DNA of 63,965 nucleotides, counting the filler, from Phoronis australis (Eukaryota; Animalia; Phoronida): the NCBI GenBank assembly GCA_002633005.1. It is 3 parts of 3 records of this genome, joined end to end, with 100 filler letters (N's around TTAATTAATTAA, not from the genome) between each part and the next. Parts side by side here need not be neighbours in the genome. Positions count along the whole stretch, not along the records: positions 1 to 24,847 come from NMRA01000009.1; 2 more parts are not named here. The stretch is one strand, 5' to 3'. The notes below the pieces were generated by a model that saw nothing but the letters and a program-made list of their open reading frames with translations, was not told the DNA's origin and did no database searches. Every line of letters starts with the position of its first letter. Position 1 is the stretch's first letter. Made by a program: the position numbers and the translations under genes. This document shows positions 1 to 63,965 of the stretch, piece by piece.

Positions 1-243
1 ATCATCAATATAATGTACATGATGCTTACAACTGAGTGTATCATCAATATAATGTACATGATGCTTACAACTGAGTGTATCATCAATATAATGTACATGA
101 TGCTTACAACTGAGTGTATCATCAATATAATGTACATGATGCTTACAACTGAGTGTATCATCAATATAATGTACATGATGCTTACAAGTGAGTGGATCAT
201 CAATATAATGTACATGATGCTTACAACTGAGTGTATCATCAAT
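1..243. repeat. 39-bp minisatellite, ~6 copies (runs off window start)
   Basis: Unit atcatcaatataatgtacatgatgcttacaactgagtgt repeated near-perfectly. Confidence 0.95.
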
Positions 244-554
244 TTTAACTAGCAGGAATCCGGTGCTGGAGACAAACTTAATTTTACCCCGTCAGTGAAT
301 AACTCGGTAATGTGGCTTTCCATAATGTGTTCCTGAGGGAAGTGAAACAGTATACATTTTGTTTTGTCAACGTTAAGTGATACCTTATTAGTTGAGAGCC
401 ATTTAGACAGCTTAATTGTTTAATTCATTGTTACATTACCATTCACTGAGTTTCTTTGATTTAAAAATTTATCTCAAATTGCTCCTTACTTTGACATCAT
501 TTCTCAGTGGATTTTCCAAGATCTGACACTGAGTTACCTATTCGTTGAGACCTG

Positions 555-861
555 ATGCTCAGCGAGGTGTGACGCCGGCCTTGACCATGCTCAGCGAGGT
601 GTGACGCCTTGATCATGCTCAGCGAGGTGTGACGCCTTGATCATGCTCAGCGAGGTGCGACGCCTTGACAATGCTCAACGAGGTGTGACGCCTTCATGCT
701 CAGCGAGGTGACGCCTTGCCCATGCTCAGCGAGGTGTGACGCCCAGTTGACCATGCTCAGCGAGGTGTGACGCCCAGTTGACCATGCTCAGCGAGGTGTG
801 ACGCCCAGTTGACCATGCTCAGCGAGGTGTGACGCCTTGACCATGCTCAGCGAGGTGTCAC
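555..861. repeat. ~26-29-bp GC-rich minisatellite, ~11 copies
   Basis: Core catgctcagcgaggtgtgacgcc with variable linkers (ttgac/ttgat/cagttgac). Confidence 0.93.
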
Positions 862-1735
862 GACAAACGAATCGTTAGTTATATCGAAGCTCATAAATCA
901 CCTTTTGATTTGACTAAGCGGCCTTACGAAACCAATTTCACAACGCTAAGTGTTTTAAATCAAAAGTTTATGACGGGTAAACGTCTTTCATTATCATTTG
1001 AGAAATCAGACACATAACCCCAGACCATAAAACAAAATATAATTATCGGGTTTGTGCTCAGGCTTGAAGCTCACACCAACTCGACAAGGCTAATGTAATG
1101 CACCAGCGGCAACGCGTCAGTCAAGAAGATTCGTGCCAATCAGCATTTTCACGAAAGACGTCGCTCTAGTCGGTTGGCGACTGGTCTTACACGCAGTGTT
1201 GGCTTACGTAGTAAATGGCCAATCAGACAATAACAAAGTTGATGTGCCTGTGGCAGCTGGGTTGACACCTGTCGTTAATCCGGCAAAGTTGCTTGCCTGG
1301 AGAGCGGCTTGTGTTAGGTGATATGCACTTTTCGCCTTATCACACGTTTTTAATAACTTAAACGTTTTATAACCGTCGTTTATAAAGCACGGAAAAGTTC
1401 GTATTTATGCATCTAGGTCCTCCGACTGGAATTTGCGACTTTAAAAATTGAGAAAAAAACATACTCGGTGTTGATTCTACAGTGAACGAAATATTTGATT
1501 TTTTGTAGTTATAACCTGCCTTTCCTATCTTTTCTCAGTTGACAAAAACTACTTTGCTACATAGCTTGTTTAGCTGGCCGCACGCTTGGCCTATGCGTTT
1601 ATTTATACTGTTTACGTACGTCCCGCACTGGCTTGCAGTTGCATGTTGTGTTCATTGTAGTTTTTTCATTTTTATATTTATTTTACAACTCAAAAGCATT
1701 TGTCATATATTTTTCTCGTCTCTCGTAATGACCGT

Positions 1736-1829
1736 CTTAGTTACAGTTCCTTAGTTACAGTTCCTTAGTTACAGTTCCTTGGTTACAGTTCCTTAGTTAC
1801 AGTTCCTTAGTTACAGTTCCTTAGTTACA
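1736..1829. repeat. 14-bp tandem repeat
   Basis: (cttagttacagttc)n, ~6.5 copies. Confidence 0.93.
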
Positions 1830-2428
1830 CGTCACTCTCTCTTTTTTGTTTCGAACTAATTGAAGTAGTTTAGGTTCCAGTTTTAGTTCTTAGTCTCTTA
1901 CCGGTAGGGCCTGTGTCCTCTACGCACTGACTCGGTTTAAATATTTCATTTACAGACACCTGTTTGAGTTTGATATTGGTTTATTTGCCATGCTATTCAC
2001 ACCGATCTGTCGTTTCGTTTTTTGTACTATCTTCCCAAATTTTCCAGGCCTCTGATAAACGGCGCATCACTTGATTCGCCTCCTTTTCCGCTGCACGTCG
2101 CTCGCATTGTGCTTGAGTAATGATTTCTGTATATTGCTCCTAGAAATTGAAATGAATCCAAAAATGTGTTTGGATGAGTTGGGCTTTGTATTCTTGTCTT
2201 GTTGTTTATGACCAGAATTGTGTCTCGTAAACGCAAAAATGTTACCAGCAAATTTAGCTTGTGTGGTCACGTGGTTCCCGTGAAATGCATGGCGATATCT
2301 TACGGAGTCTTTTGTTTGTATTTCCACGAGGTTGCCGCGTTTACGGAACTCTGTCACGACTCCATTCATTTGGCTCGGACCTGACCGGCCATAATGCACA
2401 GAACATGATAATGATCTCATCCAATGAC

Positions 2429-2507
2429 TACCTGTCACTTCTTTACGAGACCTGTCACTTCTTTACGAGACCTGTCAGTTCTTTATGATACCTGTCAGTT
2501 CTTTATG
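2429..2507. repeat. 20-bp tandem repeat, 4 copies
   Basis: acctgtcacttctttacgag and variants. Confidence 0.9.
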
Positions 2508-2659
2508 AGTAGGTATCATTTTATCAGTACGTAAGTAAGTCAAGTGAAAAGATGATAGGACGGCCGAGGCGACAGATTCCACAAGTCTTTTGAAATTCAT
2601 CTAATAAATTTGACTCCAATCGGTGAAATTGTTCAGCAGCTGTAACGACGCGTAATGAC

Positions 2660-2790
2660 GCCGTTATTATCAATCGGCCCTACTATGTTTGTTATGAATC
2701 AAGCCGTTATTATCAATCGGCCCTACTATGTTTGTTATGAATCAAGCCGTTATTATCAATCGGCCCTACTATGTTTGTTATGAATCAAGC
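2660..2790. repeat. 43-bp tandem repeat, 3 copies
   Basis: gccgttattatcaatcggccctactatgtttgttatgaatcaa x3. Confidence 0.93.
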
Positions 2791-3178
2791 CCCAACTTCA
2801 CAACATGCTTCACTTCAGTAGCAGACTATGCCAGATAATGTCAAATAAACAGAACTGGCATTTCAAAAAGTGCTTATGAGTTATTTCAAAGTCTACGGCT
2901 GTTTCAGACACCAGCACATGTTTCAATTTGACTGAATGAACCATAAATCACCTGTACTCTGCAAAACATCTTACAAATTTACCCTTGGCGGATAGTTCTA
3001 CTGGAATGGGAACGTGACGTGTTTTTAATGTTCCTTTTCTGTATTGTTAGAACACAGGGACATCCAAACTGACTGAAGCGTGTAAACTCTGTTTCCAGCT
3101 CTCTACGATAGCATTTATTATGGTGACAATATGAATATCATTCACAGTTTCAGAATCATCAAGTGCACACTTTATCGG

Positions 3179-4069
3179 CTACAGATGCACAGACCACAAC
3201 ACAATCATTACAGTAATTATTCTAGAGTGACGTAAAGTACATCCGAACCCATATGCCACCATGGAAACACGATTGCTTCGCACCTTTTCAACGAAAGGCC
3301 GCCCGACGAGGTGGCAATAATACACATAGTGCCCACGATTAACAATGAGATTTGGATTATATAATAAAGTCAATTTTTGTGATATGTCGAATGTGCACAT
3401 GCTGTCATTTCGGCTCGCGACGATAGTTGGTCCTATTATCTCATATTTCGAAAAGTTCCGTGTAATTAATTGGGTAGGGGTAGCATTTGAAGACCCGAAG
3501 AGTGACCACCTTCTTGACCACTGGATGGACGGCGCGGGCTCCACACCTTGGGCACGACATGTGAGAACCGTAAAGTTGTTTTTGCTCACAAGAACCTTGA
3601 AAGGCACCTGTGTAACATTTCTGACGGTACATGCCGTGTCTATAGTCCAGTTCGAGTACGCTGTTGAGTAGACATTGACCCCATTGGGTATGACATCACA
3701 GCAATATGTCATTTCATCGCAAGATCTCAGCTTTTTTATATACAATGTTAGCCATATGTTACGTCTGTTTTGTCTAAATACATGCTTGATCACGAGAGAA
3801 TCTTTCCGCTTTGGTAGAAACACGGGTTCATTCCTCTGCACATCATAAGCAAAAATAAAATTGTCACTTGACGTTAGAATTGGGCATCTGCGTACCGTGA
3901 TGTTCAATACACTGTCCGATAATACATCAGATATGTTGCAATACATCGCTGAAGCATCCGTTTTGCCCAAAATTGTTGGAGGAGTTTCTAAAGTCACGAT
4001 GATGGCATCAATTGAAACAGGCAATCGCAGCAAAACTAATGTCCCACACAAAATGAGGAATATCGACAT
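3179..4069 (-). CDS. Intronless immunoglobulin-superfamily surface protein (signal peptide, V-like + C2-like Ig domains, probable GPI/hydrophobic tail)
   Basis: 296-aa ORF; hydrophobic N-terminus; domain 1 AMYC...LTLYIKKLRSCDEMTYCC (DxxxYxC); domain 2 VLTCRAQGVEPAPSIQWS...YVYYC; hydrophobic C-terminus IITVMIVLWSVHL with no cytoplasmic tail; several N-x-S/T sites. Confidence 0.85.
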   Translation of the reverse strand: MSIFLILCGTLVLLRLPVSIDAIIVTLETPPTILGKTDASAMYCNISDVLSDSVLNITVRRCPILTSSDNFIFAYDVQRNEPVFLPKRKDSLVIKHVFRQNRRNIWLTLYIKKLRSCDEMTYCCDVIPNGVNVYSTAYSNWTIDTACTVRNVTQVPFKVLVSKNNFTVLTCRAQGVEPAPSIQWSRRWSLFGSSNATPTQLITRNFSKYEIIGPTIVASRNDSMCTFDISQKLTLLYNPNLIVNRGHYVYYCHLVGRPFVEKVRSNRVSMVAYGFGCTLRHSRIITVMIVLWSVHL

Positions 4070-7000
4070 CCTCTTGTTTCAAAAAATATCCAACATGTCT
4101 GCCATTATTTGCGTGCATCTTTACGAAACGTTACGTGAGACTCAAATCGTAAACCACGTATCATACGCTTTCGCGTGTGGATTTTGCTCAAGTCTAAAAT
4201 TCATAGGCCCACTGACGCTATAGGAAATCGACTCCTTGCTCTCGTGCTTTTGTGAAAGCAAAATGTTAGCGCTAAATAAACTTCACGCTTATCACGAAAT
4301 ACCAAGCACCGCATTTGCCTTCAAACGATATAAAACTCAAAAAACAAGTTAACTGTAAATAAGAAGCAGTTGCCTTGACACCGTAACGTACGAAGCACAG
4401 GGAAATCGTTTTTGGAGCGAAATGAGCATTAGGTAGCATGTCTCTTTATTGCACGAAACGAAAGATGTTCGAGAGACACTGAATTTGAAGGTTTTTTCAA
4501 TGATAAGACAAAAGGCAACGACAAGAGGAATTAAGTTACGACTCGATAAAATGAAAACAGACGCACTTGTTCTTTTCAACAGTGTATGGGGACTAATCGA
4601 AATCGAGCTCAAAAATATTTTTGACATTCTGTGTCAGTCTACTTTTGTGCGATTTCAAGACGAGTGTTTATTATTTAAGAGCACGTTCAAAGAAAGCGGC
4701 TTAACTTCATTTTGACTTAGATCTAAGATTTGTCTCAACTTCCAAACTTTGAAACCACATCCGATAAGTTAGTCAAAATTACGGCGCGTTGAGTTTCGGA
4801 GCGCGCTGCTGAATCGACGGTTCCGGATATGAAGTTGTCCAATCTAGCCAATGGAAATATTTCGCTGCATCACGTGTTATAGATAATACGCAAAGCTAGC
4901 AGATACCCGTGTACGGCTGCCCAGCAACATACGTTTTGGTTCGTTCACGACCAAGCAACCCACAAACAAAAGTAAGTGTCAACATGCACCAAACAAAATG
5001 GAGGTTAATTAACAAAACTTAATGTGCAAAAAATTCTTGAGGCGCACACAATTATTTCGCTACTTAATCGATTTTGAACTCTACGTTAGGCGTCAGCCAG
5101 CGTCACGAGGGACAAATTAGCCAAAAACATAGCGGAAATTAAATATGCAACCTGTTTGTAAATAAGTTTTTTATAGAAGAGGCTGTAGGCACCCTCACCA
5201 GTATGCCTTCATCCGGAGGAAAATTTGTGACTACAGAAATTACAAGATTTGTGAATCTGCATTTTCCTGCAACTGTTAGTTATTAACTTGCTTCGTTGGT
5301 TTATGAAAATTGCAAGAGATAAGACATAAATAACACTCCACACGTACACTTGCCTTGTTGATTTCTTCTCACAAGCTGTGACTTTCCAAGTCATTAACGG
5401 ATTCTTTAGGTGATCTCTCTCGACTACCTGTCAATTTGGTTTTCACTTGAGAAGTCTTCGTGAACTATGGAAAAATATTGAATATTACGTCCATCCTTTG
5501 TTACGCTAGTCGCATGTTCTCAGTACTATCGTGTGGAGAATTTCTCGCTTACGCTGGTCACCGCTCTGATTCCCTAAGCCCAAGACAACTTTTACGATGC
5601 CTATTCAGCACGCCCTTTGTATTGAAGGAGATCTGAGCTAATGAAGTGGAAAGGTAATTGCTCGCATTACTGTCTCAACAATGATTGTTGTTAGTACCCC
5701 CAATTTGGTTGTCTCCGACATTTGCAGAGTTACAGCCTGCAACTCTGGAGAGTAGTTTTAACTTGGTACATTATAAATATTACAAAATGACTAAAAAGGT
5801 TAATTTGTGTTTATCTTCACAAAGGGCCACTTCCCAAAGGAACGATAAGTTTCATATTGGTTTTCTTTATTTAATTTTTAATGCTTCTGCCCACTTGTTT
5901 TTTTCTTACCGGGAACGGGTTGATAACTTTTTATCTAAGTTTTGAACTTGAAGTACCAAAACTGGTAGATTTTGATCGCCAGCTAAACTTAATTAGTTAA
6001 GTTCATTGTGAGCCCATCCCTAAATTTACCACATTACAGGTACACTAAACATTTCACGTTTCACGTGTCATTTAAGTTTAATCTTTATTAGAACTCAAAT
6101 CATAAAATATATACAAAAGTGCAAATATGGTGACAACCAAACTGAATATTTGGGATCTTTGGACAATTTCGGTGGCACTGACTATATAACTATTCTAGCT
6201 CTTTGTCAGTAATAAAAAATGAAGAGTGAGCAGAACAACTGTTTCCTGGTCAAAAATCTGGTTAAACGAGATTGAAAGAATATTAAAAATGAATCCATGT
6301 GATATTGTTAACTCTGATCAGCGTTTGTATATCCACCGAGTACATCAATACGCGCGGTAGTTTATCTTCAATCGTACCCAATGGTTGTAATTTTTAGATT
6401 ATTAGTTCATCGATTTTTAAAAATCGAAAACTGCACTTGGTTGTTGTTTTTTTTTGCAGCTGAATACCGCCGTGGTGTTCGTTTACAACGAAAATTAGCG
6501 GTTAATGCATTTTGAAAATTTGTCATTATGTAGAGTCAAAAATGTCTAAAGGGCCTTTCATACTAACGTCGGCGCGTCGATGGTTTGGGGAGTTGCGGTC
6601 AGTATGAACGTGACTTCCTTGTAAGCGTATTATTCAGGGCATCATTTACAATGCCACTCGTGGAATGCATCGCTTGTCAACTCGGATCTCACGTAGCAAA
6701 ATTCTCATAAAAGCCTGTTTTATGACTATTTGGAATAGCTATTTCAAGGCATGGCACAAATGAGTGCACGTGTATCGTAAATATACTTATGGACTCAGTG
6801 AGAAAGAATTTGTCGGATTTTCTCTGTGTGCCAGTGTTCGATACATGTAGACGGGACATATCTCCGAACGGTAAGTGAAGGCATATTTATGTGTCTGGGC
6901 TACAGGTAGACAGTACTATACCGTCTCAACTGGCAGTAGAGACGGTGGCCATCTTATAGGTCCTCCATACGTCAGAAGCTTTTCGGCGAATTATGCCTCA

Positions 7001-7138
7001 CACTACCAAAGTGATTTTGCTATAAGTACCTTTTGCGCATAGGAAACCGCTGATGTCAACTCTTCCCAGCTAGTCAAAAATTTTTTCGAACAGTTCTTCG
7101 TTCCGTTACCAACTGAAGTCGGCAACTGGCGATTTTTA

Positions 7139-7188
7139 CACTGCTCGCGCCAGGGGATATGGCGTCACATCCCCTGGCGCGAGCAGTG
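7139..7188. repeat. Perfect 20-bp inverted repeat with 10-nt spacer
   Basis: cactgctcgcgccaggggat / atcccctggcgcgagcagtg. Confidence 0.9.
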
Positions 7189-7266
7189 ACGTTATTAAAG
7201 CGCATTAAAACTCTTACTTTCTGTCACAAATAAGTTTCAATTTAGACCACTTACTGTTACAAAGTT

Positions 7267-7470
7267 GGTCTCAAATTGTTCCTTACTCGCCGTCACGTGA
7301 TGACCTTGTCTCAAATTGTTCCTTACTCGCCGTCACGTGATGACCATGTCTCAATTTTTTCCTTACTCGCCGTCACGTGATGACCTTAATTGTCTCAAAT
7401 TTTTCCTTACTCGCCGTCACGTGACGATCTTGTCTCAAATTGTTCCTTACTCGCCGTCACGTGATGACAT
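7267..7470. repeat. ~40-bp tandem repeat, 5 copies
   Basis: gtctcaaattgttccttactcgccgtcacgtgatgacctt variants. Confidence 0.92.
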
Positions 7471-8278
7471 TGGTCTAGAATAATAAAGAGCTATCAGTTC
7501 TTTCCAAACCAACACATCACATAAAAAATTTGTAATTATGAATTTTTCTTAAGGACAAACATGCAGAAGAGATCATCGATGTTTGTATGTTGTCACACGG
7601 CAAGTTTCAAAACGGTTAATTCAGAGCATTGCAAATTTCTTCGAAAACCTTGGAAATCCAAAACCGATACATAAAAGCCAGCTTCTGTAAGAACAACTTA
7701 CTTCTGACTAAGCGCAAACATGAGACACGGGACCGTTGGTGGAGTAGGAATTCATTCTTTTGTCCAATAGAAACAATTGAAAACCCCCCTCCCGCCGCAC
7801 CCCTTAAAGGGTAATATACGAATAAATGTAGGCTTATAACTACAACTAGACATAACTGTACAGACTTTCCAACCATTTGAACAACAAAAACTTTTGAAAT
7901 GAGAGATTTTCGGATTCTTGTAGGCTTGAGGCTGCTGTGTGCTTAATTTGAGACTAAAGTCTTACCAAAACAAAAGCGAAAAGCAATGTGCATTAGAAGC
8001 TTCCGCCAGCTTTTTATAGCGGCTTCCTCTGAACTGCTTGTTATCCCAAAGCTGAAGTGGGCGGCTGCCACTTATAACTAACTGCTTGCTATCCCAAACT
8101 GAAGTGGGCGGCTAAACAGCCGATTGGTTCACCAGCATGCACGTGAACGCAGTTTAATGAAAGAAGTCTGTTCGAAATAAAAAAGAAATAAGCCTATGAC
8201 GTCACAGTTTTATTGGCTACTTGTTTTTCGTTAGCAAATTAAAGCTGCATTTCACCGCCGCTCCATCATGAGATTGGG

Positions 8279-8612
8279 TTGGGATGAGTATCTTAGTAGC
8301 GCTACAGCAGATAAGGTATTATGTTGGGATGAGGATCTTACTAGCGCTAGAGCAGATAGGGTATTATGTTGGAATGAGTATCTTGGTAGTGCTCCATCTG
8401 ACAGGATATTATGTTGGAATGAGTATCTTAGTAGCGCTACAGCAGATAGGGTATTATGTTAGAATAAGTATCTTAGTATCGCTCCAGCAGATAGGGTATT
8501 ATGTTGGAATAAGTATCTTAGTATCGCTACAGCAGATAGGGTATTATGTTGGAATGAATATCTTAGTATCGCTACAGCAGATAGGGTACCATTTTGGAAT
8601 GAGTATCCTAGT
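8279..8612. repeat. 45-bp minisatellite, ~7.5 copies
   Basis: ggRatgagtatcttagtagcgctacagcagatagggtattatgtt variants. Confidence 0.93.
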
Positions 8613-9001
8613 AGCCAGTCTTGCTTTGTTTAGATTTTGTGTTTGTGAGCTCTTTATTGTCACAGCTCTTGTTTCCCACTGTCTTCAATGTGTAATCACC
8701 TTGAAATTGCAGTTTTAGACCTCCGAAGATTTAACCTTTATGCAATCATCCACGTTTTCCTAGGACGTGTTACTACGTTCGCACTAGCAGAGCACATAAT
8801 GATCCTAATGAAACCCACTAAACCTGTTCCTATTGTCAAACTGTACAATATGCCCTCACTTTACGTAGTACGCTCAGCAACGCAATATCCGCCTCTATGG
8901 CTTGCCGTCAACGCCGGGGCGGGCATCAATGTGGAATTGAATGTAAAATATGATTGCTGTGTAGAGGGAACCAGTTTGTGCACTTATTCGGAATGACAAT
9001 C

Positions 9002-9298
9002 CATAGGCGGACTTAGNTGCCTGCCGCAAGCAAAATGAAACAGCAACAACGCGAAGCGTGAGGAAATATTGAGGTCAGTAAGTAAGTGTGGTAGAGGATG
9101 AGGGGGGCTCAAGACCCCAGATCGCGGGGGTATCGTGTTCCCGTTTTTTTCTAAGTCCACCGATAGATTTTGCGAACATGAAGTGTGCACATAACTGGCC
9201 CCCGCAACTTTCGGGCCGCCTGTGCATACAATGGCGCTTCGCCCAATCCCCCAAGGCAACATGTTGGGCCCCCTTATGTTATCCTAGATCCGCTACTG
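9002..9298. mobile_element. MITE-like dispersed repeat; second copy at 41569-41713
   Basis: Imperfect TIRs cataggcggacttag / ctagatccgctactg; its reverse complement aligns with cagtggcggatctaggata...ggcggcccaaaagttgc at 41569. Confidence 0.65.
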
Positions 9299-11784
9299 CA
9301 GTCTGCGTTGCTCAGTTACTCGATATTATTTTTATGACCAATAATGAACTAGAATAGATCAGAGCCGTCTAGTCTCTGCAAGGAACTATTCCAGGGTGAT
9401 CCAAGCGCACAATGTTTCCGCGCGAGAAGTACGAAAGTACTCTGGTACACGTGGTAGATCTTCTTCTGCCGTGGTAACCAGCCATCAGGGCAAATTTCCA
9501 GGATCATGGCAGGACGTATGCTATAGCAGTATTTTACCAACCGTGGAGTAGTAGAGTTCCACTTTGCTTTTCAGGAAACAGTTCGTTTTTATTATAACTG
9601 CTCTTTCAAATATCCGTAACATCCCGAAGCTTGTAGATAATATAGAGTTTTTTATTGTGAACTTTTAAAAGAATTTATACACTCTTTAAAGAATTAATAA
9701 ATTTCAAGTTGAGCGTAGGTCTTTTATTGTCACAGCTGCGGGCAGTTTCGTGACATCAAAATAGGGTTAACCAAAATGAAGAGTAATACTTAATTTTTGA
9801 GGGAAATGAATTTTCTTGTCAAATTTAAAATTAAAAAAATTGGCGGAAGCAACTGCTTTTAAGGTCGTTACTGTTACAATCAACAATTAGCCTCTGTTTT
9901 GGTGGAGACAGTCTATTGCCAAGACAGGCCTTGTTTTTATGTGGGTATTGTTTTTGACATTGAAACTGCATTGTTATATTGGTTATTTATTATAGAAAGG
10001 TGATGGGTGCGTTTTAACACTTTTGTGAATGTTGAACAGGGTGTAGCTAAACGTATAAAAATAACTTTGACAAAGTATTTGTAACTAAGTATATAACAAA
10101 CTAACAGCGAAACATCAGTCAGAATTCTATGTCGATGTCTTTAAACCTGTTATTACAGAACATTAACAACCGCAAATCTTGGTCTCATTTATATGCAGTA
10201 AGTCTCGGAAAATAGTATGTCGTCAACATTTGCACTTTGTACATGTTTCTGTGAACTCATAAAATTTAATTCATTTAACTACTCCCAGCTGTTTTGATAA
10301 AACGCTAAAATAGTCACAGTTTGAAACAAACCTGTTATTTTTACACACATCGTGCGACTAAAACTCGACAGCATACCTTTCTGTGTTTCTAATCAAACAA
10401 AGTTGTTTGTCAGTCTTCAAAGCAAATTGAACTAATGATTCCTTTCTCGTTTCAAAGTGTATTGAAATTGCTTTAAAGTGGCGTTTTCTCCCCTTTCATA
10501 CTAAGGTGGTCTCAGTATTTTCGTTGCCACGATGGAAACATTGTTTTCTACTTTCGAAACAAATTGAGAGCTCTGAGATCGAAATTAAGGTTAGAAAACC
10601 CAGGCAAAATGCTCCTATAACAGCATCGATAGTGTCCAGCGTATATGTTGTAGGCTTACCATTGAACTGTCCAGCGTATATACAGTAGGCTTATCAATGA
10701 ACCTATGCTGTTGTAAACATCCTTTTATCTAAATATTTTATGGAGAACGTTTTGAGAATTTTAAGTAAAAAAGAATATAGCACTCGTGGCCCTGCTAGTT
10801 CCGACAATAATACTAATTATATTGTGTACAATCATCCGACAGTCACGTGATTAAGTTTTCAATTGGCAGTTTTGAATGTCTTGAGAATTAGACCCTAAAA
10901 TGAGAAATTGGTAATGTTAGCTCTCTCACTAACCTATTCTGGGTCACGTGTCCATTTTCAAGTACAAACTGTATATGCTTGTGTCTCCATGATTCACACG
11001 TCAACTTTCTCTGGCTATTCTGACACTTGTCAGCCACAGGTTGATTGAGCTACGCTGAACAGGTTTGTTAATGTTGACTGTTTGCATCACATTTATTGTA
11101 CCTTGAAAATAGTGGCTTTCTACACGGTTGACTGATTTCGTTAAAGAACGGCGGTTTGCCATGTGTAAAAATATAACAGCTGTGTAGCGTGACTAGCCTC
11201 CACTGCCTTTGCCCTTGTTATTTGGTTGATACATTTCCAACATAAACTGTATTCGATCTACAGGTACTAGTTTCAGATCTGCAATTTCCATCAAGCGACA
11301 TTGCATTGTGTACGTTGGTACAATACATGAAACTCGTGTGAAAAGCAAAATCTGTTATGGTAAATTAGTACTTCTAGAGATAAGGTCACTGAAATGATTT
11401 TGATTGTTTTTAAAGTGATTATAAACCAACGTTCTGACAACAAACTTTTGATTTAGACCACTAAACTTTGCTGCTACAACAATTGGTCTCAATCAGTTCT
11501 TTATTCAGATGAGAAGGGCTTGCTAGCTTTGAAAAGAAAGAACAGAGTTCATTATTCCTTGAGACTACGCTCGGTGCATAAACTGACCCGTCATGACCAA
11601 GTCAACCTGTAGAACCTGGTCTCAAATAATAAGGACTGGAGTCCTGAAAACACGTCTGAAGAACGGTAAATAGTTTGGTGGTCAAGACGGTTTTATAGCA
11701 TGAGTTAATTGGATAACACAACTGAACATTTGATAACACATCTAAGCGCAATTATTTTAATAGTTTCTGAAAGTTAAAAGTCAT

Positions 11785-12011
11785 GTGAACCATCAGTGTG
11801 TGTGAACCATCAGTGTGAACCATCAGTGTGAACCATCAGTGTGAACCATCAGTGTGAACCATCAGTGTGAACCATCAGTGTGAACCATCAGTGTGGACCA
11901 TCAGTGTGGACCATCAGTGTGGACCATCAGTGTGGACCATCAGTGTGGACCATCAGTGTGGACCATCAGTGTGGACCATCAGTGTGAACCATCAGTGTGA
12001 ACCATCAGTGT
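11785..12011. repeat. 13-bp minisatellite, ~17 copies
   Basis: (tgtgaaccatcag)n with an internal block of the tgtggaccatcag variant. Confidence 0.95.
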
Positions 12012-13224
12012 GTGGAAGGCTTCGATTTACGGTAAAGTGTCTCCATTTAGGAAACGATATGGCGGACAGACATGTGAATGGTATTTTTTCCTTTTTCATA
12101 AAAGACAAATAACACCAAATAAATATTTTGTCAATCGTTTTTAGTTCTATACCATAGCTACTTGTTTTGAGAAATTGTGGACATTTGCGACATTGTTTGA
12201 AACTTTTACAAAATGAGAAAAAGTAAACTTTGGCAACTATTTTTGTTTGAAATTGGTGATAATCGATATCGTACTTGAATAACTCGAATGATTAGTGATG
12301 ATTATTCGCCACTGTTATGGCACGATTTGGACCCAAAACAGGGATAGAAATGTACATTCACATAACACATTTTTGCAGTTCTTGGATTTTTTCCAATTCA
12401 GTTAACCACGGGAATAGTGTGTTTGGATTAATCGGTTAATTCTGACCACGCCTTCACCTATTGTTTGCTCCCGGGGGAAATGAGAAAGATTAATATTGAC
12501 CAGCCTCCCGTTTAGTAACACTAGGACCTCGCTAAAAAGCAAGACTGCGAGATTATGTGAGATATTGCCGTGTATTTTAAACGAGATCACATGACTTTGG
12601 ATACATTTTAACTAGGTCCTAGCGTAGGTCCTAACGTTACTGAAAGCACGCCAGGTCTCTAGCCAGGTAATAAGTTGCTTAGTAATTTAAAACGCTGCGT
12701 AAATCTGGCCTAATGATTATTTTTTTTTAAGTTTTGCTTTTTAATTTTATTTGACTGGGTCCAAAATGTCACTATCATATACTAAATAAGCGAATAAATT
12801 CCTACGTTTAAAATTTCCAGAAATACCGTAGTTAACTCAGATGGAATGGTGGAAGAGTCGTTATTAACCGGTCAGTGATTTAGAACTTCACCTCCAGTCA
12901 GATCATGCATCTTTTTAAACTTGAAGATGAATGGCTTCCATGTGTTAACAGCACGTGACGGAGTAATCCCAAAGACACTGGTCACGTGACATGGCATGCT
13001 CGTGGGACAGAGTTCCTATTTTTGTAATTCCAGTTGTTTTCGTAACACGTTGTCTAATTACGCCAATCACTGGCAGCGTCGATATGCCGCATCTGCTCTT
13101 GTCGGTGTTCCCGTAAGCGTATTTAAATTCTCACTGGGCAACAATGCACTGCAAGCAACGCTATGACGTTCTCAGTGAACAACTCGTCTTTCAAGAACTC
13201 CTTAGCAAGTATTCAGATGGTAAA

Positions 13225-13312
13225 ATGATAAATACTCCGTTCTTCAGATTTACTTGCTTGCCCTGCGTCATAATAATAACTGCAACGAGTTTCATGAAAG
13301 TGGAAAATGCTG
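13225..13312 (+). CDS. MAM-jacalin-metalloprotease gene, probable exon 1 (signal peptide)
   Basis: MINTPFFRFTCLPCVIIITATSFMKVENA-G|gtaagt; phase-1 donor compatible with exon at 15083. Confidence 0.6.
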
Positions 13313-14367
13313 GTAAGTTATTTTATCATTCTTTGTGGCTACGTTATGTTCCATATGTCGCTAATGAAGTCGAACTGAAGTTGTAAATTTTAACTGCAAT
13401 AAATCAAGCCATTCTTTGCATCGAAGCAGTCAGTGAGCTCCATTCTCTCTATGGTGTTGTTGTTTGTAATTAGGAATGCCAACTCAGCGTAGGGTTTGAC
13501 CCCGACGCATCCAAAGGTTATCAAAGATGGCATTGCATAGGGTTTTAACGTCGCATTGTTAAATGCAGTTATTTCGAGCACAAGAAATAAACAAAGCTGT
13601 GGGTACCATTTTGATAAAAAGACAATTTATGAACTATAAAACGATTCACAATTTTTGCAAGGAAAGCTCACGGAATTTAAAATGGCATCTGTGGACATTA
13701 TACCCCTGATGTGAGGTTACTGTGGTATGAAAAAATGATTATTTAGATAACTGTAACATTGTTTTTGAGATTTCGCCACATACTTTTATCAAATGAAATT
13801 TGGTAATGTCGTCAATTGTTTAGCTATAATTGTATCTTTCTTTTTGTGAAATTTTACTAAAACATATGGTCACGTGGCCCATTCATTGACAGATTGGTAC
13901 AAAGTCAAAAATGAAATTCTAGATGCTTTCTATGGTCAGAAAATGTATACACGTCAACGACCACTTACCAGAATTACTCTAATTCAAACAATACCAGAAT
14001 GTGTCAAAACAAAACAGAATATTCGCCAGACATTTTCTGACAATAAGCTTCATCGTGAGCGGACACGTTCTTTCAATATAGTCACGCCAGGAGAAAGTTC
14101 TTGTGCAAATTGTTTCTGTGCACATGTACTTAGTAAGCGTCTGCTTTGTTTGTAGTGCAGTCAGGGTATTGCGCAGTTTTCTCCGCTCTGAAATGATTGC
14201 ACAAGTCGTTTGTATTTCTCCTTTCCTGCAAAAATGTTACAGTAGGACCTAAGACGGGATTACACACACTTCGCAGTACAAGAGAGCAGAGCAGACTCAG
14301 TTATCCATTAAACTGCTTATACAAAAATAACGGAGCGCTCGACTTAGATCGTGAAGTATTATACATT

Positions 14368-14466
14368 TACGTGTATACATGTATGCATGCATGAAATGTA
14401 CGTGTATACATGTATGCATGCATGAAATGTACGTGTATACATGTATGCATGCATGAAATGCACGTG
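14368..14466. repeat. 31-bp tandem repeat x3 followed by an alternating purine/pyrimidine tract
   Basis: tacgtgtatacatgtatgcatgcatgaaatg. Confidence 0.88.
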
Positions 14467-15082
14467 TGCATGCGTGCGTGTACGGGCATACTTGTGAGTG
14501 TGTGTGTGCGTGTGAAAGTATGTACGTCCTGTGTGCGCATGCGTGTGCGGGTGCGCGTGTTTGTACGAAGGTATTTATACGTCCAGTGGTCAAGGCGTGC
14601 TTTCGCAGGTTTTGCTTATATCATAGGCGGACCTTGTCTACGCTTCTGTCCAGCGGGCAAGATTGATGACTGTGGGAATGGTCCACCACGGCGTCATACA
14701 AGGAACACATCAATACAGACGTAGACCTTTTCCATACTCGCACACTTCGAACACGTGTTACCGACAAAACGAAATAAAAAAACCAGTGCAGCCACTTAAA
14801 CTCCCGTGCAGCATATATAACCTTACCAGTGCTTGAATTCAACAACTTTCACTTCAGGTCGGCTCCAGGCCATGAACGTAAAACATAATTAGTTACGGCC
14901 ATTTCATTTGTATACAACACACAACCCGTCACGTGCCCATCGTGGGGCACGAGGTAACGATATGATACGGTTCAGAAAACGCAAAACGTAAAATAGCTCA
15001 CTGGGTAACAATATTTGATGTTTCTCACTAGGTAACATAATTGATGGTTCTCACTAGGTAACATTTTTCATATCGCTTTTAG

Positions 15083-15223
15083 AGTCAAGCCTAACTTGCA
15101 ACTTCGATTACTCGTGGTGCGATTTTCAGCAAGATTATACAGACCAGTTCGACTGGAGCAGACGTAGTGGCAACACTCCATCGGCTGGAACGGGACCTTC
15201 TGTTGACCATACAAGTGGACATG
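15083..15223 (+). CDS. Exon 2: MAM domain N-terminal part
   Basis: ttttag|ESSLTCNFDYSWCDFQQDYTDQFDWSRRSGNTPSAGTGPSVDHTSGH-G|gtaggt; classic CxFD..C.F.Q...D.FDW...TPS..TGP..DHT. Confidence 0.92.
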
Positions 15224-15971
15224 GTAGGTCTCCGGTCTTTTTCAACTACCTTAGTCTACAAATGATACGAAACGCGCACTCAGGCTGTGAGAGTAACACA
15301 TACGTACATTATATGTTAGCAAGTAGAGCTGACGGGTAGCTGCAACTGTAACTAAAGAACCCAGGCAGCTATGAAAAGGTTTTGTTCCAGAATCGACAGC
15401 CTTGTAGGAGTTAATTCCATGAACCAAATTCTTTTGTAGGGTTCTTGCCTTGGGCAGTTTTTGAACCAATAAGCTTGAAAGAGTACAAGGAGAGATTCCA
15501 TGATGACAAATGTGTGCACATATTTGACACTAGAACTTTAAAAATCAATACAATGCTAATAGCCCGTATGTATGTTTTTGTAGCCGAAAAAATAAACCTT
15601 TTTGTCAGTTGAGATTAGTAGACTCTTTTGCAGGTAATTTATTCGGAAACGGCACTATTTGGTAGATGATTTAGTTGAAAAAGGAATACTCTTGCAGATA
15701 AATTTGTTGGAAAAGGCACCCTCCCTTTCCTACGGAAATTGGTCATTAAAAAGTCAGCCGTCTGCGCGGCATTTCCCATAAACCTCTATTATGGGAGTAC
15801 GCCCTGCTGCATTTCCACTATAAAATCGAAGACGTTTGATGTGAAGAGTTTCACGTTTGGTTGTCATCAATAACATAAATTTCAGCCATGTAATTTTGTT
15901 GCACAAGATTGGACAGATTTAGAACACATGTTGCGCCTAAGGTACGTGAATTTTTGTAGTCATGGTTGTAG

Positions 15972-16169
15972 GAACGTACGTGTACATTGAAAGTTCCTCT
16001 CCGCGACGTAGTGGTGACAAGGCAAGACTGATATGGAAACCTTTGCAGAGCCTCAACACTGTTCATTGCTTAACATTTTTCTACCACATGCATGGCGAAC
16101 ATATCGGCGATCTGTCAGTTATCGTCATCATCGGCATCTCTACGATGCACCGACTCTGGCTAACTCAAG
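15972..16169 (+). CDS. Exon 3: MAM domain middle
   Basis: GTYVYIESSSPRRSGDKARL...CLTFFYHMHGEHIGDLSV...LWLTQ; phase 1-1, AG/GT bounded. Confidence 0.93.
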
Positions 16170-18442
16170 GTACTGCATGCCTTCGATAATAAAATTCCCA
16201 GTGGAACCACACATTAATTAAAACTATACAATTTCAGTTTATGTTTGGACGAAGACTCTTGTTCCTTCAACAGAATTAACTTGTACATGTTGGTAGAATG
16301 CGGAAATGTTTGTAAGCTTCGTCTGTGATTATCGTGCCTTTACCAAATAAACTTTTCTGACAATACCAGCGAATGATCATGTTAAAACATTTCACCTGTG
16401 TCCATGTTCGCTCAGACCATAATACTCCAAGTCCACATACCCAGCCCTTTCTTTTGAATTTGAGTGTCATCTTTAAAAATCGGTTTTCTTTCTGAAATGC
16501 GCTTTTTTAACATAAATGGGCTTTTTCCGCAGTACATGGCGAGCGGGTTGCCATAAAGTTGCCGAATCCTTGTTTTTACCATTTTGATTGGTTTTGAATT
16601 GTTTGGGGTTGAAACTAAACAAGATTTTACTAATATTCTTTTTTTTTCTACAAACACGTCAATTTTTAATCGACAAAATAGATTTTAACAAAAATAGTCA
16701 GTGGTACGACCACAACTAATAAGTATTCATTAAAAAGTGCCATGTATGTCGAGTGCCCCATCTAGCTCGTGCATTAAGATAAATAGCTGCTATTTTGCTC
16801 AGGAACTTTCAATTCTATACTCAACAGAAGATAACGTGTATTACATGCGTATAGAAATCACGCTGCATAAGGCATGATATGGCAACTCATTTGGCACCGG
16901 GAATGGGGAACGGATGAGGTACAAGGGCCTCCGGGAGAAATGACAGAGTAATTAAAAGGAGGCGGAAACTGAAATGTTTCTGACCTTGACGATCGATTGT
17001 GTTCCTTGACTAAATAACGCGTTCTTCTTAATTAGTGAACTTAGTGATCCAATAAAACTGTGGCAAGTTCGACGTTCGTTTTCACCTCCAATTACTCACG
17101 CAGATTATTCCACTTTTTGACCTGCGATTATCCAGTCGTTACATTAGTACTCTTTTCTCTCAGAACGTTCCTTTCGTTTTTTCTTTGTTGACTCACTCAG
17201 TCCAACTGGGGGGTCTCCCTCGCTGTGGTGATGGCATAAACTGTCCAACAACGCTAGACATGACGTCACAAGCCACAAGCTGTGCTGTAAGCGGTGAACA
17301 ATGTTATGATGAGGGCTGTCGAAGGGTGTTGAATGAGTAAGTACTTGTGTTCATTGGAGTTCAAGGCAAGATCACAGGCATTTGATTGGAAATTGTTTAG
17401 ACTTTTCTCGAGACGCTGATTACATTTTTCAACGATTATTATCAGAGAATGCAAGGACGCGCGGCTTTTGGGATTATTTTACCAGGATCGATTTGATTTG
17501 AATTGTAACCGTCTTATTCTTCAAACTAGGGTCCAACACTTTCGGTTTTACACGAGAACGCTTAGTGGACTTTATTGATAAAGCTTCTGACGGCTTGATT
17601 CGACACCACGAACGTGTTTTCTAAATTTTCAAATGTTAACATTCCTTTCATCTCAAGAATGACTCAGAAATGATACAATTATTGCCCGCAAATCGAAAAC
17701 ATTATAGGATCATTACTGACAGATATCAAAATTACACAAGTCAATTTTTACGGTACAATATAATACGTATAATAATGAATTATATAATTACAAGTTCACA
17801 TTAAAGAGATGAACAAACACACAAAAAACACAGTGAGACTGCTAAGTAGTTAAAATTTAGTTTAAATGAACTATTGGATACTGTGAAACACGTTGATTAT
17901 TAGTTAATGTGTGGTAAATGGAGGTGACATCAATATTTGAATCAAGGGCCTGTAAGAGACGGAGGAGCTGGACACGATCTATTTGGTTGACTGGACAATT
18001 ATTAACACTATTTAAGGAGCCGCATACGATACCTTTATGTGATGAACATTGATATAGCGTTTACAGCTAGATTCGCCGCTACAAAAGCGTTTTCTAAACT
18101 TGAAGTTTAATGCTGTAAACGTGCGTTACATCAAAGAAACGAAGACGAACCGCTTACTGTTTCAAAAGGATTACAACTTATCATTTACTCTGGTGAGACG
18201 TATTTTTAATCTTGGAAAAAGTGGCTATTCGTTATCGCTTGATATCACGCTCGCCGCATAAAATGACCGCCGCGACAGACCTACATATTGAGTCTGATCT
18301 CAAGAAATAATATACTATCAGATCTTTCCAAGCCCCGAAATCCCATCTGAGTTTGGAGTCCAATTTCATGCTTGGAAGCGGTCTAAATCGAAAGTTGTGT
18401 TTTGACTGAAGGTGGGTACAAAACAGCTTTATTATCATGTAG

Positions 18443-18619
18443 GCAGTTCTGGTGACCAGTGGGCAAAGGCCAGTATCCATCTTCCATCCACGACACGACA
18501 GGTGACATTTGAAGCAACTACCGGGATATCCTACAGAGGAGATATAGCCATCGATGACGTCACCATCTCTAAAGGAAGTTGCATGAGAAAATTCACTGCA
18601 CGCGTTTTCCGCAAAACTG
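18443..18619 (+). CDS. Exon 4: MAM domain C-terminal part
   Basis: GSSGDQWAKASIHL...VTFEATTGISYRGDIAIDDVTISKGSC; phase 1-1. Confidence 0.93.
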
Positions 18620-19392
18620 GTAAATTTAGCGATATCGCTGGCCTGTTGACAAGCATGTGTAAATGTTGCACTTCAACAACATCTCCTGTATACATGTTTT
18701 GTGATTTTCACATTATACGTCTCATTATTAGTTGTTTTTTTTCGATCAAATGCAGCACAGTTATGAACTTGCGATTGGTTGATTTAGACCTGCCCACTTA
18801 CTGCTATAGTGGTCTCACTTTGTTACTTAATCAGATGAGAAGAGATTCTTGGATTTGTGAAGAAATGACAGTTATTTATTCCTTGAGACCAATGCTAAAG
18901 TGACAGGCAGTGACAGGGCAATTTGTAGAGACTCATGTCTCAAGCAACAACGAATTATCAGTTCTTCTGAAACCCTGCAATCAGCTCTAATTTGAGACCA
19001 GTTGTGCCTAAATCAAAAGTTGGTTTTTAGGTGCAAGCTGGGTTTATAACCGCTAATTAAATAGAGAATTTTATGTGCAGCAGTTAAATCACTGGTGGGT
19101 TACCAAAAAGGGGCGTCACAGAGAATTTGATTGTAAAAAGGCAAATACGTTCTAGTGGAGCGCTACATACGCAGGTCCAAAATCGACGGACACCCTCATA
19201 GAAAGATAAACTAATAATGGAGCAGTTTATTCAGGCAAAAATTGAACCTATAAGCTTCATTCAGACTGTAGTATTATCGAAAAAAACTTGAAGTGTTGGC
19301 TTGCGTTATTTCACGACTCACTTTTTATAAGGGTCATAAAATTTAGTCAAAACATTCTGTAAAAGTCCTATTGGGGAACGAGAATACCCAGG

Positions 19393-19590
19393 GTAATGAA
19401 TGAATGGCGCTCAACGGAAGAGTGATTATCTCTCGATAAAGAGTAATGAATAAATGGCGCTTAACGGAAGACTGATTATCTCTCGATAAAGAGTAATGAA
19501 TAAATGGTGCTCAACGGAAGAGTGATTATCTCTCGATAAAGAGTAATAAATAAATGGCGCTCAACGGAAGACTGATTATCTCTCGATAAA
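19393..19590. repeat. 50-bp tandem repeat x4
   Basis: gtaatgaataaatggcgctcaacggaagagtgattatctctcgataaaga. Confidence 0.92.
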
Positions 19591-19741
19591 ACGCATTCTG
19601 GTTTCTCTATTGGTTAATACCAAGGAAAGGTTGTCTTTAAAATTTGATTTCCTACTTTTCCAAAACTGGGAATTTTTTCAGAAGTCTGATTTACTATAAT
19701 TTGTACAACTGATAGCTGTAAATAAGTGATATCCCTTAGGG

Positions 19742-20113
19742 TAACTGTAAACCTTGTTTACCAGGTTGTACTTATGTGCAAATATTAAATTCTGTTAGCT
19801 CTAACCCCTACAAGGTATATATTTTCTGAAAAGTGAATAAATTTCCTGACAAAATTTATGATTCTTATTTACTTGTCTTTATTTATTCACGAGAAATGTG
19901 TTTTAGTAAAAAAACAAACTTTAGACTTTGAACAGAGATTTTAGAAATATTGTTCCTCCAATCATAGTGGACTTTTGTCAACACGTTGATAACGGCATTT
20001 TCGAGGGAACAGTATCTCAGATTTTTGAAATAGGCTTTTGTTTTTTTCACTAAAAACGCATATCTCGTGAAAAAATAAATACAAGTACAACCTGTTAAAA
20101 GGTTGACAGTTAA
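19742..20113. mobile_element. MITE with imperfect terminal and sub-terminal inverted repeats
   Basis: taactgtaaaccttgtttaccaggttgtactt vs aagtacaacctgttaaaaggttgacagtta; inner pair cacgagaaatgtgttttagt / actaaaaacgcatatctcgtg. Confidence 0.6.
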
Positions 20114-20183
20114 CAGATTTCAAACGTGGATTCATTCGTTTCTAGTCTAAAAGGCCTTTAACTTAATGTAATGTCCTTTTTAG

Positions 20184-20316
20184 ACGTTAGAAAAGTATGC
20201 AGTACTGAGGAATACGGCAGACAAGGCATTGTTAAGTTTTCTGACAAACTGGTTTACAAGAACAACGGAAACCCTGCCAGAATTCTAATACGCCACAATA
20301 ATAAAGGTATACGCAA
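20184..20316 (+). CDS. Exon 5: jacalin-like lectin domain N-terminal part (not in ORF track)
   Basis: tttttag|DVRKVCSTEEYGRQGIVKFSDKLVYKNNGNPARILIRHNNKGIR-AA|gtaagt; phase 1-2, joins exons 4 and 6 in frame. Confidence 0.8.
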
Positions 20317-23300
20317 GTAAGTCTCACCATCAACTTGGACTGAAAGAGAATAACCTGTGCTGGTTAAAGTAAGCACATGTTGTTTCTTAAGTGGAATCAA
20401 GATTGTTGCACACTGACTGATGCAAATGTTTTTGTAACCACTTACAGTAGAACTAACATCATGACCAGTATCGCTAACAACATGTTTGTATCCAAAACAA
20501 TTATGGTAACTGTTGCTCTTGTCGGGTATTCTTAGCGTCAGTTCTATATTCCTTTTAATGTTATCATCGCTATGGTTAGCATGTTGTTATTGTTATTATT
20601 CTTTGTTATATTTTTTTTCTTAACGTATTAGTCTTAGCAAATACGTGTAAGGAACTTGTCGAAACAGTCTTCTCATCATAAGCACTGACTATACACGAGT
20701 TCACAGTATTCAGATGAGAGTGTAGCGCGTGCTCTGGCGAGGTGACAACCTGGGTAAACAATCGAATTTTTAAATTGCGTTGAATGAGAAACCAGCAATA
20801 TAATGTAAATTCCTCAAAAAGCGAGTGAATGGCTAAAACAGCGCTTGGTTATAAATCTATGCCACCAGTGCGTGAATACAGCGGGGTTGCTTGGACAAAC
20901 AAAGTTTCATATTATTCATCAGAAGTTAGCTTTTATCCCTCAGATCTCGACTTCGTTCGTCAACCGATGCCGGGTGATTAGTGATAATGATATTTTGCGA
21001 TTATATCAAAGCTTTAATAAATTTAACACAATTTAAAGACTTGATTTTTCTTTTGTGTCGAGGGTTAATTAACGGTACAAATACTGAATCTGGGATGGAC
21101 TTCGCGAAAGCGTGGCCGACTTTGCACACGATCGATTTTAGCGACTTCATTGGCATCTCAACAATACATTCCAAAATATGATTCTCTGGCAGTGCTGTAG
21201 TGGGGCGTTGGCGCACGTAGGCGCAGCCAACCACCTTTTGGCATTTGAACGTAACGCCTACGCACCGTAAGTTACGTTCAATGCTCAAGGCGACACGATG
21301 GGCTTTGGGGGTCTACTTACCTCTAATTGTACCACTACACCACTGTTCTCAGGCAGAACAATGGGTTTGTGATACTCCTGGCAACTCTTTGATAATACAG
21401 TAGATATCTTTCGAAAACTGTTGGTTTTAACAGGCATTACTCTGCCGTCTACTGATAGGGGAAATGCACGTAAATTGGTTCGTTTGCTGTACTAAATTAT
21501 GTGTCCAAGACGGTGGACAAAACCATGAATATACAACAGGGCCATCCGGAACAACTGCGAGCAGTTTTCCGCACATTCTCCTCTCAAAGTTGTCCGTTAC
21601 CGAGGTTGGTCATGTAATATGTCAAAATAGGTCCAAGCGTTACTGTTTGAGTAAAAATATCTATACGTGTAAATCTATTCAGTAGATTAGAAGTACATGT
21701 GCCGTCTAAATTAATTCCACATCAGTGACCTAGTAACCTAACTGAAATGATAATCATTCCGCTATCGTTATACTTACCCACGTAGGCACATTTTGAGTGG
21801 GAAGACAGACTTAGTCCAAACAAACTAAAGCATTTCTTTACTAAATTTATTAAGAAGAAATGCTCTTTACAAATCTGACATAACTTTTAATACTGAAATT
21901 TTTCTTTCTATTAATTCAGTTGCTGGAATAACCCACGACTACAATATGGCGGTAACTTCCGGCTGCAGAACTAAAACTATTCTTCCTTCTCTCACCTGTC
22001 TAGGTGAAAAATCAAAATTCAAAATATACCACTGGCTACCAAAAAATTAATACCTTACCGTAATTAAACTTGCTACCGTTGTCGCTGTTATTACGAGTCT
22101 AAAACAATAGTAACTCGCCTGACTGGACAGCCTTTCCATTATCTGTCCGCTTCAAATTAATGCGATTTTTAAATCTCTCAATTCCGCTCAAAAACGATAC
22201 TTTAACTGCAACTGGCTCTATTAGCACATTATGTCGCTTTTAAAAAGGTATGGAATACGAAATCTCGTCAAAGATATCTGTACCATCTCGCAACGTCTAC
22301 TACAGAGTTATTCAATTTCCTCAGAAAAGTTCACAAAATACGTGCTAAGGAAAAACTCTGTAGTCACCACAGAGTTTCTAATCTCTGTCCCACTTAAGAT
22401 AAATGCTCGCAAGCCCTCACTGCCATTCGACAAACAGATGACTTACAAGATGGATATTAATGGCAGATTATCATATGTAATACCACTCCGAATCTGAGGT
22501 CGACAGCACAGTATGAGGCAAGCTAATGAAGCAAGCGGTTTCCTGAAAATATTTCAAAATGCAATTTTGAATATATTTGAATACTACGATACCTTCAATA
22601 GATAGATAACTGTTTATTCATCTTAAGAAATTGAACACAAAGTGATACAATTACTACCCGCAAATCGATAACATAATATGCAGGCAAATAAACAATCATA
22701 ATAACAATAAATATAAAAAGGATGGTTACTGACATATATCAAGAACACGACTTTAATGAAATTAGATACTACATCTATTAGAGAATATTCAAATCTAAGT
22801 TAAGTAGATATAATCCATAAAGTAAAACTAAAGCACGTTGGTTAATAGGTAAGGTGTGGTAAATGAAGGTGTATCAAGGTCATGGAAGATATGGACACGA
22901 TTCACTTGATTGACTGGACATTTAAGAAAAAACGCTATTTTAAACAGTTAGGGGTCACATCAATTGCCCCTTTATCGGACTGGCTGCTGTTTGAAGATGG
23001 CATTGTTTTGTTTACATCAAAGGTCAAAGGTCACATATTCCATAGAAGGGCAATGTTTTACGTCTTGTTATACCAAATAAGAAGACGTGCTTTGCTTTGT
23101 GAAAGATCATTTTTTTGAAATTTGAAACTAAAAGAAAAATGCTTTGGCATCAACAGTGATTCAAAATTTTTACGAACAAACTAAAAATACCTGGTGAACA
23201 GGATGAATTCTGTTTTAGCGGCAGATAACCACATTGAATGATGCAATTTTGTCTGTTTTTCGCGTTCCACGCCTCTTTAAACAATGGGAGAAGGAAGCTT

Positions 23301-23467
23301 GAGCAACTTTAACACGTATGACGTCACTCAGACGTTTGCACGTGAATGCTAACTACACTGATCGCTGAAACCAAATTCGAGCAGCATTTTGGAATGTTTT
23401 GACCACAGTTTTACAGAAAGATAAATCAGTTCGTTTAAAATGAAGTCAGCTAATTATTTACTTTCAG

Positions 23468-23847
23468 GATTATGTTTGGATATGGAGAGCACTTTTCTTC
23501 AAGCAGTAGTGGCAGTAGTGATGATGGTATCAAGTACACTTTGAACAAACTTGGAGCTAGCGAAGTCATAACTTCTGTAGACTTAGAATACGACTACGTC
23601 ATTAGACGAATCATTTTCCGCACCAATAGGAGGCGCCAGATCGGTCCGTTTGGATGTCATGGCCTGTTCCGGAAGCATATTAGCGGGACATCCCTGTTAT
23701 ACATCTCCGGCTCAGAAGATTCAAATCACGTAACAAGCCTGCAATTCCATTTTAGTTCCAAATGTGATGAGAACGTCTTGGAAAACTCTGTGCTACAGAG
23801 TTTACAAACGCCGACCTACGATTTGAACCCAAACCTGATGTCAAATG
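23468..23847 (+). CDS. Exon 6: jacalin-like lectin domain C-terminal part plus linker
   Basis: tttcag|KIMFGYG...LGASEVITSVDLEYDYVIRRIIFRTNRRRQIGPFG...LLYISGSEDSNHVTSLQFHF; phase 2-1. Confidence 0.82.
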
Positions 23848-24252
23848 GTATTTCGATCAATTTTAGCTACCGGTACTAAATCTTGACCGACCAACACTAC
23901 ATGTACATAAAGATTATGTGTCCATCGAATCTTCTTTTTACACTTTTTTATAAAGTTGAAAACAAAGTAATATTAATCTTAAGGTAAATATAAGATTGTT
24001 TCCGTAACGTATATCTTCGGGAACAATAAGTTGCTAGACGGAATCTCCCGATGTTAACCAACCGCCTTGTTCTTCCTAGTGAAGAAATGGAACTGTTCCA
24101 TTTCCACATAGAAAGGTAGTAAAGTCAAGGTAATAATTCAGGTAAATTGATATTTTTGACATCAGTAATTAACTCTCGTGGATGAATGACTATGTCTAAT
24201 CAATATGTTATAACTATTTTGTCATGTGATTCTATTTTTTGTATTTTTACAG

Positions 24253-24440
24253 AGTCTTTTTCACGTCTAATTTCAGATACACATGCCCGTATTGGTATGG
24301 ATCGACTGTCTTCCCAGAGAACGCTCAATGTGGAAATAGCAGTATTCCTAGACACAGCGTATGCTCACCACTTCTATCACTATTCGTCATTGAAATCAGG
24401 GAGCAATCTGAGAGCTCATGTTGTTCAGCTACTCAGGAAG
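24253..24440 (+). CDS. Exon 7: start of reprolysin/ADAM(TS)-type (M12B) metalloprotease-like domain; gene truncated by gap
   Basis: ttttacag|ESFS...RTLNVEIAVFLDTAYAHHFY...LRAHVVQLLRK|gtatct resembles the first strand/helix of M12B (VELxVxxD..Y); zinc motif not in window. Confidence 0.62.
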
Positions 24441-24847
24441 GTATCTTTTTGAAGGAAATGTGAAACGAAAAGTCATTTTGGAGATTTTATCTTACCCTAT
24501 AACATTTGACGTTTTCGCTAGTATCTAGTCGACAAGACATCCGTGAAAGGCGTAAATAACGCATACGTTGTACTGAACACACATTTCTCAAGTTGCGGGA
24601 TTTAAAACTTCCCGAAGGTTATAAGTACCACATTCCATGTAATGTAAAGTCACCTGTGTATATCTTTGCCATGGTTTCTCGTAAATGCGTGTACAACACG
24701 TGTTTTAAAAAGCGGCTAAAACCCGTCTTCTAGCACATAAACCAACTTTTGATTCAAACCACCTACTGTTGATGGATTGTGAAATTGGTCTTAATTTGTT
24801 CAGTGCAATTGCATGAGGGCTCGAACGACCCCCCCCCCCCATTTGGC

Positions 24848-24947
24848 NNNNNNNNNNNNNNNNNNNNNNNNNNNNNNNNNNNNNNNNNNNNTTAATTAAT
24901 TAANNNNNNNNNNNNNNNNNNNNNNNNNNNNNNNNNNNNNNNNNNNN
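24848..24947. other. Assembly spacer (N + TTAATTAATTAA + N)
   Basis: 100-bp N-run with a six-frame-stop linker. Confidence 0.97.
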
Positions 24948-26325
24948 TCGTCCTCAGAATCCATCGTTTGGGGGAATCGGGGTGATGTGATATCCGTAAC
25001 CGATGCGGAATTTGCATATCTCTTCCATGTCCTTCCCACAAAGACAAAAGCGTAGATTCATGTGCATCAAGTAATCAACAAACGGGCACACGCACGTTAT
25101 CCGAGAATTAAGTACAAACTTCTCACCGAAAAAATACTAGTTTCAAGAAGCGAGAGAACGTGCGGGACCCTTTCCATTTGCACAAGCAAAATGGCCCATA
25201 ATGAAATAGATAGCGATGCGAGTTATGGAAGTTTATTTCTGTTTCATGAAAAAATACTTCTCCTGGAAGTGTGTAACGATTGCCTATCGTGAAACATGAC
25301 AACGTTCGAGAGGACCTCGCCAGAGGACGTCATTTAGGTGGCCCGTTCAACGTTAGTGTTTGTTTGCAAACATCGTGTTGAGAACATCACTTAAATGCAA
25401 TGACCGGTTACTGCTTAGTGGCTTATTTATAGCCACATCGCTGCGACAATTTCAGTGCATTTCAAATAGCTGCGCACAACACCATTTACAATACGCTGCT
25501 CCATCCTTATTCTTCCTCAGTACAGTGGGCGTTTTGATGCCCTATCTTCTAGCGTTCACATAGTATGGTGCGTAAAGTCTATTATACCCTCGGACGTACA
25601 TGTATGAACATGGAGAGGTGATAAAACCGTGCTTCCATATATTGCTGTCTAGACTATGAAAATAGTCCAAAAATCCAAAATTGTAAATGCTTTCGGATGA
25701 AGGCTTTAATGATGTCGTGCACGGGTGATTAGTCAACCGACGTACTTGCACACAATTTTAAATGCATTCTAAGATAATAAATCAACAAAACATGCATAGA
25801 AAGCGTGTATTTCTAATGTCTATCAAATCAAATATGGCTGCTACTGTATAAACACGGCTCACTTCATTCAAAAACAAGTTTTTGCTAAAATCAACTGTAG
25901 TCAACAAACTGGTCAAAGTTATACCTTACATAGATAAGACTCGAACTCTCGTCTAATTGAGAAGAACTGACAGCTTAATATTGCTTTAGGGCATTGCAAG
26001 TATGTTGCTTTGTCACATTTTGTGCATGATATTGAACTATAACGCATTACATCACTGAATTCTTTCCAAGACTAGGTATCTTTTGTCATTTGAGTGTGGA
26101 ACAAGTCGAAATCAGTTTTACACCTGTTCACGCTTTAAATAAAAAGTCATATTTTTCGACGGAAGGAGGTCTCATTGTATCTTTTTATGTTTCATTAAGC
26201 AAGATAACTACAATATGAATATCATTAGTCTTGCACATGATGGAATCTTCTGACGAATTTGCAAACAGAGATACTTATGTTTCGAGCCGGTCGGAGTGTC
26301 CATAAATGTCATCAGTTGCTACTGG

Positions 26326-26528
26326 TCAATTTCCATGGCTGCCGCACTTACGGCAATGACATGTAGGGCAGCCGTTTTTGTCGTAGATCCTGCCGCATGG
26401 ACATCTGTTTTTACACAGAGGGGGGCACGTTGGACACGGTTTGCACTTGCAGATGGGACAACCCTCAACCATGACGTTACCGCATGGACAGAATATCTTG
26501 CAGACGGGAGGACATTGTTTGACTGGAA
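26326..26528 (-). CDS. Cystine-knot/antistasin precursor, exon 3: two antistasin-type repeats, stop codon
   Basis: Frame absent from ORF track: VPVKQCPPVCKIFCPCGNVMVEGCPICKCKPCPTCPPLCKNRCPCGRIYDKNGCPTCHCRKCGSHGN*; C-x3-C-x3-CPxG-x5/6-GCPxCxC spacing. Confidence 0.88.
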
Positions 26529-28346
26529 CTTAAAGGAAAGAAAAATTGGAACAAGCTGAAGCTTATGGAACCAGGAGGCATCACTTCCTGATATCAACGT
26601 AAGTTGGCCTCAGCACGGTTGTTATTCAGATATCATTTCACTGGTAATGGTAATCTATCGTATAGCCATTTTAGGTACCGACAATCAGGGTCTACATGAC
26701 GTCATTTATGATCAATCAAATGTTGACAATCTTCCCTTACCCAACGGACTCATAACGATATCACAACATCCATTGCTCTTGATTGGGATTTGTCAACGCC
26801 TGATCGTCACTCTGTCAGCAAACAAATCCCAATCACGTTTTATGCCCCCTTGACGTCATTATTTACTAGACCCTCAAAGTTTCAATTTATATCGCCACTC
26901 GATTGCCAATACCACCACGATGTGTGTGGTATTTGTAGGTACGGCTGTGTTGGGATACATCACAAGGCAGGCAAGGGAATGTCCAGGAAATGGCTTTTGG
27001 CGTACGCAAACATCTACTGAGTATTTCCGAAAGTTGACTCTTTATATAGTGGGTCAGAAAATGTCCTACAACATAGCAAATTTTGGGACAAATTGTATTT
27101 TGAAAATGTCAACTTCCATCCAAAAGACGCCCACTCAAAAGAAGAAGTTTGGATCAACGCATTTTAGATAGGTGTTAATGACTGTTAAGTAAACTACGCT
27201 CATAAATTCAGACTTTTTAAAGTTTTAAAAGCTCTTTCGTGCATTTTATATAATAGTTGGAACTTTTACTCTGGATTGTAAATTTTCGTGTGCGACGACG
27301 AATCTAAGTTGGTTTAAAGATGATATCCTTCGTGCCAATTGCCGTTTCTTTATGCTTAAGAAGTTTGGTTGTCTTAAATGGAAGATCATTGTAACATCTT
27401 ACATATATGCAGAGCATCAAACATTTTTTTTCTAAAAAAAGAAAGATCCTTTTCATCATCGGGTCTCTGTTGCGGGGACACTTCCAAAATTATTTAGGTT
27501 AAGGAAGCAGGGAACAAGGGGTGAGCACCCCCTCAACCAAAATGTTAGAAGGCTGATACAAGTTTTCGACCCCAATTATTCCGGATAGTAATGACAATAA
27601 ATTAATTATTCAACGTTTGGACACGCAAACTCTGTTTTAAAATAAAACTGAAAATAGAACACTCTCCCCCCACCATCGAATTCTTCCTACGCCTACGTAA
27701 AAAAGCAGCGATTGATGTAAAAATAAATGTGAAATTAATTTTTTCAAAAGACAGAAAGATCTGTTGACAATTTTTGCATTACGAATAATAAAAATTTGGA
27801 GCAATTCACTAAAATCTTTCACGCTTATTTTAGAAAAGATATTCGGATTGAGATTAATGTTTTACTATACCGTAAGTGATTTTGATTGTTATACTTTATT
27901 GATTAATGAAACTTCATCATTTCGGTTGAGTTTTCTAATGCTACGAAGTCTACAAGGGATGATAACAACTTTTGGTCGTCTGACTTTCTTACCCAAACAC
28001 CACACAACTTGCACGCATGCTGCTGGAGAATTCCTTCTGAACACCGAAATATTTCCCAGCAGCCTTCACGCATATGAAAATTGCAACAATCCACACAGCT
28101 GAATTCTTCGAGTTCTAAGGTTTTTAATATCAAATGTTGATCATTTTAAATTAAGGTTGGTATATAATAGGGGCGCTTGCAAACTTTAAACTGAAATAAA
28201 TCAATTTGACTGCACTAAACTTTCCTATCATAGCAATAATTGAACTTAAATATTAGAAAGTGTTCCACTGTAAATAAAATCCAACCTGTTAGTTTTTATA
28301 TATAGCACTGCACGCGGCGATAAAGGGGAAGATTGGTCAAACTTAC

Positions 28347-28486
28347 CACACATACATTCTCTTCTCTGGGCAAAGAACCAGATCGTCTGTCTACCGTGTG
28401 GTGTCCCACGTCTGCATCTGCCTTGGGCAAGAAAGCTGACGACGCGTGTCTGACATTTTCCCAGCGGACGGATGTTGCACACAGCA
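28347..28486 (-). CDS. Cystine-knot/antistasin precursor, exon 2
   Basis: ctgcag|AVCNIRPLGKCQTRVVSFLAQGRCRRGTPHGRQTIWFFAQRRECMC-G|gtaagt; phase 2-1, matches exons 1 and 3. Confidence 0.82.
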
Positions 28487-29226
28487 CTGCAGAATGGTCA
28501 AAACATTACCTGGGACACGATGATATTATTTTGTCTATGTTAATTTGCTGGTTAAAAACAATTTGAAGTGTCTAATACAGACCAACACCTTGCCTTGTGT
28601 AACTACAGAGTTTATTAGTTGACTGTGGGCAATACAACTCAGGTGGCTGGGATTTCAGAAAAATATAAAATACCTCCCGACTTTTGATTTTTTAGTTCAA
28701 ATGCAAGATAAAAAGAGAAGAGCGAACTGCAGAGGAAGAGGGGAGGTAGGTATGTGAGCGGGGGGGGGGGGGTGCAGAGGGGGAAAGTTGTCAGGGAGAG
28801 AGGAAGCGGGGAAATTCTTGTGAGTCGACATCGACTACAATCTATAAAAGTGATTTAAGTCATAATCAAATCCCCCCAGTATGATGCCATTTAAAGCGAA
28901 GGCAACCTTTTCCATGTCATTTTGAGCTAAAATAAGGTTGGTTGGTTATCCTTGACATATTTTCCACTTAAGTACAGCTTTTCGTAATTTTATAAATTAC
29001 TCGTCCGCTACTCCGGAAGTGACGTTTTAGGAGGCAAGCGTTTCCCGCAACTTGGTTTTGCGTTGACTTTACCGTGCGAATCTGTTCTATTCTACTTTTG
29101 CTTTGTGCTGTTTTTCAACAATTGTCGCCACCACTTTCCATCGGCGAGTATTCTGCGGCAAGATAGGTTAGTAGAGAACTCAACTACGTTGGATTTAGGG
29201 ATTGTTTAGTGTGTTGTAAGCTGAAA

Positions 29227-29505
29227 ATGGCTGGAGTCGGTGACCCGTATCACAGTGACAGTAGTGTGAGTGACGGAGACCTTGTTCACAGCAGTGGTGA
29301 CGAGGAATTTTTTCACGGACATTCAGTGGGTGGGTACATGTTTGAGCCCGAGTACAACGAGGCAGAGTACACACAGGCACAGGCAGCTGTTGAGAGAAAC
29401 GAGGCGGCTACTGAAGACAGACGTGGTGACACATCTTGGTGCAAATGCACTGTGTGCGTTGTTATGCCTACCTCAATTGAATGCTTGTGCTGTTCCGAGT
29501 TCCAC
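29227..29505 (+). pseudogene. KolX / P2X7-ballast (nanor)-like Cys-rich protein, truncated
   Basis: YMFEPE...WCKCTVCVVMPTSIECLCCSE motif; fused to the transposase remnant at the deletion junction. Confidence 0.78.
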
Positions 29506-30568
29506 ATCAATTATCTTTTTGGTCTCTTCCTCCATTAGAGTGTATGTGGTATACTTGGCGGACCGCCCTGGTGAGTCAGACAAGTTCTCCTTCTCCATGA
29601 ATTCCGCCACCAACTCGAGATGTTGTGACATGTATGCGTCATTGACAACTGGTATTAAATAGGAATTCTGAATGTTGTTGAATGTTGTTTTCGAAAAAAA
29701 ACTTGACTTTTCCAAAGTCCATCATTGTCTTCACCGACTGAAACGTGTTTCCAGTGAAGAGCACACCACTGGACATGGTTAAGTGGACCTCCGGCATACC
29801 ACGGACAGAGGAACAACTGTCCCACTTGCCAGAGTGTCCCGTGACACACTCCCACTGGATGGTGACCTGAGCACCCAAACTGCTTACATTGTGTCGTGTG
29901 ACTCCCTCGCCACACACCTGGCACCTTCTAAATAGCTCCAACACTTTAGACAAGTCCACAATAAACTTATCAAAGTTTGGCTCACCGATCTGTTCACTGG
30001 ACGACGAACTGTCCTCTTCACTGGGTGTCGAACTGGGCCTGTAATCACTCCCACTACTCAATATCGCTGCAGGGCTGCTTAGAGGCTCTGGGCTGGAGAA
30101 AACAGCACAGGGCGAATCACTACTGGTTCCAGGAATTGCACGCTCTGGGGTACGTTCGGAGGCACGGGTGACAGTAGATGAAGTGCCTCCACTGGCTCCA
30201 GTCACTGTACTGGCCACAGCTCGCGAGGCTTCTCGCTTCAAAAACGCACTTCTCGGGGGTGGCGACGGGGCACTGCCGGGAATCAACACAGACGGAATGG
30301 CATCCTTCTTCAAGCGTTGTTTCGCGGGGACCTTCATCAGTTCAGCGTACAAATCCCTTTCGTAATCGGACGGCAGAAAGTGCTTGCCACACACACGGTA
30401 ATTCTCCACTGCTTTGTACGTTGCGTGGACGGGTAACGCTGCGTTCTTCACACGAACGAGCCAAGTACGGCGAAGTGTGTCATCCATCGGAAAGCGATGC
30501 TAAGGTACTCCCAAAGCGCGCGTGAGACGATAATTAGTACATCCCGGTACGCAGCAACAGTGTGGCAT
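29490..30568 (-). pseudogene. Kolobok transposase remnant with N-terminal THAP domain
   Basis: MPHCCCVPGC..*HRFP..RRTW..VCGKHF..LKKDAIPSV (THAP, in-frame stop); CQVC..C..GH zinc finger; frameshift near 29695; DSPGRSAKYTTYTLM catalytic-region motif lacking the preceding GDG. Confidence 0.85.
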
Positions 30569-31828
30569 GTTGACTGACTAGTAAATGAAAGCAAACGACG
30601 ACGGAACTTAACACAACCGAGGTAGAACAATGACTGAGTCGGCAGCTCTCACAGTCAGACTATATGAAAAGAAATTGGCGCGAAATGCTTGCCTCCTAAA
30701 ACGTCACTTCCGAAGTAGCGGACGAGTAATTAAGTGGAAAATATGTCTAGGATAACTAACCAACCTTATTTTAGCTCAAAATGACATGGAAAAAGGTTGT
30801 CTTCGCCTTTAAGTTAGTGAATGCCATTCCGGATAAAGCCAAAGATGCTAAAACCTTGGCTGCGTTCAAAAGACTTTGCAGGCTCCACCTGTCATCACAG
30901 TTGTGAGAACCATACTTAAAAATCCATTGCGACTGAGTTATTTATTTCTAATTCATAATTATTTTAGACGATTACTGATTAGACGGAGTTATTCATTTCT
31001 GATCTACAATCATTTTAGATGATAATGTTTAAAACTAACATGGGTGCACCTACGTAATTGTAAACATAAGTTTAGTTAATTAAACTGTGTGAATGTGAGT
31101 GTGAATGAGTGTATGAAAGTCCTTCCCCTTCCTGTCCCCCCCCCCTTTTTATATTATTCTCGGCTAATTATTCGCCCAATCATTAGGAGTTATTTTTCAG
31201 ATACTCATTTGTTCTATTAACATGATGTATTATACTCTAGTAAGTTGTAAAGATATGTAGTTGTGGCAACCCAACCCAGCCCTATCTATTACTCACTAAT
31301 GACATGCTTTCTGGGTAAATAAACGTATTGAAATAAAAACATGGGTGCACTCGTGAGCCCTTTAAAATCACACGCAAGCCTTTTGTTTTTAAGCAAGAAC
31401 GCGATTGAGGCGCAAAACGATGTGAGTGCACACCAGAACAGAGTATTCTATTTTGACCTTAACTCAGAATTTTTATTGCGTTTTATTTCCTCTGCTTGAT
31501 CGTGAACAAGCGAACTTACATTTTATTTCTTTTCCCCTGTTTCTGAGCCACTCTGGTTGATCAGCTTCAGGACCATGAGTTCAAAATAAATTTCGCGAAC
31601 CGAAGGGTAACATTCACTGTTGTGCCACTCTTCGTGTACTGTAGGTCCAACAAATGTGTGTCATATAATGTACCTAATGATAACTGTGGGTTGTCATATC
31701 GAGAGTCGGAATGTGAAAATGAATTTGCGACCAGCCTCGATACATGTACATACATGTAATGACTTTTATTCATTTTATTCATGTTGTATTACAAAAACAT
31801 ATCTCAATAAGAATGACCATCCACTTAC

Positions 31829-32142
31829 GTTTTCGGACGACATACTGTGTTTTTTACAGGCCTAGCGTAATACACCCCTCTGAAAGACCGGGAATAGTAG
31901 GTCCGCTTTTTACACGGGCGGGCAGGTTTTTGCCAATTTCCAAATTGTCGCGTCTCAAGATCATCTTGCAATTCTTTCTCCATGCTTGTATCTGTAGCTG
32001 TAAAGTCGTCAGCAAACATCTCCCCGGTGTTTCTTATGTCGAAGTCACCTAGTCCATCGTTAGCCTCATTCGTGACGTCATCTGCACGCGCGTGTACGTA
32101 CAGGCATACCGCGATTACGGCGAATAAATCCTGTAAATTCAT
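31829..32142 (-). CDS. Cystine-knot/antistasin precursor, exon 1 (signal peptide, acidic propeptide, start of mature domain)
   Basis: MNLQDLFAVIAVCLYVHARA-DDVTNE...ELQDDLETR-QFGNWQKPARPCKKRTYY...NTVCRPK-AC|gtaagt. Confidence 0.85.
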
Positions 32143-32249
32143 CTATATCACGCTTAGTTGCTAATACTATGTTGTCATGTAATTCGACCTCGTTCCTATC
32201 AATTCATGGACGATTGAGCAAAACAGAGGTATCATTTTCGTAATTCGAA

Positions 32250-32625
32250 ATCCCATTACTGTCATGGAAAAATATAACTTGAAATTGCTGATACGCTTTT
32301 TCTAATCTGTTACTACGGATTGTCAATTTGTAATTACGTATTGCCATTCTGTTATTACGGATTGCCAAAATGTTAATACGGATTGGTGATCTGTAATTAC
32401 ATATTTCCAATCTGTAACTACGGTTTGCCAATCTGTGATTACAGATTACCAGTCTGTTAGTACGGATTTCCAATCTGAAAATACGGATTGCCAATCTGTT
32501 AATAAGGATTGGCAATCCGTAATAACAGATTGGCAATCCGCATTAACAGATTGGCAATCTGTAATTACAGATAGGTACTCTGCATTAACAGATTCAATTT
32601 CTATTTTTCACGACTCTAATGGGCC
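32250..32625. mobile_element. Foldback/MITE with inverted arrays of ~21-bp subrepeats
   Basis: Ends cccattactgtcatggaaaaat / atttttcacgactctaatggg; internal tacggattgccaatctgt units switch orientation. Confidence 0.6.
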
Positions 32626-33198
32626 TTCGTGTAAATGAACTTGGTGGAACTGAAATCAACGGTTAAATAAACAATGCCAGCAGATAGAAGGCCATACATG
32701 TACAAGCTGAGAGTGCGAATGTAAAAAATACCGACAGAACAGAACCATCGTTCGGTAAACTGCCCGTTCAGTACAGTTTTTTCTGACTAATTTTAGAGAC
32801 TAAAATTCTTTAACCGAAATGGGTCATTTTCTACGAGCGAGTAGTCGTGTTGCTTGTTATCTCGTTCTATTTATTTTCCAGCCATGTTGGTGTAAAAATG
32901 ATCTTGAATGAACCCGCCTTTCAAATGCATGGACAACAGTCGGTAGAGAGAACAGACCGTGCGTTCAACTTAACGCTATTCACAAGAATAAATACGAAGA
33001 CATTCATCCATAAGACTGGAGAATTTCCATTAAAAACATTATATTTGACCACTGGTCGCTATCTTTACCAACATGGGTTGTTCCTCATGACAAGGTTACA
33101 AGACTTTTTTTATTCTGATAGTAAATAAATACGATCCGTTTATCACCTGGTTTGATGGTGTCTCTTGCGATTTTGTTCAGCACACATTTGTTTTTCAG

Positions 33199-33612
33199 AT
33201 GCTCATTTTATATGCTGTTGTTATAGTACACATTCTTAATGGTGCTGCCGCTTGGTTTAATGCCAACATGATAGTCAATCCTAGGTATAAACGTCCTGAG
33301 GTTATTATCAGCAAAAGAATTAATATAACGATTGTTAAATATAAGTTTTATACGAAATATGACAAACTATGCCAACCCCCCCTTAAACAGAATGGGAAAA
33401 TGTGGGAGGCAATTGATAACAAATTAAAAACTGTAACCACAAACACAGAATATAGATTGCGCTCTATGTCAATACACTGGGAAAAAGTTGCTTTACTTAC
33501 AAACTTTTTCATCTTGACCGCACGGCAGAATGAGATAAAGTACAATATATGTACATATCCTTCACAAACACCTTGTTTATACGAAAGGATATGCGAGGTC
33601 GCAAAGTCATGA
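33199..33612 (+). CDS. Orphan small secreted basic protein (137 aa, 4 Cys)
   Basis: Signal peptide MLILYAVVIVHILNGAAA; acceptor ttttttcag immediately before ATG; AATAAA ~130 bp downstream. Confidence 0.55.
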   Translation: MLILYAVVIVHILNGAAAWFNANMIVNPRYKRPEVIISKRINITIVKYKFYTKYDKLCQPPLKQNGKMWEAIDNKLKTVTTNTEYRLRSMSIHWEKVALLTNFFILTARQNEIKYNICTYPSQTPCLYERICEVAKS

Positions 33613-34569
33613 CCTTGTCAAAACCTCAGTTTAGTGCTTTGCGTCGTAGCACACCTCATTTTAAAAATTCGTAAATTGTATTTTGATGCTCCTTACATAC
33701 TGGAAGGAAAAGATAATTTATTTCGAGAAAATTCACGTACTCATAATAAATAAACCAGTCAAGATTCCCTGGCTAGGATTGTGTTACCGCCTTCTAAATA
33801 GGCTGCAGACCCTTGCGGCCAGCTAAAGTTGCTACGAGTCATTAAAACTCTGAATATTCAAATTTGTAGCAAAGGTCACCTAGTGACTTCCTGGTGAACT
33901 GTGTGTGCAAGTACAATCAGGAAATAAGGCAGTTTTGATGCATTTAATAGATAAAATAAACGAATAATAAAAACTGTGCCTCGTTTTATTAGGGTAACGA
34001 CAATGCTGGGGGGTTGGGGGAGGGGGTACCCAGGGATTACCGTGTCGTCCTCAAAAATTTTCACTGCCAGAGACTCAAAGTGGTATGATGCTGAATGTTG
34101 TTCGACGTGACGGCAAACTGAAATTATACAACGAATGCTTTAGTTGTGGTCACCGTAAGGAGTGTCGGCCGAGTAGTTAGACTTCAATTATCGGTGGCCT
34201 TCAACTTCTGTACACACTAAGATCTTGTAGGGACTTGACAATAGAGACATTTAAAGGGTATCTTTTTGGATGCAGAGTGTCACAGGAATATTAGGATACC
34301 TACTCATTTACAGAGTAATTCCATGTGAAAAATCATGACACTTTCCATAGCATTGTTCCAGAAAATCACAAAAGGCAAAATTTCATAGAGTGTTTTTATT
34401 ATTTGGTTATTTCACTATCAAATGACAATTACATCATATTTGGAATTACTAGGACAAGTTCTTGTTTAAGTGTATCAGTTGCAGTGTACTGCTTAAAACC
34501 GCATTTTGTTACAAATTGATTCTTTCCCTGATTATATTTGTACTCACAGTTCTCCAGTAAGTCGCTAGG

Positions 34570-35566
34570 TTAAAAACCAGACGATCGCCCCACAAATAAA
34601 AAAGTTCATGTTCAATTCAACGTTTCGTCTTTCCATTAGACATCATAAGGATCATATTTACAACAATTTTGTGCCAACATACAGCTCAGGTAACATCCAT
34701 AGAGTGAAGTGAGAGATACATAGAATATGGTCAGTAACTGGTCATCACCATAGTTTCAGGGTCACTGAGCTCTGCATGTTGTTCAGAGAATCAGTGGCAT
34801 GCTGGTTCCGAATGCCCAATGACTCATTAATGTACAGTAACTCCTTATTAGATTCTCTGCAGATAATACTAACAGAATTGGCTTGGTGATTGTAGCTAAT
34901 ACAATGCCTATATATGTTACTTTTCTCTGAGTTGTGATGTTCTTTCAGCCTGTCACAGAGGCGTCTCTGTGTGAGTCCTATATAGAATTCCTTACAGTTG
35001 TCACATTCAACCTAATACACAACATTGCTCTTTTTCAATAAAGGGATGGTTGACTTCAGTTTACACAGCATATTGGAAAGTTTCCGAAGGGGTTTGAAAA
35101 CAACTATCAGTTTAACTGCTGGGTCTATGCAATGAATAAGGCGAGATAATTGACGTTTCAATTTTATACTACTTGGCCCGGTGTAACCAAGAGAAAAGAA
35201 AACTTTCTTTCTCTCGGGTCCAGTAACAGCTACCTTATCTGCCTCATTCATTTTTGAAAGAAAGTGCCTTTTACAGCTATTCAGAAAATTCAGTGGGTAA
35301 CTATTGGCACTCAATAACTGGAAAATCATAGCTACGTTACTATCAAAATTTAAATTGGTGAAGCAATGACCCTGCAACTATGGTGATGACCTGCTACTAT
35401 ATTCTAGGTATCTCTCACTTCACTCTGTAGATGTTATCTGAGCTGTATGTTGGCTCTTGTTGTCCTAAATTGTTGTAAATATGATCCTGATGATGTCTAA
35501 TGACAATAAGAAACGTTGAATTGAACATGAATTTTTTTATTCGTGCGGCGATTGTCCGGTTTTTAA
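34570..35566 (-). mobile_element. Penelope-like retroelement fragment flanked by inverted ~200-bp terminal repeats
   Basis: Minus-strand GIY-YIG remnant SNVVY*VECDNCKEFYIGLTQRRLCDRLKEH...IYRHC...LYINESLGI; arms 34570-34767 and 35364-35566 are reverse complements. Confidence 0.85.
35478..35530 (+). ncRNA. Minimal hammerhead ribozyme motif (degenerate) in Penelope repeat
   Basis: CTGATGA-tgtc taat gaca-ataa-GAAACGTT; inverted copy at 34615-34655 reads CTTATGA-tgtct aatggaa agac-GAAACGTT. Confidence 0.6.
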
Positions 35567-36069
35567 TCTTATTCTGGCCAAAAACTGATTTAATTAAGTC
35601 ACTAGGTGGCGCTTGCTACAAATTTATATTTTCTCGGTTTTAGTGAGACAAATCATCAAGTTCAGTGTTCACAGTATGTTACAACATGTCATTACTCTAA
35701 CAAATAATGGGTGGATCTAATTATTTGTAAAGACTGTGGAAACCTGCAAAAAGCTTCGACTACTTTAACACAGTTGTGTGGACCAGATCAAACCAATCCA
35801 TTGCAACTAGACATTTCATAATCACTTAATACAGAGACTTCCTGACAATGTTAAAAATTGACATAATTGCATAGAAAAAACTCAGCGAGTTTATTTTCTA
35901 ATCGATGACGCCGTCAACGTGCAAATTGTTGTGTTAACACCAGAACCAAATACTCTACTGCGACTTAAAGTTAAATTTCAATTCCAATTTATTTTCTGGC
36001 CTTGAAAGTGAAAAAAAACTATTACAATATATGCTGTCTGTATGAAAATGAACAATGAGCCACGCTGTT

Positions 36070-36471
36070 TGATCAAGGTAAGGTTCATAAGTTTAAATGA
36101 ATTTCGCGAACCGTAAACTAACACTCGTCGCACTCTAGTGAGACTCATCACTTACATGTAGGTCTAATAAATGTGTTTCATATTATATATTAAAAACTCA
36201 CAAACATTTGAATTTGTCATATATGAGCACATTTTACAGTCATTTGTTAATCATATCCGAAACAACCCGTTTTCAAACAAAATAAGAAATGTCATCAGAT
36301 GAGAAATTTATTTACAGACTGCGAAAGAACAAAAAGATGAATATTGCCCCAGGAGAGAATCGCACGTTTCGTCTGGTACACAGTGTTCATTTCCGAGTCG
36401 ATAAAATTGCCCTGACCCGACCTCGGAAGATCCTGGGTTCGATTTTTAAGTTGGCGAACCATTTTTCTAGC
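36070..36471 (-). pseudogene. Degenerate duplicate of exon-1 3' end / intron-1 start of the cystine-knot/antistasin gene
   Basis: 36071-36190 resembles 31559-31670 (aatttcgcgaaccg; tgtaggtc.aa.aaatgtgt.tcatat); adjacent minus frames give KNRT, RIFRG, NTVY vs KKRT, RSFRG, NTVC. Confidence 0.4.
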
Positions 36472-37057
36472 TGTCAAATTAAACAGTACTGCTGTACTTT
36501 CATTCATTTTCTGCTGAGTGATTTCACGCTGTTCCTTTGTGGGCTACCATCATGTGATACAAATGTACATGTACATGTAGAAGCACAGCTGTACTTCATA
36601 TCAAAACAGTGTTCTGCTCCGTTGCCACTGTGAGTAGTAGACATGGAAATCGTAACCCGAGTTTGTCACCAAATTACGTCATTGAACTTCTTTATACCCT
36701 TCTTTTTGGCAACTGAATAGATTGAGAGCAGAAAGCAGTTGACCAGTATGATTTCGTTCCTGTGATAAGGTACACAAGCAATTAGCCTGTTTTTTGATAT
36801 CGGCATTTATATGAGAGGGTCCTTTGCATCACTTACATGTTCGACACCAAATGACTTTTAAGTTCCCTGATAAGGCTGAGAAATATAGCTTTCATGTTCA
36901 CCAGTTTAAATAACCGCTTGGTTACTTGCCTACTTAACCAATGAAGAACCAGATACTAAAGTTGTTCACCAGACACCAATGTAATTAGAGGCTGTATGCG
37001 AGATAATTTAAAACCCCTTGTAAAATAATTTATTTTGCATAAACACAAGGTTTAGAA

Positions 37058-37204
37058 CATGGGCGAAGCAGCCCTGAAAAATGTGGGGGCTATAACCCCC
37101 CAGCACCCTGCGGTGCACCGCTCATAAACCATGAGCGGCGTACATGTAGCACTAAACAAAGTGGAGGGCTATAGCCCCTATCCCCCCATGATGCGCCGCC
37201 CATG
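37058..37204. mobile_element. Small GC-rich MITE-like element
   Basis: Ends catgggcg / cgcccatg; two internal gggctata..cccc hairpins. Confidence 0.5.
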
Positions 37205-40200
37205 TAGCACCGTGAAGGTGATGATGTTTTCACAAAGTAGTGTATAATTACACTCTATTGTAGATTTGCATGCGTTTTGTATTCTTTCATGTAAACGCGT
37301 GAATATACACAAAACGTAACGAGAGTGGCGTACAAGAAGTAATATCCCATGAGACATTATTACACATATCGACCTCGACCTTCGGTCTCTGTCGATTCCC
37401 GGAATAATGTCTAGTGGGATATTACTTCATCTACGCCAATCGAGGTACGTTTCATATTTATCCTACACGCATCAAATTCCTAAGTTTCTTTCATTGTTTC
37501 CGCAGATTTTTTAAATACTTCACAAACTGTTCACGTGGCGGATCACATCCTATATGTGTGTACTTGCGCGTTAGGCTGCACGTTTTCTTTAATAAAAGAA
37601 ATGGTTTTAAATGTGACGATTTATTACTTGAAAAGAGATAACAATGATGAAAGCAAGGGTTACATTTCATTGAACTTGTAACATCTCCTGAAAATAGTTA
37701 AATAACAACAATATTTTGATATTGTAGTTACCGAGGAATCAGCGCCTGAGTTGCAGACGATAAAATGTTTAGCAAATGAAAACTGAGACAGATCTGTCAT
37801 AGAATTAACAGTCTTGTTACGATTAGGACATGATTGTATGTTCAGCGTTATTTACACTGCTATAATTTTATTACTTTAAACTATTTTCCGAAAGTTTGGT
37901 GATCGAACCGGATAACGACGTCGAGTCGACATAGACCTACCTTTTGAACTTTCCATGTAAGAGGTCACTGTTGAGGTAGTGCGGGAGGTGAATACGGAAG
38001 ACTATTACATGGCCGTATTTCGTTCGACAGATTCAACACGTATGGGATAAAAACTAGGGATTACAAGACCCGTCACATGAATATGCTTGCAAACTAAACG
38101 ACATATTTAATAATCAAAAGTACACGGGAACGTACACTGTAATTTGAGAAATAGCAAAGGGCATTCACGAATAAATGAATCCCAAATGAGTGAACGTCTG
38201 GTGTAATGAAAGTTTCTCTATAGTGTATTGTTTCATGACCTGGAATTGACAGTAATTAAACTTTAGAAAGTCTGCCAATTGTAGCAAATAATGAGATTTA
38301 TGGCACTCTGACATAAATCCTATTATTTGGGCAAATACAATTATACAGCCCTTCATCCTTCATATCCAACTCCTAGTTAGTTCTTACCAAGCCCGATGGT
38401 AGCGCTGCTTGTTCTTTCCCTCCAGCTTCCTGTTGGCCCAGCCTCAAGCAACAGTACATTCACTCGTAAGTTTTCGTAATTAGACAGTTTTATACCTCTC
38501 CCACCCTCCCTACCCTGGGTCCCGCAAAATCTCAAGTCAACCGATTTATACCTTTCCCGCGCTCTCTCCCTTTTGTCGAACAAAATCTGCTGTTGGTTAT
38601 TGTTGTTTTTACAGTCACTGCTGGTACCTCCTTCAAACACGGAGTGTGTTACCGTCCAGCAAGAACCGACGTCATTGGCTAGCGACCCGATCTGTACTTG
38701 AGCATCCATCCCTGCAGCTTGCTTCTCTCCACCCCGGTCACAACTCTCGGCACATACTGAGCCACAACACCACGTTCCTTACAATATCTCTTTTTATCAC
38801 TCCGGCTTGTCTGCTCACTCAGCTTGTCCGGAACCTGCTTTGCAAGTTGTTATAGCGCAGTTGCCTGTTTGGTGTACACACTTGGTACTTTACATATGAT
38901 ATTTGCCCATTTGACAGTTTGTACCCATTATTGTATTTGCCGTTTTGCTCGACCCACTTGGTAGGCAATCGGCCAAAATCCATTTGGTATTATGTACCCA
39001 TTTGGTAATATGCTAATCTGTGCCACTTAGTATCCGATACTCAATTACAGATTGGGTATCGTAAATGTGTGTGTTATCTCTTGTAATTAAGGAACCCATC
39101 TGGTTCCTTCCGTGAGATATTTACTTGTAGAGCTGTGACCCTGAAATTCCCAATACAACTTAAAATATATATTATTCTTGTTGTTTTATTTGTCCCCAAT
39201 AATTCTAAAATGAACGAAGGACAGGTGTCATTGCAGAACGTCTCTTGTTGTGCGCTGCCTAGTAATCTAAACTAGTCAGGAGCTTGAAAGAAACAAAGGT
39301 GGTCTTACATATTCACAAAGTGGGCATTTATTTCGTGCCTTAAAACACGAATGCTAATAAATTCTACAGTTGGTGTGCATTTTCCTCTTCAAGTCGCGTA
39401 TCAGTTCATGGTTTACACCATCAAAGATCAGCTTTGACTGATAAGAGGCACTCCTTCCAAAAATTAAAGTCGGTTTGGAACTCCTCTTCAACTTGCCGAT
39501 GCAATGGTTAAACAGGTCTGTCTAAGAAGGAAAATTATTCACAATGCTGAGTGGATAAGGTAACCGGAACCCGCGTTTGTCACCAAATTACACCTATGGA
39601 AAACTTTGTTTCCACCAGGAGGTGTTCAGAAATAAAGGTGCTTCTTTTTGACCACTGAAATACATTGAAAGCGGAAAGCAGTTGACAAATATGAGGTCGT
39701 TCCTGTAATAAGGTACTGTAGGCATATGTAAATCAGACCCAGTTTTTAATAAATGCCATGACCGGTCGAGGCTGCACATTTCACTGCCTTTTTGAAAGAC
39801 AATATTTGCGATGGTGTTGAGAAATGACGCAGATAAAAGTACGATTTCTATGTCTCTGGTGGCATTATTTTGGTTAAATCTAAGTATTTGCTGTCGCGAC
39901 AGTTTTCATGACAGTGTAATGATGACCACGCTATAAACACGCCACATCAAATCTGCATGTCAAAACCGCCACCTACATGTACTCGCACATGCAGTATGGT
40001 AGTAATGAAATTTTTTACTACATGTAGCTGTCACTGCAAGTCTGTAAAAAGGAAATTCGTGATTGGAAAAACAGAAAAGTTCTACGTCGTCAAAATCGAT
40101 TATAACCCCTCTCAAGCTCCTTTTCCCTAGCTTTACATAGTCGCAAATTCCAACATTCCGGTCGTTGGCGATTTACCCCGCGCCACGATAACCCAAGGCA

Positions 40201-41568
40201 TTCTAACCCTGTAAATTAGTGGGAGTCACCGTTTACCGTTTTCTTACGGTCATGCGGCGAGACCAACTTAAAAATTAATTTTATTCCAAAACAGATTCCT
40301 CTTTAGTTATCAGTCACCTAAATTTGTAAAGTTCGAATTTCCCTGATACTCTCCACATATCCCCATGCATTCAAGCGAGGCACGTGATCACATTAGCATT
40401 ACACGTGTCTCGCACCTACAGAAAGTTCCGTACACCTGGTAGAGCTCAGTGGCGCTCAGGCAGCTGGGAAAAGCTAGCGAAAATCACGTGTTCACATTTA
40501 AAATGCAAGTACGCGGTAATATCATTAGAGGTAATTTCACAAACTCTTGCTTTTTAGCGGGGTCCTAGCAAGGTCTTAGTGTTATTGAACTCTTCCCTAG
40601 CTGTTCCTTGACACCACGTGCAATACGTTATTCCACCAAACGACGGTGGCGTTCAATGCAGTTGCTGCAACCTTTGCGTAACGTTTTCGCAGCCTTTCTC
40701 TCATCATTGTAAACGATTATTTCTATGGCACCAAACCTAATCCATCCTCGCTGTTGATCACCTTTGCTTCGATATAAATGACTGTATAGCTCAGAATACA
40801 TGTTACTAATTAACATTTTCTTGTTGATTCACAGTTATTTGGTCTCGTGACTGTCATATGGATCCTCCACAATTGACCTATCGCAAGCTCCGCCCCTATA
40901 CAAAAAGTCACGTGATACCCGACATTCGAACAAGATGACAGAGGCAAATACACTGTCGCTAAACGACGTCCCTGGTGGAATCGATGATTGCTTTTGTACT
41001 ATTTGAAAACGCGTCGACAGAGACAAGAGGCGATGCCTTTCAACAGTGAACGTTCATGATATGGGAATTTGTAAAGGTGACGATGGAAAAATAAGTGCTC
41101 GAGGAGCCAGCGAAAATCCGAGGAACCCCTCGGCCTCGGGGCCACCTTCACCTGACAAATGGCAAGGCCACTGATACGATATGTTCATGTAAAGCTGGGT
41201 ATGCACCTTAAAGTCGAATTATCTGTACGATTCCATAGATTTCATTATCTTTCGAATAAAATCAGTGAAGATTCACCGATATTTTTATTCTGTCGTCTGC
41301 TAGATTTCGCCAAATGGAAAGTAGGTCACAACTGGTGGGACTCCTGGAGTAAAGTAGGTCATAGATTACAGACAACACATGCACTATAGTGTCTGACCAG
41401 GTCGACTCGACAGCACTGTTTACGCTTTTCTAATCTTGTAACGAAATATTTTGATCAAAAAATTCAGGTTCATAGCTCAGGTACATACTCATTTCGTCCT
41501 GCCCAAACAGTTACATGTAGCTCCTGTAGTTCTAGGGCTGTGTCTAAGTAAAATTAATGTCTGGAATT

Positions 41569-41713
41569 CAGTGGCGGATCTAGGATACCACAGGGGGGCC
41601 AACATATGTTGCCTCGTGGAATTGGGCAAAGTACGATTGTATGTGCACAGGCGGCCCAAAAGTTGCAGGGGCCAGGGATGTAGACCGTTGGGCCTTCTGT
41701 TCAGAAAATCTAT
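41569..41713. mobile_element. Partial MITE, same family as 9002-9298, cut by gap
   Basis: cagtggcggatctaggata...gcacaggcggcccaaaagttgcaggggccag. Confidence 0.6.
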
Positions 41714-41813
41714 NNNNNNNNNNNNNNNNNNNNNNNNNNNNNNNNNNNNNNNNNNNNTTAATTAATTAANNNNNNNNNNNNNNNNNNNNNNNNNNNNNNN
41801 NNNNNNNNNNNNN
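41714..41813. other. Assembly spacer (N + TTAATTAATTAA + N)
   Basis: Same 100-bp linker as at 24848. Confidence 0.97.
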
Positions 41814-44800
41814 GGGGGGGGGAAGATGTACATGGATGGACACGGCTAAAAATCCCCGTCGACACTGTAGTAACCTGGTATGATTCATGATTGGCGATAG
41901 AAAATGATGTCATTCTACATACTTGGAATATCCTGTTACTCGGACTTGTGCCTTCTAGAAATATTCATGTCTCTTGGCAACATCTCGTGGTCTTATTTAC
42001 TCATGGTTCTTAGCTTCCTGTGTTATCCATCTGCTGTATACAAATGTCTCCAGCTGTATTGTACATTAGTCCCAATAAAGTATTTGATACATCAAGATAT
42101 TCTTGATGCGTTTAATCAGAATATTACACAAAAGTCGTTTTTAGAGGCTAAAAGAACATTTTTATTCAACCATTGTGAATGTTCAATTTTTACAAAAATG
42201 TAAAAACGTGGTGGTCTTGATTGAAGACACAGAGAAGAATCAGGGCCTGACAATATTTCCGAGTTGAAATTTCATCTTTCTACTTAAGGGGGCACAGTAC
42301 AATTCTCACTTAGTTTTGTCTGGCAGTGCACACGTCATTGGACTCCCTGCCTTTCTTCCTCTTTGTCGAAGACTACTGCTTTTTGAATATCAAATATTAC
42401 TGGAGATCGTTCTTATAACGCAGTAAACAGGTACTACGTTTGCTGGGGCAACTGCGTACCTTTTAAATAAAATAAGTTACTTTTCGTAAACGTCAACTGG
42501 CCATCCCAACCTCGTCATAGCCAACCCAAGAAAAGCCAAAGCAAAACTTGAGGATTCTGAGCTCGAAAAGTGTGTGACGGCATTATATGGACCTTTAGTG
42601 TTGTTAATGAGCCATAATGACCAATAATGGAGCCCCGAAATCAAAAACCTATGGTCGACCGGGTTGTCAGTGAAGGCGGTAGTGTCCCCGCCACGTACAG
42701 CATTCGTCCAGCCGGATTTCATCAATCGAGTGAACGTTACAAAAAAGTCTGAAGGTTTTTGAGAAGTGAAAAGCACGGCAAGCAATTGAATTGAAAAAAT
42801 CGTCTTCGAAGGAAAAATAAAAGAAACTTGTCAAATTGCTCGATTACGCCTCTCCATGATAAGGCAAAAAAATCCACTGGCTTGGGCTGGCCAATGCAGG
42901 ACCGGCCCAAATTAGCCCGTAGGCAAAAGTATTGCATTTTGAGCCGCAAATGGTGCTGGGAGGTGTTCTATGGAAAAATAAAAGTGGTACTAATTTTTGG
43001 AATACCTGTGTATATTCTTAATTAAATTAATTACGTTTTGATACTGTTTAAGTTGGTGCGCGGATCGGCCGTTGTAGCCAGCCCAAGTTAACACCAGTAA
43101 GAAACTATTGCGATTTAAGCCTCCAAAAGCGTCTGAATGAATTCTTCTGGATGGATAATGTGTAATTTATTAAATAATTTTTTATCACCAGGCAGGAAAA
43201 GATGTAAATTTTGTCGGATAGACTTGGTAGCAAAGGCAATAGGATGCTCGAAGCAATGCTCGTGCTGTCGAGCAAAATAAAGGCAAAAAGTACAAATGTC
43301 CTTTGAAGAGGGACAAGCATGGCAAGCAATCGTAAATTTCAATCTTCTTTGGGGGAAAAACAAAACAAACTAATCAAATTTGTTTTGATAGTCACATTTT
43401 CCATTTAAGGGAAATGTGCTACGTCTATATCTTGCCATATCAAATAAGGAGACGACGGTTTCGCCGTGTACGAGAAAAATCGTCGAAGTGATGAGCAGTT
43501 GATAAGTATTTTTTGTGGAAATTTGAAATTAAAGGAAAAATACCCGATGAACTGTTTGATTTCTGTTTCAGTGGCAGAGAAACACTTTGAATGATGCAAT
43601 TTAGTCTGAACCCTAGAAAAATTCCAACTTTTGATAACTCGAAAACTTTATATCACAAAAAAGCCCGATCCGGAGGATTCATGTGAAACCTTCGGTTTAT
43701 GTTTTAGTTCTCCAAAACGATATTCAGATTGTGTTTAAAATGTCCCACTTTTACACGAGGGGCTATAAAAATAGGAAAATAAAAATTTGCATAAAACGAA
43801 ATGAAATTAAGAAAGCTTTGACAGAGTTCTTGGGATTTTATCATGAGCATTTATCCATGTTTTTGATACAGATGTTTTCGTCTGAATCTAGGAACCAATA
43901 TGGTACAAAGTCAAAAATCCAATTTTATGAACTTTTGACTTTCAGAATATGTACATTTATTGAGTTAAAATCTACAGTTTTAACTGGACGATATTTGGCT
44001 AAATACAGAGACTTGTCAATAAGGTCCGACGTAGTCACCGGCCTTGACAGACAACTCGGGCAAGAATTTGGCGATTTGTAATAAAACCAAATTACAAACA
44101 ACGGGTTTCTGTTATTGTATAGCTCTGGTCAAGGATAGTAGCTTGAAGACATCTATCCAAATTTCAGTTTTCCATTCAACAACAATCCCAAAACGCGCTT
44201 TTCGGTCGTAAAACCGATAATGTCCATTTAAAGGGCAAAAATGTCAAAAGAACCTCTGACGTCAAACAAGTATTTTCACCTTGAACGTCATCGCGTAACG
44301 ATAGAGATGGACAGAGTTATCGATAAAGATCGGTAGTGACTTTCGATAGGGATAGTAACTATATCAACAGAGTTAGTAATTTTGTCGATAGTAGAGATAA
44401 TACTCTACCGATAAATAGGCTACGGTAACTCTAGTAGCGGAGCCAGTAAGTCTATCGGTAGAGAATTCTATCGGGCTAGAGTTAGCAAGTCTATAGATAT
44501 CTGTCCATAGAGACAGTAACTCTACTGTCGATAGATTTGGTAAGGCATCCACAGAGATAGCAACTAAATCTATCAATCATAAAAATACTAGTATCTCCAT
44601 CCATAGCTACAGAAAGTCTACCCATAGACTTACATATATGTAGGACCATGGTTAAAACGGAGATAACGGGACCGCAGAAAAAAATCACTTGCTGTCCTTT
44701 TATAACCACCATACTACTGACGACTGAAATTTTTTGATGGCGCGGCGGGCCCTGAGCGGCTGAGTCCACGCTTCAGAAAAATGCCGTTTTAAACAAACAT

Positions 44801-45413
44801 GGCCTGAATATGAAACGGTGAGCCCGACGGCGAACACTCACTCAGGAGCTCTATTGGTCAGGGCTACCCCTGGAAACCAAAAAAAACGCACTGAGTCATA
44901 GAAATCTATATATTTTTCGAAGTCCACGCGTTGAACCTTCGCTTTCTGTTCAGAAATGGTCTCTTTTGCTGTGCTTGGAATTATACTTGATGTCAAGATC
45001 GCGTATACTCAGTATTTAAGTGAGCCTGAATAGCCGAGAAAACTTAACAAGTTCACTCAGGCAAAGTACAAAATAGCATAATTTAAGTTTTAACAAACTT
45101 TACAGTCGTTTTTTCACAATTGGTGATCTCATTCACCAAACAATAATTGATCAACCGTTCCTCGGATTCTGTGACACAAGTTCCGGTAAATGAGAAAATG
45201 GGTGATCGTGGGGCCAATAAATTACATAAAAATAGACTGAAGAAACATTGTACACGATTGCTGTAATGAATATTTGATTTCAAGTTCACACACATCATCT
45301 TCACTTGGCCCCCAAGGCTAACACTCTGACGTCACGGACAGCGTGTGAGGCAACCCCAACTAACCTAGAGGATTTGTGCAGAAGACAACTTCATCGTAAC
45401 CTAGGACTAGTCC

Positions 45414-48400
45414 TAGACCGTTATAGACCGGCAGCCCAGAGCACTTAGCATAGATGAATGAGGTACCAACATCTGACCACGGAACCATTTAGAGTCCACC
45501 TCAGTATATACAGAAATGGACGTCTGCCGTTGTCTGCACTCTGGGTGTGACCCCTGGGGGCCTTACAAAGGGCCCAAAAATGAGCTAGACTAGATATTCG
45601 AGGTACCGACCAAAACTGATTTAAAACGAACACTAGTACCGCACTGAACATTGAATGACCCTTGACAGACAAACTGCACTCTGGAATGGGTCCGGCAGAA
45701 ACCAAAAAAGACCACCCCAAAATGAGCTAGCACATACATTCGAGGTACCACAAAAAACAATTACATGAGATTTAATACGTGTCACAGGTCCCTAAATGCC
45801 CTATGATCGGCAGACAAAATACACTCTGGATTGTGCCTGGCAGAAACCCTTAAAAATCTCAACCACGGTATGCCAATTTTGAGACAGTTAGATTTTCAAG
45901 GTATCGGCTTAAACTTATTTAAAACCAACAATAGTTCTGCACTGAACACCCAATGACCCGTGAAAGACAAATTTTACTCTGGAAATAGTCGGCCAGAAAC
46001 CTACAAAGGACCTTAAAATGGAGCTACAATTGTCCATGCATTTTCCCCTTGCTAGTTCAATGGGGTGGGAAACCCAAACAACTGGACAACAAGACGTTAA
46101 AAATTGCACCACGGAAATCGAAGTAGGCCTACACATATTCTCAATTGGTGACAAAAGTGGTGTATTTAATAAGTTAACTGCAAAAAATGGGACCGCGGGA
46201 AACAAAAACTAATTATAGAAAACTTTCGTTCACTAAAGCCTTTGTTTACTCTCATGATCACAAGAAGCGAAAAGCAGACCGGTGTCAGGATGTGAGACAG
46301 TGAACTCTCCTAGTGGTAAGTTTTTGAAGAAATTTTTACATGATGTCGAAATTCAGTGCAGTGTATAGTGTTTTAGTTTCGCGGAGTCATTTGTCGATTG
46401 CCGATATAATGTAATCCGTGATAAAATACAAATCACCCCTAATTTGGTGCGCAGCCACGCGGTGGAGTCCCAATGCTATATAAAAAATATATATATATAA
46501 CGACGTGTTTCTGTAACAAAGGGTCTCGCTGCAGCATTGCCTGGTCTGCATGCAATGACAGGGTGTGACGTCACAGCAGCACTGTATAGGAAAGGGAAAG
46601 TGAGGCCTATGGAAATCCTGATGAAAGACTCATCTGGGACACTTATCAGCTTTTTCTCAGAGTTAATAAGCGTAGATGTCCCAGACGAAAGAAAGTTAGA
46701 AGAATACATATGCGTCCTATTTAGTGAAGGAAGGAGTCAAAGATGTCAATGAAGCGAGATATCTGAAATTAATCGAGATGACCGGAAAAATAAACAAGCC
46801 CCAAACTGTAATTGATAAAATATAGTTCATAAAAGCAACGAAATAATTTCAAATGTTTTCATTGTGTTAAACCAAAAGGTCCAGTTTCACGTCATACATA
46901 AAAAACAGTAAATGGTGGTGAGGTTTTATGTTTTTGTTCGTCAACTTTTATACAATTGGTCCCTCGTCAATAAAATTTTCTCACTATTTAGTTCAGGAAA
47001 AGCCGATGTCCAACATCAAGAAGATTGACTGCGCATTGCTTCCTCCTTGCCGAAAGACACTATTGAACAAGCTCAAACGAGCCCATTATGTTGCCTTGCT
47101 TTGAGGTCAAGTGGATTTGGCCGATCCGGGAAACGGTTTGGATCCTCTTACCTACAGTTGGAAGGTACAAGATAGATACTATACTCCCGAATGGTTTTGT
47201 GGATCTGCCGTTCCTGATGTCCTGTTTGAAGGTGCTGGTCTTTTACAAGAAAACCAAGCCGATCAATAGGTAGAGGAAATGGGCTATGACGAAACAAGCG
47301 AGCCCACATCCGCAAGCTGGAGTAGCAGTGACGAATCTGATATTGAAACGTAATAAAAACTAACAGGAAACTACTGTTGACATTAAACATATAGTATGTA
47401 GCTTGATGTTCTTATCGATACATTGATTTTGACTATCTGTTACTATGCTGTTTGAAAGTGTTGCTCTATTTCATGTAATTTATTTTGAATAAAGAAGGTT
47501 TTTAAAAACACGTCTGTTACTTTTCTTTCAACGTATTGTTTAGTAGTCAATGGGATGAAAGGGCTCTTTGGAAATAATTTTCGTAGTTCCTCGATCTAAC
47601 GCAAATTTAGGGACCATATGTTATCGCTGACGTATCCTTTCTGTTGGCAGTTTTGATAGCGTTTTATATTTTACACAACTTGCGTTCTTAAACTTCATTG
47701 AGTGGATTGGTTTTAGACAGTTCCTGGTATACCAAAGTTTTACTGTTATCAGGTACTTTCCAAAATACTTACTCTCCGCCATCTTCCATTTGACAACCAG
47801 TGCCGGTGAGAGCTCAGTAGACGCAAACGTATAAACTCATCATCTAATATGAGGGGATCCTTTTTTGGTTTCTGCCAGACCCATTCCAGAGTGTAATTTG
47901 TCTGTCATGGGTCATTTGGTGTTCAATGCGGTACTTTTGTTCGTTTAAAGCCAGTTTTGGCCGGTACCTCGAAAATCTAGTCTAACTCAATTTTTTGATG
48001 GCATGGTTGAGATTTTTGGGGGTTTCTGCCGGGCACAACCCAGAGTGTAATTTGTCTGTCATAGGGCACTTAGTGATCTGTGACATGTATTGAATCATAT
48101 GGAATTGGTTTTGTGTGGTACCTCGAATGTATGTGCTAGCTCATTTTTGGGGGGTCTTTTTTGGTTTCTGCCGGACCCATTCCAGAGTGCAATTTGTCTG
48201 TCATGGGTCATTCCGTGTTCAGTGCGGTGCTATTGTTTGTTTTAAACCAGTTTTGGTTGGTGCCTCGAATATCTAGTGTAGCTCATTTTTGGGCCCTTTG
48301 TAAGGCCCCCAGGGGTCACACCCAGAGTGCAGACAACGGCAGACGTCCATTTCTGTACATACTGAGGTGGACTCTAAATGCTCCCGTGGTCAGATGTTGG

Positions 48401-48455
48401 TACCTCGTTCATCTATGCTAAATGCTCTGGGCTGCCGGTCTATAACAGAACTCTA
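45414..48455. mobile_element. Academ(X)-like DNA transposon, deleted derivative with ~600-bp TIRs
   Basis: 45414-~46015 and ~47855-48455 are reverse complements (gttatagaccggcagcccagagca...); TAG...CTA termini; internal XPG/FEN1-like remnant; no clean TSD seen. Confidence 0.75.
46500..47270 (+). pseudogene. C-terminal XPG/Rad2-like nuclease region of the transposon protein (frameshift, stop, one intron)
   Basis: ALPGLHAMTGCDVTAALYRKGK...DVNEARY... then LLPPCRKTLLNKLKRAHYVALL*...DPLTYSWK...PEWFCGSAVPDVL. Confidence 0.75.
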
Positions 48456-48783
48456 GCTCTGGCTTATAGTGCTCAGCTTCGAAAGGTACTTGCTTACTTT
48501 TCAGTATAGATGGCGCTGTGTCAGACGGTAGCTCTGGCTGGGGTTCTATGACTTTGTTGTTATCTGGGGGGGCTTGGTCAAAGCATGTGATATGATTGGC
48601 TGGATCATGTGACCCACTGCGTGACGTAAGCATGCGAAAGAAACTGGAGGTCGCAGTGCAGTGTTGCGTACGAGCCAGATTCCAATACGGGTCGGTGATT
48701 ACTGAGTTCGACGTTGTTATTTCCATCGTGATGCCTGTCTGATTGATTAAGGGCTTTCGATTAATGCTTATTTATCTATCGTG

Positions 48784-49017
48784 ATGTTTCGTTTTGCAAA
48801 ATTTTCAACACGGCGTTTGGCTTCAGCGAAGTTCTCGACAGCCGTCAATAAAGCCACGTTAAATTTAAAAACACGATGGACATGGAGTCATCTTCGATGG
48901 ACGTCCACTTCAGCCGCAGTCAATAAGATCTTTCCGAGCACTAGCGAATTTTGTAGCAGGCACGTCGGTCCTAGAGAAAAAGACAAGACGGAAATGCTTA
49001 AAGCATGCGGTGTTCAG
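48784..49017 (+). CDS. GLDC: Glycine dehydrogenase (decarboxylating), mitochondrial P-protein, exon 1
   Basis: Arg/Ser-rich transit peptide then FCSRHVGPREKDKTEMLKACGVQ|gtaatg (F..RH[IV]GP......ML motif). Confidence 0.9.
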
Positions 49018-50468
49018 GTAATGGTGAACTTATATAGGCCTACTTATAATTTATGTACATACATGGTTGGCCTGATTCTCACTGTCAGATTTTATGGCCT
49101 AGTAATACTGCCACTGGCAATAGTCCAACTGGTGTTGTAGACAGTAAACCGTCTATCAGACCTGGTTACCTTGGTCTGGTTACATGGCCCAACTTCGCAG
49201 ACCAAGTAAATCCTACACCGAGTTGCAGTCTACTGTTGAAATCAGATTTCGTTGCCACGGTTTTATAGTGACCATGCAACTAGGTCTGCCGAAAACAGCT
49301 TGACCGAAAGTCACTGAAAGTGGAACTGTGGAAGTTCATTTTTCACGAGACTTTAACGGTTTTAACTCCCTGTTTGGTGTGGGAGTTAACAAGGATAGAG
49401 ACTCCAATCATAAAAATATAATCAACTTTATGAAAGTGGCATTTGACAGACCTGGTCATTATAAAACCATGGCAAACACTCAGAAACTGTTGACTGCAAC
49501 TCAGGTGAAGGAGTTTATTTGGTCTTCAATTCGAGACCATTTCATCATACCAAGTTAACCCGGGCTGTTAGTTTGGTCTATGACAGGATCGTGAATTGCA
49601 ACATCTCAGTTCCCTACCATCAACATTGAATGGTTACAGATTGTGATTTGAATAGCCAGTTAAGGTAGCTCCTGACTTTTATGTCAGTTACTTTTATTTG
49701 GAGCTAGGGTACAGAGGTGGCTGTCAGTGAGCACTGCCTACTTTTAAACAAAAAGATTAAACACAATGCAGGCCAATTCTGAATCTGCAGTCTATAAATC
49801 ACTGAATCCTTCATGGAAAGTTGAGCCTTTTCAGTCTTCAAACATCATTTAGTTATCAACTGCAACAGAATAAAAGTGAAATTCAAGCATGGCCACTGCT
49901 GCTCCTTTGATGAAGTAGGGTAGCCCTAGTGCCCTCTTCAGGCTTAATCATAAGCTGGTGGCTAGTGTACCGATATAGCCCCCCCCCCCGAATATAGTGT
50001 TATCTGACCGATGCTAATCGCTCATCAAGTCTAGTTGGTTTTGAATAGGGAATCACCTGTTGTAGGAGCCAGTCATTAACATTTGAAATGCCTACTGGAG
50101 TGATTGGCCATAGAATGGATGGGTTCCACAATTATGCAATTAGGCCATGCCCACCATAGTAATTGTTGCCATTAGTTCCTTCTGCACAATGCAAATATAG
50201 TGGTGGATGTCCCCTGCATATGTACTCCAGCTACAAGAATTCTTTTTGATGCGTTCTCGGTAATATTTCGTTGAAAGTGTTATCGGCATGTATTCGAAGT
50301 GCTAAGACCACTGTGGTTGTCAGTATTTTTACACTGTACTTCCAGTTGTAGGGAACGCAGTTAGGTGTACTGGTAAGCAATTCCATGGCACAAGTGAATA
50401 TAAGACAGGGTAAAGTTTTGTTTGTGGCAGCTAGCTGACTGGTACATGGGAATGAAAATTGCATTGCT

Positions 50469-50620
50469 TTAAAGGCAAAGGCAACCTCACTTTCGGAGTA
50501 GAGGACGAGAAATTAATCAAATTACGAAAAGCTGTAATTAAGTGAAAAATGTGTCTGGGATAATCAACGAACCTTATTTTTGCTAAAAGTGACATGAAAA
50601 AAGGTTGCCTTCGCCTTTAA
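50469..50620. mobile_element. 150-bp non-autonomous Kolobok derivative in GLDC intron 1
   Basis: ttaaaggcaaaggcaacc...ggttgccttcgcctttaa; body matches the TIR of 28891-30812. Confidence 0.85.
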
Positions 50621-51249
50621 AAAACGTATTGTTAGCCTTACTCACAGGCAATGGCTTTAGCTAAAATCAAAGCATGGGCTCATTACGAAGACAGGGATGG
50701 ACGTTTGCACGAACTAATTTGAATAAATAATACAGAGACTATATTATTTATTGAAATTCTAAGTGTTTTCTGCTACTATCTTGGTAGGCCATTACATGTA
50801 CACAATATAATAAAAACATTCGTTCAAAGACTTAAGTGAAGTATTCAGTTCTTTGCGTGCCATGACCGACTTGGAAGCCCAAAAGTTAAGTTGTACCACA
50901 CCGGTGCTGTCAGTTATCAGTGTGTTCGCCACCATTCCCCCCTGTTAATGATGGGTTCAAAATCATGTATTTGGGATCTGTTGATAGGTTGACCTTTCGT
51001 GAACTTTTGGTTTTCTGACATAACAGAGTGTGATAGTATTTCTTGGTCTATGAGATGGTTGTATTCAATAACTAAATGTAAAACACTTAATTATATTAGT
51101 AACAGCAGCTGTCTGGTATTAGCAGAAGGTGAAGGCACAGTATTTATTACACATATGTAAGGTTTATATACAAGTTACAAATGTGTGGGTTGCACACACA
51201 GAACTTGATGATTCAAAACTCTATAGGACATAACAGTAAACAACTCTAA

Positions 51250-51721
51250 AGCCCCGTCCACACACATTCTACCCTAGAGCAACTTCCACCAGTGCATTTT
51301 ATCCCACTTTTAAGTAGAGTCCTTTCACACTCACATATCCAATAACTAGGGTAAGCTGGAAGTAATTGTCCTCTGTTCCAGACAATGAACACCTAATGTG
51401 AATAGGGTGTGCAAAAGAAAACATGTATGAATGTAACCACAACAGATAATTACCTCCGCCTTGCCCCAGGTTTGTGTCCACACAGTGGTGCAAGTTACCC
51501 TACAATACTGTGACTTACCCTACCTAAATAAGGTGTAGTGGGGTAATTAAGTTGCACTAGTGTCCACACAGTGGTGCAAGTTACCCTAGAATACTGTGAC
51601 TTACCCTACCTAAATAAGGTGTAGTGGGGTAATTAAGTTGCACTGGTGTCCACACAGCCTTCAAACCCAGTGACAACTAGTTCCAGGAGTAACTTGTTCT
51701 GGGGTAAGTATGTGTAAGGCC
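51250..51721. mobile_element. PIF/Harbinger-like MITE containing an ~86-bp tandem duplication (51475-51657)
   Basis: Imperfect TIRs acacacattctaccctagagcaactt / aacttgttctggggtaagtatgtgt; internal duplicated tgtccacacagtggtgcaagttaccct... Confidence 0.5.
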
Positions 51722-53334
51722 AGCATTTATGAACCTTGACAACAATCCCATAAAATTCACTATTGGGTTTACCATATATGGTATTGGTCAACTGTCTCAA
51801 GCACCCTACAATTCTGGAATGTCCATTTGGTAATCTAGTTTACTGTTAAGTTCTTCAAAGCACTGTGGATACACCCTAAGGGCCACTGACTCAACTCAAA
51901 GCCAAAACAAGATGGCATAAACATCAAGAATCTGATAGCAAAGTAATGATGATAATACTGATATTAAAATCAATACACTTGATTAATATTACATAATTTA
52001 TTTCATGACTCAGTATCTAGTTATTTGCTTGATAACAATGCCCAGATGTTTGAAATTTTAAAATCAGGTTTTTTCTTAAAAGTTCGTGGTGATTCCTTAC
52101 TATAAAGGCAGCCAGTCAAAGTGAACTAAGTTGTTTCGTTGCTTGGCACTGTCAAAATAGCCAACACGAGGAGTGTGTACAAGCTGACATGAAAAAACCA
52201 AGGGCTGACCACCTAAATGTATGCAAGGACTGAGGCAAATTGGAGGAATAACCTCTCTAGACTCAGCATTTGGAAATGAAATCAAGTGCAGGATTGCTGT
52301 GCTAGATGAGTTGAACATATCCAGAAATGTTGAGCTTTATTACACAACTGGTGTGTTTGCATTTCTCTCCTGTCCTTCACTGAGAAATAGCTCGACATTC
52401 ATGGTTGCTTTTGATTGATTTTAAGCGTAAACCTAAGTTGGTTTTGTAAAGCTTTTTAATTGTTTCAAGTTTAAGATTAATTAACTGATTGAAATCCCTT
52501 GCCTTTCTCTGTGTGTACCTGAAAGTTGTTGCGTTCCAGGATGCAGTGGGTTCTTGAATTGTATGGAGTTCCGTTTCACTGATTTCTAGTGATTATGACT
52601 AGGTTCGTTGGAGTTGGCTCATTCATGTCACGAATGCAGCATTGTTCACTGATGCCACAGTTAATGAAGTGCATAACTAATGTCTGCGTCAAAATTTCTT
52701 ACTATCAGATTTCGAAAGGGACATACGTATACGCAGAGATCACGACGGTATTTGCTAAACATGTCCTGCAGAAGAATGTCATACCATTATAATTTCACTT
52801 CTCTGCACCTTTTGCCACCCGCTAGGATTGCTTTTTTTCAAATGTGAAGCGTAGCCAGCAACCATGTACAGGATTACTGTTTGTGTGCATGGTCGTTGAC
52901 TCTAGTCAGATGTCAAAAAGAGAGACCTTTATTACCCCCAAGGCAAATAATTACGCCAATTTTTGCAGAAGTAAAGCCAGAGGGGAATGGTATTTTTTTG
53001 ATAGGCTCCCCTAATGTAAAATGGAATGTTTTAAAAACAACTCAGCGTTTTCGAGAACAGTGCACAAAGCATAGTATCTGAAAGTTTCGTGTGAATCCTA
53101 TCAGCCATTTTTGAGATACGATGCTCCGAAGTTGGCCAAAGTTGGACATTTTTAGGGCCCTTTGTATATACCTTAAAAATTATTTAACAAATTTATTTCG
53201 TGCTTATGAAGGTAGGCTGTTACCTTAACCTTGATGGGTATAATATGGTTTTGACCAATGCGTTGATATGCAAGCTTCGTAACTGATGATGTTCTAACTC
53301 AATCACTGTTGTACTTGCAGTTTCATTTTTGTAG

Positions 53335-53413
53335 AATTTTGAAGAAATGCTGTCTAAGGCTGTACCTGATGATATCCGTTTGAACCGAGATTTGACTCTT
53401 GATGAACCATTAG
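53335..53413 (+). CDS. GLDC: Glycine dehydrogenase exon 2
   Basis: ttttgtag|NFEEMLSKAVPDDIRLNRDLTLDEPL-G|gtaagt; in frame with exon 1; conserved VP..IRL motif. Confidence 0.9.
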
Positions 53414-55599
53414 GTAAGTCTTCTCGCATTTCCAATATGAGCGGCAATTTCCAGAAATGGGCCTCCCTTCAAATATAGGCTCTATGGAAAATTTTCCAAT
53501 TATGTGCCTATCGGCTTATCTAGAAAACAAACTTAAGTAAGTGTACTACTGGTATCACAATCTATATGACGTATTGGTCTCATTCAGTGTTGACGCATCT
53601 TGCGTAGTTGGCACATTTTCCTTTTATAGGTTTGGAAAGTACCCCCCCGGGCTTATATTAAGGGAACTACATAGGTTAACATATGCAATTTTCCCAATAT
53701 ATAACTGTTGCATGAAAGTGACTTACAACATAAGACAGTAATTTGGTCTAACACTCCCACTTTACAATTGCCAAATAAAGGTTTAGTTGTGTAGTTAGTA
53801 GTACATCACTGTCTAGAAATAATTTGTACAAATTTCCTCAGTAAGTAGTAGTTTTGCTTACATTCTCAGATACTTTTTTCCTTTGCTGAAATGAGTTTTA
53901 CTTATTTTCCAGAAATAAATTTTTGGAGCGTAAGACCAAATTTCCGTCAAGTCTTAAGTCATTTTTCATGAGACACCTGGGGGTTAGTACTAGAAACTCT
54001 AGTTAAATGCGGTAAAAATTCTCAAGTTTGGGACAGTGAAAAATTAATTATTTTGTTCAAAGTCGGAGCTTGTATCGAGTTTTAGTAATATGTGTTACTG
54101 ATTGTCCCAAATTCAAGAATTACCATCACGCGACAAATGATAATTCGGTAATGGTCAGTTATAGCGTGCCTGCATTTTGAGAACTAGTTTTCTCCTACTA
54201 CTGAATAATGGGCTTCAAACTGATTCTCAAAATACAACCACGTTATGAAATTGTTGCTTCTGCAGCTATTTTCAATGATTATATGAAGTGCTAAGTCTGT
54301 ATTGAGACTGTTGATATAAAACTCATCCAATATTTGAGAAAAATGATGAACATCAATATCCCCGTGTTCTACTTTTAAGAATCAAGTAAATTCAATTTCT
54401 TTATGAATTTCTGTGACCTTAATTTGATAGGCTATCCCAAACAGGAGAGTTTTGCGCAGTCATTTGCGATTCACTAGCACCTGAGATGTTTTTTATCTTG
54501 GCGTATGTTACATAAACAGTGAGCATTATAGGTACTTATGTATCATTTGAGCAATTATTTCTCTTAAAACATTCAATTGCATTGGTCGCTTTATTGAGAA
54601 TTGCAATTCGCAATCTGGATGTTGCAGTTTGACTCTTGGAACTTGATACACTAGTTGATGGAATTTGACCCCTGTACCTGGCTTAAGAGCAATTGAGGAT
54701 CAAAGAAATGCAATCAGCATACTGTACTGAAATGACATGTATTTCAGTTGGTAACATGCATTTGAATGATCAGTTTTGAACATTTGTTACAAAGTGTGGT
54801 CAGAGTGCAAAGGTATATGGCATATTCAAGATTACAAGGTGTCAAACAAAACTAAATGATCCATTCCCATACCCTGTGTATACATATATCCAAAGCAAGG
54901 CGTGTATGTTCTGATGTCCACACACAAATTTATGTGTTGTGCATCACCAATCTACTGGGTCACTCTTTCATTTAATTAATGGGCTACTCTGTGACTGAGG
55001 ATATGATATGCTCACTTGCACTGCGCTAAGCAACTCTATTATGGCTCAGTTTCACATTTCCTTTGTAACTTGTCTCCAAGCATAAAATTGGATGGCCTGA
55101 GTATAGTCAGACTGACATTAATGGAGAGCCCTTTCTTGACCAACACCAGCCATTTGCTGACCCATTTTTTCACAGTTGGGTGCTATTGTATGAGCAATTC
55201 TAAAATTATTTCCCCCCAAATTATATTGTATTTGTCCCCTGATAGTCGGGTGTGCGAAATAAACTAAATATAGGAACTGCCTGGTTTTTGGGTGTGCGAA
55301 ATAAACCGAGCAGCCAACCACCAGTAACGGCCCATTTGTGAATTTCACCACCTGTTAACAACAGGGTATGAAGGGAATTTGAATATACAATGTTTATACC
55401 TTAGTAACAGGTAAAGACAGTTAGTTGAACAGGCCTGTAATGTCAAGTTTAAGTATAGGGTTTTGTGTTGACTGCGTTCGAATTCAGTGATGTAAGAATT
55501 TCCACTCCGGCAAATGAAGTAAGTGAAGGACAAAATATTGTTCCAATTAATTATATGTGTGCAAAACAGGCAGAGAATAACTATTCTAATGCTCTGACA

Positions 55600-56139
55600 C
55601 AGGCCTTTATCCAGGATTTTGAAAATAGGGTGCCCAAAATGGGGTTCCCAATATTCCAGGGCGTCCATGATTCCGACGCGTAACCCCCCACCCCCAGCAA
55701 TACCCCCAAACACACTGATTTTTTTACAAAAAATGCATAGATCAAGGTTTTTACATATAAGTTTATAAAACAGCCTTCTATGGTGAGCATTTTTACTAAA
55801 AAAAACTGTGTAGACCAAGACTTTTACAATGCTGTCAATCAAGTGTCAAAATAGCAACAATGCATATACTTTGTATATACCTTGTATATTTCTTCCTGCT
55901 TTGAAAAAAGAGCCCCCACTGTGAGCCTTCAGAGGCTTCCAAGTATTCATTACAATGTGTGAGTCCAAACATGAAAGGTTCCTATAGACAGTGGGCATCC
56001 AAATGATACATTGGGCGTCCTTGCCAGGGCGTCCAAATTAGTGCTAGGGCGTCCAAATTAGTGCTAGGGCGTCCAAATTAGTGCTAGGGTGTCCAAATTA
56101 GTGCTAGGGCATCCAGGACATACGCTGCATAAAGGCCTG
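55600..56139. mobile_element. hAT-type MITE with 8-bp TSD
   Basis: TIR caggcctttat / ataaaggcctg; perfect TSD ctctgaca; internal 20-bp repeat agggcgtccaaattagtgct. Confidence 0.9.
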
Positions 56140-57028
56140 CTCTGACATTGCATTCATTTTTGAAAGTACAACTGGTTAATATTTCAGTCTTTGTAAAATT
56201 ACTGCTACAATTATTTACAAATACAAAATAAAAATATGTAAAGGAAGGTTAAAGTACATGTTAAGGTGGTCGTGGAAGGTGACAGCCATGCCGTATATAC
56301 CCGTGGTCTGACTCTTAATAACTCTTTTAATATGTTGTCATACCACTCATATTTGCTTCAGTATGTCTACAGGTAATAATGACATGTCTCTTATTCTATG
56401 TCTAAGTACTAAAATGCTCCTCACTATTGTGATGATGATTTACAACTTGGTTTTCTACAACCTTTTCTGTATCCATAGCGATGCTTTGTCTCTCTGCGGC
56501 TGTAGTTTGAGATCAAAATCACATTTCCTCATATCAGGAACCATTATTTTACTTTGTCATCATAAGTAGATGTACTGTACTATTCCTTAACTGTTGACAA
56601 AGCTTTATGATTGAATTTCTGACCGAGTAATGACCCTAGTGGTGACTGAGAACTCAAGAGGTTGTGTAATTCAAACTAGCTTGTTTGCCAACTTAAAAGA
56701 GAATACTTGGCCATCTTTCAGTCTTGACAACAGTAAAAATTTTCAGTTATACCTTATGTATACATTCCTATGGGAATCCAGTGCTTTTTTAACACACCTG
56801 AGCCCCAGCCCATCAAAGTCCTTGTGCTTAGCCAAGAATGATCTATTGTTGGGCAGGCTTGATTAAGTGTGGTCTTATCTGTACATAAACTGAGGAAACA
56901 ACTGCAGCCTTATTTACAAAAAACTTTAAACCTAAAATTTGGATGTTTTTCAGAACACAAATTACCACAGTTGTGTGTTTGATTTTTGGAAATTTGTGAA
57001 GTAATTCCCAACAGTTTTAAATGGCTTC

Positions 57029-59128
57029 CAGGGCTCGACGCTATTAAAATCGCCAGGTCGCATTTTGCGACCTAGCCAAAATCCCAGGTCGCATTTTCAA
57101 AATCCAGCTCGCATTCGTAAATGCCAGGTCGCAAAATTTTCCCGCCATTTTTACGCGCCAAAATAATTTTTTTAGATCGTCGAGAAAATGTTTAGATTAT
57201 GCTCTTACCTGCAGCGTTAAATACTCACAAATTTCGGATCTCAAAATTGACTTCATTCATGCAGGTACGGCCTTACTGTTCTTCACGACCGCCATTGAAA
57301 GACTCTAGAGCGCAAGGCAAGTTGCCGACGTGAAAGTTGAATCAGTGCTCTCTAACTGACTTGTGCATTCGAGTAGCTAAATTTGCGATGTGAAAAGGGA
57401 GAAAATTCCCGTTGAAAAAGTATCCGGGATTTTGTTAGATCTGGCCTGCTACTGACTGTTATCAAAGTCGTTAACGATTCAAACTAACTCGGGTAATGGC
57501 GAGTTTGCTCCTCAATACCTTCCAAGTACGGGAAAAATACTAGTTGGTCAGTCACAAAGCGACACGCATGTCACTAGTGTTAACTTTCTTTCCGAGGTAT
57601 AAAACAAAGTCTGGATTTGGTTTTTACATATTGTGAAAAGACGTTTTTGAACACTGAAGTTGTGTAAAATGAAAGTGACACACCATATAAGCTGCGTGTC
57701 AATTTTAAACCACACGCGGTCGTTTGTAGTGCGCTATGATGGACGCTAGCTTGAACTGTGAGCGCTTCATTGGAAATTCTCAAAATTTAAGGGTGGACTT
57801 TTAATAGATCAGTGAGCGCTTATTATGAAACACTTTAAAGGTAGGGAGTAGGCTTGTGCGTGAGCATAGTCGTTAACCTCAGTTTTTGCGGTAATAAGAT
57901 ATTAAAACGCTGCAATGGTAAGAGACGTTATAATAATGCGATTTTGCGAGGCAAACTCCATCTAGTAGGGGCGACTTTCTGGATACCGTTACCACCTAAA
58001 TTGTACCCTTTTTAGCCACCCGGAATGATTTTGTTTTTAACTGCCCGCTTCAGCCAGAACAAGGTTGTTTCTATAGGAGTCTGAACATTTTACGGCGACG
58101 GTGGTTCGGGGAGCGAAAAGTTGTCGGGGGGATGTATAAAGAGAAGAATGGAAAGTTCGCTAACTTGAACCACAATTTCGCATCTAGTGCCCGTTTAGTT
58201 GCAATAGCTGGCTACGGGCATAGAATACAGGGTTTACAGAACGTCGACCTCGGGAAACATCGGAACAGGACGGTATACTCTTTCATTTGGGACTGTCGCT
58301 GTTCTTTGCAGTGGTGCGCACGCGTGAGTTCACGCACTTGAATTGCTGGAGTAGGCCAACACTTTACGTTGGCAACAACATGTGAAAGACAAATCATATT
58401 TCGCGCACGTAGCCCCAGAAACAAGTAAAGAGTTTGAGAATTTTTTGGCAACTGAAAGTAAAGACGTGACCGTCATTTGGCGATTAATAAGGTTGTCATT
58501 TTCACTTTGGCTTTCTTAATACGATAAAAAGGAGAAGCACATCTCAGTCTAAGTCACGATTGTCTGCCGGGACCGCTTGCGCGCTAACGGTGCCGCAGTG
58601 CGATATCAGGGATATTGTCGTGGATATTTGGTACATGTAAGGACATCTTATGTGAAAAATAAACATTTTTGTCCACCACAAAGTTTGGTAAGTTGATCGC
58701 TTAAGAATTAGTAGAAACATCGTTGTTTGTGAAGTTTTATCACGTGTTAAGCAGTGGCCGAAACTTTCTTTGTCTTTGGCGAATTCGGTAATTTACAAAA
58801 GTGGCCGAAAATGTTAGCCAATGAAACGCGTCAAAGATCGATTCTGCATATCCCATGTTCACGCAACTTGCTTACAAGTCATCGGGAGGGCTGTTCTCGG
58901 TTAGTGTTCTTTTGAACTTGGATTTGGCAACAACCAAATAACAGTCGGATTAACAAGCACTGCTTTGTATTTGTCAGGTATCTGTTGAGAAGTGTAAAAA
59001 CTCAGCTCGCATTCGTTGGAAATTCCAAGTCGCATTTTGCGACTTGATACGAGCTGACAAAAATCTCAGCTCGCATTTCAAAATTTCAGGTCGCAAATGC
59101 GACCTGCAGCTCGTTATGTCGAGCCCTG
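57029..59128. mobile_element. 2.1-kb non-autonomous hAT-like element with 5-bp TSD
   Basis: TIR cagggctcgac / gtcgagccctg; TSD gcttc; clustered subterminal ggtcgca/gctcgca motifs at both ends. Confidence 0.85.
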
Positions 59129-62100
59129 GCTTCTGAAGACTGACTTGCTGACTGTTGATGGTTCTGGTCTCTACTCCGAATAACTTTCAGACCTGCGCTC
59201 ACTAGACTAAAAATGTCTACCAGCATCAGTTTCAACTAAGTTTTCTTTTTTATACTGTTCAAGGGTTCTTAGACAAGAGTAAGCCACAACTGAGGAGTTA
59301 TCATTTCTCAAGTGATGTGTAAAAAAAGAACAAACCCCCCATTATGTTTGCTAGTCTCAGATGAATTTTGTTTGTTGAAAAGTGAACCAAGTAAAAAACT
59401 GCACCACCGACACAATTTAGAAAACAAGAGACCAGATCTCATTATGCTTTTTACCTTATGCTTGCACTTCATTCGTTTAGGATTATCCATATTAAACAGA
59501 GATAAAGTCATTGTAAACCTGTCTGGATATTTAGAATGTAAAGTGCTGTAACTGCAGATCTTACCCAGGATGTCTGGGGTAGCTCTCTGTTGTTGGGCTG
59601 CCATATTGGGCATTGCACTAGGTAAGGTTTTACTGTTATTTCGGAGTAATATACGTGTTGGTCCTCGCTGTTCTGTATTTTAAAAATCAGTTACTAATGT
59701 TGGCCCATAATATGATAAATGGTCACGTGATGTAGACATGTTAGTTTGTTGCTCGAATTTGGTAATATGAACCCGTTTCTCTGGACAGGTACTGAAATGA
59801 ATGGAAACAACAAATATGGTATTTATGTGGTCATTTCCTTCCAAATTATGGATAGGTAAATGTTTTAATCCTGTGGAGTCACACCAATCAGTTTGTCAGG
59901 AACCTCTCTCCTGAGCTAGATGTGTTTGTGGTTTTCTCAATCTAGTGTGTTCATTCAAGTGGAATTCTAGATTGAAATGAGTGGCAAAATGCCAGTCATT
60001 TCAGTGGCAATAATGGTAGCGTTTCAGTTTCAGTCACAGCTTTTCCTCTTGTGCCTGTTGTCTTACGTAGTAGAGGATTGGCTCCAAACATGCTTGCAAA
60101 AATGCCCACAGTTTTGAGGTAACTCAAACTGCCCTTGAGCCAGAATGAGTGACCCTTGTAGTTATTCACTGTTGTTTTTTTCTGCTGTTAAAATTGATTG
60201 TCAGTTTGTGAAGGTGGTACAGGAAGTATTTTTTGGTGGCCCAGGGTTAAGTAACTAAACATTAGAAAGCACGTACTACCATCCTGTTCTGAGCAGAGCT
60301 TGGTCGCAGGTCACGTAGGTTAATTTACTGTACTCATAGATTACTTGGTGTCATTTGGTGCAATCTTCTGCAACCCAAGAATGAGGCTATTGTCGAGGAT
60401 CATTTATTTTTATACATGTACTGTTGCAGTCATTACATTAAATAATTTTAGGTTCAAACAGAGTAAGGAGAGCTTGAACGTAATTTTCTATTCATGTTTC
60501 TTTCCACCCCCTGCTTAATATTGGTCACATCTATGGTTGTGTTGTAGTATGAGTATTTATTTTGATGTTAAATCCCTGTAAATCTGTGACTTTTGATTTT
60601 AAATTCAGTGTTTTAAAATTGCATAGCTGGAGCAAAACAGTTATTCATAACTGCAGAATTTTACCAATATGACACATAATGGCGGACACGTCAAATTTTA
60701 TTTTCTCATTTTTATAAAAGATGTTAAGCATGAATTAAATGCATTTCAACGTTCCAGTCGTGAGTGATAGCTACTACTGGAACATTATATGAGTAACCAT
60801 GGGAATTCACAATTTAAGAATATATTGAAAATATGAAAAAGTTCAATTTTTAGACTTTTTTCTGCAAAATTCAGATGAGATTTTACTATGTTATAAGTTG
60901 GATATAAACAATGCTTGGACATGGAATGAACTGTGTTCATTTATATTAAAAGTGCCTAACTTCCTTGTACTTGATGTCATACAAGTTATCAGGTTGTCCT
61001 CAGATCTATATCCAATGGTCAGACACCACAGGTTACCTACAGGTCAGCTCATGGTTTATAATTCTGCCTAATCGAAACACAAGAAGTCCTGTTGGGGCAC
61101 TCCATTTGGTCAATCTGTTATCTGTTGACTGCATTGATTCTGTTGTGTGTAAATAAACCCCATCATGTAGTGCTGTCTGAAGCCCTTTCTTTCTGGTTCA
61201 CATTTTGGGCCAGGGCCCTAAATTGTCTAGTTTTTTAACGTGTCGAATTACGTCTCTTTCGCAGTCAAGAAGTCTTTGAAAGTGAAAAATTGAGAGAAAC
61301 GGAAAATACTTTTTCATGAAATTAATCATTGATTTAACAGTCTTAAGTGGTGTGCTTAAATTGTCCAGAACTGAAAAACAAACTTTCTGGACATATTTTG
61401 AATTGTTGTGTGCAGATGAACAATGCAGCATCTGGTGCTACTGATGTGGGCAATGTTTGTCACAACTTAAGCAGTTTTCACTGACCATCAATCTATAATC
61501 TTGCATGTTTTAAGGGTCATGTGGACTGAGACCATTTGTGTTAAAGTTTGCAACAACTGAATGTATGAGTCTCTAGTTCATTCAATGGTTGTGTATTGTC
61601 TCGAAATTTAGCAGCTGCAACCAACTAGTTATAATCTTCAGGTTATTTGGTAGTGTTGATAAATTCATAAAATTGTCAAAAATAGCTACTGTCGAGCATA
61701 CCATGCTATAGTGCATAACATTGAGGCAAGTGATCGTTTGTTGCTGATCGTAACTCTTGAATTTGAATATTTCCTATTTCTAAAATTTTATACAAGCTCA
61801 GACCTTGAGCAAAATAATAAATTTTTGTTGTTCCAAATTGGAGAATTTTTGCGTTTGATTTCTGTTCTGTAACGTGAGCGACTTATCGATTTCCGTTAAC
61901 CCGAACATTTTAATTCTCTGTGTACATTGAAAGAAATTGTGAATTCCTGTTCGATTGGTACCATGCCTACAGAATGAAGACAATTTGACAAAGTTGAGTA
62001 TTAGGACAAATGCAGCCGAGTAGCTGCCAGCTGAGCTATCGTCCTTAAGTGAACTACAGGTTAGATTACCCTTACTTTTGTTTGGTTGTAAATAATGTAA

Positions 62101-62880
62101 CTTTAGTACACACTGTTAGAATGAGCCAATGAGATAGATTTGGTGTTGTCAGGTGATGCAACAAATAATTTTTATTGCCTTCCAAAGTTAATCAGCTAAT
62201 CACATAGTTCACCTTGGTATGTTATGAGGATTTACCATTACCAGGTAAATGAACTCCAACAGATGAGACATCACCTGCCCTTAGGGCCACCACAGACAAA
62301 GGGCTGTGAGCTCAACTGAGCTGATAGCTGGTGAAGGTCAGTAGTACAGAAAAGGAGACTGCTGCCACTACAGCTAATGGATGTTGAGAATTGTAAAGAA
62401 AACCAAAGGGAAAAATCTAAACATTTATTTAAGTAAGCAGAAATTGAAATAATGCCCAAATTAAAAATGTTCAGTTTTCGTTGATTTATGAATTCACTAG
62501 GATTTCATTTGTCACTTACAAAAAAGGAACAAGTGATATCATCAACATCTAGACATTGTAATGCAGAAAATAATCTACGTAACATACCACAGAATAATTT
62601 AGCACATCATTGAAAATATGAACACCTGACAGACCAAAAACATTGCAGAAATAAATTTCACATGCTAGGTCAACCTGACCGCTCAGTAGCCCACCAAAAT
62701 ATTGACGTCATTCACTTAAAGCAAGATAGGTGAGCTAGATGACGAACATTTGAGTGGCAGTCTCAGAGCTAGTGTGCGGTTGCATAAAACAGTCACAAAT
62801 AAAGTACTCAACTAAATTCCCTCAATTTATTGCATATTTGTGCACTTATGAAAATGCCGGTTGTCCTTTCTTTGGTGATG

Positions 62881-62977
62881 GTCTGATATAACGTGCCCAA
62901 ATTTTGAGAACCAGTTTTCCCCACTAAATAACAGGCATCAAACTGGTTCTCAAAACGCGGGCACGTTATATCAGACT
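62881..62977. repeat. ~37-bp inverted repeat hairpin / mini-MITE
   Basis: gtctgatataacgtgccc..ttttgagaaccagttt / aaactggttctcaaaa..gggcacgttatatcagac. Confidence 0.85.
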
Positions 62978-63064
62978 TATGATTGCCCTTTCTTTTACTG
63001 TTTTAGTTTCATTACTAAGTCGATGGTGGGCTTCGGTGCAAATCAAGAGTGAACTCTACCTACC

Positions 63065-63750
63065 TTGAATTCTCGATATTATCAAATTAAATAGGAATCG
63101 TTTCTTGCAACGCCTGAAATTTAAGGTCTACCGGTATGTTCCTATTCATTTTCACTGAATTCAGGACTCAGTTTTTGGATACATATATATAGAAAATGTC
63201 ACAAGTTAAAGAGGAGCTTATAATTATGATTAAAAAATATGACATCTGTGAATAAAGAAAAATACAAATATACACTAGATTTAGTGAACTTAGTTGAGTC
63301 CCTATTTGTGACTATTTCATGGATCTGAGGGATCAGTGGCCAGTTGCATGAAACAGTCCCAAATAGGGACTCAACTAAGGTCCCTAAGTCTTTTTGCTAT
63401 TTGTGTCTTTATGGACTCACATATGCAATATTTTTCTATCATTTTATCTTTATTATGAGCTCCTCTTTGATTAATGACATTTTCTAATAATATAACTAAA
63501 AACTGAGCCCTTAATTCATTGACTTAGTCCTTAAATTGGGGGTGTTGCATGAAAAGATCCCTAGTTATTTTTGAGAATATTGACAATTCAACAGTTCACA
63601 CTTGATTTGTATCAAAGTCAAAAGTTGACTTAATAGTGAGACTAAAACAATATGAGAAAGGACAATCAATGTTTTCACAAGTCTACAAATATGCAGCAAA
63701 TTTAGGGAACTTAGTTGAGTCCCTATTGAGGGACTGTTTCATGCAACCCG
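63065..63750. repeat. Diverged ~260-bp-arm palindrome plus a third partial copy (MITE cluster)
   Basis: 63065-63330 is the reverse complement of 63345-63590 (ttagttgagtccctattt / aaatagggactcaactaa); motif recurs at 63710. Confidence 0.7.
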
Positions 63751-63834
63751 GCACTGGTGTCTTCAATAATCAATCATCCACATTTCAACAGAATGCACAG
63801 AGAGGTTTGTATCTTATGCTTTTATGCTGGCTTG

Positions 63835-63927
63835 TTACTTGGCGGAATTCTTCCGCCAAGTATGTTGCTTTGACAGCAAGTTTTTACTTGGCGGAATTCT
63901 TCCGCCAAGTATGTTGCTCTGACAGCA

Positions 63928-63935
<8 letters not shown>
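63835..63935. repeat. Tandem duplication of a ~50-bp palindromic unit, then poly-T
   Basis: tacttggcggaattcttccgccaagta x2. Confidence 0.85.

Positions 63936-63965
<30 letters not shown>

What the first reader, a model, noticed from the sequence alone, without database searches (positions are those of the whole stretch)
13225..24440. Unusual MAM + jacalin-like lectin + M12B metalloprotease-like mosaic gene
Seen: seven exons chain in frame with canonical splice sites, and phase-1 introns lie at the domain borders, a sign of exon shuffling. The order is signal peptide-MAM-jacalin-linker-start of a reprolysin-like domain, with no recognisable ADAM prodomain. Knowledge: MAM normally follows astacin (M12A) domains, and ADAM/ADAMTS ancillary domains lie C-terminal. 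Inference: a lineage-specific glycan-targeted secreted protease (mucus, defence or venom).
Basis: partly seen in the sequence, partly recalled or inferred. Interest (0 to 1): 0.72.

Follow-up and report, generated by a model that had tools for sequence, protein, structure and literature searches.

The report
Lectin-capped metalloprotease-like animal gene
A transcribed, spliced animal gene joins a MAM adhesion domain and a jacalin-type lectin domain to what is likely the start of an ADAM-family zinc protease, so it likely encodes a matrix-tethered secreted protease whose usual pro-domain has been replaced, but the cutting site lies beyond the contig end and most transcripts in two of three RNA samples skip the signal-peptide exon.

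Summary
The gene is real. Stranded RNA reads show all six splice joints. MAM (exons 2-4) and a full jacalin domain (exons 5-6) are confirmed. The exon-6 read-through stop is not the main end. The exon-7 acceptor is 24277.

Exon 7 likely starts an M12B domain. Its ORF ranks first of 703 window segments against an N-terminal M12B profile (4 of 2000 shuffles as good), but Pfam, PDB and hhalign give nothing. The contig ends at 24847, so the zinc site is untested.

(1) The jacalin lacks the mannose-binding aspartate at all three griffithsin-type sites and is basic (net +8), so it likely binds polyanions or protein, not mannose. (2) In two of three RNA runs nearly all transcripts start inside intron 1 (about 14975) and lack the signal exon; the signal-exon joint has 0, 1 and 3 reads.

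Nothing here supports venom. I found no protein or paper with this domain order, but InterPro and annotated invertebrate proteomes could not be searched. The scan's earlier notes held no such gene. Verdict: a new domain arrangement of a known protease family.

The parts
13063..13127 (+). CCAAT (13063) and TATA-like (13120) elements upstream of exon 1; likely promoter of the signal-bearing isoform
   Evidence: motif scan; RNA depth 0.7-2.4 over 13155-13336 in all three runs; promoter function inferred
13225..13312 (+). Exon 1: ATG plus signal-peptide-like hydrophobic stretch (aa 1-29)
   Evidence: Kyte-Doolittle 12-residue window 2.34; joint to exon 2 in 0/1/3 reads; no signal-peptide predictor run
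14975..15082 (+). Alternative 5' end inside intron 1, read unspliced into exon 2; dominant in runs X1 and X2; start placed only to about 14960-15000
   Evidence: depth 24.4/28.1/0.66 in bin 14975-15065 against 0.47/0.25/0 in bin 14884-14974, no loose end listed before it; contains a 26-nt repeat, 2.6 copies, at 14997-15064 and two short upstream ORFs
15083..15223 (+). Exon 2: MAM, first third
   Evidence: PF00629 E 1.2e-6; joint to exon 3 in 39/28/1 reads
15972..16169 (+). Exon 3: MAM, middle; holds Met 16088, the first long in-frame ATG of the intron-1 isoform, followed by an unusually hydrophobic strand
   Evidence: PF00629 E 4.2e-10; minor acceptor 12 nt upstream in 3 reads of X1
18443..18619 (+). 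Exon 4: MAM, last third; all four MAM-region cysteines (aa 35, 42, 109, 189) are present
   Evidence: PF00629 E 2.1e-8; joints 34/34/1 and 38/37/3
20184..20316 (+). Exon 5: first third of the jacalin beta-prism
   Evidence: own jacalin profile: e5 alone 4.9 bits, 2 of 1000 shuffles as good; e5+e6 52.7 bits over profile 5-141 of 142 against 41.3 for e6 alone
23468..23847 (+). Exon 6: rest of jacalin (to aa 341) and the first 31 residues of the linker; minor in-frame acceptor at 23756 skips 288 nt of the jacalin
   Evidence: PF01419 E 6.8e-8; griffithsin E 0.001; minor joint 4/1/0 reads
24277..24440 (+). Exon 7: end of the linker, then likely strand 1 and two helices of an M12B catalytic domain (from aa 388)
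   Evidence: joint 23/29/4; sub-profile test; 30 and 29 reads run on into a further exon that is not in the window
24848..24947 (.). Assembly spacer; the contig ends 407 nt after exon 7 and the rest of the gene is missing
   Evidence: N44 + 12 bases + N44; no HExxHxxGxxH in any frame of the window

Best explanation
This is a transcribed, spliced animal gene whose MAM and jacalin exons are joined to what is likely the start of an M12B (ADAM/ADAMTS-type) zinc-protease domain, likely put together by exon shuffling so that the two modules sit where the prodomain normally is, and whose exon-1 form would be a secreted protease tethered to mucus or matrix. Steps: (shown) one mRNA carries MAM, jacalin and exon 7 and continues into a further exon. 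(Shown) the linker is 46 residues with no furin consensus. (Inferred) the modules therefore stay attached and act as N-terminal docking sites, with little or no prodomain latency, as in ADAMTS13. (Shown) the jacalin lacks the mannose-binding Asp and is net basic. (Inferred) it binds sulfated glycans or protein, like the heparin patch of ZG16p, while MAM mediates dimer or substrate contact. (Untested) the downstream exons supply an intact zinc site. (Shown) a second start inside intron 1 yields signal-less mRNA with four upstream out-of-frame ATGs. (Inferred) that mRNA is poorly translated, and the rarer exon-1 form makes the working protein.
For: Six RNA joints and a stop-free frame. Pfam MAM and Jacalin. 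Full-length jacalin over e5+e6. Against a 51-column N-terminal profile from 77 bacterial M12B proteins, the ORF holding exon 7 ranks 1 of 703 six-frame window segments (5.3 bits; next best 4.3); exon 7 alone is matched by 4 of 2000 shuffles and, with the next-exon peptide, by 1 of 2000. A profile from 50 of those proteins finds ADAM, ADAMTS and snake-venom M12B chains in the PDB. The next exon, read from 30 and 29 loose ends, stays in frame and puts a Tyr where M12B chains have one after helix B (compared by eye). Four MAM cysteines, a cysteine at each end of the jacalin (aa 207, 345) and one N-glycan site fit the secretory pathway. ADAMTS13 has a dispensable 41-residue propeptide (PMC3787661, passages). 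The ZG16p D151N mutant loses mannose binding and keeps heparin binding (PMC4059138, passages).
Against: Exon 7 has no Pfam match, no relevant PDB match, no protein-database hit at E up to 10 and hhalign probability 0.4. With the whole M12B profile it scores only 1.0-1.7 bits (34 and 10 of 1000 shuffles as good; five unrelated window segments score as high or higher). The sub-profile was chosen after seeing that result. Single-sequence AlphaFold2 made exon 7 all helix. The conserved Asn of helix B is Arg here. The signal-exon joint has only 0/1/3 reads against 39/28/1 for the next joint. No ADAMTS chain appeared among the 42 hits, so the 'ADAMTS-like' sub-label rests on a recalled motif. No orthologue was found, so selection on the fusion is not shown.
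Confidence: 0.5

Rival explanations
1. Same architecture, but the M12B-like domain is catalytically dead, and the protein is an adhesion or scaffold molecule, like ADAM22.
For: Exon 7 is highly diverged from M12B profiles; the jacalin site is also degenerate; no prodomain is present, which an inactive domain would not need (inference).
Against: Nothing direct; the Glu and Asp of strand 1 and the Tyr after helix B are kept.
Confidence: 0.15
2. The intron-1 isoform is the working product. It starts at Met 16088 inside MAM, where a MAM strand has become hydrophobic enough to act as a new signal peptide, or it starts later and gives a cytosolic jacalin-protease.
For: It makes up nearly all transcripts in X1 and X2, at an implied depth of about 25-65 on every exon from 2 to 7. 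The stretch after Met 16088 has a 9-residue hydropathy of 3.22, against 2.69 for exon 1 and 0.6 for the one control MAM (L001).
Against: Four upstream out-of-frame ATGs, one of them (16033) opening a 49-codon ORF that overlaps Met 16088. The MAM N-terminal part is intact with its cysteines, which suggests the full domain is still used. The control is a single MAM.
Confidence: 0.13
3. Exon 7 is unrelated to M12B; the gene is a MAM-jacalin lectin or adhesin with some other C-terminal domain.
For: Blank Pfam, PDB, database and hhalign results for exon 7; all-helix single-sequence model.
Against: Sub-profile rank 1 of 703 and 1-4 of 2000 shuffles, for a candidate named before the test; only 40-50 residues of the domain are available, which limits every search.
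Confidence: 0.13
4. A venom or defensive-secretion protease.
For: M12B enzymes are venom components in snakes (PDB names); expression differs about tenfold between runs.
Against: Expression is modest and tissues are not given; the highly expressed form lacks the signal exon; no tandem paralogue in the window; nothing here shows a venomous host.
Confidence: 0.04
5. A young, decaying chimera with no working product.
For: No homologue with this architecture; degenerate lectin site; main transcript likely poorly translated.
Against: A stop-free frame over seven exons, efficient splicing, conserved cysteines; the two exon differences among the 40 listed (of 221) are one synonymous and one missense change.
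Confidence: 0.05

Closest known systems
Peptidase family M12B: ADAM, ADAMTS, snake-venom metalloproteinases (Pfam PF01421, PF13688)
   Same: Exon 7 fits strand 1 and the two following helices; signal peptide in the exon-1 isoform.
   Different: MAM and jacalin lie N-terminal, in place of the roughly 200-residue prodomain; no furin consensus; zinc site and C-terminal domains not seen.
ADAMTS13
   Same: Very short stretch before the catalytic domain (41-residue propeptide there, dispensable, PMC3787661; 46-residue linker here).
   Different: ADAMTS13 has a furin site and its docking domains are C-terminal; here two folded modules precede the protease-like part.
Fungal and oomycete Metallopep-jacalin fusions (PMC5536079)
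   Same: A jacalin domain fused to an HExxH metallopeptidase-type domain.
   Different: Different peptidase family and kingdom, no MAM; an independent fusion.
ZG16p, griffithsin and pearl-oyster PPL lectins (jacalin-related beta-prism I)
   Same: Full-length beta-prism domain; basic surface as in ZG16p.
   Different: The GxxxD aspartate is absent (Thr or Arg at the three griffithsin-type positions); the domain is part of a mosaic protein, not a free lectin.
Meprin and other astacin-MAM proteases; enteropeptidase
   Same: A MAM domain in an extracellular protease; in enteropeptidase MAM lies upstream of the protease domain (hits; order recalled).
   Different: Meprins are M12A with MAM C-terminal (recalled); enteropeptidase is a membrane serine protease; neither is known to me to carry jacalin.

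Membership tests
M12B (ADAM/ADAMTS/reprolysin) | HExxHxxGxxH zinc motif | not testable with these tools
   Contig ends at 24847; motif absent from all six frames of the window; loose ends give only 30 letters of the next exon; next exon not in window or metagenome contigs.
M12B (ADAM/ADAMTS/reprolysin) | Met-turn | not testable with these tools
   Lies beyond the contig end.
M12B (ADAM/ADAMTS/reprolysin) | N-terminal strand-helix-helix of the catalytic domain | tested here: inconclusive
   Favourable: rank 1 of 703, 1-4 of 2000 shuffles. Unfavourable. The alignment-guided model fits but is circular.
M12B (ADAM/ADAMTS/reprolysin) | Prodomain of about 200 residues ending in a furin site | tested here: not met
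   46-residue linker, 0 R-x-K/R-R sites in 427 residues; ADAMTS13 is a known short-propeptide exception (PMC3787661).
ADAMTS | Disintegrin-like, thrombospondin-1, cysteine-rich and spacer domains C-terminal to the protease | not testable with these tools
   Downstream exons missing.
MAM domain (PF00629) | Full profile with four cysteines | tested here: met
   Profile positions 1-43, 45-94 and 111-157 of 158, each above the curated cut-off; Cys 35, 42, 109, 189.
Jacalin-related lectin (PF01419) | Full beta-prism I domain | tested here: met
   PF01419 33.5 bits, cut-off 22; e5+e6 cover own profile 5-141 of 142; sequence evidence only, the domain was not folded.
Mannose-binding jacalin-related lectins | GG loop and GxxxD binding-loop aspartate | tested here: not met
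   Griffithsin's C-terminal Asp aligns to Thr and its middle-site Asp to Arg; the first-site position is Arg, read by eye; the GG loop reads YGRQG; motif defined in PMC4059138.
Secreted protein | Signal peptide on the expressed mRNA | tested here: inconclusive
   Hydrophobic exon 1 is spliced in 0/1/3 reads; the dominant 5' end in X1 and X2 lacks it; no predictor available.

The most novel reading that the evidence does not exclude
An active M12B protease that has swapped its inhibitory prodomain for a MAM-plus-polyanion-binding jacalin head, and whose gene has also gained an intronic promoter making a second, more abundant form that enters the secretory pathway by a new signal peptide carved out of a MAM strand. 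One gene would then switch between a MAM-bearing and a MAM-less lectin-protease by promoter choice.
Probability: 0.07. Interest if true: 0.75.

Novelty: new variant of a known kind. Interest (0 to 1): 0.42.

Why it matters
ADAM and ADAMTS enzymes are normally held latent by an N-terminal prodomain and aimed by C-terminal domains. A member with aiming modules in the prodomain's place would be a natural test of how M12B enzymes fold and stay controlled without a prodomain, and of whether a jacalin that has lost its mannose site can aim a protease at sulfated mucus or matrix. The weight is moderate: lineage-specific domain shuffles are common in invertebrate secreted proteins (own knowledge), the catalytic site is unseen, and only one species is known.

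Tried and rejected
No whole genome is held for this window. Word-based protein searches for longer relatives of exon 6, exon 3 and exon 7 found none (294, 9 and 10 candidates); the tool calls such blanks weak evidence. HMMER over 1.84 billion representatives with exon 6 gave 5 hits: 3 jacalin proteins with ricin-B, ankyrin or unknown partners and 2 unrelated; none has MAM or M12B. The ESM Atlas gave no result. No RNA holder was listed by index; the runs used were found by species label, and reads over 12700-15400 were mostly 99% alike or better (97 of 112, 101 of 112, 12 of 19). Run X4 (contigs) does not cover the exons. The next exon is not in the window or in metagenome contigs. Exon 4 found only two contigs, L001 and L002; L001 is a multi-MAM gene and L002 was only scanned for one motif. 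A search with P0002 in genome contigs found nothing. AlphaFold2 on exon 7: single sequence all helix; with an M12B alignment extended-helix-helix, circular and not counted. The PDB search with an alignment of exon 7 plus 11 bacterial M12B pieces is circular for membership and showed no ADAMTS. Five short motifs were not found in the supplements of PMC4349717 (one supplement store gave no answer, and picture alignments are unreadable). M12B, reprolysin and jacalin were not found in 10 supplements of PMC12549020. Rejected: end at the exon-6 read-through stop 23879 (joint reads 23/29/4 match the exon depth of 20/24/2 at 23738); acceptor 24253; a hidden upstream exon for the intron-1 form (no loose end or joint listed, though a leader under about 20 nt could be missed); splicing of exon 1 to the AG at 14975 (no joint listed, and by eye the frame would stop).

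Full report
Setting. The window is animal DNA of about 39% G+C, made of three pieces joined by identical spacers at 24848-24947 and 41714-41813. The gene lies at the end of the first piece, and the sequence stops 407 nt after exon 7. No genome is held. An unchecked note from the scan calls this genome a likely lophotrochozoan; I did not test the lineage.

Exons. Seven exons read in one frame: 427 codons, no stop. Pfam puts MAM on exons 2-4, covering profile positions 1-43, 45-94 and 111-157 of 158, and Jacalin on exon 6 from position 39. A profile built from seven jacalin repeats of three database hits shows that exon 5 supplies the missing first third: exons 5 and 6 together cover 5-141 of 142 positions, and exon 5 alone is matched by 2 of 1000 shuffles. 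Intron phases are 1,1,1,1,2,1,0. MAM and jacalin are each bounded by phase-1 introns, as shuffled extracellular modules usually are (own knowledge). Two phase-1 introns also lie inside MAM, so phase alone is weak proof of recent shuffling.

RNA. Three stranded RNA runs with the same species label were laid on the gene, about 18-19% of each read. Joints e2-e3, e3-e4, e4-e5, e5-e6 and e6-e7 have 39/28/1, 34/34/1, 38/37/3, 38/35/1 and 23/29/4 reads in X1/X2/X3. The exon-7 acceptor is 24277. The e6-e7 count matches the depth inside exon 6 (20/24/2 at 23738), so the read-through stop at 23879 is not the main end. Thirty and 29 reads leave exon 7 into a further exon; its 30 letters translate in frame as Q-R-W-Y-V-H-P-S-L-G. 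A minor in-frame joint (20316 to 23756; 4/1/0 reads) drops most of the jacalin.

The 5' end. The e1-e2 joint exists but has 0/1/3 reads. In X1 and X2 the depth rises from under 0.5 (bin 14884-14974) to 24-28 (bin 14975-15065) and runs unspliced into exon 2, with no loose end listed. Nearly all transcripts there start inside intron 1 and lack the signal exon. In X3, where the gene is about ten times lower, the exon-1 form is the one seen (3 joint reads; depth 0.66 in that bin). The intron-1 form has no in-frame ATG opening a long ORF before 16088; four out-of-frame ATGs come first, and the one at 16033 overlaps it. It is likely translated poorly. The strand after Met 16088 is oddly hydrophobic (3.22 against 0.6 in one control MAM), which leaves room for a new signal peptide; that is speculation.

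Is exon 7 M12B? Direct searches are blank: Pfam, PDB, protein database. I pulled 80 bacterial loci by a zinc-motif pattern, kept 77 with enough upstream sequence, and checked that a profile from 50 of them finds ADAM, ADAMTS and snake-venom M12B chains. The whole 77-sequence profile aligns exon 7 to positions 39-74, where the catalytic domain starts, but weakly: 34 of 1000 shuffles do as well, 10 of 1000 with the next-exon peptide added, and five unrelated segments score as high or higher. hhalign gives probability 0.4. A 51-column profile of the N-terminal part, chosen after that result, ranks the exon-7 ORF first of 703 six-frame segments, with 4 and 1 of 2000 shuffles as good. By eye, the Glu and Asp of strand 1 and the Tyr after helix B match the PDB chains printed; the helix-B Asn does not. 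The residues after that Tyr recall ADAMTS enzymes, but this is from memory and no call confirmed it. AlphaFold2 on the fragment alone gave helices only. I put about 85% on M12B origin. Activity is untested.

No prodomain. Between the jacalin end (aa 341) and the M12B-like strand (aa 388) are 46 residues with no R-x-K/R-R site. ADAMTS13 shows that an M12B enzyme can fold and work with a 41-residue, dispensable propeptide (PMC3787661, passages seen). Cys 345 could pair with Cys 207 to close the prism or act as a cysteine switch; neither was tested.

The lectin site. Mannose-binding jacalins use a GG loop and a GxxxD aspartate; in ZG16p, D151N loses mannose binding but keeps heparin binding through a basic patch (PMC4059138, passages seen). 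Here griffithsin's C-terminal Asp aligns to Thr and its middle-site Asp to Arg; the first-site position is also Arg, read by eye. The domain has net charge +8 against -9 to +3 for the seven comparison repeats. No difference at that Thr is among the 40 listed of 221 in the RNA. Mannose targeting is unlikely; polyanion or protein binding is the better inference.

What is known. Jacalin fused to Metallopep domains makes up 28.9% of a fungal category in PMC5536079 (passages seen). MAM occurs in the non-catalytic chain of enteropeptidase. Ten full-text searches found no paper describing MAM-jacalin-M12B: searches gave 0 papers; some searches gave 1, 8, 2, 2 and 3; two searches were background. I saw passages only of PMC5237233, PMC4349717, PMC12549020, PMC9779611 and PMC4223035, none with this architecture, and listings only of the rest. 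The library lacks most subscription papers, bioRxiv supplements are closed, and InterPro architectures could not be searched, so absence from print is not shown. Seven of eight look-ups in the scan's own notes gave nothing relevant; one search gave three notes on other genes of this genome.

Verdict. The best reading (0.5) is a secreted M12B protease with N-terminal docking modules in place of a prodomain. Rivals are an inactive scaffold (0.15), a working signal-less or re-signalled isoform (0.13), a non-M12B tail (0.13), a decaying chimera (0.05) and a venom component (0.04). Novelty: new variant of a known kind. Interest 0.42.

Noticed in passing
window 31825-32142 (-): Single-exon 105-residue ORF shaped like a peptide precursor: hydrophobic N-terminus, acidic pro-region, then a basic C-terminal peptide with two cysteines. 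Could be an antimicrobial or signalling peptide. No Pfam match; expression not tested.
   Followed up: partly
window 29639-30499 (-) and 29167-29721: THAP-domain ORF (PF05485 E 4.6e-9) facing a small ORF on the other strand, between similar flanking stretches near 28930-29040 and 30690-30800; looks like a DNA transposon.
   Followed up: partly
window 3179-4078 (-): Intronless 299-residue ORF with hydrophobic ends and weak immunoglobulin-domain matches (Ig_3 E 3e-4, below cut-off); possibly a GPI-anchored or membrane Ig protein.
   Followed up: partly
window 48751-49020 (+): ORF resembling, from recall, the first exon of mitochondrial glycine dehydrogenase; no Pfam match on this piece.
   Followed up: partly
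window 34745-35377 (-): Two adjacent ORF pieces resembling, from recall, the end of a Penelope-type retroelement (GIY-YIG-like); not searched.
   Followed up: no
window 21189-21345 and 22280-23281: Intronic repeats with many RNA reads on both strands and many loose ends; dispersed mobile-element fragments inside intron 5.
   Followed up: no
window 14997-15064, 19393-19590, 14368-14467: Tandem repeats of 26, 50 and 31 nt; the 26-nt one lies in the alternative 5' leader and carries two short upstream ORFs.
   Followed up: partly
window 15960-15971: Minor acceptor 12 nt upstream of exon 3 (3 reads in X1) that adds four codons including an in-frame Met, a possible start for the intron-1 isoform.
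   Followed up: no
window 14793-14974 (antisense): Reads of the opposite direction (depth 3-4 in X1 and X2, with loose ends before 14827) just upstream of the intron-1 start; a repeat or a divergent transcript.
   Followed up: no
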